A stretch of DNA of 64,000 bases from Tubulanus polymorphus. Taxonomy: Eukaryota; Animalia; Nemertea. The DNA is taken from contig NC_134031.1 in assembly GCF_964204645.1 (NCBI RefSeq), forward strand, positions 13,379,807-13,443,806. The letters are read 5' to 3'. Below the pieces are notes generated by a model. That model had not been told where the DNA came from, did no database searches, and saw only the letters and a list, made by a program, of their open reading frames with translations. The translations under genes were made by a program, and so were the position numbers. Shown here one piece after another: positions 1 to 64,000 of the stretch. The number at the start of each line of letters is the position of its first letter. The first letter of the stretch is position 1.

Positions 1-3
1 TCG

Positions 4-937
4 CGGGTCCTGCTAAAGTATAAAATGTAATACGAAACGAAAATTTTGTAATTTTTTGCGTTATAGCAGCGGATTCGTGGAGCTGGCTTAAACATGCGCA
101 CCCAGTCTAGTGCGGCAGGGTTCCGTGCCGCGACTGAGTTTAGCGATGCCATCAGGGAGAATGATCTGCGCATGCTCGTATACAATTGAAGGTAGCGATT
201 AATAAATTACGGGTTAGAGAACGAAGTGTGCCTTAAAATATATCCTGCAGTGTTTAGGCTAAAAAATTGATACCTCGTTTCTCCTCTGCTGAGGAGCTTA
301 AAAGTTGACCCGACCGGCCGCTAATCTACCCTGTACATTAAAACTTTCGTTATAAAACGCCAATGATGTTTTCCCCGTCTGTTATGTTAATAATTGATAC
401 ATGTGGTCAGCAGTATCGCACTGTATCATTTATTTTCCATTATCAAAATGAAATAAACTAAGACCTTTACCCTGTCTGGATTTTGCAAGGGATGCGGATT
501 CGAAAAGAAAATTCACGGCCGGAATTTTTTTCAAATTGCTCGTCACTACGCTGTTAAGCGGTAAAAAGACCGTTATGTTGTCCATGTGTAGGGCCTATCA
601 TTTTACTATGCTTTACCGCGTCTGAGTTCGTGGAAATGGCGCAGCGTATTCATTATTTGTTTTTGAGAACATCCTACAAGTTTCTACTAATTGTAGACGT
701 TCTTAAAACCCTCCAGTTTAAGAAAATAAATTCTTGAATATGGTACTTTCAAAAGATCATTTACATGCACCGCCGAGATTTTTACAGTCCCGTAGCGTTA
801 TAACGAGCTTTGACCAAAGTATGGGCGTGTGTTTGGAATTTGACCATTTCGTTTCGTATTTCGGTTCGTATTTTAGCACTACTGGCAAAAAAATTTCCAT
901 TTCTTAATTTCGTAGTTTCGTACTTTAGCAGGACCCG
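4..937. mobile_element. Non-autonomous TIR element (MITE-like)
   Basis: 17-bp terminal inverted repeat CGGGTCCTGCTAAAGTA (4-20) / TACTTTAGCAGGACCCG (921-937), subterminal TACGAAA/TTTCGTA repeats, no ORF. TSD cannot be assessed at the window edge. Confidence 0.65.
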
Positions 938-1678
938 TCCTGGGGCCACTTGCTCAGACGTTGATTAAAGATAACATACCAGAGCGTATGTATGGTCTAT
1001 TTTGTTTCATCATATAAACAGATTAACAGATTATTCAAAGAAAGTTTTATCCTGTCTGAAGACATACTGCCTTACGTCCGGATCAATTTATTTCACAAGG
1101 TGAATTAATATGCGGATGAATACATCGCTTAACGTAAACGGGCAACTTGCACCAAGGGTCGGTACCGTAGAGGTCTTAATTCCTTGTTTTGTGCTGGGAA
1201 AATCAGTGGTAGTCTTTAAATTTGAAAGGTAGGCAGACAATGTCCTTGAAAGCCTTTAATTTTTACAGTGACATGAATTATCGCCGAATTGTATGACAGT
1301 GTGGCGTGCGTTTATTCATATTTACTGCATACACATTGCGTGGCAACCGTCGGCGTCTAGATCAGTGTACCTACATTAATGACGTTTTGACGGAGATTCC
1401 TCATTAACGGGGTTCCCTATGCATCGCAACAACCAATTAGAGCAACGCGCGCCTGCTATGGAGTCCCGTCGACAGACTGTTTAGTAATACATTTTCCTTG
1501 CGAAACTTGTAATTTAAATCAATATTGTATGAATAGAAATATTGATTTAAAAATATTTTGCGTTCTAAAATTGATTTTTGGTGCACCAGTGCTTGTTTTA
1601 GTGAATAAAACGTGCATATGAAAATGTGGATGAATTTTACACAAAACTTTTTTCCGTACAGAAAACACCAAACAGGTG

Positions 1679-2176
1679 AGTAATAGGGGTTTAGTTGGTT
1701 CAGGCCAAAGGTCGAACGGTCGAGCTCATTAAAAAATAAATATTGAAAGTAATTTAAAACTATAATATATTTTCATAGCCGTGTGTATTTTATATTATAA
1801 CTAAATATTTATTCTAAGATATTAATAATTTAAATTTTAAAAGCATATTGTATTAAATCAATTGGTCGCTCCGCTTCGCTAAAGCTCCGCTCCGCGACCA
1901 ATTGATTTATTTACAATACACAAATTCATATAATCAAATATATTCAAATAATAATAATTATTCTATTATTTAACTAAAATACACACGTCTATGAAAATAT
2001 ATTTATATTACTTTTAATATTTGTTTTTAATGAACTCGACCATTCAACCTTTAACGAGCTCTTATAGAATAGATAGATAGATATATTTTAAACATTATTT
2101 CAATATTCATAATTGTATGAGTTAGATTTTTAAACATTAAAAGTGTTAGTAAAGTGTGATTGAAATAATTCATATT
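1679..2176. repeat. Mav-1 left TIR, itself a long imperfect fold-back palindrome (1679-~2053, apex ~1870-1895)
   Basis: Arms such as AAAGGTCGAACGGTCGAGCTCATTAAAAA / TTTTTAATGAACTCGACCATTCAACCTTT and AAATCAATTGGTCGC / GCGACCAATTGATTT. Matches 30682-31260 directly and 19710-20031 inverted. Confidence 0.9.
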
Positions 2177-2225
2177 TAAATCATTGAACTTCTAAAATCA
2201 ATTAAAAAAAAAATTTAGTATTAAA

Positions 2226-5200
2226 ATGGAAGCAAATAAGTACTACTGTCCAACATGTAATATCAATATAGATAAATCCCAAAAAGCAAGACACAATAAA
2301 ACTAAAACACATTTAGAGAATAAATTGAAACTAGAATATAAAGATGATATATTAGAAACTAAATTAGATGAATTAAAGAATGAAAAAGAAACATACAAAT
2401 GTGATACATGTAATCGATCATTCAGTGATAAAAGATATTATAAAGAATATTTAAAATCTAAAAGTCATATTAGAAATAAGAATAATGATATTTTAGGTGA
2501 AGATTATTTTGATGAAGATAATGATAAGAAACATAAGACAATTAAAAGAATAAGAAATAAATTAAACAATAAAAGACCATATATGGAAGATGTAAGAAAT
2601 TATATTAATTCATTAGATAATAAAAAGATATAGAAATAAAGCATTTAAAAGTGATATTGGTCCAGCAGCTATTGAGTTTAAATTTCATAAAGGTAAAACA
2701 TTAGAAGAAAATAAAAAACATTTAGAAAATATGAAAAATATTATAAAAATAATAACTGATTAGATAAATGTTATAATGAAGTGAAAACTAAAATAGAAGA
2801 AAAATATTTTGAAGGATCTGGTTTAATATTTGATGAAATAATATTTATGACTTTACATGTTTATAACACAAAATATAATAAGTTAACTAAATCGAAACCA
2901 ATAGATTAAAATAACGTATCATATTATAAAGAACCAGATATTGAAGCATCGAGTTATATCAAATTACCATTTAAAACTAATGCTGTTATAAATGTACAAA
3001 ATGAAGATGATAAATGTTTTCTATGGGCAATAATTAGTTGTTTACACCCAGTTGAAGATTATAATAAACATACTTATAGATTAACAAATTATAAACCATT
3101 TGAAAATAATTATAAGATAGATTAGTATCCTGTTAGAATTAAAAACATCCCAAAAATAGAAAGAGATAATAATATAAAGATAAATGTATTTTATTTAATC
3201 AAATTGCCAAATACAAAAGGTAACAATATAAAACATTATACATTAGAACCATTATATCTATCAAACGATTATGATTCAAATGATGTTATAGATATATTAT
3301 ATTATGAGAATCATTATATGTGGATTAAAAGAATTGATTTATTTTTTAAATCAGAAAATGATTTTGATAATAAAATATATCTATGTAGAAAATGTTTACA
3401 TAAATTCAGAACTGAAAGTGCATTATTAAATCATAAACAATTATGTGAAAATCATGATTATTGTAAATTAGTTTTACCAAATGAAAAGGATAAAATATTA
3501 GAATTCTAAAGATATGATTACAAAAATAAAGTACCATATGTAATATATGGAGATTTTGAATCATTAAATAATGAACTAACTGATCAAGATAGAAAAGAAA
3601 TATATTATAAAAGAAAGAAATTAAATTCTAATGAAAATGATTTTTCAGATGAACCACCAAAAACAAATACTATTAAAAAGATTCATCAATCAGCTGCTGC
3701 TTTCGGGTTATATATAAAATCTGATTATCCCGAACTAATTGAAAGTGAATATTATCATTATAGAAATGAAAATGTTATCAATCATTTTTGTGACTTATTA
3801 ATTGAATATGAAATAAGATTTAGTAAATTATTGAATAAAAATAAAGAGATAATTATGACAGAAGAAGATAAAGAAGAATTTGTGTTTGCAGATAAATGTT
3901 ATTATTGTGAAAAGATATTTAATTATTAACATAAAAAAGTAAGAGACCATGATCATTTGAATGGAAAGTTTAGAGGTGCTGCACATGAGAATTGTAACTT
4001 ACAAGCTAAGAAAATTAATTTTGTACCAGTTATATTTCATAATCTATCAGGATATGATGCACATTTATTTATCAAACAGTTATGTCATAAAATAGATGAA
4101 ATCAATAATGAAATAGAAAGATTAAATGCAAATAGATCAAAAGATAAAATACCAACTTATAAATTTAAAACGTTAGCTAAAACATCTGAGAATTATTTAT
4201 CATTCCAATTTGGTTGCCTAAGATTTATAGATTCATATAGATTTTTAAATAGTTCATTAGATAACTAATCAAAATCATTAGTTGATGATGAATTAAAAAT
4301 ATTAAAACAACACTATCCAAATAATGATGATTTTAAATTAATGAGATATAAAGGCGCAATTCCATATTCATTTTATAAATCACATAATGATTTTAACATA
4401 ACTGAATTATTAAAAGAACAATTCTATGATGAATTAAAAAATGAATATGTTAAAGATGAAGTATATAATAGAACATTGAATATTTGGAATCATTTCAAAA
4501 TAGAAAATCATGGACAATTAGTAGATTTATATTTAAAATCACATGTATTATTATTATCGGATATATTCGAAAGGTTTAGAGATGTAAACCTAAAATATTT
4601 CAATATTGATCCATGCCATTGTTATTCATCACCAGGTTTAACATGGGATTGTGGTTTAAAATTTACAGATATAAAAATGGATTTGTTAACAAATATAGAT
4701 CAATTATTATTATTTGAAAATCTATAAGAGGAGGAGTTTCAGGTGTATTAGGTGATAGATATTTCAATGTAAATGATAACCCTGGATATAAGTTATTATA
4801 TATAGATGCAAATAATTTGTATGGTTGGGCAATGATGGAACCACAACCTTATGGAGTATTTGAAATAAGTGAAGTTTTACAACATGAAAATAATGATAAA
4901 TTTGATTGGAAGAAAAGAATCCTAGATATTGCAGATGATTCAGATACTGGTTACTTCTTTGTTGTAGATTTAGAATATCCTGAATATATTAAATTTAAAT
5001 CTAGAAATCTAGCATACTGCCCAGAACATAAAACTGTAACTCATGAAGAACTATCAAATTATCAAAAAAGAATTAAACCCGAAAATCATATTCATACAGA
5101 AAAGTTAATGGTAACTCAAGAAGATAAATATAATTATGTAGTACATTATAGAATGTTGAAGTTTTATCTAAAACAAGGAATGATCCTAAAAAAAGTACAT

Positions 5201-6137
5201 AGATATATTTCATTTAGTCAACCTAAGTGGTTAAAAAAATATATAGATTTTAACACCAAACAGAGAACTGAAGCTAAAACTGATTTTGAGAAAGATTTCT
5301 TCAAACTAATGAACAATGCATTCTATGGTAAGACTTGAAAATATTAGAAATAGAAATGATATTGAGTTAGTTAGTAATGGTAAAAGGATAAGGCATTTAT
5401 AATCATATCCTAAGTTTTTAGGTAACAGAATATTTGATGAAAATTTAGCCGCAGTTAAAATGAGAAGAACATCTATGAAATTTAATAAACCAATTTATGT
5501 TGGAGCATCAGTTTTAGAAATATCAAAGTTATTAATGTATGAATTCTATCATAATGTATTACAACCTCATTTTGGAGAAAAACATATAGAAATCTTATAT
5601 TTTGATACCGACAGTTACATATTAAAGATAAAAACTAATAACATAACAGATGATTTAAAAACATTAAAACATCATTTTTATTTCAGTAACTATCCTAAAG
5701 ATCATGAATTGTTTAGCAATGATAATAAAAAAGTTCTTGGTAAATTCAAAGATGAATTAGGCGGTGAAGAAATGATTGAATTCATCGGTATTAGATCTAA
5801 AATGTATTCATATAAAACTAAAGAACATGAAGCTAAAAAGTTAAAAGGAATAACCAAAAGTGTAGTAGAAAAGAATATTCATTTCAAAGATTACATCAAT
5901 TGTATATTCAATGAAGAAGTTAGAAAACATAAGATGAGATGTTTAAGATCTGAAGATCATGAAATGTTTATTGAAGAGATTGAGAAGATAAGTTTGAATC
6001 CATTTGATGATAAAAGATATATTTTAGATGATGGAATTCATACAGTTGCTTATGGTTGTAATTTAGATGAATACTTAAAATTTAAAAGAGAAGAAACAAA
6101 AGAGAACGAGATAATGAAAAGAATTCTAACGTGTTAA
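2226..6137 (+). pseudogene. polB: Protein-primed DNA polymerase B (pPolB) with N-terminal C2H2 fingers, vOTU-like protease region and EndoVII-like insert; multiple stops and frameshifts
   Basis: Motifs across ORF fragments: NVQNEDDKCFLWAI, YGDFES (ExoI), RDHDHLNGKFRGAAHENCNL, FHNLSGYDAH (ExoII), YIDANNLYGWAM, KLMNNAFYGKT, YFDTDS. Confidence 0.95.
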
Positions 6138-6166
6138 TCAAATTTTAATAAAAATATGCTATTAAA

Positions 6167-6520
6167 ATGGAGAGTAAACAAGCACACAGTGAGAACAACA
6201 AATTATTTCTGGATAGAATAAAAGATACTTCAAATGTCAAATCAGTAGATTATAAATTTAAGAAGTTAAAAGAATTAATAATCCATAAGAAATATCTAAT
6301 TACAAATATTGATACAGTTACTAACAAATATGGAGATAAATTAGTTATACACTTAGAATATGAAGGATTAAAAGGAAATACATATAAATTTAGAACATAT
6401 TTACCAGATAGATTTCATAGATTATCAAGTGAAGATTTAGAAGAATTATGTTCAGGTGATTTCTATTTCGTATACAAAGGTAAGAATGAAAAAGGGCACC
6501 ATGAAATAGATTTCGAATAA
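6167..6520 (+). CDS. Small Maverick protein next to pPolB, possibly OB-fold ssDNA-binding
   Basis: Intact 117-aa ORF with a beta-rich pattern (KYLITNIDTVTNKYGDKLVIHL...TYLPDRF). Function is inference. Confidence 0.5.
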   Translation: MESKQAHSENNKLFLDRIKDTSNVKSVDYKFKKLKELIIHKKYLITNIDTVTNKYGDKLVIHLEYEGLKGNTYKFRTYLPDRFHRLSSEDLEELCSGDFYFVYKGKNEKGHHEIDFE

Positions 6521-6537
6521 GAAAATATGTAAAATAA

Positions 6538-7299
6538 ATGGCGGAATTAAAAGAATACAGAATATTTGTTGATTCTAGAAGACTTACAAATTATAAATCT
6601 CATAATTTACTAGTACAATTAGAAAGAGAATTCAAGAATTGTGTTGATTTAAAATTAGTTAATATAAGTTTATGTAATTCTTTTTACAATGTATCGGATA
6701 AAACTTTTGAACATAGAGGGTTTATGATTTATATGAGAAATAAAGATTTCAAGATAAAGGTTTCATATATTTTTAAAACCAGGATTATATAATTTAGAAT
6801 CATTAGCGCAGGAAATTAATAGAAGAGCTCGGTTGAAAATCGGGGGTACTTCTGTATTTGAAATTAAATTTAATAAAATTGATAGTACTAATAAAATAAG
6901 AATAAAGATTTCTAATGAACAACATAAATTTATGGTAAACTAACCACTGGCTAAAATGTTAGGAATTAAACCGCTTACAGTTACTGGAAACGCAGAAGGC
7001 ATCTCAAATATAATACCTTTTACACACTTTTATATTTATTGCAATTTAATCGATTCTACAAAAACTTTCGAAGCAACTAAAGAAACAATTTGTAGTTCTA
7101 GTATACTAAATATTTTACCGCTAAAAATGTTAAACAATTTGGAACTCAAATAAATTATAATTTAACAGAATGTGATTTTAAACCTTGCATTCCTCAATTT
7201 AATAATTTTAAATTAGAAGTAAGAAATCATAATTGTTATTTAGTTGATTTGAATAACTTTCCTGTAATTTATGAATTAATTATAAGATGTAGAGAGTAA
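6538..7299 (+). pseudogene. Minor capsid protein (penton), frameshifted
   Basis: N-terminus IFVDSRR...SHNLLVQL...LKLVNISLCNSFYNV, then PGLYNLESLA and FYIYCNLID, typical of Polinton single jelly-roll pentons. Confidence 0.75.
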
Positions 7300-7315
7300 T
7301 TTTTTCTCTATATAA

Positions 7316-7662
7316 ATGAATATAACTGTTGGACCGAGTATATGTTTTGGGTTTGATTTTAAACGAGAAAGAAATGAAATTTAACATTACTGATGTAATT
7401 ATACATATAAAAAATATTGCATTTTCTAATGAAACAGTATGAAAAAACAATAGATAAAGAAACTTTGAATGTAGAAAAGATTACTAATTTAATTAGAGAA
7501 TCTTTAAGATTTTATGAATTAGATGAAGATTTTATCATCGATGATATTGAAAAAATAATAATTGAAATATATACAAATGAAACTAGTAATGAGATAAATG
7601 TTGAATTAATCATCACTAAGATAACTAAATATTTTGATGATAGTAATTATTTTGATAAATAA
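7316..7662 (+). pseudogene. Small acidic Maverick ORF, disrupted
   Basis: TATAAATG start at 7316; the 81-aa ORF 7417-7662 is its 3' part. Confidence 0.4.
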
Positions 7663-7884
7663 ATGAGAGATAATAAGTGGATAATAACTGGATTATATAA
7701 TGGAGCATTACTATCAGTTGGAACTGTTGGTTATTCTATGGTATTAAAAAAAGTATTTAAAATGGGAAGTGTTAATGTTGATAGATTTGATATCAATGAT
7801 ATCTTAAAATTAACATTAGCAGTTACTTTATCTAATTTAACTATTGATTATTTAGAAAAACAAAAATATATTCCTCCCATATAA
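7663..7884 (+). CDS. Small hydrophobic/amphipathic conserved Maverick protein (73 aa)
   Basis: Intact ORF with a clear homologue in Mav-3 (41057-40860: LYHSAVLSGLTVGYAMLGKKM vs LYNGALLSVGTVGYSMVLKKV). Confidence 0.75.
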   Translation: MRDNKWIITGLYNGALLSVGTVGYSMVLKKVFKMGSVNVDRFDINDILKLTLAVTLSNLTIDYLEKQKYIPPI

Positions 7885-7908
7885 ATACATAATTATTTTA
7901 CTAAATAA

Positions 7909-8331
7909 ATGGCTTCTGCAGTTATAACTATTATAGGATCGGCAATTGTTAACGCTTTAGAATTTACTGGTGGCGGTTTTTTATTTAAACATATTGATAA
8001 AAATGGATCATTAACAGAACAAAAAAGACATAACTTAGCATTAGAAAAATACAATAAAGATGCAGAAGAATATAGAGAAAAGAGGCAAAACTATATGGAT
8101 TATATTAACAAGGAATTATATGATCAGAAGATTTCACATAGAGATTTTCAATCGGTTGATGATGCAATGAGTTTATATAACGCGGTAACCAATAAAGAAA
8201 AATTACATCTATACAAACATAAATTATCAGATTATTATACCCCAAGTAATGAACAGAAGAAATATGAAATAATATGGATTTTAGGCGGAACTGTTATTGT
8301 TATATTTGTTGCTTATAAGTTTACTAATTAG
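7909..8331 (+). CDS. Maverick membrane protein (N-terminal hydrophobic/Gly-rich segment, coiled coil, C-terminal TM)
   Basis: Intact 140-aa ORF, TAAATG start, C-terminal IIWILGGTVIVIFVAYK. Confidence 0.7.
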   Translation: MASAVITIIGSAIVNALEFTGGGFLFKHIDKNGSLTEQKRHNLALEKYNKDAEEYREKRQNYMDYINKELYDQKISHRDFQSVDDAMSLYNAVTNKEKLHLYKHKLSDYYTPSNEQKKYEIIWILGGTVIVIFVAYKFTN

Positions 8332-8351
8332 TAATTTTTTTTGCTAAATAA

Positions 8352-8779
8352 ATGGATGATAATATTGATATTATTCCTCATGATATAAATAAAACTAAAT
8401 TAAAAATATATTTAGAAAAACAAATATTAGAATTTGAAAGTGGCTTAAAGATAAAAAAAGAAAAAATATTTTAAAAAGTAAAATTATATATTATTTGATT
8501 ATAAGTGGTTCGGTTACAATTAGTTCTGTAATAACATTTTTAGCAATATTTTCACCATTAACACCTTTAGCTATATTAATTGGTGTGTTAGGATTAAGTT
8601 CAAGTGTTTTAACTGGTATAAGTTCAAAATTAAATATAAAAAGTAATAAAGAAAAAATTAAAACTAATATAAAAGAAATTAATAAATTAAAAAATACACT
8701 AGATTATATAATAAGTTTAAATGGCCATATAACAGTTGAAGAACAAGGTAAATTATTAAAAGAATTAATAAATTATTAA
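8352..8779 (+). pseudogene. Coiled-coil/two-TM Maverick protein, frameshifted
   Basis: TAAATG start at 8352; hydrophobic hairpin in ORF 8495-8779; architecture similar to Mav-3 38519-37864. Confidence 0.55.
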
Positions 8780-8795
8780 TTTTTTTATTATATAA

Positions 8796-10118
8796 ATGGT
8801 AGATAGTTTTCCAAAAGCTTTCCAATATAATAAATCAATTAAATATAATATTCCAGCAATAGATTTTAATAAAGATATTTCATATAGAAATGAAGTTTTA
8901 AATTCATTAATTGATTTATATATTTATGTTACTGAAAGTAATTATTTTAATGTTAAGATGGAAAATATATTTCATGTGTATACAATTAATTTTAAAAATT
9001 TAAATGAGGCAAAACAATGGTTATTAAAATCTAATATGAAGTATTGGCAGAATCAATTAAATTTTGCTGTTTAATTTGCAACAACAGGTTGTGGAATTAG
9101 TTGGAATGATCATTTAAATAAACCAAGTTTACCATTGATGTTATCACTTTTTAGATTTCATACATATTTTCAAATAAAATTAATATTAGATGAATTAGAG
9201 TGTCCTTTACCAGGTTCAAAATATTTTAAAGAATTGAATAATAATATTAATTTGTCTAAGTTTTATAAAATATGTAATGAATTTTAATATTAATTCAAAT
9301 AAAGAATTTAGAGCAAAAATTGGAACAATGGGTGGATTAGGAATATTATATACTAAAGAATTTGGAAAAATAATGACAAATTCAGATATAAGAACACTAA
9401 ATTGGAATGAATTACCAAAATATTATAATAATATACAACAACAAAATAAAAATGGTTGGGTCAATTTCATTTTAGAAAATGGTGAAGGTTTTACAAAATC
9501 AGGTATACAAAAAATAAATCAATCTATTAGAACTTATTTGATATGTATTTTAGGTGCGCTAGTTGAAACAAGATCACCAATAGTTGGAAATGATAACACT
9601 TCATTCGATGCGCAGAAACAATTCAAAGTATTATTTGAAGATTCCATTCATAATGATAAAAATAGATCGATTCCAGAAAACATTGTAAGATATCAAAATT
9701 ATTTAGATAAATCACATATTAGACTAAATTATTGTATAGGCCCTAATCTATTTATTATTTCTAATGATTCAGTATTAAAGATGGGAAATATAATTGGTTA
9801 TAATAATCTAATTAAAACTGCAACAATAAATAATTCATTTGGATTAAATGATATAAATAAAAAGATTATTACTGCTCCAAAATTAATGGAAGGTGAAAAA
9901 AATAAAAAACATATTCAATCAACAGAAACTAAAACTAAGAATATTAAATAAATAATGATTCTAAACCGGATTATAATACATCAGAAGATATAAAAACTGA
10001 TAATATTCAACATGATATAATTAAACTAAATGATGATAATAAATCCCATGAAAATGCTAAATTAGCTTTAACTTGTATAGGAATTGTAATCGGAGGAATA
10101 TTATATTTTAAATTTTAA
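8796..10118 (+). pseudogene. Conserved Maverick protein of unknown function with C-terminal TM, disrupted
   Basis: ORF pieces 8796-9074 and 9277-9951 joined through WQNQLNFAV*FATTGCGISW...FRFHTYFQ; ends LALTCIGIVIGGILYFKF. Confidence 0.6.
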
Positions 10119-10133
10119 TTTTTTATTATGTAA

Positions 10134-12875
10134 ATGGCAAAAGGTGGAGAAGATTATGAAATGAAAGGCATGGGAAATAATAATGAAGGATATATTGATG
10201 ATGAACCGCAACCCAATTTAAATGAAACTGATATTGATGATGATAATTCATCAGCGCGTAATTCTAATTTAGCAGATAGTGGTTCTATAGCCCGATCAAC
10301 AGATGAACATGATAGAAGAACTAGATCGAGAATATATCCTGAAAATTTAAATCCAGATTTAGTAAAACAAAATTTAGAAAATAATGAATTTATATATAAT
10401 TTCTAACCTATATTTGAAAGATCTGGATATAATATAAATGATAGAGGCGCTAGACTTTTAGTACAAGAATTAAAATATTGATGGTGAATATTATTATCAT
10501 TTGAAAGATGATTATTATATTGATATCTCTTATAAAAATCAAGATAAAATATTAGCGGAATCAACTTTGGGAAAATTAGAACCAGATAGAATTAAAAGAA
10601 TAAGAAAGGTTTGGCAATATCAAATGCTTTGAAATCTACACCTACACCCGATAAACCAGATAAACCCCCAGATAATAATAATTCTATACAAGATATAGTT
10701 AAAGATGGTTTAAAAAAATTAGCAAAATATTTATGGGAACTATCTAAAAAATCTGCTGCAGCATTACCAGGAATTATTGCATCAATTGTTGGTTTTAAAT
10801 TGAAATCTGCAGGAAACATTATTAACTTTGCTGCTGAACATATTATTTTGTTTTTAATTACAGTTGTAAGTGCAATTATTTTTGGGTTAGTAAACATGAT
10901 AACAAATAAATAATTAATTTTTTGTTAAATAAATGAGTGGGAGTTATATCAATCCTTCTAAGAATCATAGAATATCTAATGCTATTAAAGCAGAAGGATC
11001 ACATCATATAATTACTCATAACCCTTCTAACATTAATCCTGATGAAACTTTATATGTTAGAATTCCTAGATTAACTTAAATCAAATAAAGTTCCAATTGA
11101 AAAACTTTTACCAAATGGATTACTTGATGCAACAGATCAAGAATTAGAAGATTTAGATATATTTTCTGATAAAGCAATAAGAGAAATTATTAGTATAAGA
11201 AATGAAGCTGATAAAATTGCGCATGATAAAAGTATAAGAGATTTTAAAATTAGAACTTTGGAAAAAGAATTAACTAATGCAAATAAAGAAATAGAACAAT
11301 TAAAATTAGATAGAGATAATAAAGTTATTGAAGAAATCGAATTTAAAAAAAGAAATGCGTATTTAGAAAAAGAAAAAGATGATTTAGAATATAACATAGA
11401 ATTACAAAAAGAAGAAATTAAATTATTATTAAAATCATATGATTATAATATTAATAGATTAAAAGTTATTTTTAAAGAGTTAAAAATAAAACCAGATTCT
11501 GAAATATCATTGAAAGATAGAATAAAATTATTATTTAATTTAGAAGGAATAACAATTCTTTCAATTCTAACAGCTGTAACTATGTTATTTACAACAATAG
11601 GTTTAGCAATATAAAATGCTTTGAAATCTACACCTACACCCGATAAACCAGATAAACCCCCAGATAATAATAATTCTATACAAGATATAGTTAAAGATGG
11701 TTTAAAAAAATTAGCAAAATATTTATGGGAACTATCTAAAAAATCTGCTGCAGCATTACCAGGAATTATTGCATCAATTGTTGGTTTTAAATTGAAATCT
11801 GCAAGAAACATATTAACTTTGCTGCTGAACATATTATTTTGTTTTTAATTACAGTTGTAAGTGCAATTATTTTTGGGTTAGTAAACATGATAACAAATAG
11901 ATAATTAATTTTTTGTTAAACAAATGAGTGGGAGTTATATCAATCCTTCTAAGAATCATAGAATATCTAATGCTATTAAAGCAGAAGGATCACATCATAT
12001 TATTACTCATAACCCTTCTAACATTAATCCTGATGAAACTTTATATGTTAGAATTCCTAGATTAACTTAAATCAAATAAAGTTCCAATTGAAAAACTTTT
12101 ACCAAATGGATTACTTGATGCAACAGATCAAGAATTAGAAGATTTAGCTATATTTTCTGATAAAGCAATAAGAGAAATTATTAGTATAAGAAATGAAGCT
12201 GATAAAATTGCGCATGATAAAAGTATAAGAGATTTTAAAATTAGAACTTTGGAAAAAGAATTAACTAATGCAAATAAAGAAATAGAACAATTAAAATTAG
12301 ATAGAGATAATAAAGTTATTGAAGAAATCGAATTTAAAAAAAGAAATGCGTATTTAGAATATAACATAGAATTACAAAAAGAAGAAATTAAATTATTATT
12401 AAAATCATATGATTATAATATTAATAGATTAAAAGTTATTTTTAAAGAGTTAAAAATAAAACCAGATTCTGAAATATCATTGAAAGATAGAATAAAATTA
12501 TTATTTAAATTAGAAGGAATAACAATTCTTTCAATTCTAACAGCTGAAACTATGTTATTTACAACAATAGGTTTAGCAATATCAAATGCTTTGAAATCTA
12601 CACCTACACCCGATAAACCAGATAAACCCCCAGATAATAATAATTCTATACAAGATATAGTTAAAGATGGTTTAAAAAAATTAGCAAAATATTTATGGGA
12701 ACTATCTAAAAAATCTGCTGCAGCATTACCAGGAATTATTGCATCAATTGTTGGTTTTAAATTGAAATCTGCAGGAAACGTTATTAACTTTGCTGCTCAA
12801 CATATTATTTTGTTTTTAATTACAGTTGTAAGTGCAATTATTTTTGGGTTAGTAAACATGATAACAAATAAATAA
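10134..12875 (+). pseudogene. Coiled-coil protein with C-terminal membrane/amphipathic region, disrupted and partly triplicated
   Basis: EGITILSILTA...IGLAISNALK...AAALPGIIASIVGF matches Mav-3 40574-39442 (EGITLVSVVTA...VGLAIANGLK...AAALPGMIGTVVSF). Confidence 0.7.
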
Positions 12876-13037
12876 TTAATTTTTTGTTAAATAAATGAGT
12901 GGGAGTTATATCAATCCTTCTAAGAATCATAGAATATCTAATGCTATTAAAGCAGAAGGATCACATCATATAATTACTCATAACCCTTCTAATATTAATC
13001 CTGATGAAACTTTATATGTTAGAATTCCTAGATTAAC
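10607..13037 (+). repeat. Tandem triplication of a ~0.98-kb unit (partial 10607-11075; 11076-12066; 12067-13037)
   Basis: Near-identical copies with junction CCTAGATTAAC|TTAAATCAAAT at 11075/11076 and 12066/12067. Each copy ends ~48 codons into the MCP gene. Confidence 0.95.
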
Positions 13038-14143
13038 ACAAAATACTTTTTATGTTCCAAATAGTATTTATTTATCAGCCGATAAAAAAGTAACTGGTAA
13101 TAATAATAATTATGTTGTTGATAATGTTGGAAGATATTTGATTAAAAAATTAACAATAAAGATCGGTCCAGAAACAGTTTTCTCATTAGATGATTATAAT
13201 TTATTTATGCATTATAAAGATTTATGGTTAACTAAAGAAAATAGAAATAATATGATATTTCAAGGAATCCAATCAGAAAACCAAAATAAATTAAGATCAG
13301 AAGCACATAATGCAATATTAACTAGTTCTATAGATAAATTGATAAAAAGTATATATGGAAGCAAATATAAAATTCCATTACACTTTGAATTGATAAATAA
13401 TAATGCACCTTTATATAAATACGCAATTCAAGAAGATGTTATATTCGAAATAACATTTGCTTCTGTTAATGAAATGTAATATCTAGCGTCAATAAAGATA
13501 TGAGTTATAAATTATCGAATATATGTTTAGAATATGATACAGTAACTGATGAAAATATTTCAAGTATAATTCAAACTCAATACAATCAAGGATTTTCATT
13601 ATAATATGATTATATTGATAAATTTAAAACTGTAACTATTAATGCAAATGATGAAATAAGTAATGAGAATATTAACTTCCCAAGAAGATCTATTAAAGGT
13701 ATATTAATATTTTTTACCATTGCAACATATACTAATGGCGCAATAAATGTTGATAATTATTATAATCCTGAAATAACAAAAGTAGAAATAACTATCGAAG
13801 GAATGGCAAATAAAATATTTTGTCAAGGAATGAGAATGATTGATCAATGGCCAGAAATTAGAAAACATTTTATGAATGAAAAAGTAAAATCATCTGTGAA
13901 AATTGTAATATTAATCAAATTGATTATTATACCGGTAATAAATACGCACTATGGTTAGATTTTAGAACAACAGAGGATAATTCATTACATGGTTCTGGAA
14001 AAAAACTACAGAACACTAAAGATGGAATACAATTATTCATGACAAAGAATAAAGGAATCAAAAATTTCAAAATGCACATTTATATTATATCTGACGCGCA
14101 ATTAAATATTGTAAATTCTCAATTAAATAGTGGTATGTATTAA
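12895..14143 (+). pseudogene. Major capsid protein (double jelly-roll, hexon-like), disrupted
   Basis: ~415-codon region starting INPSKNHRISNAIK...ITHNPSNINPDETLYVRIPRL, with NFPRRSIKGILIFF, YNPEITKVEITIEG, KYALWLDFRTTEDNSLHGSGK. Pattern and size fit a Polinton MCP. Confidence 0.8.
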
Positions 14144-14175
14144 AATTTTAACTTTAATAAAAATTTATATAATAA

Positions 14176-15081
14176 ATGGAAGGAGGTAAAGTATATAAAC
14201 ATATTCCATACATCGATACACATGAAAATAATGATGGTTTATATTATGTAATACCTTGTAATATAGCTTTGATATTTGATCCTATTTTCAAAATTTATAA
14301 AACTAAACTAATAGAAATCGATAATAATAAAAGTGGTGTTGTTGATAATTTAAGTAATGTAATTGATAATAATGTAATACCTTCTACATCTAATAATGTA
14401 ATACCTTCTACATCTAATAATGTAATACCTTCTTCATCTAATAATGTAATACCTTCTACATCTAATAATGTAATACCTTCTACATCTAATAATGTAATAC
14501 CTTCTACATCTAATAATCTAATACCTTCTACATCTTATAATGTAATACCTTCTACATCTAATAATGAAATAATATTAAATATTAGTGAAAATAGAAATTA
14601 TTGTGATTATTGTAAAGGTGAATTTTCAAACGCTCCATCAAATTGGAATAAACATATGAATACAAAGGTACATATTACTAATGTAATAGAACGTGTTGGT
14701 TTAAGAGAATTTAGAGAACACCCATTTATATATGTTACAAAGTTTGTTTCAAATAAAAAAGTAAATGGTAAAGAATTATATGAAGATTTATTATTAGCAA
14801 CACCTAATAAAGATGAATTAGATTTAACCGATGCTAATAAAATATTAGGAGCAAACATTGTAAATGAAATATTAGAGGCAAACACTAAGAAAGATGATAA
14901 TGAAAATATAGTTACAGGAAATCGTATTGATAATAAAGATTCTATGAAACATAAAGTAGAAAATAATGATAAATTTGATTGGATGAATAAGCATAACAAT
15001 AAAACAATTGTAATCTCAGTAATAATTTTGAACCTTTATTATTCTTTAATTTATTCATATATTAATCATGTAATTCAGTAG
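14176..15081 (+). CDS. Accessory protein with 8x NNVIPSTS repeat and a C2H2 zinc finger
   Basis: 301-aa ORF; CDYCKGEFSNAPSNWNKHMNTKVH; TAAATG start. Confidence 0.65.
   Translation: MEGGKVYKHIPYIDTHENNDGLYYVIPCNIALIFDPIFKIYKTKLIEIDNNKSGVVDNLSNVIDNNVIPSTSNNVIPSTSNNVIPSSSNNVIPSTSNNVIPSTSNNVIPSTSNNLIPSTSYNVIPSTSNNEIILNISENRNYCDYCKGEFSNAPSNWNKHMNTKVHITNVIERVGLREFREHPFIYVTKFVSNKKVNGKELYEDLLLATPNKDELDLTDANKILGANIVNEILEANTKKDDNENIVTGNRIDNKDSMKHKVENNDKFDWMNKHNNKTIVISVIILNLYYSLIYSYINHVIQ
14367..14558 (+). repeat. 24-bp coding minisatellite x8
   Basis: TAATAATGTAATACCTTCTACATC repeated 8 times. Confidence 0.95.
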
Positions 15082-15589
15082 GTATAATTTGATTTTCTTC
15101 CAATGATTGTTGCATAGATTTTCTATCTTTATTGTAGAATAAAACTAGAAATCTTATATTCTCCCTAAAGTCTTTAACAATTGAATTATATTTTTGATTT
15201 AAAACCCATGTTGTTATCCCAAAATGTCTCCCAGAGAAAGCTAAATAGCATAACTCACTTTCTCTAACTTTTGAATCATGTAAATTTGCGCAATCATCTA
15301 TAATGAATAATGTATTTGATCCTTTATAAGTATCAATTGCTATTTTTATACAATTATCTAAATTTTCTTTTACTGTTTTAGGATCTAATATAATAAACTT
15401 TTTTATTTTAACTATATCCCTATTATATGTTTTATTCATTTCATGAGTAGGACAGAATAATATTATATTATCAAAATTATTCTTATAAATAGTTTCTAAC
15501 AAATCTAATATGAAATGTGTTTTACCACAGTTTGTTACCCCAGTTATTAACATATTATGCGGTTCAAATATAAATAAATCTTTATTCAT
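15062..15589 (-). CDS. A32/FtsK-like genome packaging ATPase (C-terminus possibly truncated)
   Basis: Walker A GVTNCGKT, Walker B FIIDD, SGRHFGIT, Q-K-Y motif. Confidence 0.9.
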   Translation of the reverse strand: MNKDLFIFEPHNMLITGVTNCGKTHFILDLLETIYKNNFDNIILFCPTHEMNKTYNRDIVKIKKFIILDPKTVKENLDNCIKIAIDTYKGSNTLFIIDDCANLHDSKVRESELCYLAFSGRHFGITTWVLNQKYNSIVKDFRENIRFLVLFYNKDRKSMQQSLEENQIIPTELHD

Positions 15590-16674
15590 TTATTCTTTTA
15601 ATTTTACTAGATAAAATCCATTGATTAAATTTATCATCATATCCTTTATATTTCACCAAAGAATACTTTTTTCCTTTAAGAGTTTTTGTTTTCAATACTT
15701 TTTCTATTTTGTATTCTATTTCATCTGGATTTGGTACAAGTGATAATTCTTGTTCATAGAAATAACCTAATATTTCTTCATCTTTTAGATCTTCTAATTT
15801 ATAAACAAATGGTTTAGTTAATATTATCTTTTTAATCTTGAATATTTCTTCTGTAAAACTTGGGGTATAATCTTTATACAATGTTTTTCTATATTTAGAT
15901 ATTCTAACATGTTGTCCAATTTTAAATTTAGGTTCTCCAAAATCATGTGTAACAAACGCACCATATGAATTATTCCAAACTATTTCTGAATTATATTCTT
16001 TTCTAGCTTGTATAGGTTTCATATTTATAGAACTATGTTTAGAATTATTATAACCTTTCACTAAATCATCTAATACATCGATATATTTATATGTTTTATT
16101 AGCAGTAAAATATTTCCACATTCTAGATTTCAATGTTTTATTAAATCTTTCTATAATAGATGCTTTTTTATCTGAGTGTGTTGAAAAATAATCTACATCG
16201 TTATCAGATAATAGTTTTTTAAAAATGTTTATTATAGAATTCCTTACCTTCATCAAATTGTATCTTATCTGGAATAGCTTCTTCAAATATTGATTTAAAA
16301 GCATTTGTCACTTCTATACCAGTTTTATTTTTGATTGGAATTGACCATGCGTATCTACTGAATATATCCATAACATTTAATATCCAGAAATATCCTTTGT
16401 TGTGTTCTTCTAAGTTCTTCATGTCAATTAAATCTGCTTGCCATTGTTGATCGATATATGAAACCATAACTTTTCTTGTTAAATAAGTTTTATCCATTTT
16501 CTTGTGGATTTGATATGTTGGTTGATTTTGTAACCATGATTTTAACTCACTATATTTTATATTACCATTTTCCTTATCAGATTTAATTTTATCCCATAAT
16601 TCTGAAACGTTAGAATATGATACTTCACTTTCTGGGTTATAATATAAATCTCTTAAATATTGTTCTTTTTTCAT
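15582..16674 (-). pseudogene. Retroviral-like (rve) integrase with C-terminal chromodomain, one frameshift
   Basis: WQADLIDM, QFDEGKEF, SIIERFNKTLK; chromodomain YKIEKVLK...LVKYKGYDDKFNQW. Full-length copy at 47826-48917. Confidence 0.95.
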
Positions 16675-16680
16675 CTTATT

Positions 16681-17052
16681 TTAATACATTAATAATAATT
16701 TAGATTTAGTTTCAATGGCTTTGTGATTTGACTTATTTTCTGGTATAATAGGTTTATTATCATTGGAATCATCTTTATCATCAGATTTGAATTTTGATTT
16801 ATATATTACACCGGATAATATAATAATTGCGATTAACCCAATTGTAATATATAAGTAATTATGAGATTCAGCTGTGCTGAATCAATCAGATGGATTATTA
16901 TTTGAATCAATATCAGATAATTTCTGTGATTCATTTATATCAGTTAATTTCTTTTTCTTAGCTTTTTTTTATTCCGCAGATCTTTTTCCCAACTCCTTTG
17001 CCCACTGTATTTGTTTTTCAGATCGAACCTTTTTCTTAACATCATCACTCAT
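16681..17052 (-). pseudogene. Small basic protein with a single TM, disrupted
   Basis: RSEKQIQWAKELGK...YLYITIGLIAIIILSGVIYK; homologous to Mav-3 41406-41083 (KSPGRVAWGKKLAE...WIAIGGLLVGLGALYY). Confidence 0.55.
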
Positions 17053-17653
17053 TTATTTTAGTTAATTTTTGTTCTGATTCATTTTCTGTTTCGCTGTTTG
17101 GTTGTAGTACATCTGTTTCGTTCTCACCTGATTTGTTTTCCATAGGTTTGATATTCGAAAATGTTATGACGCCAGTAGAAATTAATATCATAACCGATCC
17201 TAATTGGAATGAAGCATATCCAACCCATTTTTGTAATTCAGTCATAACTAAGTAGTCATTTTTCAAATCACTATATAATTTATTTTCATCATCAATTGGT
17301 ATTAACTGGTTACATAACTTAGAATAACATTTGACAATACCATCTGAAATAGAATCATTTATTCTAGCTAATCTAGCTTCTTCATAAATCTTAAAATATT
17401 TTATTACTATATCTGGTTTCATAGCATCTAATTCTTGAAAAGTAATAGTCTTAGTTAAAAATTGTTTAGATTTCCCGCCAGGAATTAGTAATTCAAGATG
17501 GTGTTTACAATATAAATAGTATTCATAATCTATATTGTTATTAACTTGAATATTATTTTCAATTTTGGTCGGAATATCCTTATTATCACTAATACCTAAA
17601 TCATCTAATGTTTTTTCAATGCTGGTATTATTCTTACTCGATTTCTTTGACAT
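17045..17653 (-). CDS. Conserved Maverick hypothetical protein (202 aa)
   Basis: Intact ORF; near-identical to 34247-34849 and distantly similar to Mav-3 41924-41458 (ISDGIVKCYSKLC vs LINSILYGYSKLC). Confidence 0.7.
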   Translation of the reverse strand: MSKKSSKNNTSIEKTLDDLGISDNKDIPTKIENNIQVNNNIDYEYYLYCKHHLELLIPGGKSKQFLTKTITFQELDAMKPDIVIKYFKIYEEARLARINDSISDGIVKCYSKLCNQLIPIDDENKLYSDLKNDYLVMTELQKWVGYASFQLGSVMILISTGVITFSNIKPMENKSGENETDVLQPNSETENESEQKLTKINE

Positions 17654-17900
17654 TTATATTAGAGAAATTTAATAAGAAAAATATTATAAGTATTATAAAA
17701 TGATACCAGTATCTCTTTAGATTAATACTAGCTTAGTTAAAGGTAAAGAATTTTAGTATTAGTTATTGTTTTTTTAGTATTTTTTATTTGTGATATAAAG
17801 TATTCTTTTTTGAAAAGAAAATATTAAAAAAACAATAACTAATACTAGCTAGTTGAAGATATGTAATTTTTAATACTTTTTCTTAAAAATCTATTATTCT

Positions 17901-18567
17901 TTAACCACTCATTAAAGACTCAACGTATTGTTCATTATTCGGATCATTGTTCCATTGATCAATAAATTTCTTTGCCTTTCTTAACTGTTCTAAATATAAC
18001 TGTAAATCTAGTTTATTAGATTTGATTTGATTTTCTTTCTTTTTAAGAGGTCTTAAATTTTTCCAATTCCAAATAAGTTTTTTTATTGTATTCATCATTC
18101 ATGTTAAATTTAGATATTGGTAACGTATGATCAATATGAAAATAATCTCCATAATTATCTATATTCATTTGACTATCGAATTGAAATATAATCCATGATT
18201 TGAGAAATTCATCTGAACAACCCAACAAATTAGATGGTGTTTCTGAATGTGTTTCTTTGTTGAATAATTGTGTTAATCTAGATCTTAAGCATTGTTTCAA
18301 TCTAAAATTAAGATCTGTTTGATATCTTTCTCTCATATATTCTGCCATATAATAATTATGATGTTCTATATTATCTTCTCGATATTGTTTGGTATATAGT
18401 TTAGTGCAAGTTTTACAGCAATATTGAAAACCATCTTTGCTAATCTTGCGCTTACTAAATTCTGTAAATGGTTTATCTAATTCACACTTAGAACACTTCT
18501 TGTAGTATATATTTATAACACCAGTGTTATTTGTAATATTGATAGTTTGTGGTTGTTCTGGTTCCAT
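17901..18567 (-). pseudogene. Zn-ribbon + HNH/EndoVII-like endonuclease, frameshifted
   Basis: KKCSKC...DGFQYCCKTC, FHIDHTLPIS...WNWKNLRPL...EN..KSNK; intact copy at 32464-33117. Confidence 0.8.
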
Positions 18568-18714
18568 TTATTATACGTATTTTTTTGCTAAATTGGTTAA
18601 TATTTTAGAATCCTCTACCATTTCTTCGACCAACGTCATCCTTTTTCATTCCTCGTTGCTTTTGATAAGTCATTTCGATTCCTTGATATCTAAATCATAC
18701 CAATTACAATACCC

Positions 18715-19070
18715 GCGTCACATGCGGGCATACAGGAGCGCTTTTGCTTAATGCGCATGTGTTAATCATAATTATATATTCATTCTATAAATTCTGTAAA
18801 ATAGAAACAACACATGCGTTACATGCGTCACATGCGGCCATTGATGTCCGGTTTTGCTTAATGCACATGTGTTAATCATAATTATATATTCATTCTGTAA
18901 AATAGAAACAACTGAACATAGAAAATTCAAACGCATTCATGTCCCCGTCACATGCGTTACATGTGTCAGTCACATGCGGCTATTTATGACCGGTTTTGCT
19001 TAATGCGCATGCGCTAATCATAATTATATATTCATTATGCAAATAGATACGACCGAACATAGAACATTCA
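18715..19070. promoter_or_regulatory. Three imperfect ~110-140-bp repeats with GCGCATGCGC-like and CACATG motifs upstream of the HNH gene
   Basis: Repeated CATGCGG...TTTTGCTTAATGCGCATG...AATCATAATTATATATTCATT; also present inverted at ~32030-32320. Regulatory role is inferred. Confidence 0.5.
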
Positions 19071-19709
19071 CCAAGTAGATTTACACAATACATTATACAA
19101 GTATGTTCAGTCGTTTCTTCCAATACATCATTTGATTTCTATAAATACAATTTATAATTACAAACATTTTTTCAATTGCCGGTAAATATTTAACTACATC
19201 AACAAATGTTAAACTTAATCATTGGAGTCTTAATGTTTTTGAAATTCTTATATAGTTTCTTCGTTGATCTTTTGGTGTTTCTTGTGCCAATCTCTATTGG
19301 TTCGATATCCATTGCTGTTGATTCCTCAGTCAGAAAGAGTATCTTAAGTTTCTCTATCGCGTCTTGATGCGTATGACGTTTTATTAATCTAAAAGATATG
19401 AACGGTAACTCTAGCTATCTAAAAGATATACTAAATACGCTTAAATATATCTAAAGGTTTCATATTTAATAGCCCTAATAACTACAAAAACAATTCTTAC
19501 ATTTAGATTTAGAATTGTAAACTATAAACTCCTAATTGCGTTTCGAGAGAGAATATCCTAAACGTTATGTTACATCGTCTATTCAGTTCCGGTGCGATTT
19601 CGAAATGAACACGTCGTCGATTATGCCACGTCATCTAGTTCCGGTACACCTTCTAGAATGTTCTACGCGTTTGCAGTATTATGGATATTGAAAAATATGG
19701 ATAAATATG

Positions 19710-20031
19710 GATATTGAAATAATGTTTAAAATATATCTATCTATCTATTCTATAATAGCTCGTTAATTACTCGTTACTTTTATATTGAATAATCTATCAA
19801 TTTATATGTTATTCATATATATAAATATTTTAAGAGTAATAGGGGTTTAGTTGGTTCAGGTTAAAGGTTGAATGGTCGAGTTCATTAAAAACAAATATTA
19901 AAAGCAATTTAAAACTATAATATATTTTCATAGCCGTGTGTATTTTAGTTAAATAATAGAATAATTATTATCATTTGAATATATTTGATTATATGAATTT
20001 GTGTATTGTAAATGAATCAATTGGTCGCGGA
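19710..20031. repeat. Mav-1 right TIR, ending at the apex of the fold-back
   Basis: Reverse complement of the inner arm of the left TIR; stops at AATTGGTCGCGGA. Confidence 0.9.
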
Positions 20032-21036
20032 TGTAAATACATCCATCATGCCGATTACAAACCGTTTCATCTGAATCTGTATCTACAGGTCACGATTTAC
20101 GTTATTTTTTTAGCATTGCCATCTTCGGTTTCGGTACAAATTTACTGTCTTTTATCATTCTCAACAAAGAACATTCAAACAACACCAGTATATTTTATTT
20201 GAGATGTTTGGCTATTGCTGACATGTTTATTTGTATTTCTTATATTGTATTTGACTTTCAGTATCGGCAATACAGTCACACATTGTTACTGGACATGACC
20301 GCTGAAATAAACCATGTTATGAAACGCATGTATTCATACACTCAACATATTCGAATTCTGTTTTCAGACACTAGTGATCTGATTACATTGCTAATAGCCA
20401 TAGATAGATATATCATTGTTTGTTGGCCTCTGAAAGCTGTTAGAATCATAAGTATGAATAGAAGTTACATATGCATCACCTTTGTTGTGATAATCATATT
20501 TTGTGATCAAACTAGAAATTATTTCAAGTATTATACTCGCCGTTCCATTTATCCATGCACTGGACACGAGCGATGGACTCAGAAGTTGACTCCATTCGGT
20601 AAAAACAAATATTTGAGATATTATGAGGTTTTTGTTTCCGCTCCTATATTTACTATTATCCCAACAGTACTAGTAGTTCTGATAACTATCCGATTGATTT
20701 TCACATTACGACGCGCTGGAGCGGCGAGAAAAACCATGTCAACAAATAATCAAACTTCTAATAGCAGCAGTAGTGAACGTAGTTTAACTATGACACTAAT
20801 TCTCATATCATGTTTCTATTTGCTTAAAAAAGCAGTAAGTCACAGAGTCGTAATAATAAATCTGATCTTAACACTAAATGGTAAAATTGGTAAAGGCTCC
20901 TGTAATAATAGTCCAAATACAAAATATAGTTAGAATGATGGTAGCATCTTGTAATTTCGTCATTTATTGTGCCTCGCCGCACCGCTTTCGAAATCAACTG
21001 AAGAGGATGATTTCCATTAGACGAAATTGTGACTAA
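20032..21036 (+). pseudogene. Intronless class A (rhodopsin-like, peptide-receptor-type) GPCR pseudogene, 5'-truncated
   Basis: TM1 IFGFGTNLLSFIIL, TM2 YLRCLAIADM, TM3 IAIDRYIIVCWPLKA, TM5 IIPTVLVVL, TM7 ASCNFVIYC in another frame. Frameshifts near 20105 and ~20900. Confidence 0.85.
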
Positions 21037-21455
21037 AATAACTTAAAGAAAAGGAAACATACCCCTTGATTCTTGATCATTGTTCATCATTTATTGATCA
21101 TGATTATTCAGTGGCAATGTGAAACAAAGGACCGCATACCTTAACCGCGTGTCAAAACATTTGCAAATAAATTGCCCATGGGCAAAGTGTGGTTTACCTT
21201 GAAAGCTAGAGGTTGTCTGGAGTAAGGGCATTGCTTGAAAAATCATTGTAATTCGTGACTTCAAAGATCCACAGTTTATATTGTATTTTATCTTTCTTAA
21301 AGAATTATTTTGAAGTCAAATAAGACCAAAGATATACATTTTTTTGTGGTCCACGTCCAAAAGTTTGTAGGGTACAGGTAGGCACGGCAGGGAAACTATT
21401 TTATATTTTCAAAAAAATATGTTAAATTTAATATGAAAAAAAAATATTCAAATAA

Positions 21456-22867
21456 GGCCATCCCAAAATAATTGTCTGTTTGTTGCAACACCGACTCAAC
21501 TTTTCAGGATGAGTCGGTTGGTAGGTAGAATTTTTTTTGCAAAATTTTTGGGCAAAAAAAACAAATTTTTCACCTTTGGGCTTTTTTACATGGAAACAAT
21601 ATCGCAAAAAATCATCTACGTTGCGCACAGGAAATTTGTCTAAAAGCGTAGATTTCAAGAATTATTCTAAAATTATTACTTCGTCCAGAGCGTCATCTCT
21701 GTCTTAAAAATGAAACAGTACATTGAATATGTGCGCGCTTTTACGTTACCAGCTATTCAGTCACTATAGTCACTATTAGAATGAATGGCAGCTTATTGGA
21801 ACACTGCCAGTTTCCTAGAAACTTAAACTAGGCCACATGTCAAGGCATGTTTTCACACGATGCACACTAGAATTCAAACATACGTAGCTCATAGTCGGTC
21901 GGCCGTTTTTATCAAAAATAAAATTTATTTCAATGAATCCCAGAAAAAAGTTTTCACTCGGTACCTTAGTTAGTTACCTAATCGTTGGTGGTAAGCTTTT
22001 TATAATCGGATCGGCTTATACCAACGTTAGGGATGACAAGGACCAAAACACGGTTGAAAAAAGTAACACTTCAAAAATATACTTTCTACTCACTTCAGTC
22101 CACAATTAATGGCTTAATTCACTAACTAACACAGGTACCTTTCGAAATAATCCAATTTTATGTATATTTCGAGTGATTAATCATCATTATTTTGAGAAAT
22201 TAAATAATTTCTCCACAAATTTCGCCATTGGCCGCCATTTCTCTGTATTGCACATGTGGCATGATAAGACAAGGGGACTTACAAGGATTTATATAAAACT
22301 TCCAAGACGAAACGACAATTTTTATTTTTGCTGGTTTTCCAACTTATATTTCAAATCTTCGTGTTTTCCATAATAAATAATGAAATCATAAATTCTGGTA
22401 AAAGAAAAATGTGAATAAGTGTTGATTTCTCAATTTTTTTTCAATTTCGTCGTTTCGCTTCGTTAGTTTGTGCTGTTGTCCTAGCCTCAGTCTACAGGTG
22501 CCAGCACCCCCAGTAATTTTCAAAATGGCAGCTGTTGACTCGACGGAAATTTACTCTCACTTTACGGCCGATTTGCACATGGATTAAGATCATCAGGTGA
22601 GGTGTTATAGGTATCAGACAAACAACGATTCTGTTGTGCGTCGATTACAACAAAAATTAGACGGATATCTTAAGAGACAATGAAATGCCAGGCAAATTAC
22701 TCGTCAGTCAAATTGGCTGACGAAGATTGCATACAAAAATGACCTTCCCATTCCTGACTGTGGTTTGTGAAAATATCCGATCGTGAAACTTAACCACAGA
22801 CAGGTTACTGACTATCGGTACCTCTGAAGTCGGGTTACGGCAAACAGACCATTATTTTGGGATGGCC
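21456..22867. mobile_element. Non-autonomous DNA transposon with TAA TSD (Zator- or PIF/Harbinger-like)
   Basis: TIR GGCCATCCCAAAATAAT(T/G)GTCTGTTTG at both ends, flanked by TAA (21453-21455; 22868-22870). No coding capacity. Confidence 0.8.
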
Positions 22868-24300
22868 TAAAATTCATCACATATCAGAGGGTGGCTGAAT
22901 ATTGGGTCTTGGAAACCTCTTCCAATGTTGGCCACGGAAGCTAAAATATCGGTGGTACAGAAGAAATCGGCTATTAGATCGTTTTAAGTCCTGGAATTTA
23001 CCACTACAATATTCAGACCTCGACAGGCCTTATAGTTTGCTGCTTAGTATTTTCAGGTCACAAGATATTACAATTTATTACAAATTCTATCGAACAGAAA
23101 ACACAGCGCTCATCTTCTGCTATGATTATTCAGCCTATTTTCATATCAAACGTTCACGCGTTACAGCATCACCGTAGTGCACTCTGCATGCGGGTATTAA
23201 AATGAAACAATACCTATGGCAGATGAGTGAAATAATTACATCCTCACCAGCAATGAGCATTTGAAATCGGCACGTATACGGCACCTAGTCCAATGAAACG
23301 TACGCCATTCTATGGCTTTCCCATATTTATTTTAGTAGCGCCGGAATTCCCCGTATATCCAAAAAACAGCCAATCCCATTTGTTCGTAGAGACGACGCCC
23401 CCCAATCGAGGTCATTGCAATTTTATACGCGAGAGCTAAGAATTTTCCCGCCAAAAACAGTTTTTCATAGAATTTTAACTCAGTTGACCATGTCATCGAC
23501 GGAGGTTCGCCATGTCTTCAATCGCATCGATTATACGTCTTTTAAGCCGAGAACCAATGAAACAAATGCTCACATAAAAAAACGTACCGCGATTTTACAT
23601 GAATTGGCGCAATGCCAACATCATATCGCTGACAAAGGTAAACCAAAAAGTGACAAAATACTTTATTTGTAGTAAATGACTTAGAATTAATGTCGTATCC
23701 GATTTCAGATGAGTAAAATTAACGGGTTACTGATAGTGGCCTCGGCGACTGGTTTCAGCGACAAAATCCTCACAAGCCACTCACAAACTGCGACAGCAAC
23801 CGTTGACTGCTCTCAGTCCAGGACAGCATCCTGAATATTAAGAACAAAACAAGCATGAATCTTTTGATCATACACTCACAATGACCAGGCAAAACTGACC
23901 TGCTATTTACACTGACATTATTAATTCATTCATTCATTCCACCTAATGGATAGGCCTATTTAATTTCTATTTCTTCTACGGACTAGTTAAAACACTTTGA
24001 AATTGATATTATAGTCTATTACTTATCTATATAACTTAACCCTAGATAATACATACACGCAACAACAACAACAATTCATACGATTGGACAATGTCTCCGC
24101 CTTACGGTACGATTTAGCATAACCCGGAGTTTCAGACCAAGTAGAAAAATGCATATAATTCAATTCAGATGATTCCCAAATTTATCCCAGGAACCTACAG
24201 CTCCCATGCAACACAAAATCACAGACGTATTTACGATAGATTCAAAAAGATTGTGATCTTACCTGAATATTAACAACAAAACGAGCATGAACCTTTTGAT

Positions 24301-24601
24301 TGTCACGGAGCGGATTTCCAAATGCCTGAGTCCCGCATGTTCTACTGCCACTTGCAGTACTGCACTAAATGCAGCACCGATCAGCTGATTCCTTTGTTAC
24401 CACAGATGACTCCAACTAAATAAACAAACGATCAATTAAGAACACTGATAGCATTTATTAACCAGATGAATGTCTCTAATGATCCAGCACTACCGACTGA
24501 ATATATACAGGATATACATTTATATATACCCAAAGTAAGGGGCACCACACTACAAATGAACAGGAACAGGAATGCTCCAATAAAAATAACAACCTGTGAC
24601 A
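24301..24601 (-). repeat. 3' LTR of Gypsy A (internally deleted, 301 bp)
   Basis: Matches both ends of 29501-30477 and lacks ~675 bp between TCCAG microhomologies. Confidence 0.9.
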
Positions 24602-24714
24602 TCCTCCCCCACTTCAAAGATGTCGTCCCGATATCTTTAATCGCACTTACCAAATCAGGAAAGGCACTTACAGAGACTCCCCTAGTTTCCCTACAACAAA
24701 GCAAATATTCACTT

Positions 24715-27453
24715 TCAATCACGAGTTTGAATGATTAATAAAAAAAAAATTAAAATAATGCTGCCTAGAACCTCGATTTTCAGGTAGTCCATACATAGTA
24801 ACTCAAGAGGTTCACTTGAGAGGATTGACTCGAGAGGTGCACGGGGATCTCTGGCCTTCTGCACAACACATCTTCTACAACTCCCCAGATATCTTTCCAC
24901 ATCTGTAAACATTCCTGGCCAAAGAAAACGCCTTCCATGTCTTATCTCGACCAGCGTGTCCAAGTGCATCGTGGGTCCAATGTAGAATATTACCACTCTC
25001 CTCCACCGGTACCAGCACTTGAGTAACTCCGAAGCCATCCACAGTTTTCCTTCTCACAAGCAAACCTTCCTCAATAATGAGCGACGGAAAATATTTCCAG
25101 TATCTTTGTTCGGTGCGATCCATTGGACGGAATGGTTTTTTCTCGACGATGAGTCGTTTGAGTTTCGTAATCACCGGATCCTGGTCCTGTAGTTCAGCTA
25201 GCCTGAGTTTAGGGAGCTCACCGAAAACGTCCGTAACACTTTCTTCGGTGACGTTCAAAGGAACTGTGGCTGTATGCGTAGATAAAGCCATGGCTACAAT
25301 TACCTCATGGTTTATCTTCCGACTCAAAGCATCTGCATCTCCCATGGATTTCCCAGGCGTATAATTTAACTCCAAGTCATACGCCGATAACGCCTGTAAC
25401 CAACGATGCCCTACTGCGTCTAAATTTGCGGTTCTCAAAACGTAGGTGAGTGGGTTGTTGTCTGTTTCAACTACGCAACGCTGCCCATACAGATAGTCAT
25501 GGAACACGTCAGATACTGCCCATTTCAGCGCAAGAAATTCCAAATTCGTGCTGGGGTATCGACTCTCAGATGGTTTCACGGACCGACTTGCGTAAGTGAT
25601 CACTCTTCGTTGGCCCGCCTGCTCCTGGTACAATACAGCTCCCAGAGTCCTCTGCGTCGGTACGCAAAATGAAAGGAAGATTATAATCAGCAAACCCGAG
25701 GACTGGCGGTTTTGCATAGAAGACTTTTCAACCGCTCGAACGAGGACTGTTCTACCTCAGACCACCGGGGTAACGGGGCCCTAGACTGCTTCCGATCTAT
25801 CACTGCCACTCCTTTCAGTAGGTCAGTGAAAGGCTTTGCCACAACCGAAAAATTCTTCATAAACCGTCGGTAAAATCCTGCAAAGCCAAGAAAAGCTCTC
25901 AGCTCTGATACGGTCTCAGGTGGCTTCCAATCCCGGACGGTTGCTATCTTAGCAGGGTCGGCCTCAATGCCTCGCTTGGATATGCGGTGCCCAAGGTAAG
26001 GTACCTCGTCCTGTAAAAAAAACACACTTTCTCAGTTTAGCTTTCAACCCGGCCTTCTCTAGACGCTTGAATACTTCCTCCAGACGTTCCATATGCTGTT
26101 AAGCACCTTTGGAAAATACAATTACATCATCAATATAAACTAGACAGGTTTTCAAATTTAAATCTCCGAGGGTCCTTTCCATTAGTCGCTGAAAAGATGC
26201 CGGGGCCCCTGTTAAGCCAAACATCATCTTGTTGAATTCGAAGAAACCGAATCCCGGTCCGACATTGAACGCTGTCTTGTGGCGATCTCGGTCAGCCATT
26301 TTCAACTGCCAGTATCCAGACTTGAGATCGATCACACTAAAACGAACACATTCGGTCAAATTATTCAAAACCTCGTCAATCCTGGGCAGACTATAACGGT
26401 CGGGGACAGTTTTCCGATTCAAATCCCGGTAGTCAACGCAGAACCTTAATTCCCCGTTCTTCTTCCGTACTAACACAACGGGACTGGAATAGGGACTGCT
26501 GGATGAACGGATTACTCCGGCATCCAACATCGTTCGTAGGTGCTGGCGTACTTCCTCCACCATCCCAGGAGGAACACGACGGTACCGAAGGTTTACTGGT
26601 TCTTCATCAGTAAGATGGATGGTGTGCTTGGCCAGTCTCGCCGTACCCAAGTCCAGGTCGTTTGCGGCGAAAACATGCTTCCATTTTAAAAGCAATTCCC
26701 GGAGCATTTCCTTCTCTTCCTCTGTTTTTGCTCCCGCCAAGTTGACACCCGTTATAAACTCTTCGTCAGACACCCATGAATGTTTTCCAGATTCCACTTC
26801 GACCTTCAAATCCTCTTCAGAGTCCGAGTTCTCCACTTCGGTCACCGGAACCATTCCACAAATCACTGCTCTATGAGGAATAGTGATATCCCGCTCGCTA
26901 CTGTTCCTAAGTCGCACCGAAATCCTGCAACATTTGACTGACGGTACTTCGGTAACAGACGGTATGATACTTAACCTGCCAGGAACGTTAACTACGCTTC
27001 CATCTACCATCATCAGACCACCACGACAAGCAGTTCGGACTTGCCCATGCACAGTAACCTCCGAATTAGCGTGGACGCATAAAGTTTGCGTAGTTCGGGA
27101 CGAGTGCGGCTTCCATTGCTGGCTGGGTAACAAACGGTGGAGTTTTGAGCCGATGTAAGACATTGGTTCCAACCAAAACGGGTACTTCTCGGTGATAAAC
27201 TGTTGACGGTATAACTAGAGCCAAAATATCCAAATCATCACCCTCACATTTTAGATTCACCCGAGTAAACCCCTTAGTCGATAACACCTTTCCACTTACC
27301 GTGTGCACCTGAAATTTGGGTTCGATGTCGGATAAAGGATACACCTCACCATCTGGAAGAGTTTGTAGGAAGTCTTCCGAGATGGTTGAGACCATTGAAC
27401 CTGTGTCGATCAGAGCTCTACATTCACGACCGTTTATTTGAGTGCTAACCTCG
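24715..27453 (-). pseudogene. pol: Gypsy A pol (protease, RT, RNase H, truncated integrase)
   Basis: ALIDTGSMVSTI; LRFCVDYRDLN, VYIDDVIVFS; LEFLALKWAV, TDNNPL; integrase H2C2 region then a break (rve core missing). Confidence 0.92.
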
Positions 27454-28483
27454 TTAGGCCATCCAATTAACTCCGATAGGTTGAGGTGCTGTCCTCCTTT
27501 TCCGCCCGTCTCCTGCCTCCTGATCCGAGCGGTTCCTCGTTTCCCGGCAATGAGCCTTCCGAGCCTGCCTGACTAGTTGACGAAACAAATACCCTGGTTC
27601 TTTATATGTTCTCGTCGACATCTTAACTTGCATATCTTGTAACCCTCGCCAAAACTGTACCTTTAGTGTCTCGTCATTTATATAGGTTGGTCCATGTCCC
27701 GCAGCTTTCACTTGCGCTGCTATCTCCTCGATTCTTGTGGACCAATCCGCTATCGTTTCCTCGTCTCCTTGACTCACCGAGTGAAATCTTATCATCAAAT
27801 CCTCCGCCGTTTGCACCTCTCTGTATTTGAGTTCCATCTGATCAAGAACATCCGTTGCCGTAACTTCATTTTCCTCATCATACAGATTGATTAACACTCG
27901 TAACGCAGTTCCCCTTTATGATGCCCGAATTATCCTCATCCGAGTGGCATCACTGAGTGCTTCGTCATGAACAGGTGCCTTCACTTCCTGGCGCCATTGG
28001 GCGTAGGATATCTCTCCTTTGCTCTCCGTTCCACTAAACATTCCGACCCTTGGTGCTTGCACCGACACATTCACCCTAGGTTCAAATTGGGGTTGTGAGA
28101 GTGCTGGTGGCCTCAATGGCGGACCAGAATACGATTCACCGAGGCTTGTTTCTTTCTTGGGTTTCATCACCGAAGCTGTCAACTTGTCAACCAGTTTACT
28201 CTGAGTCCCTGGTGGTAGGTTTGAGAATGATCTCACCATTTGGTCCAGATCCTCTTCCGCCTGATATATTTGACGCAAGAATCGCTCCTGGGACGAATCG
28301 ATATTCTGCACTCGCTCGAGAACATGCATCTGGAGAATCAAAGATAAGAAAAACCCCATCCGAATTCTGGCTAGAGGTTCTAATTTCCCCACAAGGCTGA
28401 AAGTATTCCAGACAAAATCCAACAGGATTAGTTAACCCTTGAATACCCCCAATAAAAACCGCTCGTTCCCACAAGGAGGGCAT
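27454..28483 (-). pseudogene. gag: Gypsy A gag (PNMA-like), frameshifted
   Basis: MFSGTESKGEISYAQWRQEV and major-homology-like QGDEETIADWSTRIE, upstream of the protease. Confidence 0.8.
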
Positions 28484-29029
28484 TTTCTCCTATATATTAG
28501 CACAAAAACACGGATATACAGTTTCACCAAGTATCAATAGAACAGAAACAGAGGGTTAAACAAATGCACTCTAACACCCGTTTAAAACTAATAATACGCA
28601 CTCAGTTAATTGTACAAACCAATAATATGTTCCACTCTCAACTACCTTAACAACTTAACCCATCTCACAAGGTATTTCGTAGTACAATTAATTGTGTGCT
28701 TTAATTGACAAATTAAGAATAGGCAAACACAAAAAGAAAAGAAAGCAATCACAACATGCAATAAATTCACATTTAACTAAAACAACGCAAAAAGAAATGC
28801 TCGCATCAAGCACCATAAATAAAATGTTTTCCCCTCAGCTCAGCTACACAAACCAATAAACAGACCGTTCTATATCACAACCCCTGTAGAACGGAACTCA
28901 CACGCTCGGATCCACAGGAAAGTCCACCACGACCTCAATGCGAACCCAATCTGAGCTACACATGCAAACAATGTAAATAAATAAATGAGCACTTAAATTC
29001 AGTTTGGATTCCTTGCAAAGCAACTGCAA

Positions 29030-29236
29030 CATGCAACCCGTATTAATCGGACGGTAACACGCAACACGTATTAATCGGACGGTGTCATGCAACACGTATT
29101 GTTCGGACGGTAACACGCAACATGTATTAATCGGACGGTATCATGCAACACGTATTGTTCGGACGGTAACACGCAACACGTATTAATCGGACGGTATCAT
29201 GCAACACGTATTGTTCGGACGGTAACGTGCAACACG
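29030..29236. repeat. ~29-bp tandem repeat (about 7 copies) in the Gypsy A 5' leader
   Basis: GCAACACGTATT(AA/GT)TCGGACGGT(AACAC/ATCAT) units, contiguous, no spacers. Confidence 0.9.
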
Positions 29237-29481
29237 AGCAGCACACCTGTATTACACTGACCACCACAATGCTAAATCACCAAATCCAAGGCTCCTACTC
29301 GGAGTAAAACCCGTGTTTATTCCCACGATACTCCAGGCAGCCTTTTACGTCGACTTGTACACCGGTACCGGGTTTACACAGCACTGTTGGGTGATCGAAA
29401 TTCCAATTTCTAATCGCTGACTGGCGTCCGTAGTAGACGGTTGAGTTTCAATTGATTCCGCTCTTCGATAATCTTCTTATC

Positions 29482-29498
29482 TCCCGGACGAGCCCCCA
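29482..29498 (-). promoter_or_regulatory. Primer-binding site complementary to tRNA-Pro
   Basis: Minus strand TGGGGGCTCGTCCGGGA, 2 nt after the 5' LTR. Confidence 0.92.
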
Positions 29499-29500
29499 TA

Positions 29501-30477
29501 TGTCACGGAGCGGATTTCCAAAATGCCCGAGTCCCGCCTGTTCTACTGCCACTTGCAGTACTGCACTCAATGCAGCACCGATCAGCTGATTCCTTTGTTA
29601 CCACAGATGACTCCAACTAAATAAACAAACGATCAATGAAGAACACTGATAGCATTTATTAACCAGATGAATGTCTCTAATGATCCAGGAAGAAAGCCAC
29701 TAAATATTTGGATGGATATATGAAAGCTGTGGGTACTGGAGTGTGTAATGGGTAGTGTAGTGTGATCTGCGTGCATTTGTGGCCAGCACACAGATCACAT
29801 TGTTCATTGGGGTTTAGTCCAGGACTCGCGAGATTTTCAACAACACAGAAGTAACGTGTGATAAATGATGACTTGAATTGCATGACTACCTACCACCCCT
29901 CATTATTGTTGGAAAAGTAAACGTTCCGCACTGACTAAAAATTAGTAATAATAATTAATAACATTTTAGAAATGGCCAGAATTTTAACTTAGGTTCTATC
30001 TCATTTTTATTTTACAATTGCGATTGGTATAAATTTTTTTTAAACGGCCGTTAAGGCTTCATGTTTCGTCTGCAATTCACTGCAAATAGTAACGCAACTA
30101 CGCACATTTCAGTGTTTTTGGCAGCTGTACACTCAATCGGCACCGTTCGTGACTAGCTTCACTGCGGAATTATCATTAATTAACATCGCCATATACCATC
30201 ATCAACTTATATTGTGCCTTAAAACCCTAACAGCCGAAATAATTGAAATGCACACACGATTTCTATCATTGAAAATTGATAGAGTGGCCGTGTTTGTGTT
30301 CTGCTGCTTGGCGTAAATCCCGCGTGGTGGCGCCACCGAGCGGAGTGGGGCCGATACGTCCAGCACTACCGACTGAATATATACAGGATATACATTTATA
30401 TATACCCAAAGTAAGGGGCACCACACTAAAAATGAACAGGAACAGGAATGCTCCAATAAAAATAACACCCTGTGACA
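29501..30477 (-). repeat. 5' LTR of Gypsy A (977 bp)
   Basis: TGTCAC...GTGACA termini; adjacent PBS. Confidence 0.92.
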
Positions 30478-30565
30478 TCATCATGAGGTTTAAGGTCAAC
30501 CTGACACTCACAATCACCAGGCAAAACTGATCTAGTCAGCTGACATAAGGTGCTTTTCAGAGGGC

Positions 30566-30648
30566 AGCACAGACAGGACAGGACAGGACGGACGGACGGT
30601 CGGACGGGACAGGACAGGACAGGACAGGACAGGACAGGACAGGACAGG
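30566..30648. repeat. (GGACA)n / (GGAC)n microsatellite
   Basis: Directly visible. Confidence 0.95.
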
Positions 30649-30681
30649 AATCGGAGTTAGAGATACGCAGAATATCATATC

Positions 30682-31260
30682 AGTAATAGGGGTTTAGTTG
30701 TTCTATACCAAAGGTCGAACGGTCGAGCCCATTAAAAAATAAATATTAAAAGTAATTTAAAACTATAATATATTTTCATAGCCGTGTGCATTTTATATTA
30801 TAACTAAATATTTATTCTAAGATATTAATAATTTAAATTTTAAATGCATATTGTATTAAATCAATTGGTCGCTCCGTTTCGCTACCGCTCCACTCCGCGA
30901 CCAATTGATTTATTTATAATACACAAATTCATATAATCAAATATATTTTAATAATTATAATTATTCTATCATTCAACTGAAATACACACGGCTATGAAAA
31001 TATATTATAGTTTTAAATTACTTTTGATATTTATTTTTCATGAACTCGACCATTCAACCTTTAATCTAGAACAACTAAACCCCTATTATTCATATATATG
31101 AATAACATTTAAATTGAAAGATTATTCAATATAAAAGTTTGAGCTCTTATAGAATAGATATATAGATATATTTTAAACATTATTTCAATATTCATATTTG
31201 TATGAGTTAGATTTTTAAACATTAAAAGTGTTAGTAAAGTGTGATTGAAATAATACATAT
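30682..31260. repeat. Mav-2 TIR containing the complete ~410-bp fold-back (30682-31090)
   Basis: AGTAATAGGGGTTTAGTTGTTCTA ... TAGAACAACTAAACCCCTATTATT. Confidence 0.92.
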
Positions 31261-32463
31261 ATACATGATATAATACATAGCTGTTCATACTAGAACATGA
31301 TTCTATTTGAGCCTATATACATTTCATGTAATGAACTATTGAATAAATCTATAAATTCACAGCTGTTACAGCTGTGACTATGACGCCGAGACATATGAGA
31401 CATAATATTGCAAACGCGTAGAACATTCTAGAAGGTGTACCGGAACTAGATGACGTGGCATAATCGACGACGTGTTCATTTCGAAATCGCACCGGAACTG
31501 AATAGACGATGTAACATAACGCTTAGGATATTCTCTCTCGAAACGCAATTAGGAGTTTAAAGTTTACAATTCTAAATCTAAATGTAAGTACTGTTTTTTG
31601 TAGTTATTAGGGCTATTAAATATGAAACCTTTAGATATATTTAAGTGTATTTAGATAACTAAAGTTACCGCTAATATCTTTTAGATTAATAAAACGTCAT
31701 ACGGATCAAGAAGCGATAGAGAAACTCAAGATACTATTTCTGACTGAGGAATCAACAGCAATGGATATCAAACCAATAGAAACTGGCGTAGAACCACAAG
31801 AATCACAAAAGATCAACGAAGAAACTATATAAGAATTTCAAAAACATTAAGACTCCAATGATTAAGTTTAACATTTGTTGTTGTAGTTAAATATTTACCA
31901 GCAATTGAAAGATGTTTGTAATTATAGATTTTATATATAGAAATCAAATGATGTATTGGAAGAAACGACTGAACAACTTGTATAATGTATTGTGTAAATC
32001 TGATTGGTGAATTTTTATGTTCAGTCGTTTCTATTATGATTAGCGCATGCGCATTAAGCAAAAGCGCGCCTGTATGCGCGGTTTTGCCGATTGCGCATGC
32101 GTTTTGATATTTTATGTCGGTTGTTTCTATTTACAAAATGAATATATAATTATGATTAACACATGTGGATTAAGCAAAACCGGACATCAATGGCCGCATG
32201 TGACGCATGTAACGCATGTGTTGTTTCTATTTTACAGAATTTATAGAATGAATATATAATTATGGATAACGCATGCGCATTAAGCAAAAGCGCGCCTGTA
32301 TGTCCGCATGTGACGCGGGTATTGTAACTGGTATGATTTAGATATCAAGGAACTGAAACGACTTATCAAAAGCAACGAGGAATGAAAAAGGATGACGTTG
32401 GTCGAAGAAATGGAAGAGGGTTCTAAAATATAAACCAATTTAGTAAAAAAATATGTATAATAA

Positions 32464-33117
32464 ATGGCGCCAGAACAACCACAAAGTATTAATATTACAA
32501 ATAACACTGGTGTTATAGATAAATACTACAAGAAGTGTTCTAAGTGTGAATTAGATAAATTAGCTTTAACAGAATTTAGTAAGCGTAAGATTAGCAAAGA
32601 TGGTTTTCAATATTGCTGTACAACTTGTACTAAACTATATACCAAACAATATCGAGAAGATAATATAGAACATTATAATTATTATATGGCAGAATATATG
32701 AGAGGAAGATATCAAACAGATCTTAATTCTAGATTGAAACAATGTTTAAGATCTAGATTAACACAATTATTCAACAAAGAAACGCATTCAGAAACACTAT
32801 CTAATTTATTGGGTTGTTCAGATGAATTTTTCATATCATGGATAATATATCAATTCGACGATAAAATGAATATAGATAATTATGGTGAATACTTTCATAT
32901 TGATCACGTGTTGCCGATTTCTAAATTTGATATGAGTGATGATTATAATAAGAAGCTAATATGGAGCTGGAGAAATTTAAGACCTTTAGAAAAGAAGGAA
33001 AACATAATTAAATCTAACAAACTAGATATGAAATTATATTTAGATCAACTGGATAAAGCAAAGACATTTGTTGAATTATGGAACTCAACACATAATGAAA
33101 AATACGTTGGAGCTTAA
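32464..33117 (+). CDS. Zn-ribbon + HNH/EndoVII-like endonuclease (intact, 217 aa)
   Basis: CSKC...CCTTC; HIDHVLPISKF...WSWRNLRPLEKKENIIKSNK. Confidence 0.8.
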   Translation: MAPEQPQSINITNNTGVIDKYYKKCSKCELDKLALTEFSKRKISKDGFQYCCTTCTKLYTKQYREDNIEHYNYYMAEYMRGRYQTDLNSRLKQCLRSRLTQLFNKETHSETLSNLLGCSDEFFISWIIYQFDDKMNIDNYGEYFHIDHVLPISKFDMSDDYNKKLIWSWRNLRPLEKKENIIKSNKLDMKLYLDQLDKAKTFVELWNSTHNEKYVGA

Positions 33118-34246
33118 ACGCTTAGAAAACTGGTTACTCTCGATCCATGTCAAACTACCTATATGCAATTGTATTAGCTCTTTGCATCTGTCGCACGTTA
33201 TATTCAGTTGAATGGGGTGTACCTCATTTGAATATTGGTCGAATGTGCTATTTCAGTTGAAAAGGATTAATCAATTACATTACAAAGGAACATCAGACAG
33301 TGTTTAGCTAGTGAATAACTGGCAGTTATAAGCGCGCAGCACATAAGCATAGGAACGTATAGGATATTCTCTCTATAAACACAATTTTAGGAGTTTACAG
33401 TTATAAATGTAAGTACTGTTTTTGTTGTTATTAAGCGCCGGGAAACGTTAAACATGTAAAACTTACCCTGGTAAGATGCGCCACAAATGGCCATGTTTAA
33501 GTGCTGTAATTAATATTTTACAACTACAACTTCAAGTTAGTTTTATTCTACGCTAGATATTTATCTTTTAGATAACAAAATGAAGACCATTGAATCAAGA
33601 AAGTGAAGATGGATGGATGTGGAATCAGAAATTATGGATATTTCAACTCATGAGATTGTAGCAGTTTAGCCTTACTGTATAGGCTTTCAATGCATTACGT
33701 TTGCCGGAATTTCAATTGCGTCATTAAGCTGTTGTTAATGTCGCAGTGACAGATGTTCTATTATACTTTATTGATTCCTGCATTCCACGCATACCTTACC
33801 GCTCGGCTGCCGAGCGGCTTGGAATGTGGAAATCGATAATGATTGTAGAATAAAATATATGTGTTTATGAAATAGTATTTCCACCAGTCGTTTCTTTGAA
33901 TTTATTTTCAGTTTTAGGATTTATTATTGAGAATCCGAAATGAATTATCTGGACAGTTATAATTACTGCTCCTAATAGATAAACAATAGTAGTGAGATAT
34001 TAAATCCTAATTTAAATAAAATATAATAAAAAAAACAATAACTTCAACTAGCTAGTGAATTCTATTATATTTTTAATATTTTCTTTTCAAAAAGAGAATA
34101 CTTTATATTTTGAAAAGATTCAAATAGAAATTCTTTAAATTCAAATAGCTAGTATCAGTAGTCAATACTAGAATTCTTTAACTTTAACTATCTAGTATCA
34201 TTTTATAATACTTATAATATTTTTCTTGCTTTTTTCTCCTATATAA

Positions 34247-34849
34247 ATGTCAAAGAAATCTAATAAGAATAATACCAACATTGAAAAAACATTAGATGAT
34301 TTAGGCATTAGTGATAATAAGGATATTCCAATCAAAATTGAAAATAATATTAATTGTAATATTGATTATGAATACTATTTATATTGTAAGGACCATCTTG
34401 AATTATTAATTGCTGGAGGGAAATCTAAGGATTTCTTGGGAAAAATAATAACTTTTCAAGAATTAGATGCTATGAAACCCGATAAAGTAATAAAGTATTT
34501 TAAGATTTATGAAGAAGGTAGATTAGCTAGAATAAACGACTCTATAAGTGATGGTATTATAAAATGTTACTCTAAGTTATGTAACCAGTTAATACCAATT
34601 GATGATGAAAATAAATTATATAGTGATTTGAAAAATGACTACTTAGTTATGACTGAATTACAAAAATGGGTCGGATATGCTTCATTTCAATTAGGATCGG
34701 TTATGACATTAATTTCTACTGGCGTCATAACATTTTCGAATATCAAGCCTATGGAATATAAATCAGGTGAGAACGAAACAGATGTACAACAACCAAACGG
34801 CGAAACAGAAAATGAATCAGAACAAAAATTAACTAAAATAAATCAGTGA
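34247..34849 (+). CDS. Conserved Maverick hypothetical protein (200 aa)
   Basis: Orthologue of 17045-17653. Confidence 0.75.
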   Translation: MSKKSNKNNTNIEKTLDDLGISDNKDIPIKIENNINCNIDYEYYLYCKDHLELLIAGGKSKDFLGKIITFQELDAMKPDKVIKYFKIYEEGRLARINDSISDGIIKCYSKLCNQLIPIDDENKLYSDLKNDYLVMTELQKWVGYASFQLGSVMTLISTGVITFSNIKPMEYKSGENETDVQQPNGETENESEQKLTKINQ

Positions 34850-34853
34850 TGGA

Positions 34854-35529
34854 AGTAGTATACAAAATAGCGGTTCCTGCGCAGCCCGACCCCGGTTCTG
34901 GCGCAGCCCATCCTTACCCCGGTATACCGTGTACCCTCTCAAAGCTTTATCTCCACCTAAATACCCTAAGAAGACAACCCCTGTGGACCGCGGTTCTGGC
35001 GCAGCCCGACCCCGGTTCTGGCGCAGCCCATCCTTACCCCGGTATACCGTGTACCCCCTCAATGCTTTATCTCCACCTAAATACCCTAAGAAGACAACCC
35101 CTGTGGACCGCGGTTCTGGCGCAGCCCGACCCCGGTTCTGGCGCAGCCCATCCTTACCCCGGTATACCGTGTACCCCCTCAATGCTTTTTCTCCACCTAA
35201 ATACCCTAAGAAGACAACCCCTGTGGACCATGGAAAACACGCCAAGGGGCCGGCAAACCCCCTCCGGCCCCTATAAACCAACCGCTATAATGCACCTACA
35301 ACAAAGTGTTATTTACATAGATATTTACAGTATATACAAGTATGTGAAACGCTCTGAACTGGAATTCACCTCTAAGCTGACGCTATCAGCGGTGCGCTGC
35401 GACCTGATTGTCACTGATTGCGAAATAGCCTAGAAAAGTTCTATGCTGACGCAGAAGCCGGCAAACAACCGAGACATCGGCAGGCAACCAGAGTCATGTC
35501 CCTTGGACATGGCCAGGCCCGGCCAACAC
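34854..35529. repeat. Mav-3 left TIR with three 120-bp tandem units (34871-35229)
   Basis: Exact 120-bp periodicity; inverted copy at 46872-47427. Confidence 0.95.
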
Positions 35530-35601
35530 ACCAGGTGAAGCGCGTCTCGTGAAAGTCCTGGTTCACTCACCAAGGTGGATATAGATTCTGCGTGGTCAGA
35601 A

Positions 35602-37854
35602 ATGGACACAGATCTGATCTATCAAAACCTGGTGAGTGACATTAAAGCCGGGTTGCCGATAACCCTGAAACAGCGGAAATGTGAATTACGGAAGACGCTG
35701 TTCAAGAATGAAGCCGGCTCGAAAGAATTCTTCGGCCTAGTGAGAAAAATCAGCAAACTCAACAAGGCAAATCGGTTCTTTACAACAGCCAAGCAGATTA
35801 TTACGGGTTCCCCGAGCAATCAAACGCAGGAGGATGCATTTCCGACTAAACGACGGGTGAAGGAATACTTCACGGACCTGTATTCTAGTAAGCAGACCGG
35901 TCCTATTCCTAAGCCACCCTTCAAGAACGTTGCGTTCCCGTTCGATATGTCACCGATAACCGCAGCTGAAATCGAAAAAGCCTTGAAGAGCAGCAACCCA
36001 AAGTCCGCTCCAGGTCCAGACAGGATCAAATACGGACATCTCCGTCAGCACACCCATCGACTCGCGCGATTTTACAACGACATACTAGATACGGGAAGGC
36101 CACCTTCGAAAAACTCGGCGTGGTGCACCAGTATTGTGACCCTTCTATTCAAGAAAGGGGACCGCCGCGATCCTGCTAACTATCGTCCGATTGCGGTTAC
36201 AAGCGTGATCTCGAGGCTCCTTCATCGGATAATGGCGAAACGCATAGAACGCCACGTCATTAGGAACGGATTCATCGACACTGCCGTACAAAAAGGATTC
36301 GTGTCGGGCCTTCACGGGACACTGGAACATTCTGAATTATTAGAGACTAAAATCATCGAAGCCCAAAAAAAACTGAAAATGACTCATTTGTGACTTTATT
36401 TGACCTTAAAAATGCATTCGGTTCAATCGAACGCGAACTGGTAAGTGAAACGCTATCTGTCATTGGAATTCCCGCAAGCTGGTATAGGTACCTAACGGCG
36501 CTGTATTCTCAAATTTCTAGCAAATTCAAAGGTCCTTGGGGCACGGTCGATATCCCCTACAAACGAGGGGTCTTTCAGGGTTGCCCTCTTAGCCCCCTAA
36601 TTTTCATCCTGTGCGTAGAACCCCTCGTTAGAATACTGTCAACCGGGACATCCCTAGCCTATGTAGATGACACAACGCTGGAAACAAAATCGGCAAAAGC
36701 CCACTTATATATAACGTACGCGTTTAACAAAAAAGCCAAGGAAATGAACCTTGAACTCAGGCCGGACAAATGCGTTTCCCTGAGCGTTAGACGCGGACGA
36801 ATTGAGCCATTCAAAAACGAGATAGAGGGCAAAGACACCGCGACCCTCACCGATTTGGACAGAATAACGTATCTAGGCAAAATTTTCAGTCCCAAGGGAC
36901 AGGAAGGGGTGGGTGAAATTCTCCTCACAAAATTCAGGCAACGACTCACAAACATAGATAACGCCGATATACAAAGCGGGACAAAGGTTCATATCGCTAT
37001 AGACTATATGCTGAGAGCTGATTACCATGACCTCATGATCAACGACCTGTCTGATAATTGCTTGCAGTTAATCGACAGTGTCTTTGTAAACACGCTACAT
37101 AAATGGGGTCACCGTCGATTGCTCACTTTTCAAGTACCGTCCACCGTATACCACTGGTTTCATGCATTGAAGGTCTACTTCCTTATCACTTCTCCCGACG
37201 AAAAAATCGTTGAAGTGGCCATCTCGAAATTCGAAAACAGCCATTATCTCGATCTCGCTTTCGAATCCCTCAACCATAAAAACTCGAAGGCGTTCATAAA
37301 ACGCCACTACTTAGGAATATTCGCGCACGCCACCCCCGACCCAGAAAAATTACCCTGTAGCTCTAAGGCGTTTGACGTATTCGACATCTACCCGGAGCAT
37401 ATACCCGAAGTGTATACAGACGGCTCGTGCCTGAGAAACGGTGCAGACGAGGCTCGTGCGGGCTACGGCGTCTACTGGGGGACCAGACAGTCCCTTAAAC
37501 ACCTGTGGCGTCTTTTATCCACCTGCCAACAACAAGGGTGAATTAACTGCGGTCGTCGTGGCTCTCAATCAGGCCATCCAGCTTGGTATTAACTCCTTGA
37601 AAATTTTCACCGACTCGAAATACGTTATAAACGGTATCACTGATTGGATCAAGACGTGGAAAGCCAGGTGCTGGAAAAACGTCAAAAACCGCGATCTCTG
37701 GACACAACTGGATGGTCTGAATAACCGAGTCTGCGTATCTTTCAAATACTTCAGGGGTCACCAGGGGGTACACGGGAATGAGATGGCGGACCAACTAGCT
37801 AAATCGGGAGCAGCTCTCAATGGTAGTAATCCGGGGGTGACGTGTCTCTGTTAA
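35602..37854 (+). CDS. Non-LTR-type reverse transcriptase fused to RNase H1-like domain (two frameshifts, both in homopolymer runs)
   Basis: RT motifs KSAPGPDRI, LLFKKGD..DPANYRPIA, QKGF..G..GTLEH, FDLKNAFGSI, GVFQGCPLSPLIF, YVDD, YLG. RNase H motifs YTDGSC, NNKGEL, FTDSKY, GHQG..GNEMADQLA. Shifts at the A9 run (~36365) and G5 run (~37477). Confidence 0.9.
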
Positions 37855-37863
37855 ACTCTAACG

Positions 37864-38519
37864 TTAACCTCCATCCAGCTTTTTTATGATGGAAGCCCTG
37901 GCCTGCTCCCTGCCCTGCCTGATGAGGTCCTTTTTTGTAGCCTCGTCGATCGTGATTGACCCGTGTTTTTTACGAGCCTGTGACTTGATATCCTGCTTCA
38001 AAGTCTGATTTCCAGAGTTGATTCGAGTTCAAGCGGATTCTAGCCGAACAGAGTTCCTCTGTTCGGCTAGAATCAGCTTGAACTCGTCATCCGAAACAAC
38101 TCCATCACTTATTGCCCTCGATACAAGATCTGACACGGTGCTTAGTTTGGAAGGGGCTAACACTCGGATTTCGTCGTGCTTTTTAGCCTTGATCAGAAGC
38201 TTCCGACCGACTATCTTCCCAGACACGCCTAAGACGCCTAGGACGGTCGCAACGGGGATCGTGATTATGTTTGTAAGCACGCCAGCGGCTCCCGTAGCCG
38301 CGACTGCTATGCTAGCCGTCACGAAAGCCGCGTCAAATCCATCTATGGTGTTTACCGCCCTATTATACTTCTTGTAGAGCGCAGCGCGGGATTGTACCTC
38401 GGCCTCTAAAATTTTCTGGACTTCGCATATTATTTTTGCAGTCGGAAGTTCGACGCATCTAGGGTTGGAGCACTAGGCTCAGTTGGAACCATTGGGTAAA
38501 GTTTAGTGTCGCTATCCAT
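37864..38519 (-). pseudogene. Mav-3 coiled-coil/two-TM protein, disrupted
   Basis: MDSDTKLYP...LYKKYNRAVN...hydrophobic hairpin...KAKKHDEIRVLA.SKLSTVSDLVSRAISDG.VSDDEFKLIL. Confidence 0.7.
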
Positions 38520-38527
38520 GCTATATA

Positions 38528-38979
38528 CTATGCGGGAAAATGTCGAGCTCGATGAGGAGTGAAGCTATCGTAGCTATTGCTCGAGTAGCGGGCGATCTCT
38601 ACGACTTGAAATTGATGACGTCGCCCTCGGCCAATTCGACCGGTGGAGAGAACGTTTTGACCGCGGCTTGGAAGACTCCTTTACCTTGCGGTTTGATCGA
38701 GCCCTGTAAAAGCCGAGCCTCTTTCGTGATTTCTCCTTTTTCCACCCTGTTGATGGTCAACACTACTGTGGTATTAGTTGTCAAGTCGCCACCGGAGAGG
38801 CCCATTTTTAGCACTCTCCCCGGACACATCATCGTGTAGCCCGCGTACTGGGATCGCGACCCATCACCGTACGAAAATTCGTAAGAGCCCTCACCAAGGG
38901 GTCCTTTTTCCTCGGCCCAAACGGTTATCACAGGTTTTGTGGTTGACTGTGTTTTCCCTAATCCCCTGTACAAGTTCAT
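38528..38979 (-). CDS. Mav-3 beta-rich protein (possible virion fibre/decoration domain)
   Basis: 126-aa ORF 38599-38979 (ITVWAEEKGPL..GSYEFSYGDG) with a probably premature stop. Function is inference. Confidence 0.45.
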
Positions 38980-38986
38980 CTCTATT

Positions 38987-39430
38987 CTAATGCGAGCAAA
39001 AATCTTTACCTTCGACGTTTGGGTAATATCCTTCCGGGACTCCCAACAGATCGGTGATGGAGCCGCTGAAGAGCGCTCGGTACGGTTTTTTGACGTTGAG
39101 TTCGATGCGCCCCCTCGCCTCCACGTAGGCTATGTTAATGAAGTTCGGTTTGTGACCGTTTCGAGTAATGACTCGCTGAATTTCGTCGTTCAAACTCTCA
39201 ACCGTGTAAAGTCCATTCCTGATAATCAAGTTGAACACTTTTTGTTGGTGCTCGTCCACCCTTTCTCCGGTCATGTAGCGAAACCTGTGGTTGTTCAGTT
39301 TGTCGGAAACGTTGAAGTAAGCCAGAGGAATGACAGCCCGTCTTAAGGCCACAGTTTTGAAGCCACCCGTGTCGAGATGCGTTTTTAGACGCACGGTCGG
39401 ATCCTTACCGTAACAGTGGATGACTAACAT
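38987..39430 (-). pseudogene. Mav-3 penton, N-terminal part only
   Basis: VALRRAVIPLAYFNVSDKLNNHRFRY...IRNGLYTVESLNDEI resembles the penton N-terminus, including Mav-1 NSFYNVSDK...PGLYNLESLAQEI. Confidence 0.65.
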
Positions 39431-39441
39431 CCTTCCTATAT

Positions 39442-40574
39442 CTAACGCGAGAATTTCTTGCTCAGGACTTGGAAAGACAGACCGACTGCAGCGATAAACA
39501 ACAACACCAAGTGCTCGGCCACGAATCCGACTGCTTCTCCGGCTTTCCTCAACAGGAAGCTAACCACCGTTCCGATCATTCCCGGCAACGCGGCAGCTCC
39601 TTTCCCTGCGAGATATTTAAGAAACGCCGAGAACTTTTTCAGAGCTTTTCGAATCCTGGACTTGGGTTCTTTTCCCGGTCCCCAACCAGCGGACTGGGTG
39701 TTACTACGCTTTTGAGCCCGTTCGCGATTGCGAGCCCGACGCTCGTGATAGTCATAACGACGGCCGTGACAACGCTCACCAACGTAATCCCTTCCTGTTT
39801 GAACAACTCCCAGAACTTTACGCCGAGGGGCCGATTATCTTCGTTCTTCAGAAGCCTCTTCAACCTCTCGATCTGAGAAGTCTCCCCCTGCCGTAGAGCC
39901 TCGTAGGTCCGCCTGTATATTGCTTCCTGAGCTTCGAACCTTTCTACTTCGTCGTCCCAGTATCGGATGTCTTGTTCGGACACCGCGTAATCGCGCTCTT
40001 TCTGAGCCTTTTCTAGTTCTCGTTGGGCCCATTCCACGTTTACAGCTGCTGACTTAATTTTGCTGGACGTAGACACCAAAGTAGTAGCTACCCCCCGGAG
40101 TTCACGTCTGTCTTCTGGTCTCAGCGGAGCCCTGTCGTCATTGACGATGTCCTCTATTTCCTGCTGCAAACTCAACTCGTTATCCACCGACAAGCGATCC
40201 ACGATAGATGGTTCCAACGGGTCTCGTTCCATTCTCACCGGTTTGTCCGGGCCCAGAGCATGGAAAAACTCAGAGCCCCCTTTCGCTTTCGAGATGGTAC
40301 TATGCGCGAGTACTTGACCGCTCCTACCGGTAAGTTTCACCCGAACTGGATCACCGTTCAGTTCCGTCTGAAAGAACCAGGTATCGTCTTGTTTTCGTAG
40401 TTGCAGGCGCATCAGGGCTCGCTCCATGTCGTCCAGGTTACCGCCGAATTTACCGAGCAGCGAGTCGATGATGCCGTCTTTTTCTCCCAGGTTTTCCATG
40501 GGAATGAGCTCGTCTACGGCGTCATCTTGAGGCTCCACGTCCCAGTCTATCGGATCAACGTCGAATTCTGCCAT
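39442..40574 (-). pseudogene. Mav-3 coiled-coil/membrane protein, one frameshift
   Basis: Homologue of Mav-1 10134-12875. Confidence 0.75.
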
Positions 40575-40715
40575 CGTCTATAATTAAGCCAGGAATTTCT
40601 GCAAGAATCGGAAACATCGAACTCGTCCATTTGTTTTTGGATCCACTCCTCGTGCGCTTCCCACAAAAACCAGTTTTGTGCCAAAGCAAATTTCGACACC
40701 GGTTCTTTCCCGAAC

Positions 40716-41057
40716 TTACGTTCCGGCTTTCCATGTAGCTCGAGGATTCGGTTTAAGAGGAATCCGTACGAAAGGAAGTTTTTCCGACGAGGGAACTTTT
40801 CGAGGAAGAGTTGATAGACGTCGGCGAAGCAATATCTGATCGTCGCGCATATAGGAATGGTAATCCTTGGAGATGGTTGCTAAAGAAACCGCAACTGTGA
40901 GTTTCATAGCTTCGGAAAGGTCGGACTTGGAGGGTTCACCCACATCAAAGCGTAGCATTTTCTTCCCGAGCATCGCGTACCCTACGGTCAGTCCGCTTAG
41001 AACGGCCGAGTGATAAAGTACGTTTGCGATTGTTCGATAGTCTGGATTCGTTGCCAT
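40716..41057 (-). CDS. Mav-3 small hydrophobic protein; C-terminus apparently fused to unrelated sequence
   Basis: First ~66 aa are homologous to 7663-7884; similarity stops at ~40860, a possible deletion junction. Confidence 0.6.
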   Translation of the reverse strand: MATNPDYRTIANVLYHSAVLSGLTVGYAMLGKKMLRFDVGEPSKSDLSEAMKLTVAVSLATISKDYHSYMRDDQILLRRRLSTLPRKVPSSEKLPFVRIPLKPNPRATWKAGT

Positions 41058-41082
41058 CGTGCTATATCTATCACCAGAAAAT

Positions 41083-41406
41083 TTAGGTCATCTCCACAAG
41101 GCGACAATTCAAAGGTTCCGGTGTTGGTTCCGTGTTTTCTTCGGGTTTCGGTGTTTGGTTTAGCCCCATTCTCTGATAGTATAGAGCTCCGAGGCCCACT
41201 AACAACCCGCCTATCGCGATCCACATTTGCAGGCGTTTTGACTGGGCTCTGTTTTCGTCGTCGGAACCGACAATCGGGGCAGCCGTTTTCTTCGAGGCTC
41301 GCTGCTGCCTACTAATTTCGGCAAGCTTTTTGCCCCATGCGACTCGACCAGGGGACTTTTGTTTATGCGGGTTAGTCGTCACTTGTTCCACTTGTTCAAG
41401 TTCCAT
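41083..41406 (-). CDS. Mav-3 small basic single-TM protein
   Basis: Homologue of 16681-17052. Confidence 0.6.
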   Translation of the reverse strand: MELEQVEQVTTNPHKQKSPGRVAWGKKLAEISRQQRASKKTAAPIVGSDDENRAQSKRLQMWIAIGGLLVGLGALYYQRMGLNQTPKPEENTEPTPEPLNCRLVEMT

Positions 41407-41457
41407 CCCTATATGCAAGAGAGGAAAATACGACTTACGGGAAAGTGGACAAGTTAC

Positions 41458-41924
41458 TTATCGGCAAGTGGACAAGTCACTTTCCTCAGAATCTGCCATA
41501 TTCTTCCCGGTGATTACCGCCACGTTCGCGATTGCGCGTATGGGAGTCTTCAGATTCCTACCCAGATGGCCGAGCTGGTTTTTCATCTCGGCGGTGATAA
41601 CAAAGTTTTCAGTCAACTCCTTGTTTGCGTCTACGTTAGGTCTGAACCACTTGCAGAGCTTGGAATAACCGTAGAGTATGCTGTTGATCAGACTGTCGGA
41701 AACCGCGGCGGAATAACGGTTTTCGTACTCCGTCCACACCCGTTCGAGCGCTTTCGAGTTCATCTTCTTGAGTTGACCTTCGGATTTCTTGATACCTATT
41801 TTTGCGAGCAACCCGGTCTGAGAAAGCCCAACAAGTAGCTGCCTGCGCCCTCCGACTCGTCGTCTTCGGGTGATTCTACATCCAACCCAATGTCACTCAG
41901 TAATTCGTCGTAGACTTCGTCCAT
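41458..41924 (-). pseudogene. Mav-3 conserved hypothetical protein, frameshifted
   Basis: Homologue of 17045-17653 in the same gene-pair order. Confidence 0.6.
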
Positions 41925-42068
41925 GTTCGCTATATGTTAGTCGTCCAAAATTTAGAATACCCCGTAGGCGAATGGATACTCGAGGCGCATGACGAGACGT
42001 TCGCGTTAGGTACAACAGTAATCGTAGCGTCTGGTGTGCATTTTCTCAAGAAGTAGGTATAGGGAAAG

Positions 42069-43106
42069 ATGGAAGAGGTTTGGACGAAACACGGCTACCC
42101 GTCGGCCCTGAAACTGTACAGAATTATGAAAAAGCGTGATCCCGGTGTTACCTTCGTAGAAGTTGACAAGTTCGTATCGGCGAAGAAGACTTATCAGCTA
42201 CATAAAAAGATGCGCAGAGAAATTCAAGGACATATCGTAGCCTACTGCGAGAACTGCATTTGGTTCGCGGACCTACTGGATATGTCGAACTACGGTCGAC
42301 GAAACAAGGGATACAAGTGGATTCTACTTTGCGTTGACGTATTCACTCGAAAGGCCTACGCGCAGCCGTTGAAAAAGAAGACCAAGGAAGCCGTCAAAGA
42401 GGGATTCGAGGCAATCATGGAAGGTCTCGGCGAGGAGAAAGTGACTCTGTTAGTCACCGATTCCGGATCGGAGTTTCTAAACAAACCGATGCAAGAACTG
42501 TTTAGGACGCTGGGAATTGAACACAGGACTGTTGAAGTTGGCGACCACAAAGCGCTTGGCATCATCGACAGGCTGTCTAGGACGATAAAGGAGATCATTT
42601 TCAAGGATTTCACCGAAAGAGAAACCGTCGTGTGGTACGATCGTTTGCAAGATTACGTAGATGGCTACAACGCTACACCTCACTGGGGTATTTCAGATAT
42701 GACTCCCGAAGAGGCCGGAGAATCCCGAAATGAAGAAAGGTTACTGTTCGAAAATATCGGAAAATCCGAACCCCCTGAGAGCCCGTTCAAGCCAGGCGAC
42801 AGCGTAAGGAAAAAGCTGAAAAGACCCGTGTTCAAAAAGGGTTACAAACAGATATGGGGCCAAACAGTGCACTCCCTCGCGTCTGTGGAAGGCTTAAATG
42901 GGGTCCTCGATAATGGAGAATCAGTTAGGTTGGACGATCTGCAACTAGTGATACCTCCAGCTGAAGAGAAGACGACGGTAGACGCTGTGTTCGTAGCCGA
43001 CAAAGAGCACAAGATAGAGCAGACTATCAAGCACAAGGAGGGTTTGTCACCCGAAGCGTTAATGCCCTCGAATAGCAGGTACAGCCTGCGATCTAAAGCT
43101 CGTTGA
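42069..43106 (+). CDS. Mav-3 rve integrase (intact 345-aa ORF, no chromodomain)
   Basis: WFADLLDM, CVDVFTRKAYA, VTDSGSEF, GIIDRLSRTIKE, YNATPH. Confidence 0.92.
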   Translation: MEEVWTKHGYPSALKLYRIMKKRDPGVTFVEVDKFVSAKKTYQLHKKMRREIQGHIVAYCENCIWFADLLDMSNYGRRNKGYKWILLCVDVFTRKAYAQPLKKKTKEAVKEGFEAIMEGLGEEKVTLLVTDSGSEFLNKPMQELFRTLGIEHRTVEVGDHKALGIIDRLSRTIKEIIFKDFTERETVVWYDRLQDYVDGYNATPHWGISDMTPEEAGESRNEERLLFENIGKSEPPESPFKPGDSVRKKLKRPVFKKGYKQIWGQTVHSLASVEGLNGVLDNGESVRLDDLQLVIPPAEEKTTVDAVFVADKEHKIEQTIKHKEGLSPEALMPSNSRYSLRSKAR

Positions 43107-46100
43107 GCAATTCCTCGACGTACTCGTCCAACGGAGTCCTGGCATTTTTGTGGCCATAAGCGAGCGTAGCGATACCATCGTCGGCGATCCACCTCTTACT
43201 GTCGAAGGGACTGAGACTCTGCTTTGTCATACGCAGGCCGTACATTTTGTGACCCTCGCTTCTCAGCATATTCATTCTGTGCTGGAAGACCTTCTTTTGG
43301 AACAGACATTCCTTGTATTGCTGGTGGCGGATCTGTTTCTTCACCACGTTCTTTTTCACACCCTTGTCCTTCTTGATGTTAGTCTGATCGGCTATTAAGA
43401 TGCTGTACATCTTCGGTCTGAGCCCGACGTACTCCTGGATGGGTGTACCCGCGCACTCGTCTTTCATCTTACAGAGAACCTTCTTGTTGACGTTGCTATG
43501 CAGCGGGTGATTTCCCGGGTAATCGCTAGTATCGTAAAGGTCGTTGTTCGAATCCATGTCTTCGTAGATGTCTTCCGTCTCAATCTCTAGCAGGAGACTG
43601 TCGGTGTCAGTGTACAGCAATCGAGTACGATCGCCGTATACCTGTTTCATGTGGTTATAGTAGAAGTCGTACATCAGCAGCTTGCTGAGATCGAGCACGG
43701 ACATCCCTACGTAAACGGGCCTATTCAGGTACAGATTAGTCTTGTACATGTGCATCGCGGCAAGATCGTCGTCAAACACCTTGGACCTGGCGAAGTTCGG
43801 CTTGGCTATCAACTTCCTCAACCTGTCTTACTCGTTTGATCTGACAAGCTTCACGTCTACCCTGCGTCTAAGATTTCCCATGGTCTTGCCGAATACGGAG
43901 TTATTCATCAGCTTGTACAGGTCCTTCTCGAAGTCGCTGGTTGCTAGCTTTCTTAGTTTTGTGTTCAGTCTTATATACGGCTCCATCCACGGCGATTGGT
44001 CGAATTCGAAGCCGCGATGAATCTTTGTGAGCTTCAGTCCTAGCTCCAGGTACAACTTAAGGTCCCTGTAATGAACGACGTATCTCTCCTTGTTGCGGAG
44101 ATTAGGCACCAGTTTTTCCGTTTCGGTCGAACCCCCCAGTCTTCCTAACAGATCTTGCTGGTACTGCGACATCCAAGCTTCTTGAACCTTAAGCCTTTCC
44201 GGTGCCAGTGGGTACTCGTTGTGCGAGTCGTGCAGCCCCCTGGGGTATTCCAAGTCTACCTCTAGAATGTAACCTTTCTCTGCGTCATCTGGATGTCCCG
44301 ATACATTGAGTTCTTGCGGCCTTTCAACCCACTCGAATCCGCCCGTTGGCAGGTGTTGCGACATAGCCCAGCCATATAAGTTATTCGCGTCAAGGTACAT
44401 TATGTGTGTCGTCGGCTTCTTTGGATCGTGACCGGGAACCAAAGGATTGTTGGCCCTGCAGTGGCGTTTGCTGACCATGGAAATGCCACCTCGCAGACCC
44501 TTTTCGATGAATAAGAACTGGTCGTAGTCCATTAAGAGCTCTAGTTTAACCTCTGTTTTCTTAAGTAGAGCGTCCAGCTAAGACCCGGGCTGGTGTAATA
44601 CTGTGCGGGATCTAGGCCGTACTGCTTCACGCAAGTGGACCTGAAATTCTCGAATACATCGGCGAGAAGAACCGTATCGGTCCTCAGATAGAGGTCGTGG
44701 TAGTCACCCATAGTACGGCACTGAAACGTGGCCCATAACTTTTGCGCGTGGGCATAGTCTTGATCGCTGATTCCCGCCTCTGATAGCTTGCTGTAGAAGG
44801 CTCCTTTTGACGGAAGCTGGGTATCCTGGAATTTCTCCCAACTGTCCATGTACTCGTATGGGTATACGCCCTTTCTCAGTAACAGTATAGACAATTCAAT
44901 GTTTTGGTTTTATCGCCCACGACAATTCATTACTAGTTTTTCGGGTGCAGGTTCGGCCGCAGCTGTCAGCGTAAAGCTCCCCTTAGCGGCTGACGCAACC
45001 AGTCTGTCAAATGGGGCCAGCAAGAACTGCACAGAATCGATGAACCGCAAATTACCGAGACTGAATGAGATGTACTTCTCCATGTTATTCGGGATGCACG
45101 TTATCTTTCCTTCAGTCCGACCGATTGCCTGCATGATGAGATGAGAGTCGTAACCGCGGAGGTTGTGAAACACGACCGGCATAGGCGTGTATTTCGCGGA
45201 CAGTCGCAACTTGAGGTTGCACTCGTTGTGGGCTGGGCCCCGGTAGTCACCCGTTATGTGATCGCGATCACTGACCCGATCCTCATAGAGTGGTTTGTCA
45301 CATACGTAGCAATTTTCCGCTTCCTCGAATGACGTTTGCTCCTCCCGAGTAGTTACCATAGGCGCGGGATGGGCGAGCACGCCCTTGATTTTCTCCTTTT
45401 CCCCTTGGAGGTGCTGAAGGAATACCGCCGCAGCGTCTTGGCCTCTATAAAGGACGGGTGGTTCGTGTTTACCGTCGCTTCTCACTACCACGTACGAGAA
45501 CCCGCACGCCTCGTGAAGTTGAGTCTTTTCGCTACCTTTCTGGTTCGGGTTCCTTCCGGGGCCCTCGAATTTGGTTGTAATGGCTTCGAAGTCGGCATAG
45601 ATGACGAACGGAATCTTGAGCTGCTTGTGATGATTGGTGAACCGCAGCACTTTGTCCTCCTCCGAGGGCATACTGGTACGCCTCGGACGTCCGTTGACTC
45701 CTCGACAATCTGACCTGTGCCTCTCCAGGAGATCTTCTCTGGTGAAACAATGAAGGCACCGCTCGCAGAAGTGTTTCTTCCCTTCAAACTTACTCTGGGT
45801 GAACAACAGGCGATTGAGGTCTTTGATCCATGTGTAATGCTGTTTCTCACCGCTCTCTACGAGTAGCAAGTTAATTCTAGGAATGGGGGCCGGGCCATCG
45901 CTGATATGCAGTGGGTACACGCCTTTGTCATACCCGAACACGTTGATTGCCAGTCCGTTTTGTCGTTCGACTATAGGAATCTGACTCAATGGTGTTGGTT
46001 AATCAATGCCTGTAAAGTCAAGCTGGTCCCAGTGATTCGCATACTTCGATGGCCTCTGGGGGTCTCTCTCTACGGGGTATTTCGAGGCCAGTATTGACCA

Positions 46101-46783
46101 CTTAAGGCAGTGATCATCTCTATTTTTGACATTTACGACGGCGTGTCTTCTCTTGACTGCGACGGGGAGGTCGATATAAGAACTGCCTCTCAACGGTTGA
46201 TATCTGGCGATATTCAGGAATAGTTCGACTACCCTCTCTACAGCCCATCCGGAACCTTCTCTCATATAATTCTCAATACTTTGTAAAACCCTAGCTTCAG
46301 CTTTACTCAACTCCTCATTTATGTTAGCCGCCTTCGATAGAACGTATTGCTTCGACCAGAAGGGCGGCTCGACGTACGCATAGGTGCCGTCGTTCTTCTC
46401 CTCAACGAAACAAACAGAGCAATGGAGAATTTTACACCCTTAAGGTCAATGATCTCCTCGACTAACTTCTCCCTTACATTGTTCCGCTGAATATCGACGG
46501 ATCAGTCACATCGGTGGCTGGTCTCAAAACCAAGGCCCTCAGATAATTTTGGATAGCAAACGGGGCCCTATGAAACTGGCTCCGGTAGAATCTCATCCCA
46601 AATCGGATCATCGTCCGGTATAATGTTTTCTACCTTGTACTTGGGTTTTCTGGGGGCGGGTTTTGGCTTTCTCGGAGCAGGCGTCGGTGTGCGGGTCAAC
46701 TGGTTGATGGCATCGGCATATGTTGCGACAGTAATCTGCCCGTCTCGAAGTAAATCGGTCAGACTTTTTATCGCGCTGTCCAT
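43093..46783 (-). pseudogene. polB: Mav-3 protein-primed DNA polymerase B, fragmented
   Basis: NVKNRDDHCLKWSI, YADFEA, DRDHITGDYRGPAHNECNL, FHNLRGYDSH, YLDANNLYGWAM, KLMNNSVFGKT, YTDTDS. Confidence 0.95.
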
Positions 46784-46871
46784 TTTGCTTTCGCTATGAG
46801 AAATGTGAGAAATGTATGTCTCTAAATGGAAATTTTTGGGGGGCCCCTCGTCAGAAGTCGGCACACGCCGA

Positions 46872-47427
46872 GTGTTGGCCGGGCCTGGCCATGTCCAAGG
46901 GACATGACTCTGGCTGATAGCGTCAGCTTAGAGGTGAAATCCAGGTCAGAGCGTTTCACATACTTGTATATACTGTAAATATCTATGTAAATAACACTTT
47001 GTTGTAGGTGCATTATAGCGGTTGGTTTATAGGGGCCGGAGGGGGTTTGCCGGCCCCTTGGCGTGTTTTCCATGGTCCACAGGGGTTGTCTTCTTAGGGT
47101 ATTTAGGAGGAGAAAAAGCTTTGAGGGGGTACACGGTATATTGGGGTAAGGATGGGCTGCGCCAGAACCGGGGTCGGGCTGCGCCAGAACCGCGGTCCAC
47201 AGGGGTTGTCTTCTTAGGGTATTTAGGTGGAGATAAAGCTTTGAGAGGGTACACGGTATACCGGGGTAAGGATAGGCTGCGCCAGAACCGCGGTTCACAG
47301 GGGTTGTCTTCTTAGGGTATTTAGGTGGAGATAAAGCTTTGAGAGGGTACACGGTATACCGGGGTAAGGATGGGCTGCGCCAGAACCGGGGTCGGGCTGC
47401 ACCAGAACCGCTATTTTGTATACTACT
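46872..47427. repeat. Mav-3 right TIR
   Basis: Reverse complement of 34854-35529, lacking the 98-bp block 35391-35488 and part of one 120-bp unit. Confidence 0.95.
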
Positions 47428-47825
47428 GATGGAGTTAAGAAAAAGGTTAGATCTGAAAAACAAATTAAATGGGCAAGAGAATTAGGTAAAAGATCTTCAG
47501 AATTAAAAAAGCTAAGAAAAAGAAATTAACTGATATAAATGAATCACAGAAATTATCTGATATTGATTCAAATAATAATCCATCTGATTCTTCTAATAGT
47601 GGAAGAAATAATTACTTATATATTACAATTGGGTTAATCACAATTATTATATTATCCGGTGTAATATATAAATCAAAATTCAAATCTGATGATAAAGATG
47701 ATTCCAATGATAATCGGAAACTTAATTATCCGTGTACAGACAATAAACCTATTATACCAGAAAATAAGTCAAATCATAAAGCCATTGAAACTAAATCTAA
47801 ATTATTATTAATGGATTAAAATAAG

Positions 47826-48917
47826 ATGAAAAAAGAACAATATTTAAGAGATTTATATTATAACCCAGAAAGTGAAGTATCATATTCTAACGTTTCAGAA
47901 TTATGGAACAAAATAAAATCTGATAATGAAAATGGTGATATAAAATATAGTGAACTAAGATTATGGTTACAAAATCAACCAACATATCAAATCCATAAGA
48001 AAATGGATAAAACTTATTTAACAAGAAAAGTTATGGTTTCATATATCGATCAACAATGGCAAGCTGATTTAATTGACATGAAGAACTTAGAGGAATACAA
48101 CAAAGGATATTTCTGGATATTAAATGTTATAGACATATTCAGTAGATACGCATGGTCAATTCCAATCAAAAATAAAACTGGTATAGAAGTGACAAATGCT
48201 TTTAAATCAATATTTAAAGAAGCTATTCCAGATAACATACAATTTGATGAAGGTAAAGAATTTTATAACAAACATTTCAAAAAACTATTATCTGATAACG
48301 ATGTAGAATATTTTTCAACACACTCAGATAAAAAAGCATCTATTATACAAAGATTTAATAAAACATTGAAAACTAGAATGTGGAAATATTTTACTGCTAA
48401 TGAAACATATAAATATATCGATGTGTTAGATGATTTAGTGAAAGGTTATAATAATTCTAAACATAGTTCTATAAATATGAAACCTATACAAGCTAGAAAA
48501 GAAGATAATTCAGAAATGATATGGAATAATTTATACGGAGCGTTTGTTACACATGATTTCGGAGAACCTAAATTTAAAATTGGACAACACGTTAGAATAT
48601 CTAAATATAGAAAAACCTTTTATAAAGGTTATACCCCTAATTTTACAGAAGAAATATTCAAGATTAAAAAGATAATATTAACTAAACCTTTTGTTTATAA
48701 ACTAGAAGATCTAAAAGATGAAGAAATATTAGGTTATTTCTATGAACAAGAATTATCACTTGTACCAAATCCAGATGAAATAGAATACAAAATAGAAAAA
48801 GTATTGAAAACAAAAACTCTTAAAGGAAAAAAGTATTCTTTGGTGAAATATAAAGGATATGATGATAAATTTAATGAATGGATTTTATCTAGTAAAATTA
48901 AAAGAATAAATGAATAA
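47826..48917 (+). CDS. Mav-2 rve integrase + chromodomain, full length but third catalytic residue E>Q
   Basis: 363-aa ORF; SIIQRFNKT versus SIIERFNKT in Mav-1. Confidence 0.92.
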   Translation: MKKEQYLRDLYYNPESEVSYSNVSELWNKIKSDNENGDIKYSELRLWLQNQPTYQIHKKMDKTYLTRKVMVSYIDQQWQADLIDMKNLEEYNKGYFWILNVIDIFSRYAWSIPIKNKTGIEVTNAFKSIFKEAIPDNIQFDEGKEFYNKHFKKLLSDNDVEYFSTHSDKKASIIQRFNKTLKTRMWKYFTANETYKYIDVLDDLVKGYNNSKHSSINMKPIQARKEDNSEMIWNNLYGAFVTHDFGEPKFKIGQHVRISKYRKTFYKGYTPNFTEEIFKIKKIILTKPFVYKLEDLKDEEILGYFYEQELSLVPNPDEIEYKIEKVLKTKTLKGKKYSLVKYKGYDDKFNEWILSSKIKRINE

Positions 48918-49419
48918 AGATTTATTTATATTTGAATCGCATAATATGTTAGTTACTGGGGTAACAAACTGTGGTAAAACACATTTCATATTAGATTTGT
49001 TAGAATCTATTTATAAGAATCATTTTGATAATATAATATTATTCTGTCCTACTTATGAAATGAATAAAACATATTATAGAGATATAGTTAAAATAAAAAA
49101 GTTTATTATATTAGATCCTAAAACAGTAAAAGAAAATTTAGATAATTGTATTAAAATAGCAATTGATACTTATAAAGGATCAAATACATTATTCATTATA
49201 GATGATTGTTATTTCAGGATTATAATAATTATCAACATTTATTGCGCCATTAGTATATGTTGCAATGGTAAAAAATATTAATATACCTTTAATAGATCTT
49301 CTTGGGAAGTTAATATTCTCATTAATTATTTCATCATTTGCATTAATAGTTACAGTTTTAAATTTATCAATATAATCGTATAATAATGAAAATCCTTGAT
49401 TGTATTTAGTTTGAATTAT
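48910..49419. pseudogene. Mav-2 ATPase 5' half (+) joined by a ~1.5-kb deletion to an MCP fragment (-)
   Basis: ATPase runs to FIIDDC (~49209); 49207-49419 is the reverse complement of Mav-1 ~13566-13778; TTG microhomology at the junction. Confidence 0.85.
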
Positions 49420-50744
49420 GGGACGATAGAAAATGCACGACATGAAAATGACTGTAACGGAATATACCTACAATGAAAGCATGGGAATAATCCACTATTA
49501 GAAAATACTAGAAATGGCACAACCTGAAACAACCCAAGAAATACCCCTTACTGGAAAATACAGGAAATTGAAAATGTAGGAATATTCCAGTTCCTGCAAA
49601 GTGTGATGCATGTTTTTCCGGCATTTTCCAGTTCTTGTACTTTCCAGTTCTTGTTCATTATTGATGTGCACATTCTTGTATTTTCATGTCATGCTTTTTC
49701 TAGTTCTTGTATTTTCATGTTGTTCATTTTCAGCATCCTACTGTCTATCGCTGAATGTGCACAACATGAAAATACAAGAATCCATTAATGATCTTTATAT
49801 AGAAATTTCGGGATTTCATCCAGTTTTCAATAAATAATTAATGACAAATGGCCTATAAACATTTGCAAAAGCAAAGATCATCCACGAAATTATTTTCTTT
49901 CTAATGTTGATAATTCATCAGTTCATCATTATAATGTCTATTTAGATTATTAGTACCAAATGTAAGCGAAGCTGAAAATTTGATATAGATATTCCATGTA
50001 TTGGCATTGTATATACAATTTTACAGGTTTAGTGTAGTGTTATTAGGGGAAGAATTATTAGCATCTAATTTAACGATGAATTGGGGGAAAAATTGACGTA
50101 TAAATTACATTCACCGTACCCCTAGGAAGACAACAATGTTAGTTTGTCTTCTACTCATAATTAGTTTAGGGGATGCTAATTAAAATATGCCTATATATCG
50201 GGTGCTGCATGTCAAATTTCTCATATTGCTTCCTGACGATCTGTGAATATGGAATATACAGTAATTCAAAAAGGACGAGGACTCTGGTATATATGCGGAG
50301 AGTTTTTGTATAAAAAAACGAGAACCCATCACGACACAACATACCTTTCCTGCGTTGAAGAGTTTTGTCCAGGGACAGCAAAGATTTCCGAAAATAGACG
50401 CCAAATCATTGTAAGTATGAAAACTTGTTTCTGCTACATGGATAGAATTTTGTTCTAGAAAAGTTATTAGATATGATAACATGCATTTGTGGTTATATTA
50501 TATATTTATTTTAACCAGAGGTATTGTTAGCATGGTTAGCAATATGAACATCTTATTTCGTAAGTTGTAGTCTTATTTCCTTAATACAACAATACAAATG
50601 TTACTTAATAGGTAACGTGTTTATTTCACAAATGAGCTTTTACTATTAATATTCATCAGAGGCGCGTTCACACATTTAGATCTGTCCAATTTGGACCGGA
50701 TCAAGCGTTCACACATGCGAAATGTCTGATCTCGATTGGTCCGT

Positions 50745-52120
50745 AGAAAAATTCCCCTGGGTAAAAATCCCCCAAGTAGGTAAACATCCCCACTTGGTGA
50801 TTTTCAAGAACATTTCAAAGCAAATGTTTCTCCAACTTTGTTCATTTGCAATAAGAATGCAATATGTTTGACTTGTGCAATGAAATCTTTTGTTGGGATC
50901 AATTCTTAAGTAAATTGTTACAATCAAATTAATTGTTAGAATTGATATAATAATAATGAACTTTTGAACTTAAATAATGAACTTTTTATTTCTAATATCT
51001 TAAAATTCAAACTGGAATTTTTTTGAACTGTGAACTTTTTTGTTATCTTATGGTATATTTGAGCTGCGCGATACCATGCATTGTAAGAAATAATGAACTT
51101 TTAATTTGAAATATTTTAGATCCAAGCTAGTGTAATATATTCGAAATGTGCGATGAACGCTTTCATACGGAAGCCCCTAGATGACATACGAGATCAAAAT
51201 AAATTCACAATTTCGACTTATTATATCGAAATTCGACTTAATAAGTATTATTATAACATCTTTGGCAATACAGTGTACACAATATAATTTAAAGAATAAA
51301 CTAGTAGTAGTTTTCCACCTCTCAATAGCCCCTTATCTAAATTGCTCGGTATACTTGTTAGTCAGGCCTAGGTCAGGCTATCAGTCTAATGAGTGCGCTT
51401 AATTGCCATTTGTTTCCTTTGTATTCCATTCATCTGGGGATATGGTCTTTGATGGTACATTCTGGCCATGTTTAATGCACAGTGTTTAATCGTCCATACC
51501 TTACTATGAATGTAGGTAAAAATTCACTTTTCGATCAAACAAGATTATACAAATTAGATTTAACTCTTAGAATAAAATAAATTGTTAGAATTAATAAGAA
51601 TAATGAACTTTTATTTGTAATACGAACTGGAATATTTTTGAACTGTGAGCTCTTGTTAACGTGTGGTATATTTGAGCTGTGCGATGCCATAAATTATAAG
51701 CAATAATGAACTTTCAATTTGAAATAGTTTTCAAATGTGCGATTAACCCTTTCATTAACTGCGAGAACTAACTGCGTACTAATGATAAACGGTACTAGTT
51801 TAGTATTAATGAACTGTTAATTTGTAGTATGTTTCAATTCAAATAGTTTATACTATATCTTAGATAGAGAGTCGAGATAATTAAAGATCCATATCATATA
51901 TATACTATATAAACTAGTACTATAGTTTATATAGTATATATATGATATCCTTATGGTGTTCCACAGTAAAATATATGAATACATTAGATATATGTGTCAA
52001 TAACATGAATTAATTGGCTTAAGATTGTATCTACTTCCACTACATTCAGAAGAAGGGGGATTTTTACCTACTTTGAATAATTGGAGATTTTTACAGAGGG
52101 GATTTTTACCAAGGGAAAAA
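50745..52120. mobile_element. Possible degenerate TIR element inside the MULE intron
   Basis: GGTAAAAATCCCC...AAGTAGGTAAA at ~50760 and inverted GGGGATTTTTACC repeats at ~52055-52115; internal ~200-bp duplication (~50930 vs ~51580). Confidence 0.4.
51891..51948. repeat. Perfect 26-bp-arm AT-rich palindrome
   Basis: ATATCATATATATACTATATAAACTA-gtacta-TAGTTTATATAGTATATATATGATAT. Confidence 0.9.
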
Positions 52121-54779
52121 ACCCAAACTAACGAAGGGATTAGAACAGTCATTTCTATTGTTCAATCATTTCAAATACTCCGTGCCATATGATCAAATAT
52201 GTCAATAATAGTAAATAGCTTAGCATAAGGATTTTGTCACTCTTCACTAACAATTATTTACTAAACGTTCAGTGATCGTATTGTACATGTCTTTGAGTTT
52301 GAATCTATTTTGAGTTTTTTAAACAGTGTGTTCAATTTCATTGCAAATTTTAGTGAAATCAAATACGGGCAGATTTTTAATGTATTTTGATGTTTTAGAA
52401 ACTAATAGCAGATTTATTTGGATTAAATCCAGAACTTATGTATGGAAATACAACTGAAGGTCGTTCTACCATTTACACATAAAAAAACCTATCTAGCCCA
52501 TCGTACAAGAGAAGATGCCATCAAAAATTAGTATTTTTTTCTGAGATGAATTTAGAGTTCAACTGTTTTCTTTTCTTCAGAGGCAACACTCAGATCATTC
52601 ATCAGCAGATAAAATCGCTGAGTTAATATTGGTAAACAAATGCAGAAAGCGGGCTGCTGAGGAAGATCTGCCACTCAGACAAATTTTCGATGAAGAATCC
52701 AGAAGAAATGATGTCGGGGACCGAATAAGTTTCTGCAACATAGAGAGTGGGATGTATAAAAGACGTAGATTAAATCAACCTGCGTTGCCAAATACATTGG
52801 AGGAATTGCCCGCTGCAATCTTCAATAGCATTCACAATGAGATGGCTGATGGTTCTCCGTTTTTTCGTGGTGTTGTTGATGCTGGTGCCGATGGATTTGC
52901 GTTGATATTTGCTAGTGATGCACAGATTCAACTACTCACTGGCAGAGAATCAGTCAGTATGGATGCAACCTTCAAAACAGTCCCGCGGATGTTTTATCAA
53001 ATGTTCACTGTTTTTGTTACCGTTACCGGACACGTTTTTCCGACAATTTTTGTACTAATGACTCGAAAGACTGAGTCGCTTTATAAAGCAGTTTTTGAGA
53101 AGATCGATTTGGTAGCTCCTGCGTTTAGACCAGATCGTGTTATGGCTGATTTTGAACAAGCACAGACCAACGCAATTAGAACCGTTCATCCGAACATCTC
53201 AGTTTCTGGTTGCTGGTTCCACTATGCACAAGCAGTTCTACGCCGACTTCAAAATCTTGGATTGATCGTTTTTTATCGATAAAACGGGATACCCCCGAAG
53301 TTGTACGTAGGCAGCTCAACCAGTTCTTCACATATTTAGAGCGGTATTGGATTAACCGGATTGGTGTGAATCGTTTATCAGTCAACGGTTGTACCGAAAT
53401 AACCAACAACGGTGTGGAAAGTTTTCACGCTACCCTTAGAAAAAGTTGGGTATTCATCCCAATTTATTTATTCACTTGAACAATCTAAAGAAAATTGCGT
53501 TAGATTCGGAAAATGAAACTTCCCGTCTTCAGCGTGGATTAGAAATAAGATGGCGGCGTAAACGTAAAGTAGTGTTAACGGATAACGTTATAAGATTGTG
53601 CGCCCAAAGACTTTCAAGTGGACATTATACTATTGTCGAATTTTTGAATGCCACACGACATGCGATCGGAGGATATGCTAATCCCGATAACTGGCTACAA
53701 GACATCAATTCCGACAATGAGAATGATGATGGGGACAACGAATTTAATGAAAGTGTTCATGATGACAGTGGCGATGATGATCTCGATGATGAAGATTTGC
53801 CCGAGTTGGCTGAGGAACCAATTGCGGAAGATCCTCCTCGTGCGAATGAGCCAGCAGAACCCGTCATAAATGAAGAACTAATGTGCGTTATTTGTTTGAC
53901 CGAACCACGGGAACGCGTTGCATTGGTGCCCTGTGGACATATGCTGTTCTGTTCAGTATGCGTAGACAGGTTGACCGAGATAAGAGGTGCTATCTGCCCT
54001 GTCTGTCGTTCAGAAATTATGATGAAGATAAATTTTTATACCAATAGAAATTTCATATGAATAGTTCCAAATTAAGAATCGAAAGATAGAAAAAACAGAA
54101 AAACAGAAACATGCTTTGTGTATAATAATCAGATATCAAATTATCATTTGTAAATAATAAAATGGATAGAAGTAAAATTGCATCGTGAATCTGTCGTTCA
54201 TTTTACTCATCATGTTTACGCCGCAAGACAAGAGAAAAAATTTTCCCACAAACAGATAATAAACAGATTCTATATAAAGATCATTAATGGATTCTTGTAT
54301 TTTCATGTTGTGCACATTCAGCGATAGACAGTAGGATGCTGAAAATGAACAACATGAAAATACAAGAACTAGAAAAAGCATGACATGAAAATACAAGAAT
54401 GTGCACATCAATAATGAACAAGAACTGGAAAGTACAAGAACTGGAAAATGCCGGAAAAACATGCATCACACTTTGCAGGAACTGGAATATTCAGGAAATT
54501 CCTACATTTTCAATTTCCTGTATTTTCCGGTAAGGGGTATTTCTTGTATATTCCACTATTGGATTATTATTTTATAATCCAGTGTGTACGTTCCTACATT
54601 CTCCAGTTCTTGTTTTATCAGGTTGTGCCATTTCTAGTATTTTCTAATAGTGGATTATTCCCATGTTTTCATTGTAGGTATATTCCGTTACAGTCATTTT
54701 CATGTCGTGCATTTTCAGCGTCCCCGTAAATGCTAGTTCCCCAGCCAGCCTGCCGATACAACAACCAGCCGGTTACAGA

Positions 54780-54789
54780 TGGTGGAGAA
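54780..54789 (+). promoter_or_regulatory. Primer-binding site, probably tRNA-Ala
   Basis: TGGTGGAGA 2 nt after the LTR end, complementary to ...UCUCCACCA. Confidence 0.65.
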
Positions 54790-55159
54790 CCCAAATTTAA
54801 GTCCTCGTGACTTACACAAGTACAGATGAAGATGCTGATATACGGATTGTGACTGAAACATACCACAAAATAGAAGATCGCATTCAACTACACTTGTGAC
54901 AAGACCGTGCTGATCGCCGAAATCGCTGCTGTTTTGGTTGATACAACACATTATGGTAACTTGTTGTCAGCCATAGGTAATATAATTGAATCTTCATCTC
55001 GATTTAGTGGTCGGATATTGAGTATAGGAAATTATAGCTCTTTGAGTTTGGGAGCATTACTGTGTAGTTGAGCAGTTTGATATATATCTCAAGTTTCGAT
55101 TGTTCAATTCAAAGCATTTTTCTAGCAAACATTATTCATAATCAGTTTCATTTCGTTCT

Positions 55160-58100
55160 GTGCACTTAAGTTTTATACACTTAAAAAAGATGAAGCGCAT
55201 ACATTGTAGTAAGGATGTTTGTCGCAAAGAAGCATCTCGATTATGGGTACCTGATATCAATGCGGTTGATATAAGCTTAGTTTCAGGGTTGAATCGGAAT
55301 ATTATAAACGTTGATATTAATAAACACTCCCAACGAGCATTAGTCGATACAGGTGCATCAATTTCATGTATTGCTAGATCAACGGTCGAAGGATGTATCA
55401 AAAATCCCATATATAGTCATTCGGATATAAACATTATTAGAGGAGTTTGTGGGGAAGCACATTCAGTAATTGGTAGAATTGATGTACCCATTTGCATTCA
55501 ATCTCATGTATTAACACATAAGTTTTATGTATTCGATAGGCTACATACAGATGTCATTCTAGGACTGGATTTTTTGAAGGAAAACAATGTAAACATTGAC
55601 CTTGCATCAGGCACAATTGAATTTAAAGATGTTTCGATTCCATTAAAGATTCTTAGGAATAAACAAGAGCTGTACAGAAATAAAGCTAAAACGATTAACA
55701 GGATAGTTATTTCACCAAATACTAAACAAATAGTTCAAATAAGTGTCGATACGTTGGCGGAAGGTTCATTGGTTGTTTTTGAACCATACAACCACAAGTT
55801 ATTGAATAAATATTTAGGTGGAGGTAAAACGTTATGCAAAATCACGGACGGTAAAATCTTCGCTACTATTGTGAATCCTACTAATGAACCGATTCAAATT
55901 TCAAAAGATTATGTGCTTGGATATGCATACAATGTAACTGACGATGATTGTTTCGATTTCGCAGATGACAATATTAGTGCAAATATTTTCTCCGTTGATA
56001 CTGATACACCACGAAATTATGATGAAAAAATTAAAATAGCTGAAAATTTAGGCATAAAAATTCCAGAAAACTCAGGATTGACTCTGGAACAAAAAGAGAG
56101 ATTAATGTATTTAATTGGATGTAATAGGTCAATATTTGCTAGTAACTTACAGGAAATCGGCAAAACTTCATTAGTTACCCATAAGATAGAAACAACTGAT
56201 GACGACCCTATAATTCAAAGACCTTATCGCAAAAGTCCACACTTGAGACAGGTAGAAAACGACTTGGTTAACGAACTGTTAGATGCCGATCTTATTGAAC
56301 CAACTGATTCTGTTTTCAATAATCCTGTGGTTTTGATCAGAAAACCAGACAATACGTATAGGTTTACTATTGATTTTACAAAACTGAATTCGAAGACCGT
56401 AACGCAATCATTTCCACTACCTCATTTTGATGATGTATTTGACACTATAGCCGATGCTAAACCCATGATATTTAGTAAATTAGATCTTAATTCAGGATTT
56501 CACCAGATACCGTTACATGAAGAATCGCGTCATAAAACAGCTTTTCAAACGACACAAGGCAAAATGTGCTTCAAAAGAATGCCGATGGGAATTAAGAATG
56601 GTCCTATGGCTTTTCAGATGCTTATGTCAAAATGTTTAGGTCATTTGAATTGGCAATATGTATTGTGTTTCATTGATGATCTAATCATATTCTCTCAAGA
56701 TTTTGACAGTCACCTAGTTCATTTATCAAATGTTTTTGAGAAGCTTAAACAAGCCGGTCTAACTGCCAAACCGACTAAGTGTGAATTTGCAGTCCCAGAA
56801 ATTGAATATCTGGGTTATACCTTATCTGCTGAGGGTCTTCGTGTTTGGTTAAAGAACATCGAAAAGGTTAACAGCTTTCCAGTTCCGTCCAATGTCAAAC
56901 AATTACGAAGTTTTCTAGGGTTGACAAATTTTTACAGGAAATTCATTCAAAATTATGCATCAATAGTTTCTCCCTTAAATGCTTTGAACTGTAAAGATGT
57001 GAAGTTCAAATGGACCCCTGATTGTCAGAAAGCTTTTGATACGCTTAAACAGGAATTAACTAGTGATCCAATTCTGATATTCCCTGATTTCAATTCTCGT
57101 TTCTATCTCTCGGTTGACTCTTCGGACTATGCTATTGGTTACGTTTCGTCTCAGAAAAAGAATAATTTAGAACATGTTATCGGATATGGTGGTCGCGCGT
57201 TACGTGTAAACGAAAAGAAATGGCATATTAGTGATAAGGAAGGATTAGCTTTGATTGAAGGAATTCAGAATTTTCATCCCTACCTGATTGGAAATGAATT
57301 CACTGTGTATACTGATAGCAAAAGTTTAACGTATATTCATGAAAACCGACTAAATAAACGTGTAGGACGTTGGGAATTGGCTCTTCAAGCATATAATTTT
57401 TCTGTTGAACACCGACCGGGTAAGAAAAATGGCAATTGCGACGGTTTAAGTAGACGAGATTATGATAAATCTCCTCCTCCTAGACCTGATGATCCTTCAC
57501 AAGAAACTGTTTTCACAGCAATGACACATGGATCTCAGTCTTATGAAGTCGTGTTTGATTATACTAGCCCCGTGGTGGCTGAGTTAACTCCTGATACTTA
57601 TAAGGAGATTGAACTGATTAAACCTGCTAATATAACTCACTTACAGCGGAATTGCCCTGAAGTTTGTCACATGTTGGAACATAAGTTAGATCCATCATAT
57701 GCTGTCAACGATGAAAAACTGTTTCGAAAGCTCAGTTGGAGGGCCGACCAATATGGTATTATCGATGGCACGTTATATTATTTGTATACGCCTAGAGTTA
57801 CTGGTATTCCTAAAGCCGAGAAGGTCATCCCAGTTCTTGAAGTTCCTAGGTCATTACGGTCGGAAATATTGAGAGCTTACCATGATTCATTAGTGGGAGG
57901 TTGCCACCAGGGTCGAGATCGTCTTTATGGTGTTTTACGTAATAAATATCGTTGGATTCCATGTATGAAGATTGTGGGAAATATGTTTCTACTTGTGAGA
58001 ATTGCCAACAGGTCAAACGGAATTATCATAGTCATCCAACACCCTTACAACCATTACCAATTGAAGGCTAATTCTCAAGATGGCACATTGACTTCCTTTG

Positions 58101-60102
58101 CAATCTTCCGGAGACACCTGATGGTAATAAGCATATTCTACTCGTGGTAGATAGCTGGAGTAAATGGCCCGAGGCTTTTCCTCTCAAAACTCAGGAAACA
58201 ACAGAGGTAGCAAAGGTTCTCTTTAAAGAGATATTTTCGCGGTATGGTGCTCCTCATTCTTTAGTCTCTGATCGCGGTTAAACATTTATGTCTAAGTTAG
58301 TTGAAGCTCTCTGTGAATTGTTTCACGTGAAACAACATTTCACCGCTCCGTACCATCCTCAATCAAACTCAGTTTGCGAGAGAACTAACCAGTACATTTG
58401 GCAGTCGCTTAGGTCGTATTGTAACCAGGATCAGACTAATTGGGATACACTAATACCAAGTGTAATGATGAGTTATAGGCATGTTCCCTCAACTGAAGGT
58501 TCAGGTTTTAGCCCTTACCACATGTTATTTGGTCAAGAAATGCGTCTACCAATACACACGGCTTTAATTCCATGGCATTCGTTAGCTACTGATCATAAGG
58601 CATACATATCACATATATTAAGGCAGCTGGTCATATCACGAAATATCGCTAACGAGAATATTAAAAGAGCTCAAAATAAGTATAAAACTCAATTCGATAA
58701 AAAGGCCTTAAAACCTCAGTTTCAGATTACTGATCGCGGTTGGCTAAAAGTCATGAAAGTTAAGAAAGGAAAATCACCAAAACTGTGTAAAAAATACGTA
58801 GGTCCTTATTTCATTCAGTCAATAGCTAGTAAAGGGGCTTATCAATTACGAAGAATCTCTGATAACGTTTTACCCCCATCGCATGTCAATGGGAACCGTC
58901 TTAAGTTATACAAAGATCCCTCATCGCGTCCAAATTATGAAGAGGTCGCATGGGATGGTTCAACAGCTGAGGAAAACCCTGAATTATTCGACGAGATTCA
59001 TGGGCGCTTAAAATATAAACCTAGCAATTTAGCTGATACTCCAACTGACACTCAAATTTCGGCTGACGATAACAAAGATAGACCGGTAGTTACTGAGACT
59101 TTCAATGAATCAGATATTCAGAAAATTCTACAGTACAAACTAGAAAGTGGTTTATGTAAATATCGCGTAAAATGGAAGTCAGATTTAAATCGTGGAAATT
59201 CTTGGGAATTAGGAAAATGGATCCCAAATAAACTAATTCGACACTTTCACGAAAACTATGCGGCATCAGGCAAAAAACGTAAGAAACCTTGCAAAAGTAA
59301 GTTTTTTGATCGCATTACAGACAATTCTGATAATAATCAGGGACATCAAAACGATCGAAATGAAAACGAGAATGACGTAGCAAATATTATAATCACAAAT
59401 AAAGATAGATGTCAGGATAGTGAAGTAGAGATACGTGAAAAACCTAGAAGAAAATTAAATGGAACCGTAATACAGGGTGTATATGTTACTAATGATCGCT
59501 TTCAGGAATTTGATAATCAGATGTCTAATGAAGACTCATCAAATAATGAGAATGTAAATAGTGTATATTGTTCAGCTCGATCGAAAACTCACCAAGATCA
59601 TACGAATCAGGATAGCGTTAAGAGTAGTTCAGATTCAAGTAATGTCTCTATCGAAGAGGCTATTCGGACGGGAAATCGTCGAGCATTATGTCCATGCCCT
59701 ACAGGAAAAACGGTTGTTGCTACCAAATTTCAAAATAATGTGCTATTCGTAAAATATTACCATGACAGTCCATGGTATCGGGCATCAAAACAAGATTGGT
59801 TTGAAGTAAGTGATTACGGAGAAAGTCTTGAACATGTATGGGGTATATATCATGTCATCTTGGAAAATGAAAGGCCTCCCACCGAAACCGAGCTCAAAAA
59901 CATTATACCTACTGCCGCTCGAGCCGTATCAACACGTTTCAACGACCAGGGAGTCTTAGAATACTATGTTTTATTTGGGCGGTTCGCTCCCCCTGCATGG
60001 CGGCCTTGGTATGAAACACCTCCTGGCACACAAAGTCAGTACGCTTCTCGTTTAAAATCTATTTCTTCGAAACTCAGTAGTAGCTACAGTAGGTTTTCTT
60101 AA
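55160..60102 (+). pseudogene. pol: Gypsy B pol (PR, RT, RNase H, integrase, chromodomain, long C-terminal extension); one frameshift and one stop
   Basis: LVDTGASISCI; YRFTIDFTKLN, CFIDDLIIFS; VDSSDYAIG; PYHPQSNSVCERTN; GPY; KYRVKWK....NSWE. Confidence 0.93.
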
Positions 60103-60978
60103 GCTTTCCAGAATATCATATGGATATCAGCGATGAATTGATCAGCTTATTACTCGTACGTTTATTTTCAGTTTATTTACGCCCCGAACGGTTCAAAGAT
60201 CGGATAGTTTATACGTTCAATTAATATATACTAATCATTTTAAGTAGAGTGCATGAAATCTTTCGTAGAAAACACGCAAATAACGTCATTGTAAATCTAA
60301 TACGAGACATAACTGAGATCAGTGTAAAGTACGGTATGAATTTATCAATGATATAATATAACGTGGATTAATTGAGACTGCGATGATAGGTGTTAATACA
60401 GTTCAATTATGCTGGTGGTGTCATCTTTGCTCAATTACTATGGTTATTCTTTATTTACTTCTGACCACTTATTTTGGATGATGATAATTTTTTCCCTTTG
60501 GTTGACAAGGGTAACTGTATTTGTGTTGTGTCATTGCCTGAACTCTGCTCCGATGTCAAATGTTGCATGTTACTATCATTGTGTCACGAAGTTATTTCCA
60601 GTCAGTAATCGAAAGATCTCCAAAACAGAGAAATGCGTACTACTTGCAACTTGCATCACCAACTGATCTTCGGGACGCTATAACTACACAACACGTCGCT
60701 ACTTCTGTTCGTCGCAGAACCAACCAGAATTCGGGGATCGTTTGCAGATCATTCAAAATTACAGTTAACGTATCATCGCATCGTCCGTATATAACGACAA
60801 GATGTGACTCTTTCGTGAATGACTGATAATCCGGATGTTACTGTCCAGCGTTTGCACATTTTCGCGCGGTGAAACTCAATTTTTCATGTTCTCGCAGTGG
60901 AAGGAGGTTTAATGAACTTATACCATCAGCGTTTTCCGCAAATTTGGAGGACCAAATTTAATTGGACAAGGGGGCATC

Positions 60979-61075
60979 TGTCACCCTGATATAATTTGCA
61001 TATTTCATAATCATATAGATCTACAATGTCATATCGAACAGTTCATAACATTTCATAGCTCTACTACATATTATC

Positions 61076-61166
<91 letters not shown>

Positions 61167-61548
61167 TAATATAACTTATGACTATAGTGTCAATATGTGC
61201 ATTAAGGTCGTAATCAACATGTGACATTACTAAACATGTTTTCACAATAATTAGCTATAGTCAGTGCTCATCGATAAATAATTAATGTCTCTCAAACATG
61301 TCACTAGGTGTTTGTTTGTGAGTCCTGATGTCTACAACTTGTCTGACACCTAGTTCTCACATTATACTCATGATTCTGTATATAAAGACTATGTAAAGCT
61401 ATGATAATCATTCTCATTCCGGGATGCAATAAAGATTGTACATATAAGGTTTAACTGCCTTGTTGTTCCTGATGGATGGAATCCTGTACCGCTGGTGTAA
61501 ATGCTAGTTCCCCAGCCAGCCTGCCGATACAACAACCAGCCGGTTACA
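60979..61548 (+). repeat. 3' LTR of Gypsy B (570 bp) containing an (AAT)n tract
   Basis: TGTCACC...GGTTACA; AATAAA at ~61428; matches the solo LTR 62458-62990. Confidence 0.93.
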
Positions 61549-62838
61549 TATTCCTGTTAACTTTTTAGCTTCATGTTCTTTAGTTTTATATGAATACATT
61601 TTGGATCTAATACCAATGAATTCAATCATTTCTTCACCGCCTAATTCATCTTTGAATTTACCAGGAACTTTTTTATTATCATTGCTAAACAATTCATGAT
61701 CTTTAGGATAGTTACTGAAATCAAAATGATGTTTTAATGTTTTTAAATCATCTGTTATGTTATTAGTTTTTATCTTTAATATGTAACTGTCAGTATCAAA
61801 ATATAAGATTTCTATAAAAGTGGTTGTAATACATTATAATAGAATTCATACGTTAGTAATTTTGATAATTCTAAAACTGAAGCGCCAACATAGATTGGTT
61901 TATTAAATTTCATTGATGTTCTTCTCATCTTAACTGCAGCTAAATTTTCATCAAATATTCTGTTACCTAAAAACTGAAAAAGGATATGATACCTAAAAAG
62001 GATATATACCTAAAAAGGATATGATTGTAAATGCCTTATCCTTTTACCATTACTAACTAACTCAATATCATTTCTATTTCTAATATTTTCACAAGTCTTA
62101 TCATAGAATGCATTGTTCATTAACTTGAAGAAATCTTTTTCGAAATCAGTTTTAGCTTCAGTTCTCTGTTTGGTGTTAAAATCTATATATTTTTCTAACC
62201 ACTTAGATTGACTAAATGAAATATAACTATGTACTTTTTTTTAGGATCATTCCTTGTTTTAGATAAAACTTTAACATTCTATAATGCACTACATAATTAT
62301 ATTTATCTTCTTGAGTTACCATTAACTTTTCTGTATGAATATGATTTTCGGGTTTAATTCTTTTTTGATAATTTGATAATTCTTCATGAGTTACAGTTTT
62401 ATGTTCTGGACAGTATGCTAGATTTCTAGATTTAAATTTAATATGTTCAGGATATTCTGTAACCGGCTGGTTGTTGTATCGGCAGGCTGGCTGGGGAACT
62501 AGCATTTACACCAGCGGTACAGGATTCCATCCATCAGGAACAACAAGGCAGTTAAACCTTCTTTGTACAATCTTTATTGCATCCCGGAATGAGAATGATT
62601 ATCATAGCTTTACATAGTCTTATATACAGAATCATGAGTATAATGTGAGAACTAGGTGTCAGACAAGTTGTAGACATCAGGACTCACAAACAAACACCTA
62701 GTGACATGTTTGAGAGACATTAATTAATTATCGATGAGCACTGACTATAGCTAATTATCGTGAAAACATGTTGAGTAATGTCTCATGTTGATTACGACCT
62801 TACAGCACATATTGACACTATAGTCATAAGTTATATTA

Positions 62839-62896
<58 letters not shown>

Positions 62897-64000
62897 AATA
62901 TGTAGTAGAGCTATGAAATGTTATGAACTGTTCGATATGACATTGTAGATCTATATGATTATGAAATATGCAAATTATATCAGGGTGACAATTCTAAGTC
63001 TACAACAAAGAAGTAACCAGTATCTGAATCATCTGAAATATCTAGGATTCTTTTCTTCCAATCAAATTTATCATTATTTTCATGTTGTGAAACTTCACTT
63101 ATCTCAAATACTCCATAAGGTTGTGGTTCCATCATTGCCCAACCATACAAATTATTTGCATCTATATATAATAACTTATATCCAGGGTTATCATTTACAT
63201 TGAAATATCTATCGCCTAATACACCTGAAACTCCTCCTCTTATAGATTTTTCAAATAATAATAATTGATCTATATTTGTTAACAAATCCATTTTTATATC
63301 TGTAAATTTTAATCCACAATCCCATGTTAAACCTGGGCTAGAATAACAATGACAAGGATCAATATTGAAATATTTTAGGTTTACATCTCTAAACCTTTCG
63401 AATATATCGGTTAATAATAATACATCTGATTTTAGATATGAATCTACTAATTGTCCATGATTTTCTATTTTGAAATGATTCCAAATATTCAATGTTCTAT
63501 TATAGACTTCATCTTTAACATATTCATTTTTTAATTCATCATAGAATTGTTCTTTTAATAATTCAGATATATTGAAATCATTATGTGATTTATAAAATGA
63601 ATATGGAATTGCGCCTTTATATCTCATTAATTGGAAATCATCATTATTTGGGTAATGTTGTTTTGATATTTTTAATTCATCATCAACTAATGATTTTGAT
63701 TAGTTATCTAATGAACTATTTAAAAATCTATATGAATCTATAAATCTTAAACACCCAAATTGGAATGATATATAATTCTCAGATGTTCTAGCTAACATTT
63801 TAAATTTATAAGTTGGTATTTTATCTTTTGATCTATTTGAATTTAATCTTTCTATTTCATTATTAATTTCTTCTATTTTATGGCATAACTGTTTGATGAA
63901 TAAATGTGTATCATATCCTGATAGATTATGAAATATAACTGGTACAAAGTTAATTTTCTTAGCTTGTAAGTTACAATTCTCATGCGCAGCGCCTCTAAAC
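61549..64000 (-). pseudogene. polB: Mav-2 pPolB, interrupted by a solo LTR
   Basis: Near-identical to Mav-1 ~3965-5853; YIDANNLYGWAM, YFDTDS. Confidence 0.95.
62458..62990 (-). mobile_element. Solo LTR of the Gypsy B family with 4-bp TSD ATTC
   Basis: Reverse complement of 60979-61548; ATTC at 62454-62457 and 62991-62994; pPolB is continuous across it. Confidence 0.95.

What the first reader, a model, noticed from the sequence alone, without database searches (positions are those of the whole stretch)
35530..37866. A Maverick/Polinton carrying an apparently resident reverse transcriptase-RNase H gene
Seen: inside TSD-bounded Mav-3, starting ~70 bp after the left TIR, is a ~750-codon RT-RNase H reading frame. 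It has all RT motifs (YVDD) and all four RNase H acidic residues. It has no APE domain upstream and no CCHC/restriction-like endonuclease downstream. It also lacks a 3' UTR, poly(A) or simple-repeat tail and TSD. Its stop (37854) lies 9 bp from the convergent stop of a Maverick gene (37864), the same tight packing as the integrase/pPolB pair. Its base composition resembles Mav-3 rather than the AT-rich surroundings. An ATATAG like the one before other Mav-3 genes lies 17 nt upstream of its ATG. The only two lesions fall in homopolymer runs. Knowledge: Polintons replicate with protein-primed PolB and RT is not part of their standard gene set. The IDTAVQKGF..G..G..EH / DLKNAFGS signature looks like RLE-type (Hero/R2/NeSL-like) RTs, which normally end in an endonuclease rather than an RNase H1-like domain. 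Inference: this is a captured, endonuclease-less RT-RH in an element that also encodes a retroviral-type integrase. That would be a DNA-virus/retroelement hybrid able to make cDNA (cargo capture, an RNA-intermediate route, or terminal maintenance).
Basis: partly seen in the sequence, partly recalled or inferred. Interest (0 to 1): 0.92.

Follow-up and report, generated by a model that had tools for sequence, protein, structure and literature searches.

The report
Maverick with resident reverse transcriptase gene
A virus-like DNA transposon family carries, as a regular gene, a reverse transcriptase that has lost its DNA-cutting domain and gained an RNase H; the same gene sits beside the same neighbour in a distant relative, so it was likely domesticated long ago, probably to act on the element's free DNA ends.

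Summary
Confirmed and strengthened. A 12.6-kb Maverick (34854-47427; AGTAGT-tipped TIRs, 6-bp TSD, pPolB, integrase) carries an RT-RNase H gene at 35602-37854, broken at two places in this copy. It is not a one-off truncated LINE. In reads from another study the RT is as deep as pPolB (60 vs 60), the TIR tip has mixed flanks, and most reads do not share the two breaks. A 733-aa homologue (P0001) aligns end to end with the same start and end. A metagenome contig (L001, about 50% aa identity, fourfold sites near saturation) has the same RT-RH followed by the same convergent gene. The RT lies in a well-supported endonuclease-less clade (100/98) nested among CCHC/RLE-bearing non-LTR elements; the RNase H is eukaryotic H1-like with all catalytic residues. 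Printed cases I found are recent or nested retrotransposon cargo in Polintons. Residency about 0.85. Function is inferred only: most likely RT primed on free 3' ends of the linear element (repair or end maintenance), about 0.4; homing passenger and RNA-destroying roles are rivals. L001 is too short to prove it is a Maverick.

The parts
34848..34853 (.). left target-site duplication GATGGA
   Evidence: empty-site reads
34854..35531 (+). left terminal inverted repeat, with 3 x 120-bp tandem units (34870-35229); 35391-35489 has no partner at this copy's right end but is at about 2x depth in reads
35579..35584 (+). ATATAG motif like that before other Mav-3 genes
35602..36393 (+). RT-RH gene piece 1: conserved N-terminus and RT motifs 0-2; broken near 36365
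36351..37541 (+). RT-RH gene piece 2: RT motifs 3-7 (YVDD), thumb, helical linker, first RNase H Asp; broken near 37477
37435..37854 (+). RT-RH gene piece 3: RNase H1-like domain (E, D, H, D, basic protrusion), stop at 37852-37854
37864..38520 (-). convergent small hydrophobic-helix gene; its homologue follows RT-RH in L001 too; broken in this copy
38599..41892 (-). row of small Maverick genes; four have homologues in the capsid- and ATPase-encoding AT-rich Maverick of this window; VLTF3-like fragment at 40550-40879
42069..43106 (+). rve integrase
   Evidence: PF00665 E 5e-12
43093..46439 (-). protein-primed PolB with endonuclease-VII-like insert, in at least five pieces
46870..47427 (-). right terminal inverted repeat
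47428..47433 (.). right target-site duplication GATGGA

Best explanation
This Maverick family carries a non-LTR-type reverse transcriptase without an endonuclease, fused to an RNase H1-like domain, as a regular gene next to its left terminal repeat, and the enzyme likely acts on the free DNA ends of the element's linear form. Shown: family-wide presence, conserved start, end and neighbour in distant homologues, RLE-element ancestry, loss of the CCHC/RLE, intact catalytic motifs. Inferred history: an RLE-type retrotransposon RT lost its knuckle and nuclease, giving an RT-only lineage; one branch gained a cellular-type RNase H1 at the exact point where the RT-only proteins end; it has been inherited with the element under purifying selection. 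Inferred mechanism: it would be transcribed from the TIR as an early gene, mirroring pPolB at the other end. Lacking a nuclease, it can only prime on 3'-OH ends that already exist (ends of the excised or replicating linear genome, breaks, integrase-processed ends). It would extend or bridge them on RNA or DNA templates, the RNase H would clear the RNA strand, and pPolB would finish the duplex. That would repair or maintain termini and, as a by-product, capture intronless cargo. Residency about 0.85; this mechanism about 0.4.
For: Depth in run X5 (other study): RT 59.8 (5 bins), small genes 65.8 (10), pPolB 59.5 (8, satellite bin left out); inner TIR 141 at 35434, about 2x. Contigs X2#9 and X3#16 run from the RT into the next gene at depth 179 and 34 against 197 and 29 for RT contigs. 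TIR tip: 53 loose-end reads with agreement 0.48 versus 0.76-0.98 for empty-site ends, i.e. mixed flanks. Reads differ from this copy at both breaks, 52 of 67 and 23 of 43 in X5, and in contigs of all three other runs. P0001, 733 aa, colinear at 39/40/47% with matching first residues and end. L001: same RT-RH (48-57%) and same convergent gene (42%, E 3e-8; stop gap 65 bp; no poly(A)); fourfold sites differ at 32 of 50 and 22 of 27. RT-core tree, 44 rows: 8 nuclease-less RTs form a 100/98 clade inside a 98/96 clade of CCHC-bearing elements (100). RT-only members end at EYPEE/EYPDDE where the linker-RNase H begins. Best solved RT matches are R2 proteins, best RNase H match human RNase H1.
Against: No activity or expression data. 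L001 is 2.1 kb and shows no pPolB, integrase or TIR; its link to Mavericks is the neighbour gene, whose likeness to the AT-rich Maverick's gene is weak (E 0.001 pairwise, HMM E 0.64, hhalign probability 1.4). Context of P0001 and of the six RT-only proteins is unknown. Short reads cannot tie the RT to particular TSDs; copy number was not measured; 160 loose-end rows and 132 joints were not shown. The three RT-RH proteins are not a supported clade by themselves (RT 38% of bootstrap trees, RNase H 40/43). The AT-rich Maverick in the same window thrives (about 750x) without an RT and also has subterminal repeats, so the RT is not needed for Maverick life. No structured RNA was found near the gene or in the TIR unit.
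Confidence: 0.5

Rival explanations
1. Selfish homing passenger: the RT-RH copies its own mRNA into RT-less Mavericks at one subterminal site, priming on nicks made in trans by the pPolB endonuclease-VII-like insert or the integrase. Selection keeps it intact without benefit to the element.
For: RLE-type ancestry, a group rich in site-specific elements (PMC4640811 passages); fixed position; a nuclease-like insert is present in pPolB (PF02945 E 9e-4, below cut-off); Ngaro elements target virophages (PMC8547959 passages).
Against: No 3' UTR, tail, TSD or structured RNA to be recognised; depth leaves little room for RT-less alleles; it shares the element's upstream motif and codon composition.
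Confidence: 0.17
2. Effector against RNA or hybrids: RT plus RNase H copies and destroys host or competitor RNAs (for example silencing precursors), or chiefly removes R-loops during element transcription and replication.
For: RNase H is a complete cellular-type H1 domain with basic protrusion and catalytic His; TIR-proximal position fits early expression; the window is a nest of competing elements.
Against: RT-only relatives lack RNase H yet are conserved, so the RT function came first; no target evidence.
Confidence: 0.13
3. The RT-RH belongs to an endonuclease-less RT lineage living mostly outside Mavericks (host gene, other virus, two-gene cassette) and was captured by this one family, which then amplified.
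For: Context unknown for 7 of 9 clade members; L001 shows only two genes.
Against: L001 repeats the neighbour that here heads a co-oriented row of Maverick genes; depth shows no excess of RT over pPolB; Logan contigs of P0001 barely exceed the ORF (2359 bp for 2202 bp).
Confidence: 0.1
4. RNA-intermediate replication: the element or a derivative is transcribed, reverse-transcribed and inserted by the rve integrase.
For: RT, RNase H and a retroviral-type integrase in one element.
Against: TIRs and pPolB retained at equal depth; genes on both strands; no LTR or primer site seen; integrase region is at lower depth (39) than RT.
Confidence: 0.06
5. One-off 5'-truncated LINE insertion carried passively.
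For: Such cargo is known in Pieris polintons (10.1101/2025.02.07.637071 section 13); this copy is decaying (3 synonymous, 14 non-synonymous among 17 listed private differences).
Against: Conserved start and end in P0001, conserved neighbour in L001, no longer endonuclease-bearing form among 56 hits of 694-2000 aa, family-wide depth.
Confidence: 0.04

Closest known systems
Polinton/Maverick elements (adintoviruses)
   Same: TIRs, 6-bp TSD, pPolB, rve integrase, shared small genes with the capsid-encoding Maverick in the window (definition from 10.1101/2023.08.22.554363 passages).
   Different: Carries RT-RNase H; this copy shows no major capsid, ATPase or protease, though other copies have extra sequence at about 40860-40936 and 41999.
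Polintons with LINE or gypsy cargo in Pieris (Pannagram preprint 10.1101/2025.02.07.637071, section 13 read)
   Same: Retroelement RT inside a Polinton that went on amplifying.
   Different: There the cargo is 95% identical to an active host LINE and polB is lost; here the RT has no nuclease, has a fused RNase H, coexists with pPolB and is conserved in place at about 50% aa identity.
Ngaro in EMALE virophages (PMC8547959 passages) and nested retrotransposons in cryptophyte PLVs (PMC12220804 passages)
   Same: RT (and RNase H) found within Polinton-related elements.
   Different: Those are complete retrotransposons with their own repeats and recombinase or integrase, at varied sites and of different GC.
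RLE-type non-LTR retrotransposons (R2 group; HERO-like label recalled)
   Same: RT sequence and fold closest to R2 among solved structures; nested among CCHC-bearing elements including Branchiostoma ones.
   Different: No CCHC knuckle, no RLE, no UTR or tail; C-terminal RNase H1. The RLE elements with RNase H in PMC4640811 passages (oomycete Utopia) have an archaeal-type domain upstream of RT and keep the RLE.
LINE-like RT genes of large DNA viruses (MSV061 entomopoxvirus, lymphocystis virus, Bodo saltans virus, mimiviruses)
   Same: RT gene inside a dsDNA virus genome; same fold.
   Different: 17-20% identity only; large viruses, not Polintons; not this clade as far as tested.
Endonuclease-deficient Penelope elements at chromosome ends (PMC8557442, abstract start in listing)
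   Same: Functional analogy: an RT without nuclease restricted to existing DNA ends.
   Different: Unrelated RT class; autonomous retroelements, no RNase H fusion (recalled).

Membership tests
Polinton/Maverick | Terminal inverted repeats 100-1500 bp | tested here: met
Polinton/Maverick | 5-8 bp target-site duplication | tested here: met
   GATGGA both sides; empty-site reads
Polinton/Maverick | Protein-primed PolB | tested here: met
   PF03175 E 3e-11; homologous to the second Maverick's PolB; broken in this copy
Polinton/Maverick | rve integrase | tested here: met
   PF00665 E 5e-12
Polinton/Maverick | Capsid proteins, packaging ATPase, protease | tested here: inconclusive
   None found in this copy; other copies carry unseen extra sequence; single-sequence fold of 38990-39430 failed, pLDDT 35
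RLE-type non-LTR retrotransposon | RT of the R2-group clade | tested here: met
RLE-type non-LTR retrotransposon | CCHC knuckle and restriction-like endonuclease after the RT | tested here: not met
   absent in window, P0001, P0078
RLE-type non-LTR retrotransposon | 3' UTR or tail, TSD, variable 5' truncation | tested here: not met
   9-bp gap, no tail or TSD; same start as P0001; flat depth
HERO clade | Groups with reference HERO RTs | not testable with these tools
   No Repbase references on hand; nearest named relatives are Branchiostoma and Dysidea elements
APE-type LINEs with RNase H (I group, L1, Proto1) | N-terminal APE endonuclease and APE-clade RT | tested here: not met
   no upstream ORF; separated from APE rows at 99/95
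Cellular RNase H1/HI-type domain | D-E-D-H-D residues and basic protrusion; groups with eukaryotic H1 | tested here: met
   inside a 95/90 clade with named nematode RNase H1, donor unresolved
Active reverse transcriptase | Enzyme activity and expression | not testable with these tools
   motifs intact only

The most novel reading that the evidence does not exclude
A lineage of Polintons has domesticated a nuclease-less non-LTR reverse transcriptase (a whole unrecognised RT clade, with and without RNase H1) and uses reverse transcription in its own cycle, making it a dsDNA virus-like element with pPolB, integrase and a working RT-RNase H, and a built-in route for capturing spliced host genes.
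Probability: 0.35. Interest if true: 0.95.

Novelty: new variant of a known kind. Interest (0 to 1): 0.82.

Why it matters
Polintons are defined as DNA-only replicators and are known vectors of horizontal gene transfer, but how they pick up cargo is open. A conserved RT-RNase H gene offers a testable mechanism for cargo capture and end repair, adds a new class of stand-alone eukaryotic RT (RLE-derived, nuclease-less, compact at about 730 aa with its own RNase H), and supplies naturally intact homologues for enzymology.

Tried and rejected
No whole genome is held, so copies could not be counted or aligned. Viral-contig scans with P0001, the window RT, alignments A4, A7, A9, P0084 and the neighbour gene found no family member (one search gave 1 locus at 24%, not followed). 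The metagenome scan gave 72 loci; only L001 is a family member, and none of the other 71 matched a non-RT window ORF. No RNA holder listed. Rfam: 3 chance-level hits, no ribozyme; folds of the 5' region, TIR unit and 3' junctions z -1.5 to +0.05. Phage tblastn: RNase H only, 0 records cover 80%. Atlas: no usable hit for the neighbour gene; the P0001 request did not complete. Fold of a candidate minor capsid failed. Zinc-finger insert of P0255 versus a Maverick ORF: E 0.07, not counted. TIR tandem repeats as an RT product: rejected as evidence, since the RT-less Maverick has subterminal repeats too. First automatic tree selection dropped key rows and was replaced by hand-picked sets: 58 rows, then 44 after leaving out 14 partial, long-branch or near-duplicate rows. 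Earlier-findings look-ups by sequence and place were empty.

Full report
Observation. The element spans 34854-47427, starts AGTAGT at both ends and is flanked by GATGGA. It is inserted in an inverted copy of an AT-rich Maverick; reads of the empty site join the two flanks directly. It encodes an rve integrase and a fragmented pPolB, and shares these and four small genes with the AT-rich Maverick, which also has a capsid-like gene and an A32 ATPase. The RT-RNase H gene begins at 35602, about 70 bp inside the TIR, and ends at 37854, 9 bp from a convergent stop; it is broken near 36365 and 37477, both in homopolymer runs. RT and RNase H catalytic motifs are complete. There is no APE, CCHC, RLE, tail or TSD.

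Is it resident in the family? No genome was held, so I laid public data of the same species label. In raw reads from a different study (X5, about 12% of the run read) mean depth was 59.8 over the RT (5 bins), 65.8 over the small genes (10), 59.5 over pPolB (8, one satellite bin left out) and 39.3 over the integrase (3); the inner TIR was 141. Contig depth in X2 gave 201, 209, 196 and 95. Contigs run from the RT into the neighbour gene at family depth, and none of the loose ends shown lies at an RT boundary (160 rows not shown). At the TIR tip 53 reads carry loose flanks with agreement 0.48, against 0.76-0.98 for empty-site ends, which indicates several insertion sites. At the two breaks 52 of 67 and 23 of 43 reads differ from this copy, so the breaks are not family-wide. 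Of 17 listed positions where most reads differ from this copy, 14 are non-synonymous, as expected for decay after insertion (only the best-supported rows were listed). X1 and X3 are one sample, and X1-X3 one study that may be the assembly's source. Short reads cannot tie an RT to a given TSD, and copy number is unmeasured.

Is it conserved beyond the family? A search for longer relatives gave 56 hits; the best, P0001 (733 aa, RT + RNase H), aligns over all three pieces at 39, 40 and 47% and shares the first residues and the end. A full HMMER search added P0078, 49-51% identical to the window pieces. Its contig L001 (2116 bp) holds the same RT-RH followed convergently by a homologue of the window's neighbour gene (42%, E 3e-8; 65-bp gap, no poly(A)). 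Fourfold-degenerate sites differ at 32 of 50 and 22 of 27, near saturation, so protein and gene order have been kept by selection over a long time. L001 has a frame break of its own and is too short to show TIRs or pPolB; the neighbour gene's tie to Mavericks rests on its place in Mav-3 and a weak likeness to a gene of the AT-rich Maverick.

Origin. Among solved structures the RT is closest to R2 proteins (E 4e-20 versus 1.5e-13 for LINE-1; same order by fold) and the RNase H to human RNase H1. In an RT-core tree of 44 rows, three RT-RH and five RT-only proteins form a 100/98 clade nested in a 98/96 clade of CCHC-bearing elements (one search agrees with 58 rows). The RT-only proteins (620-686 aa for the four that look complete) stop at EYPEE-like residues where the RT-RH linker continues into RNase H. 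The RNase H falls among eukaryotic H1-like domains (95/90) with no resolved donor. The three RT-RH proteins are not themselves a supported clade. So this is not an RLE retrotransposon (defining features not met) but a descendant of one.

Mechanism (inferred). Non-LTR RTs prime on DNA 3' ends (established knowledge). With the nuclease gone, the primer must already exist, and a Maverick supplies such ends in its linear, excised or replicating form. The gene occupies the TIR-proximal slot opposite pPolB and has the element's TATAG motif. I therefore favour end repair or maintenance with RNase H clearing hybrids, with cargo capture as a by-product (about 0.4 given residency of about 0.85). Rivals are homing by trans nicks, an anti-RNA or R-loop role, capture from a non-Maverick lineage, an RNA replication route, and a one-off insertion. 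Against necessity: the RT-less Maverick in the same window is about ten times more abundant.

Literature. Eight full-text searches returned no description of a resident RT gene in Polintons. I read passages of PMC6431247, PMC4640811, PMC8547959, PMC12220804, PMC5678591, PMC11131425 (0 RT mentions), 10.1101/2024.03.25.586562 (RT genes in large DNA viruses), 10.1101/2023.08.22.554363, a term search of 10.64898/2026.10.13.758929 (0 RT mentions), and passages plus section 13 of 10.1101/2025.02.07.637071. These report recent or nested retrotransposon cargo, not a domesticated gene. LINE-like RTs of large DNA viruses match at 17-20% only. Repbase, most subscription journals and supplementary genome maps (for example of the adintovirus preprint) were not seen and could hold a prior annotation.

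Verdict. A real, apparently undescribed variant: a Maverick lineage with an old, conserved RT-RNase H gene from a nuclease-less RT clade. Interest 0.82; function untested.

Noticed in passing
window 41923-43074: Integrase region is at about 65% (X5) or 47% (X2) of the depth of RT and pPolB, with contig loose ends at 41999: many family copies have a different or missing integrase.
   Followed up: partly
window 40859-40936 and 41999: Contigs of other copies diverge here, so the window copy likely has internal deletions; the missing capsid and ATPase genes may lie in the unseen sequence.
   Followed up: no
P0082, P0084, P0254, P0255, P0080, P0153: RT-only proteins without nuclease or RNase H, sister to the RT-RH genes; context unknown; P0255 has a two-finger zinc-finger-like insert.
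   Followed up: partly
window 44886-44932: 47-bp insert in pPolB matching a very high-copy tandem satellite (depth above 5000).
   Followed up: no
window 38010-38087: 42 extra bases absent from other copies form a fold-back with adjacent sequence, like a template-switch product.
   Followed up: no
window about 1680-19800, 31100-34853 plus 47428-49419, 61550-64000: Several nested or inverted copies of an AT-rich, high-copy (about 750x) Maverick with capsid and ATPase genes; a 1-kb unit is triplicated at 10607-13081.
   Followed up: partly
window 20037-20933: Intronless ORF that looks like a peptide GPCR (recalled likeness, not searched), the only host-like gene seen.
   Followed up: no
window 24715-28431 and 55190-60102: Two gypsy-type LTR elements; the second has a chromodomain-like hit.
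   Followed up: partly
P0024: 1475-aa non-LTR protein with GIY-YIG, RT, RNase H and a CCHC/RLE-like end, an unusual domain mix.
   Followed up: no
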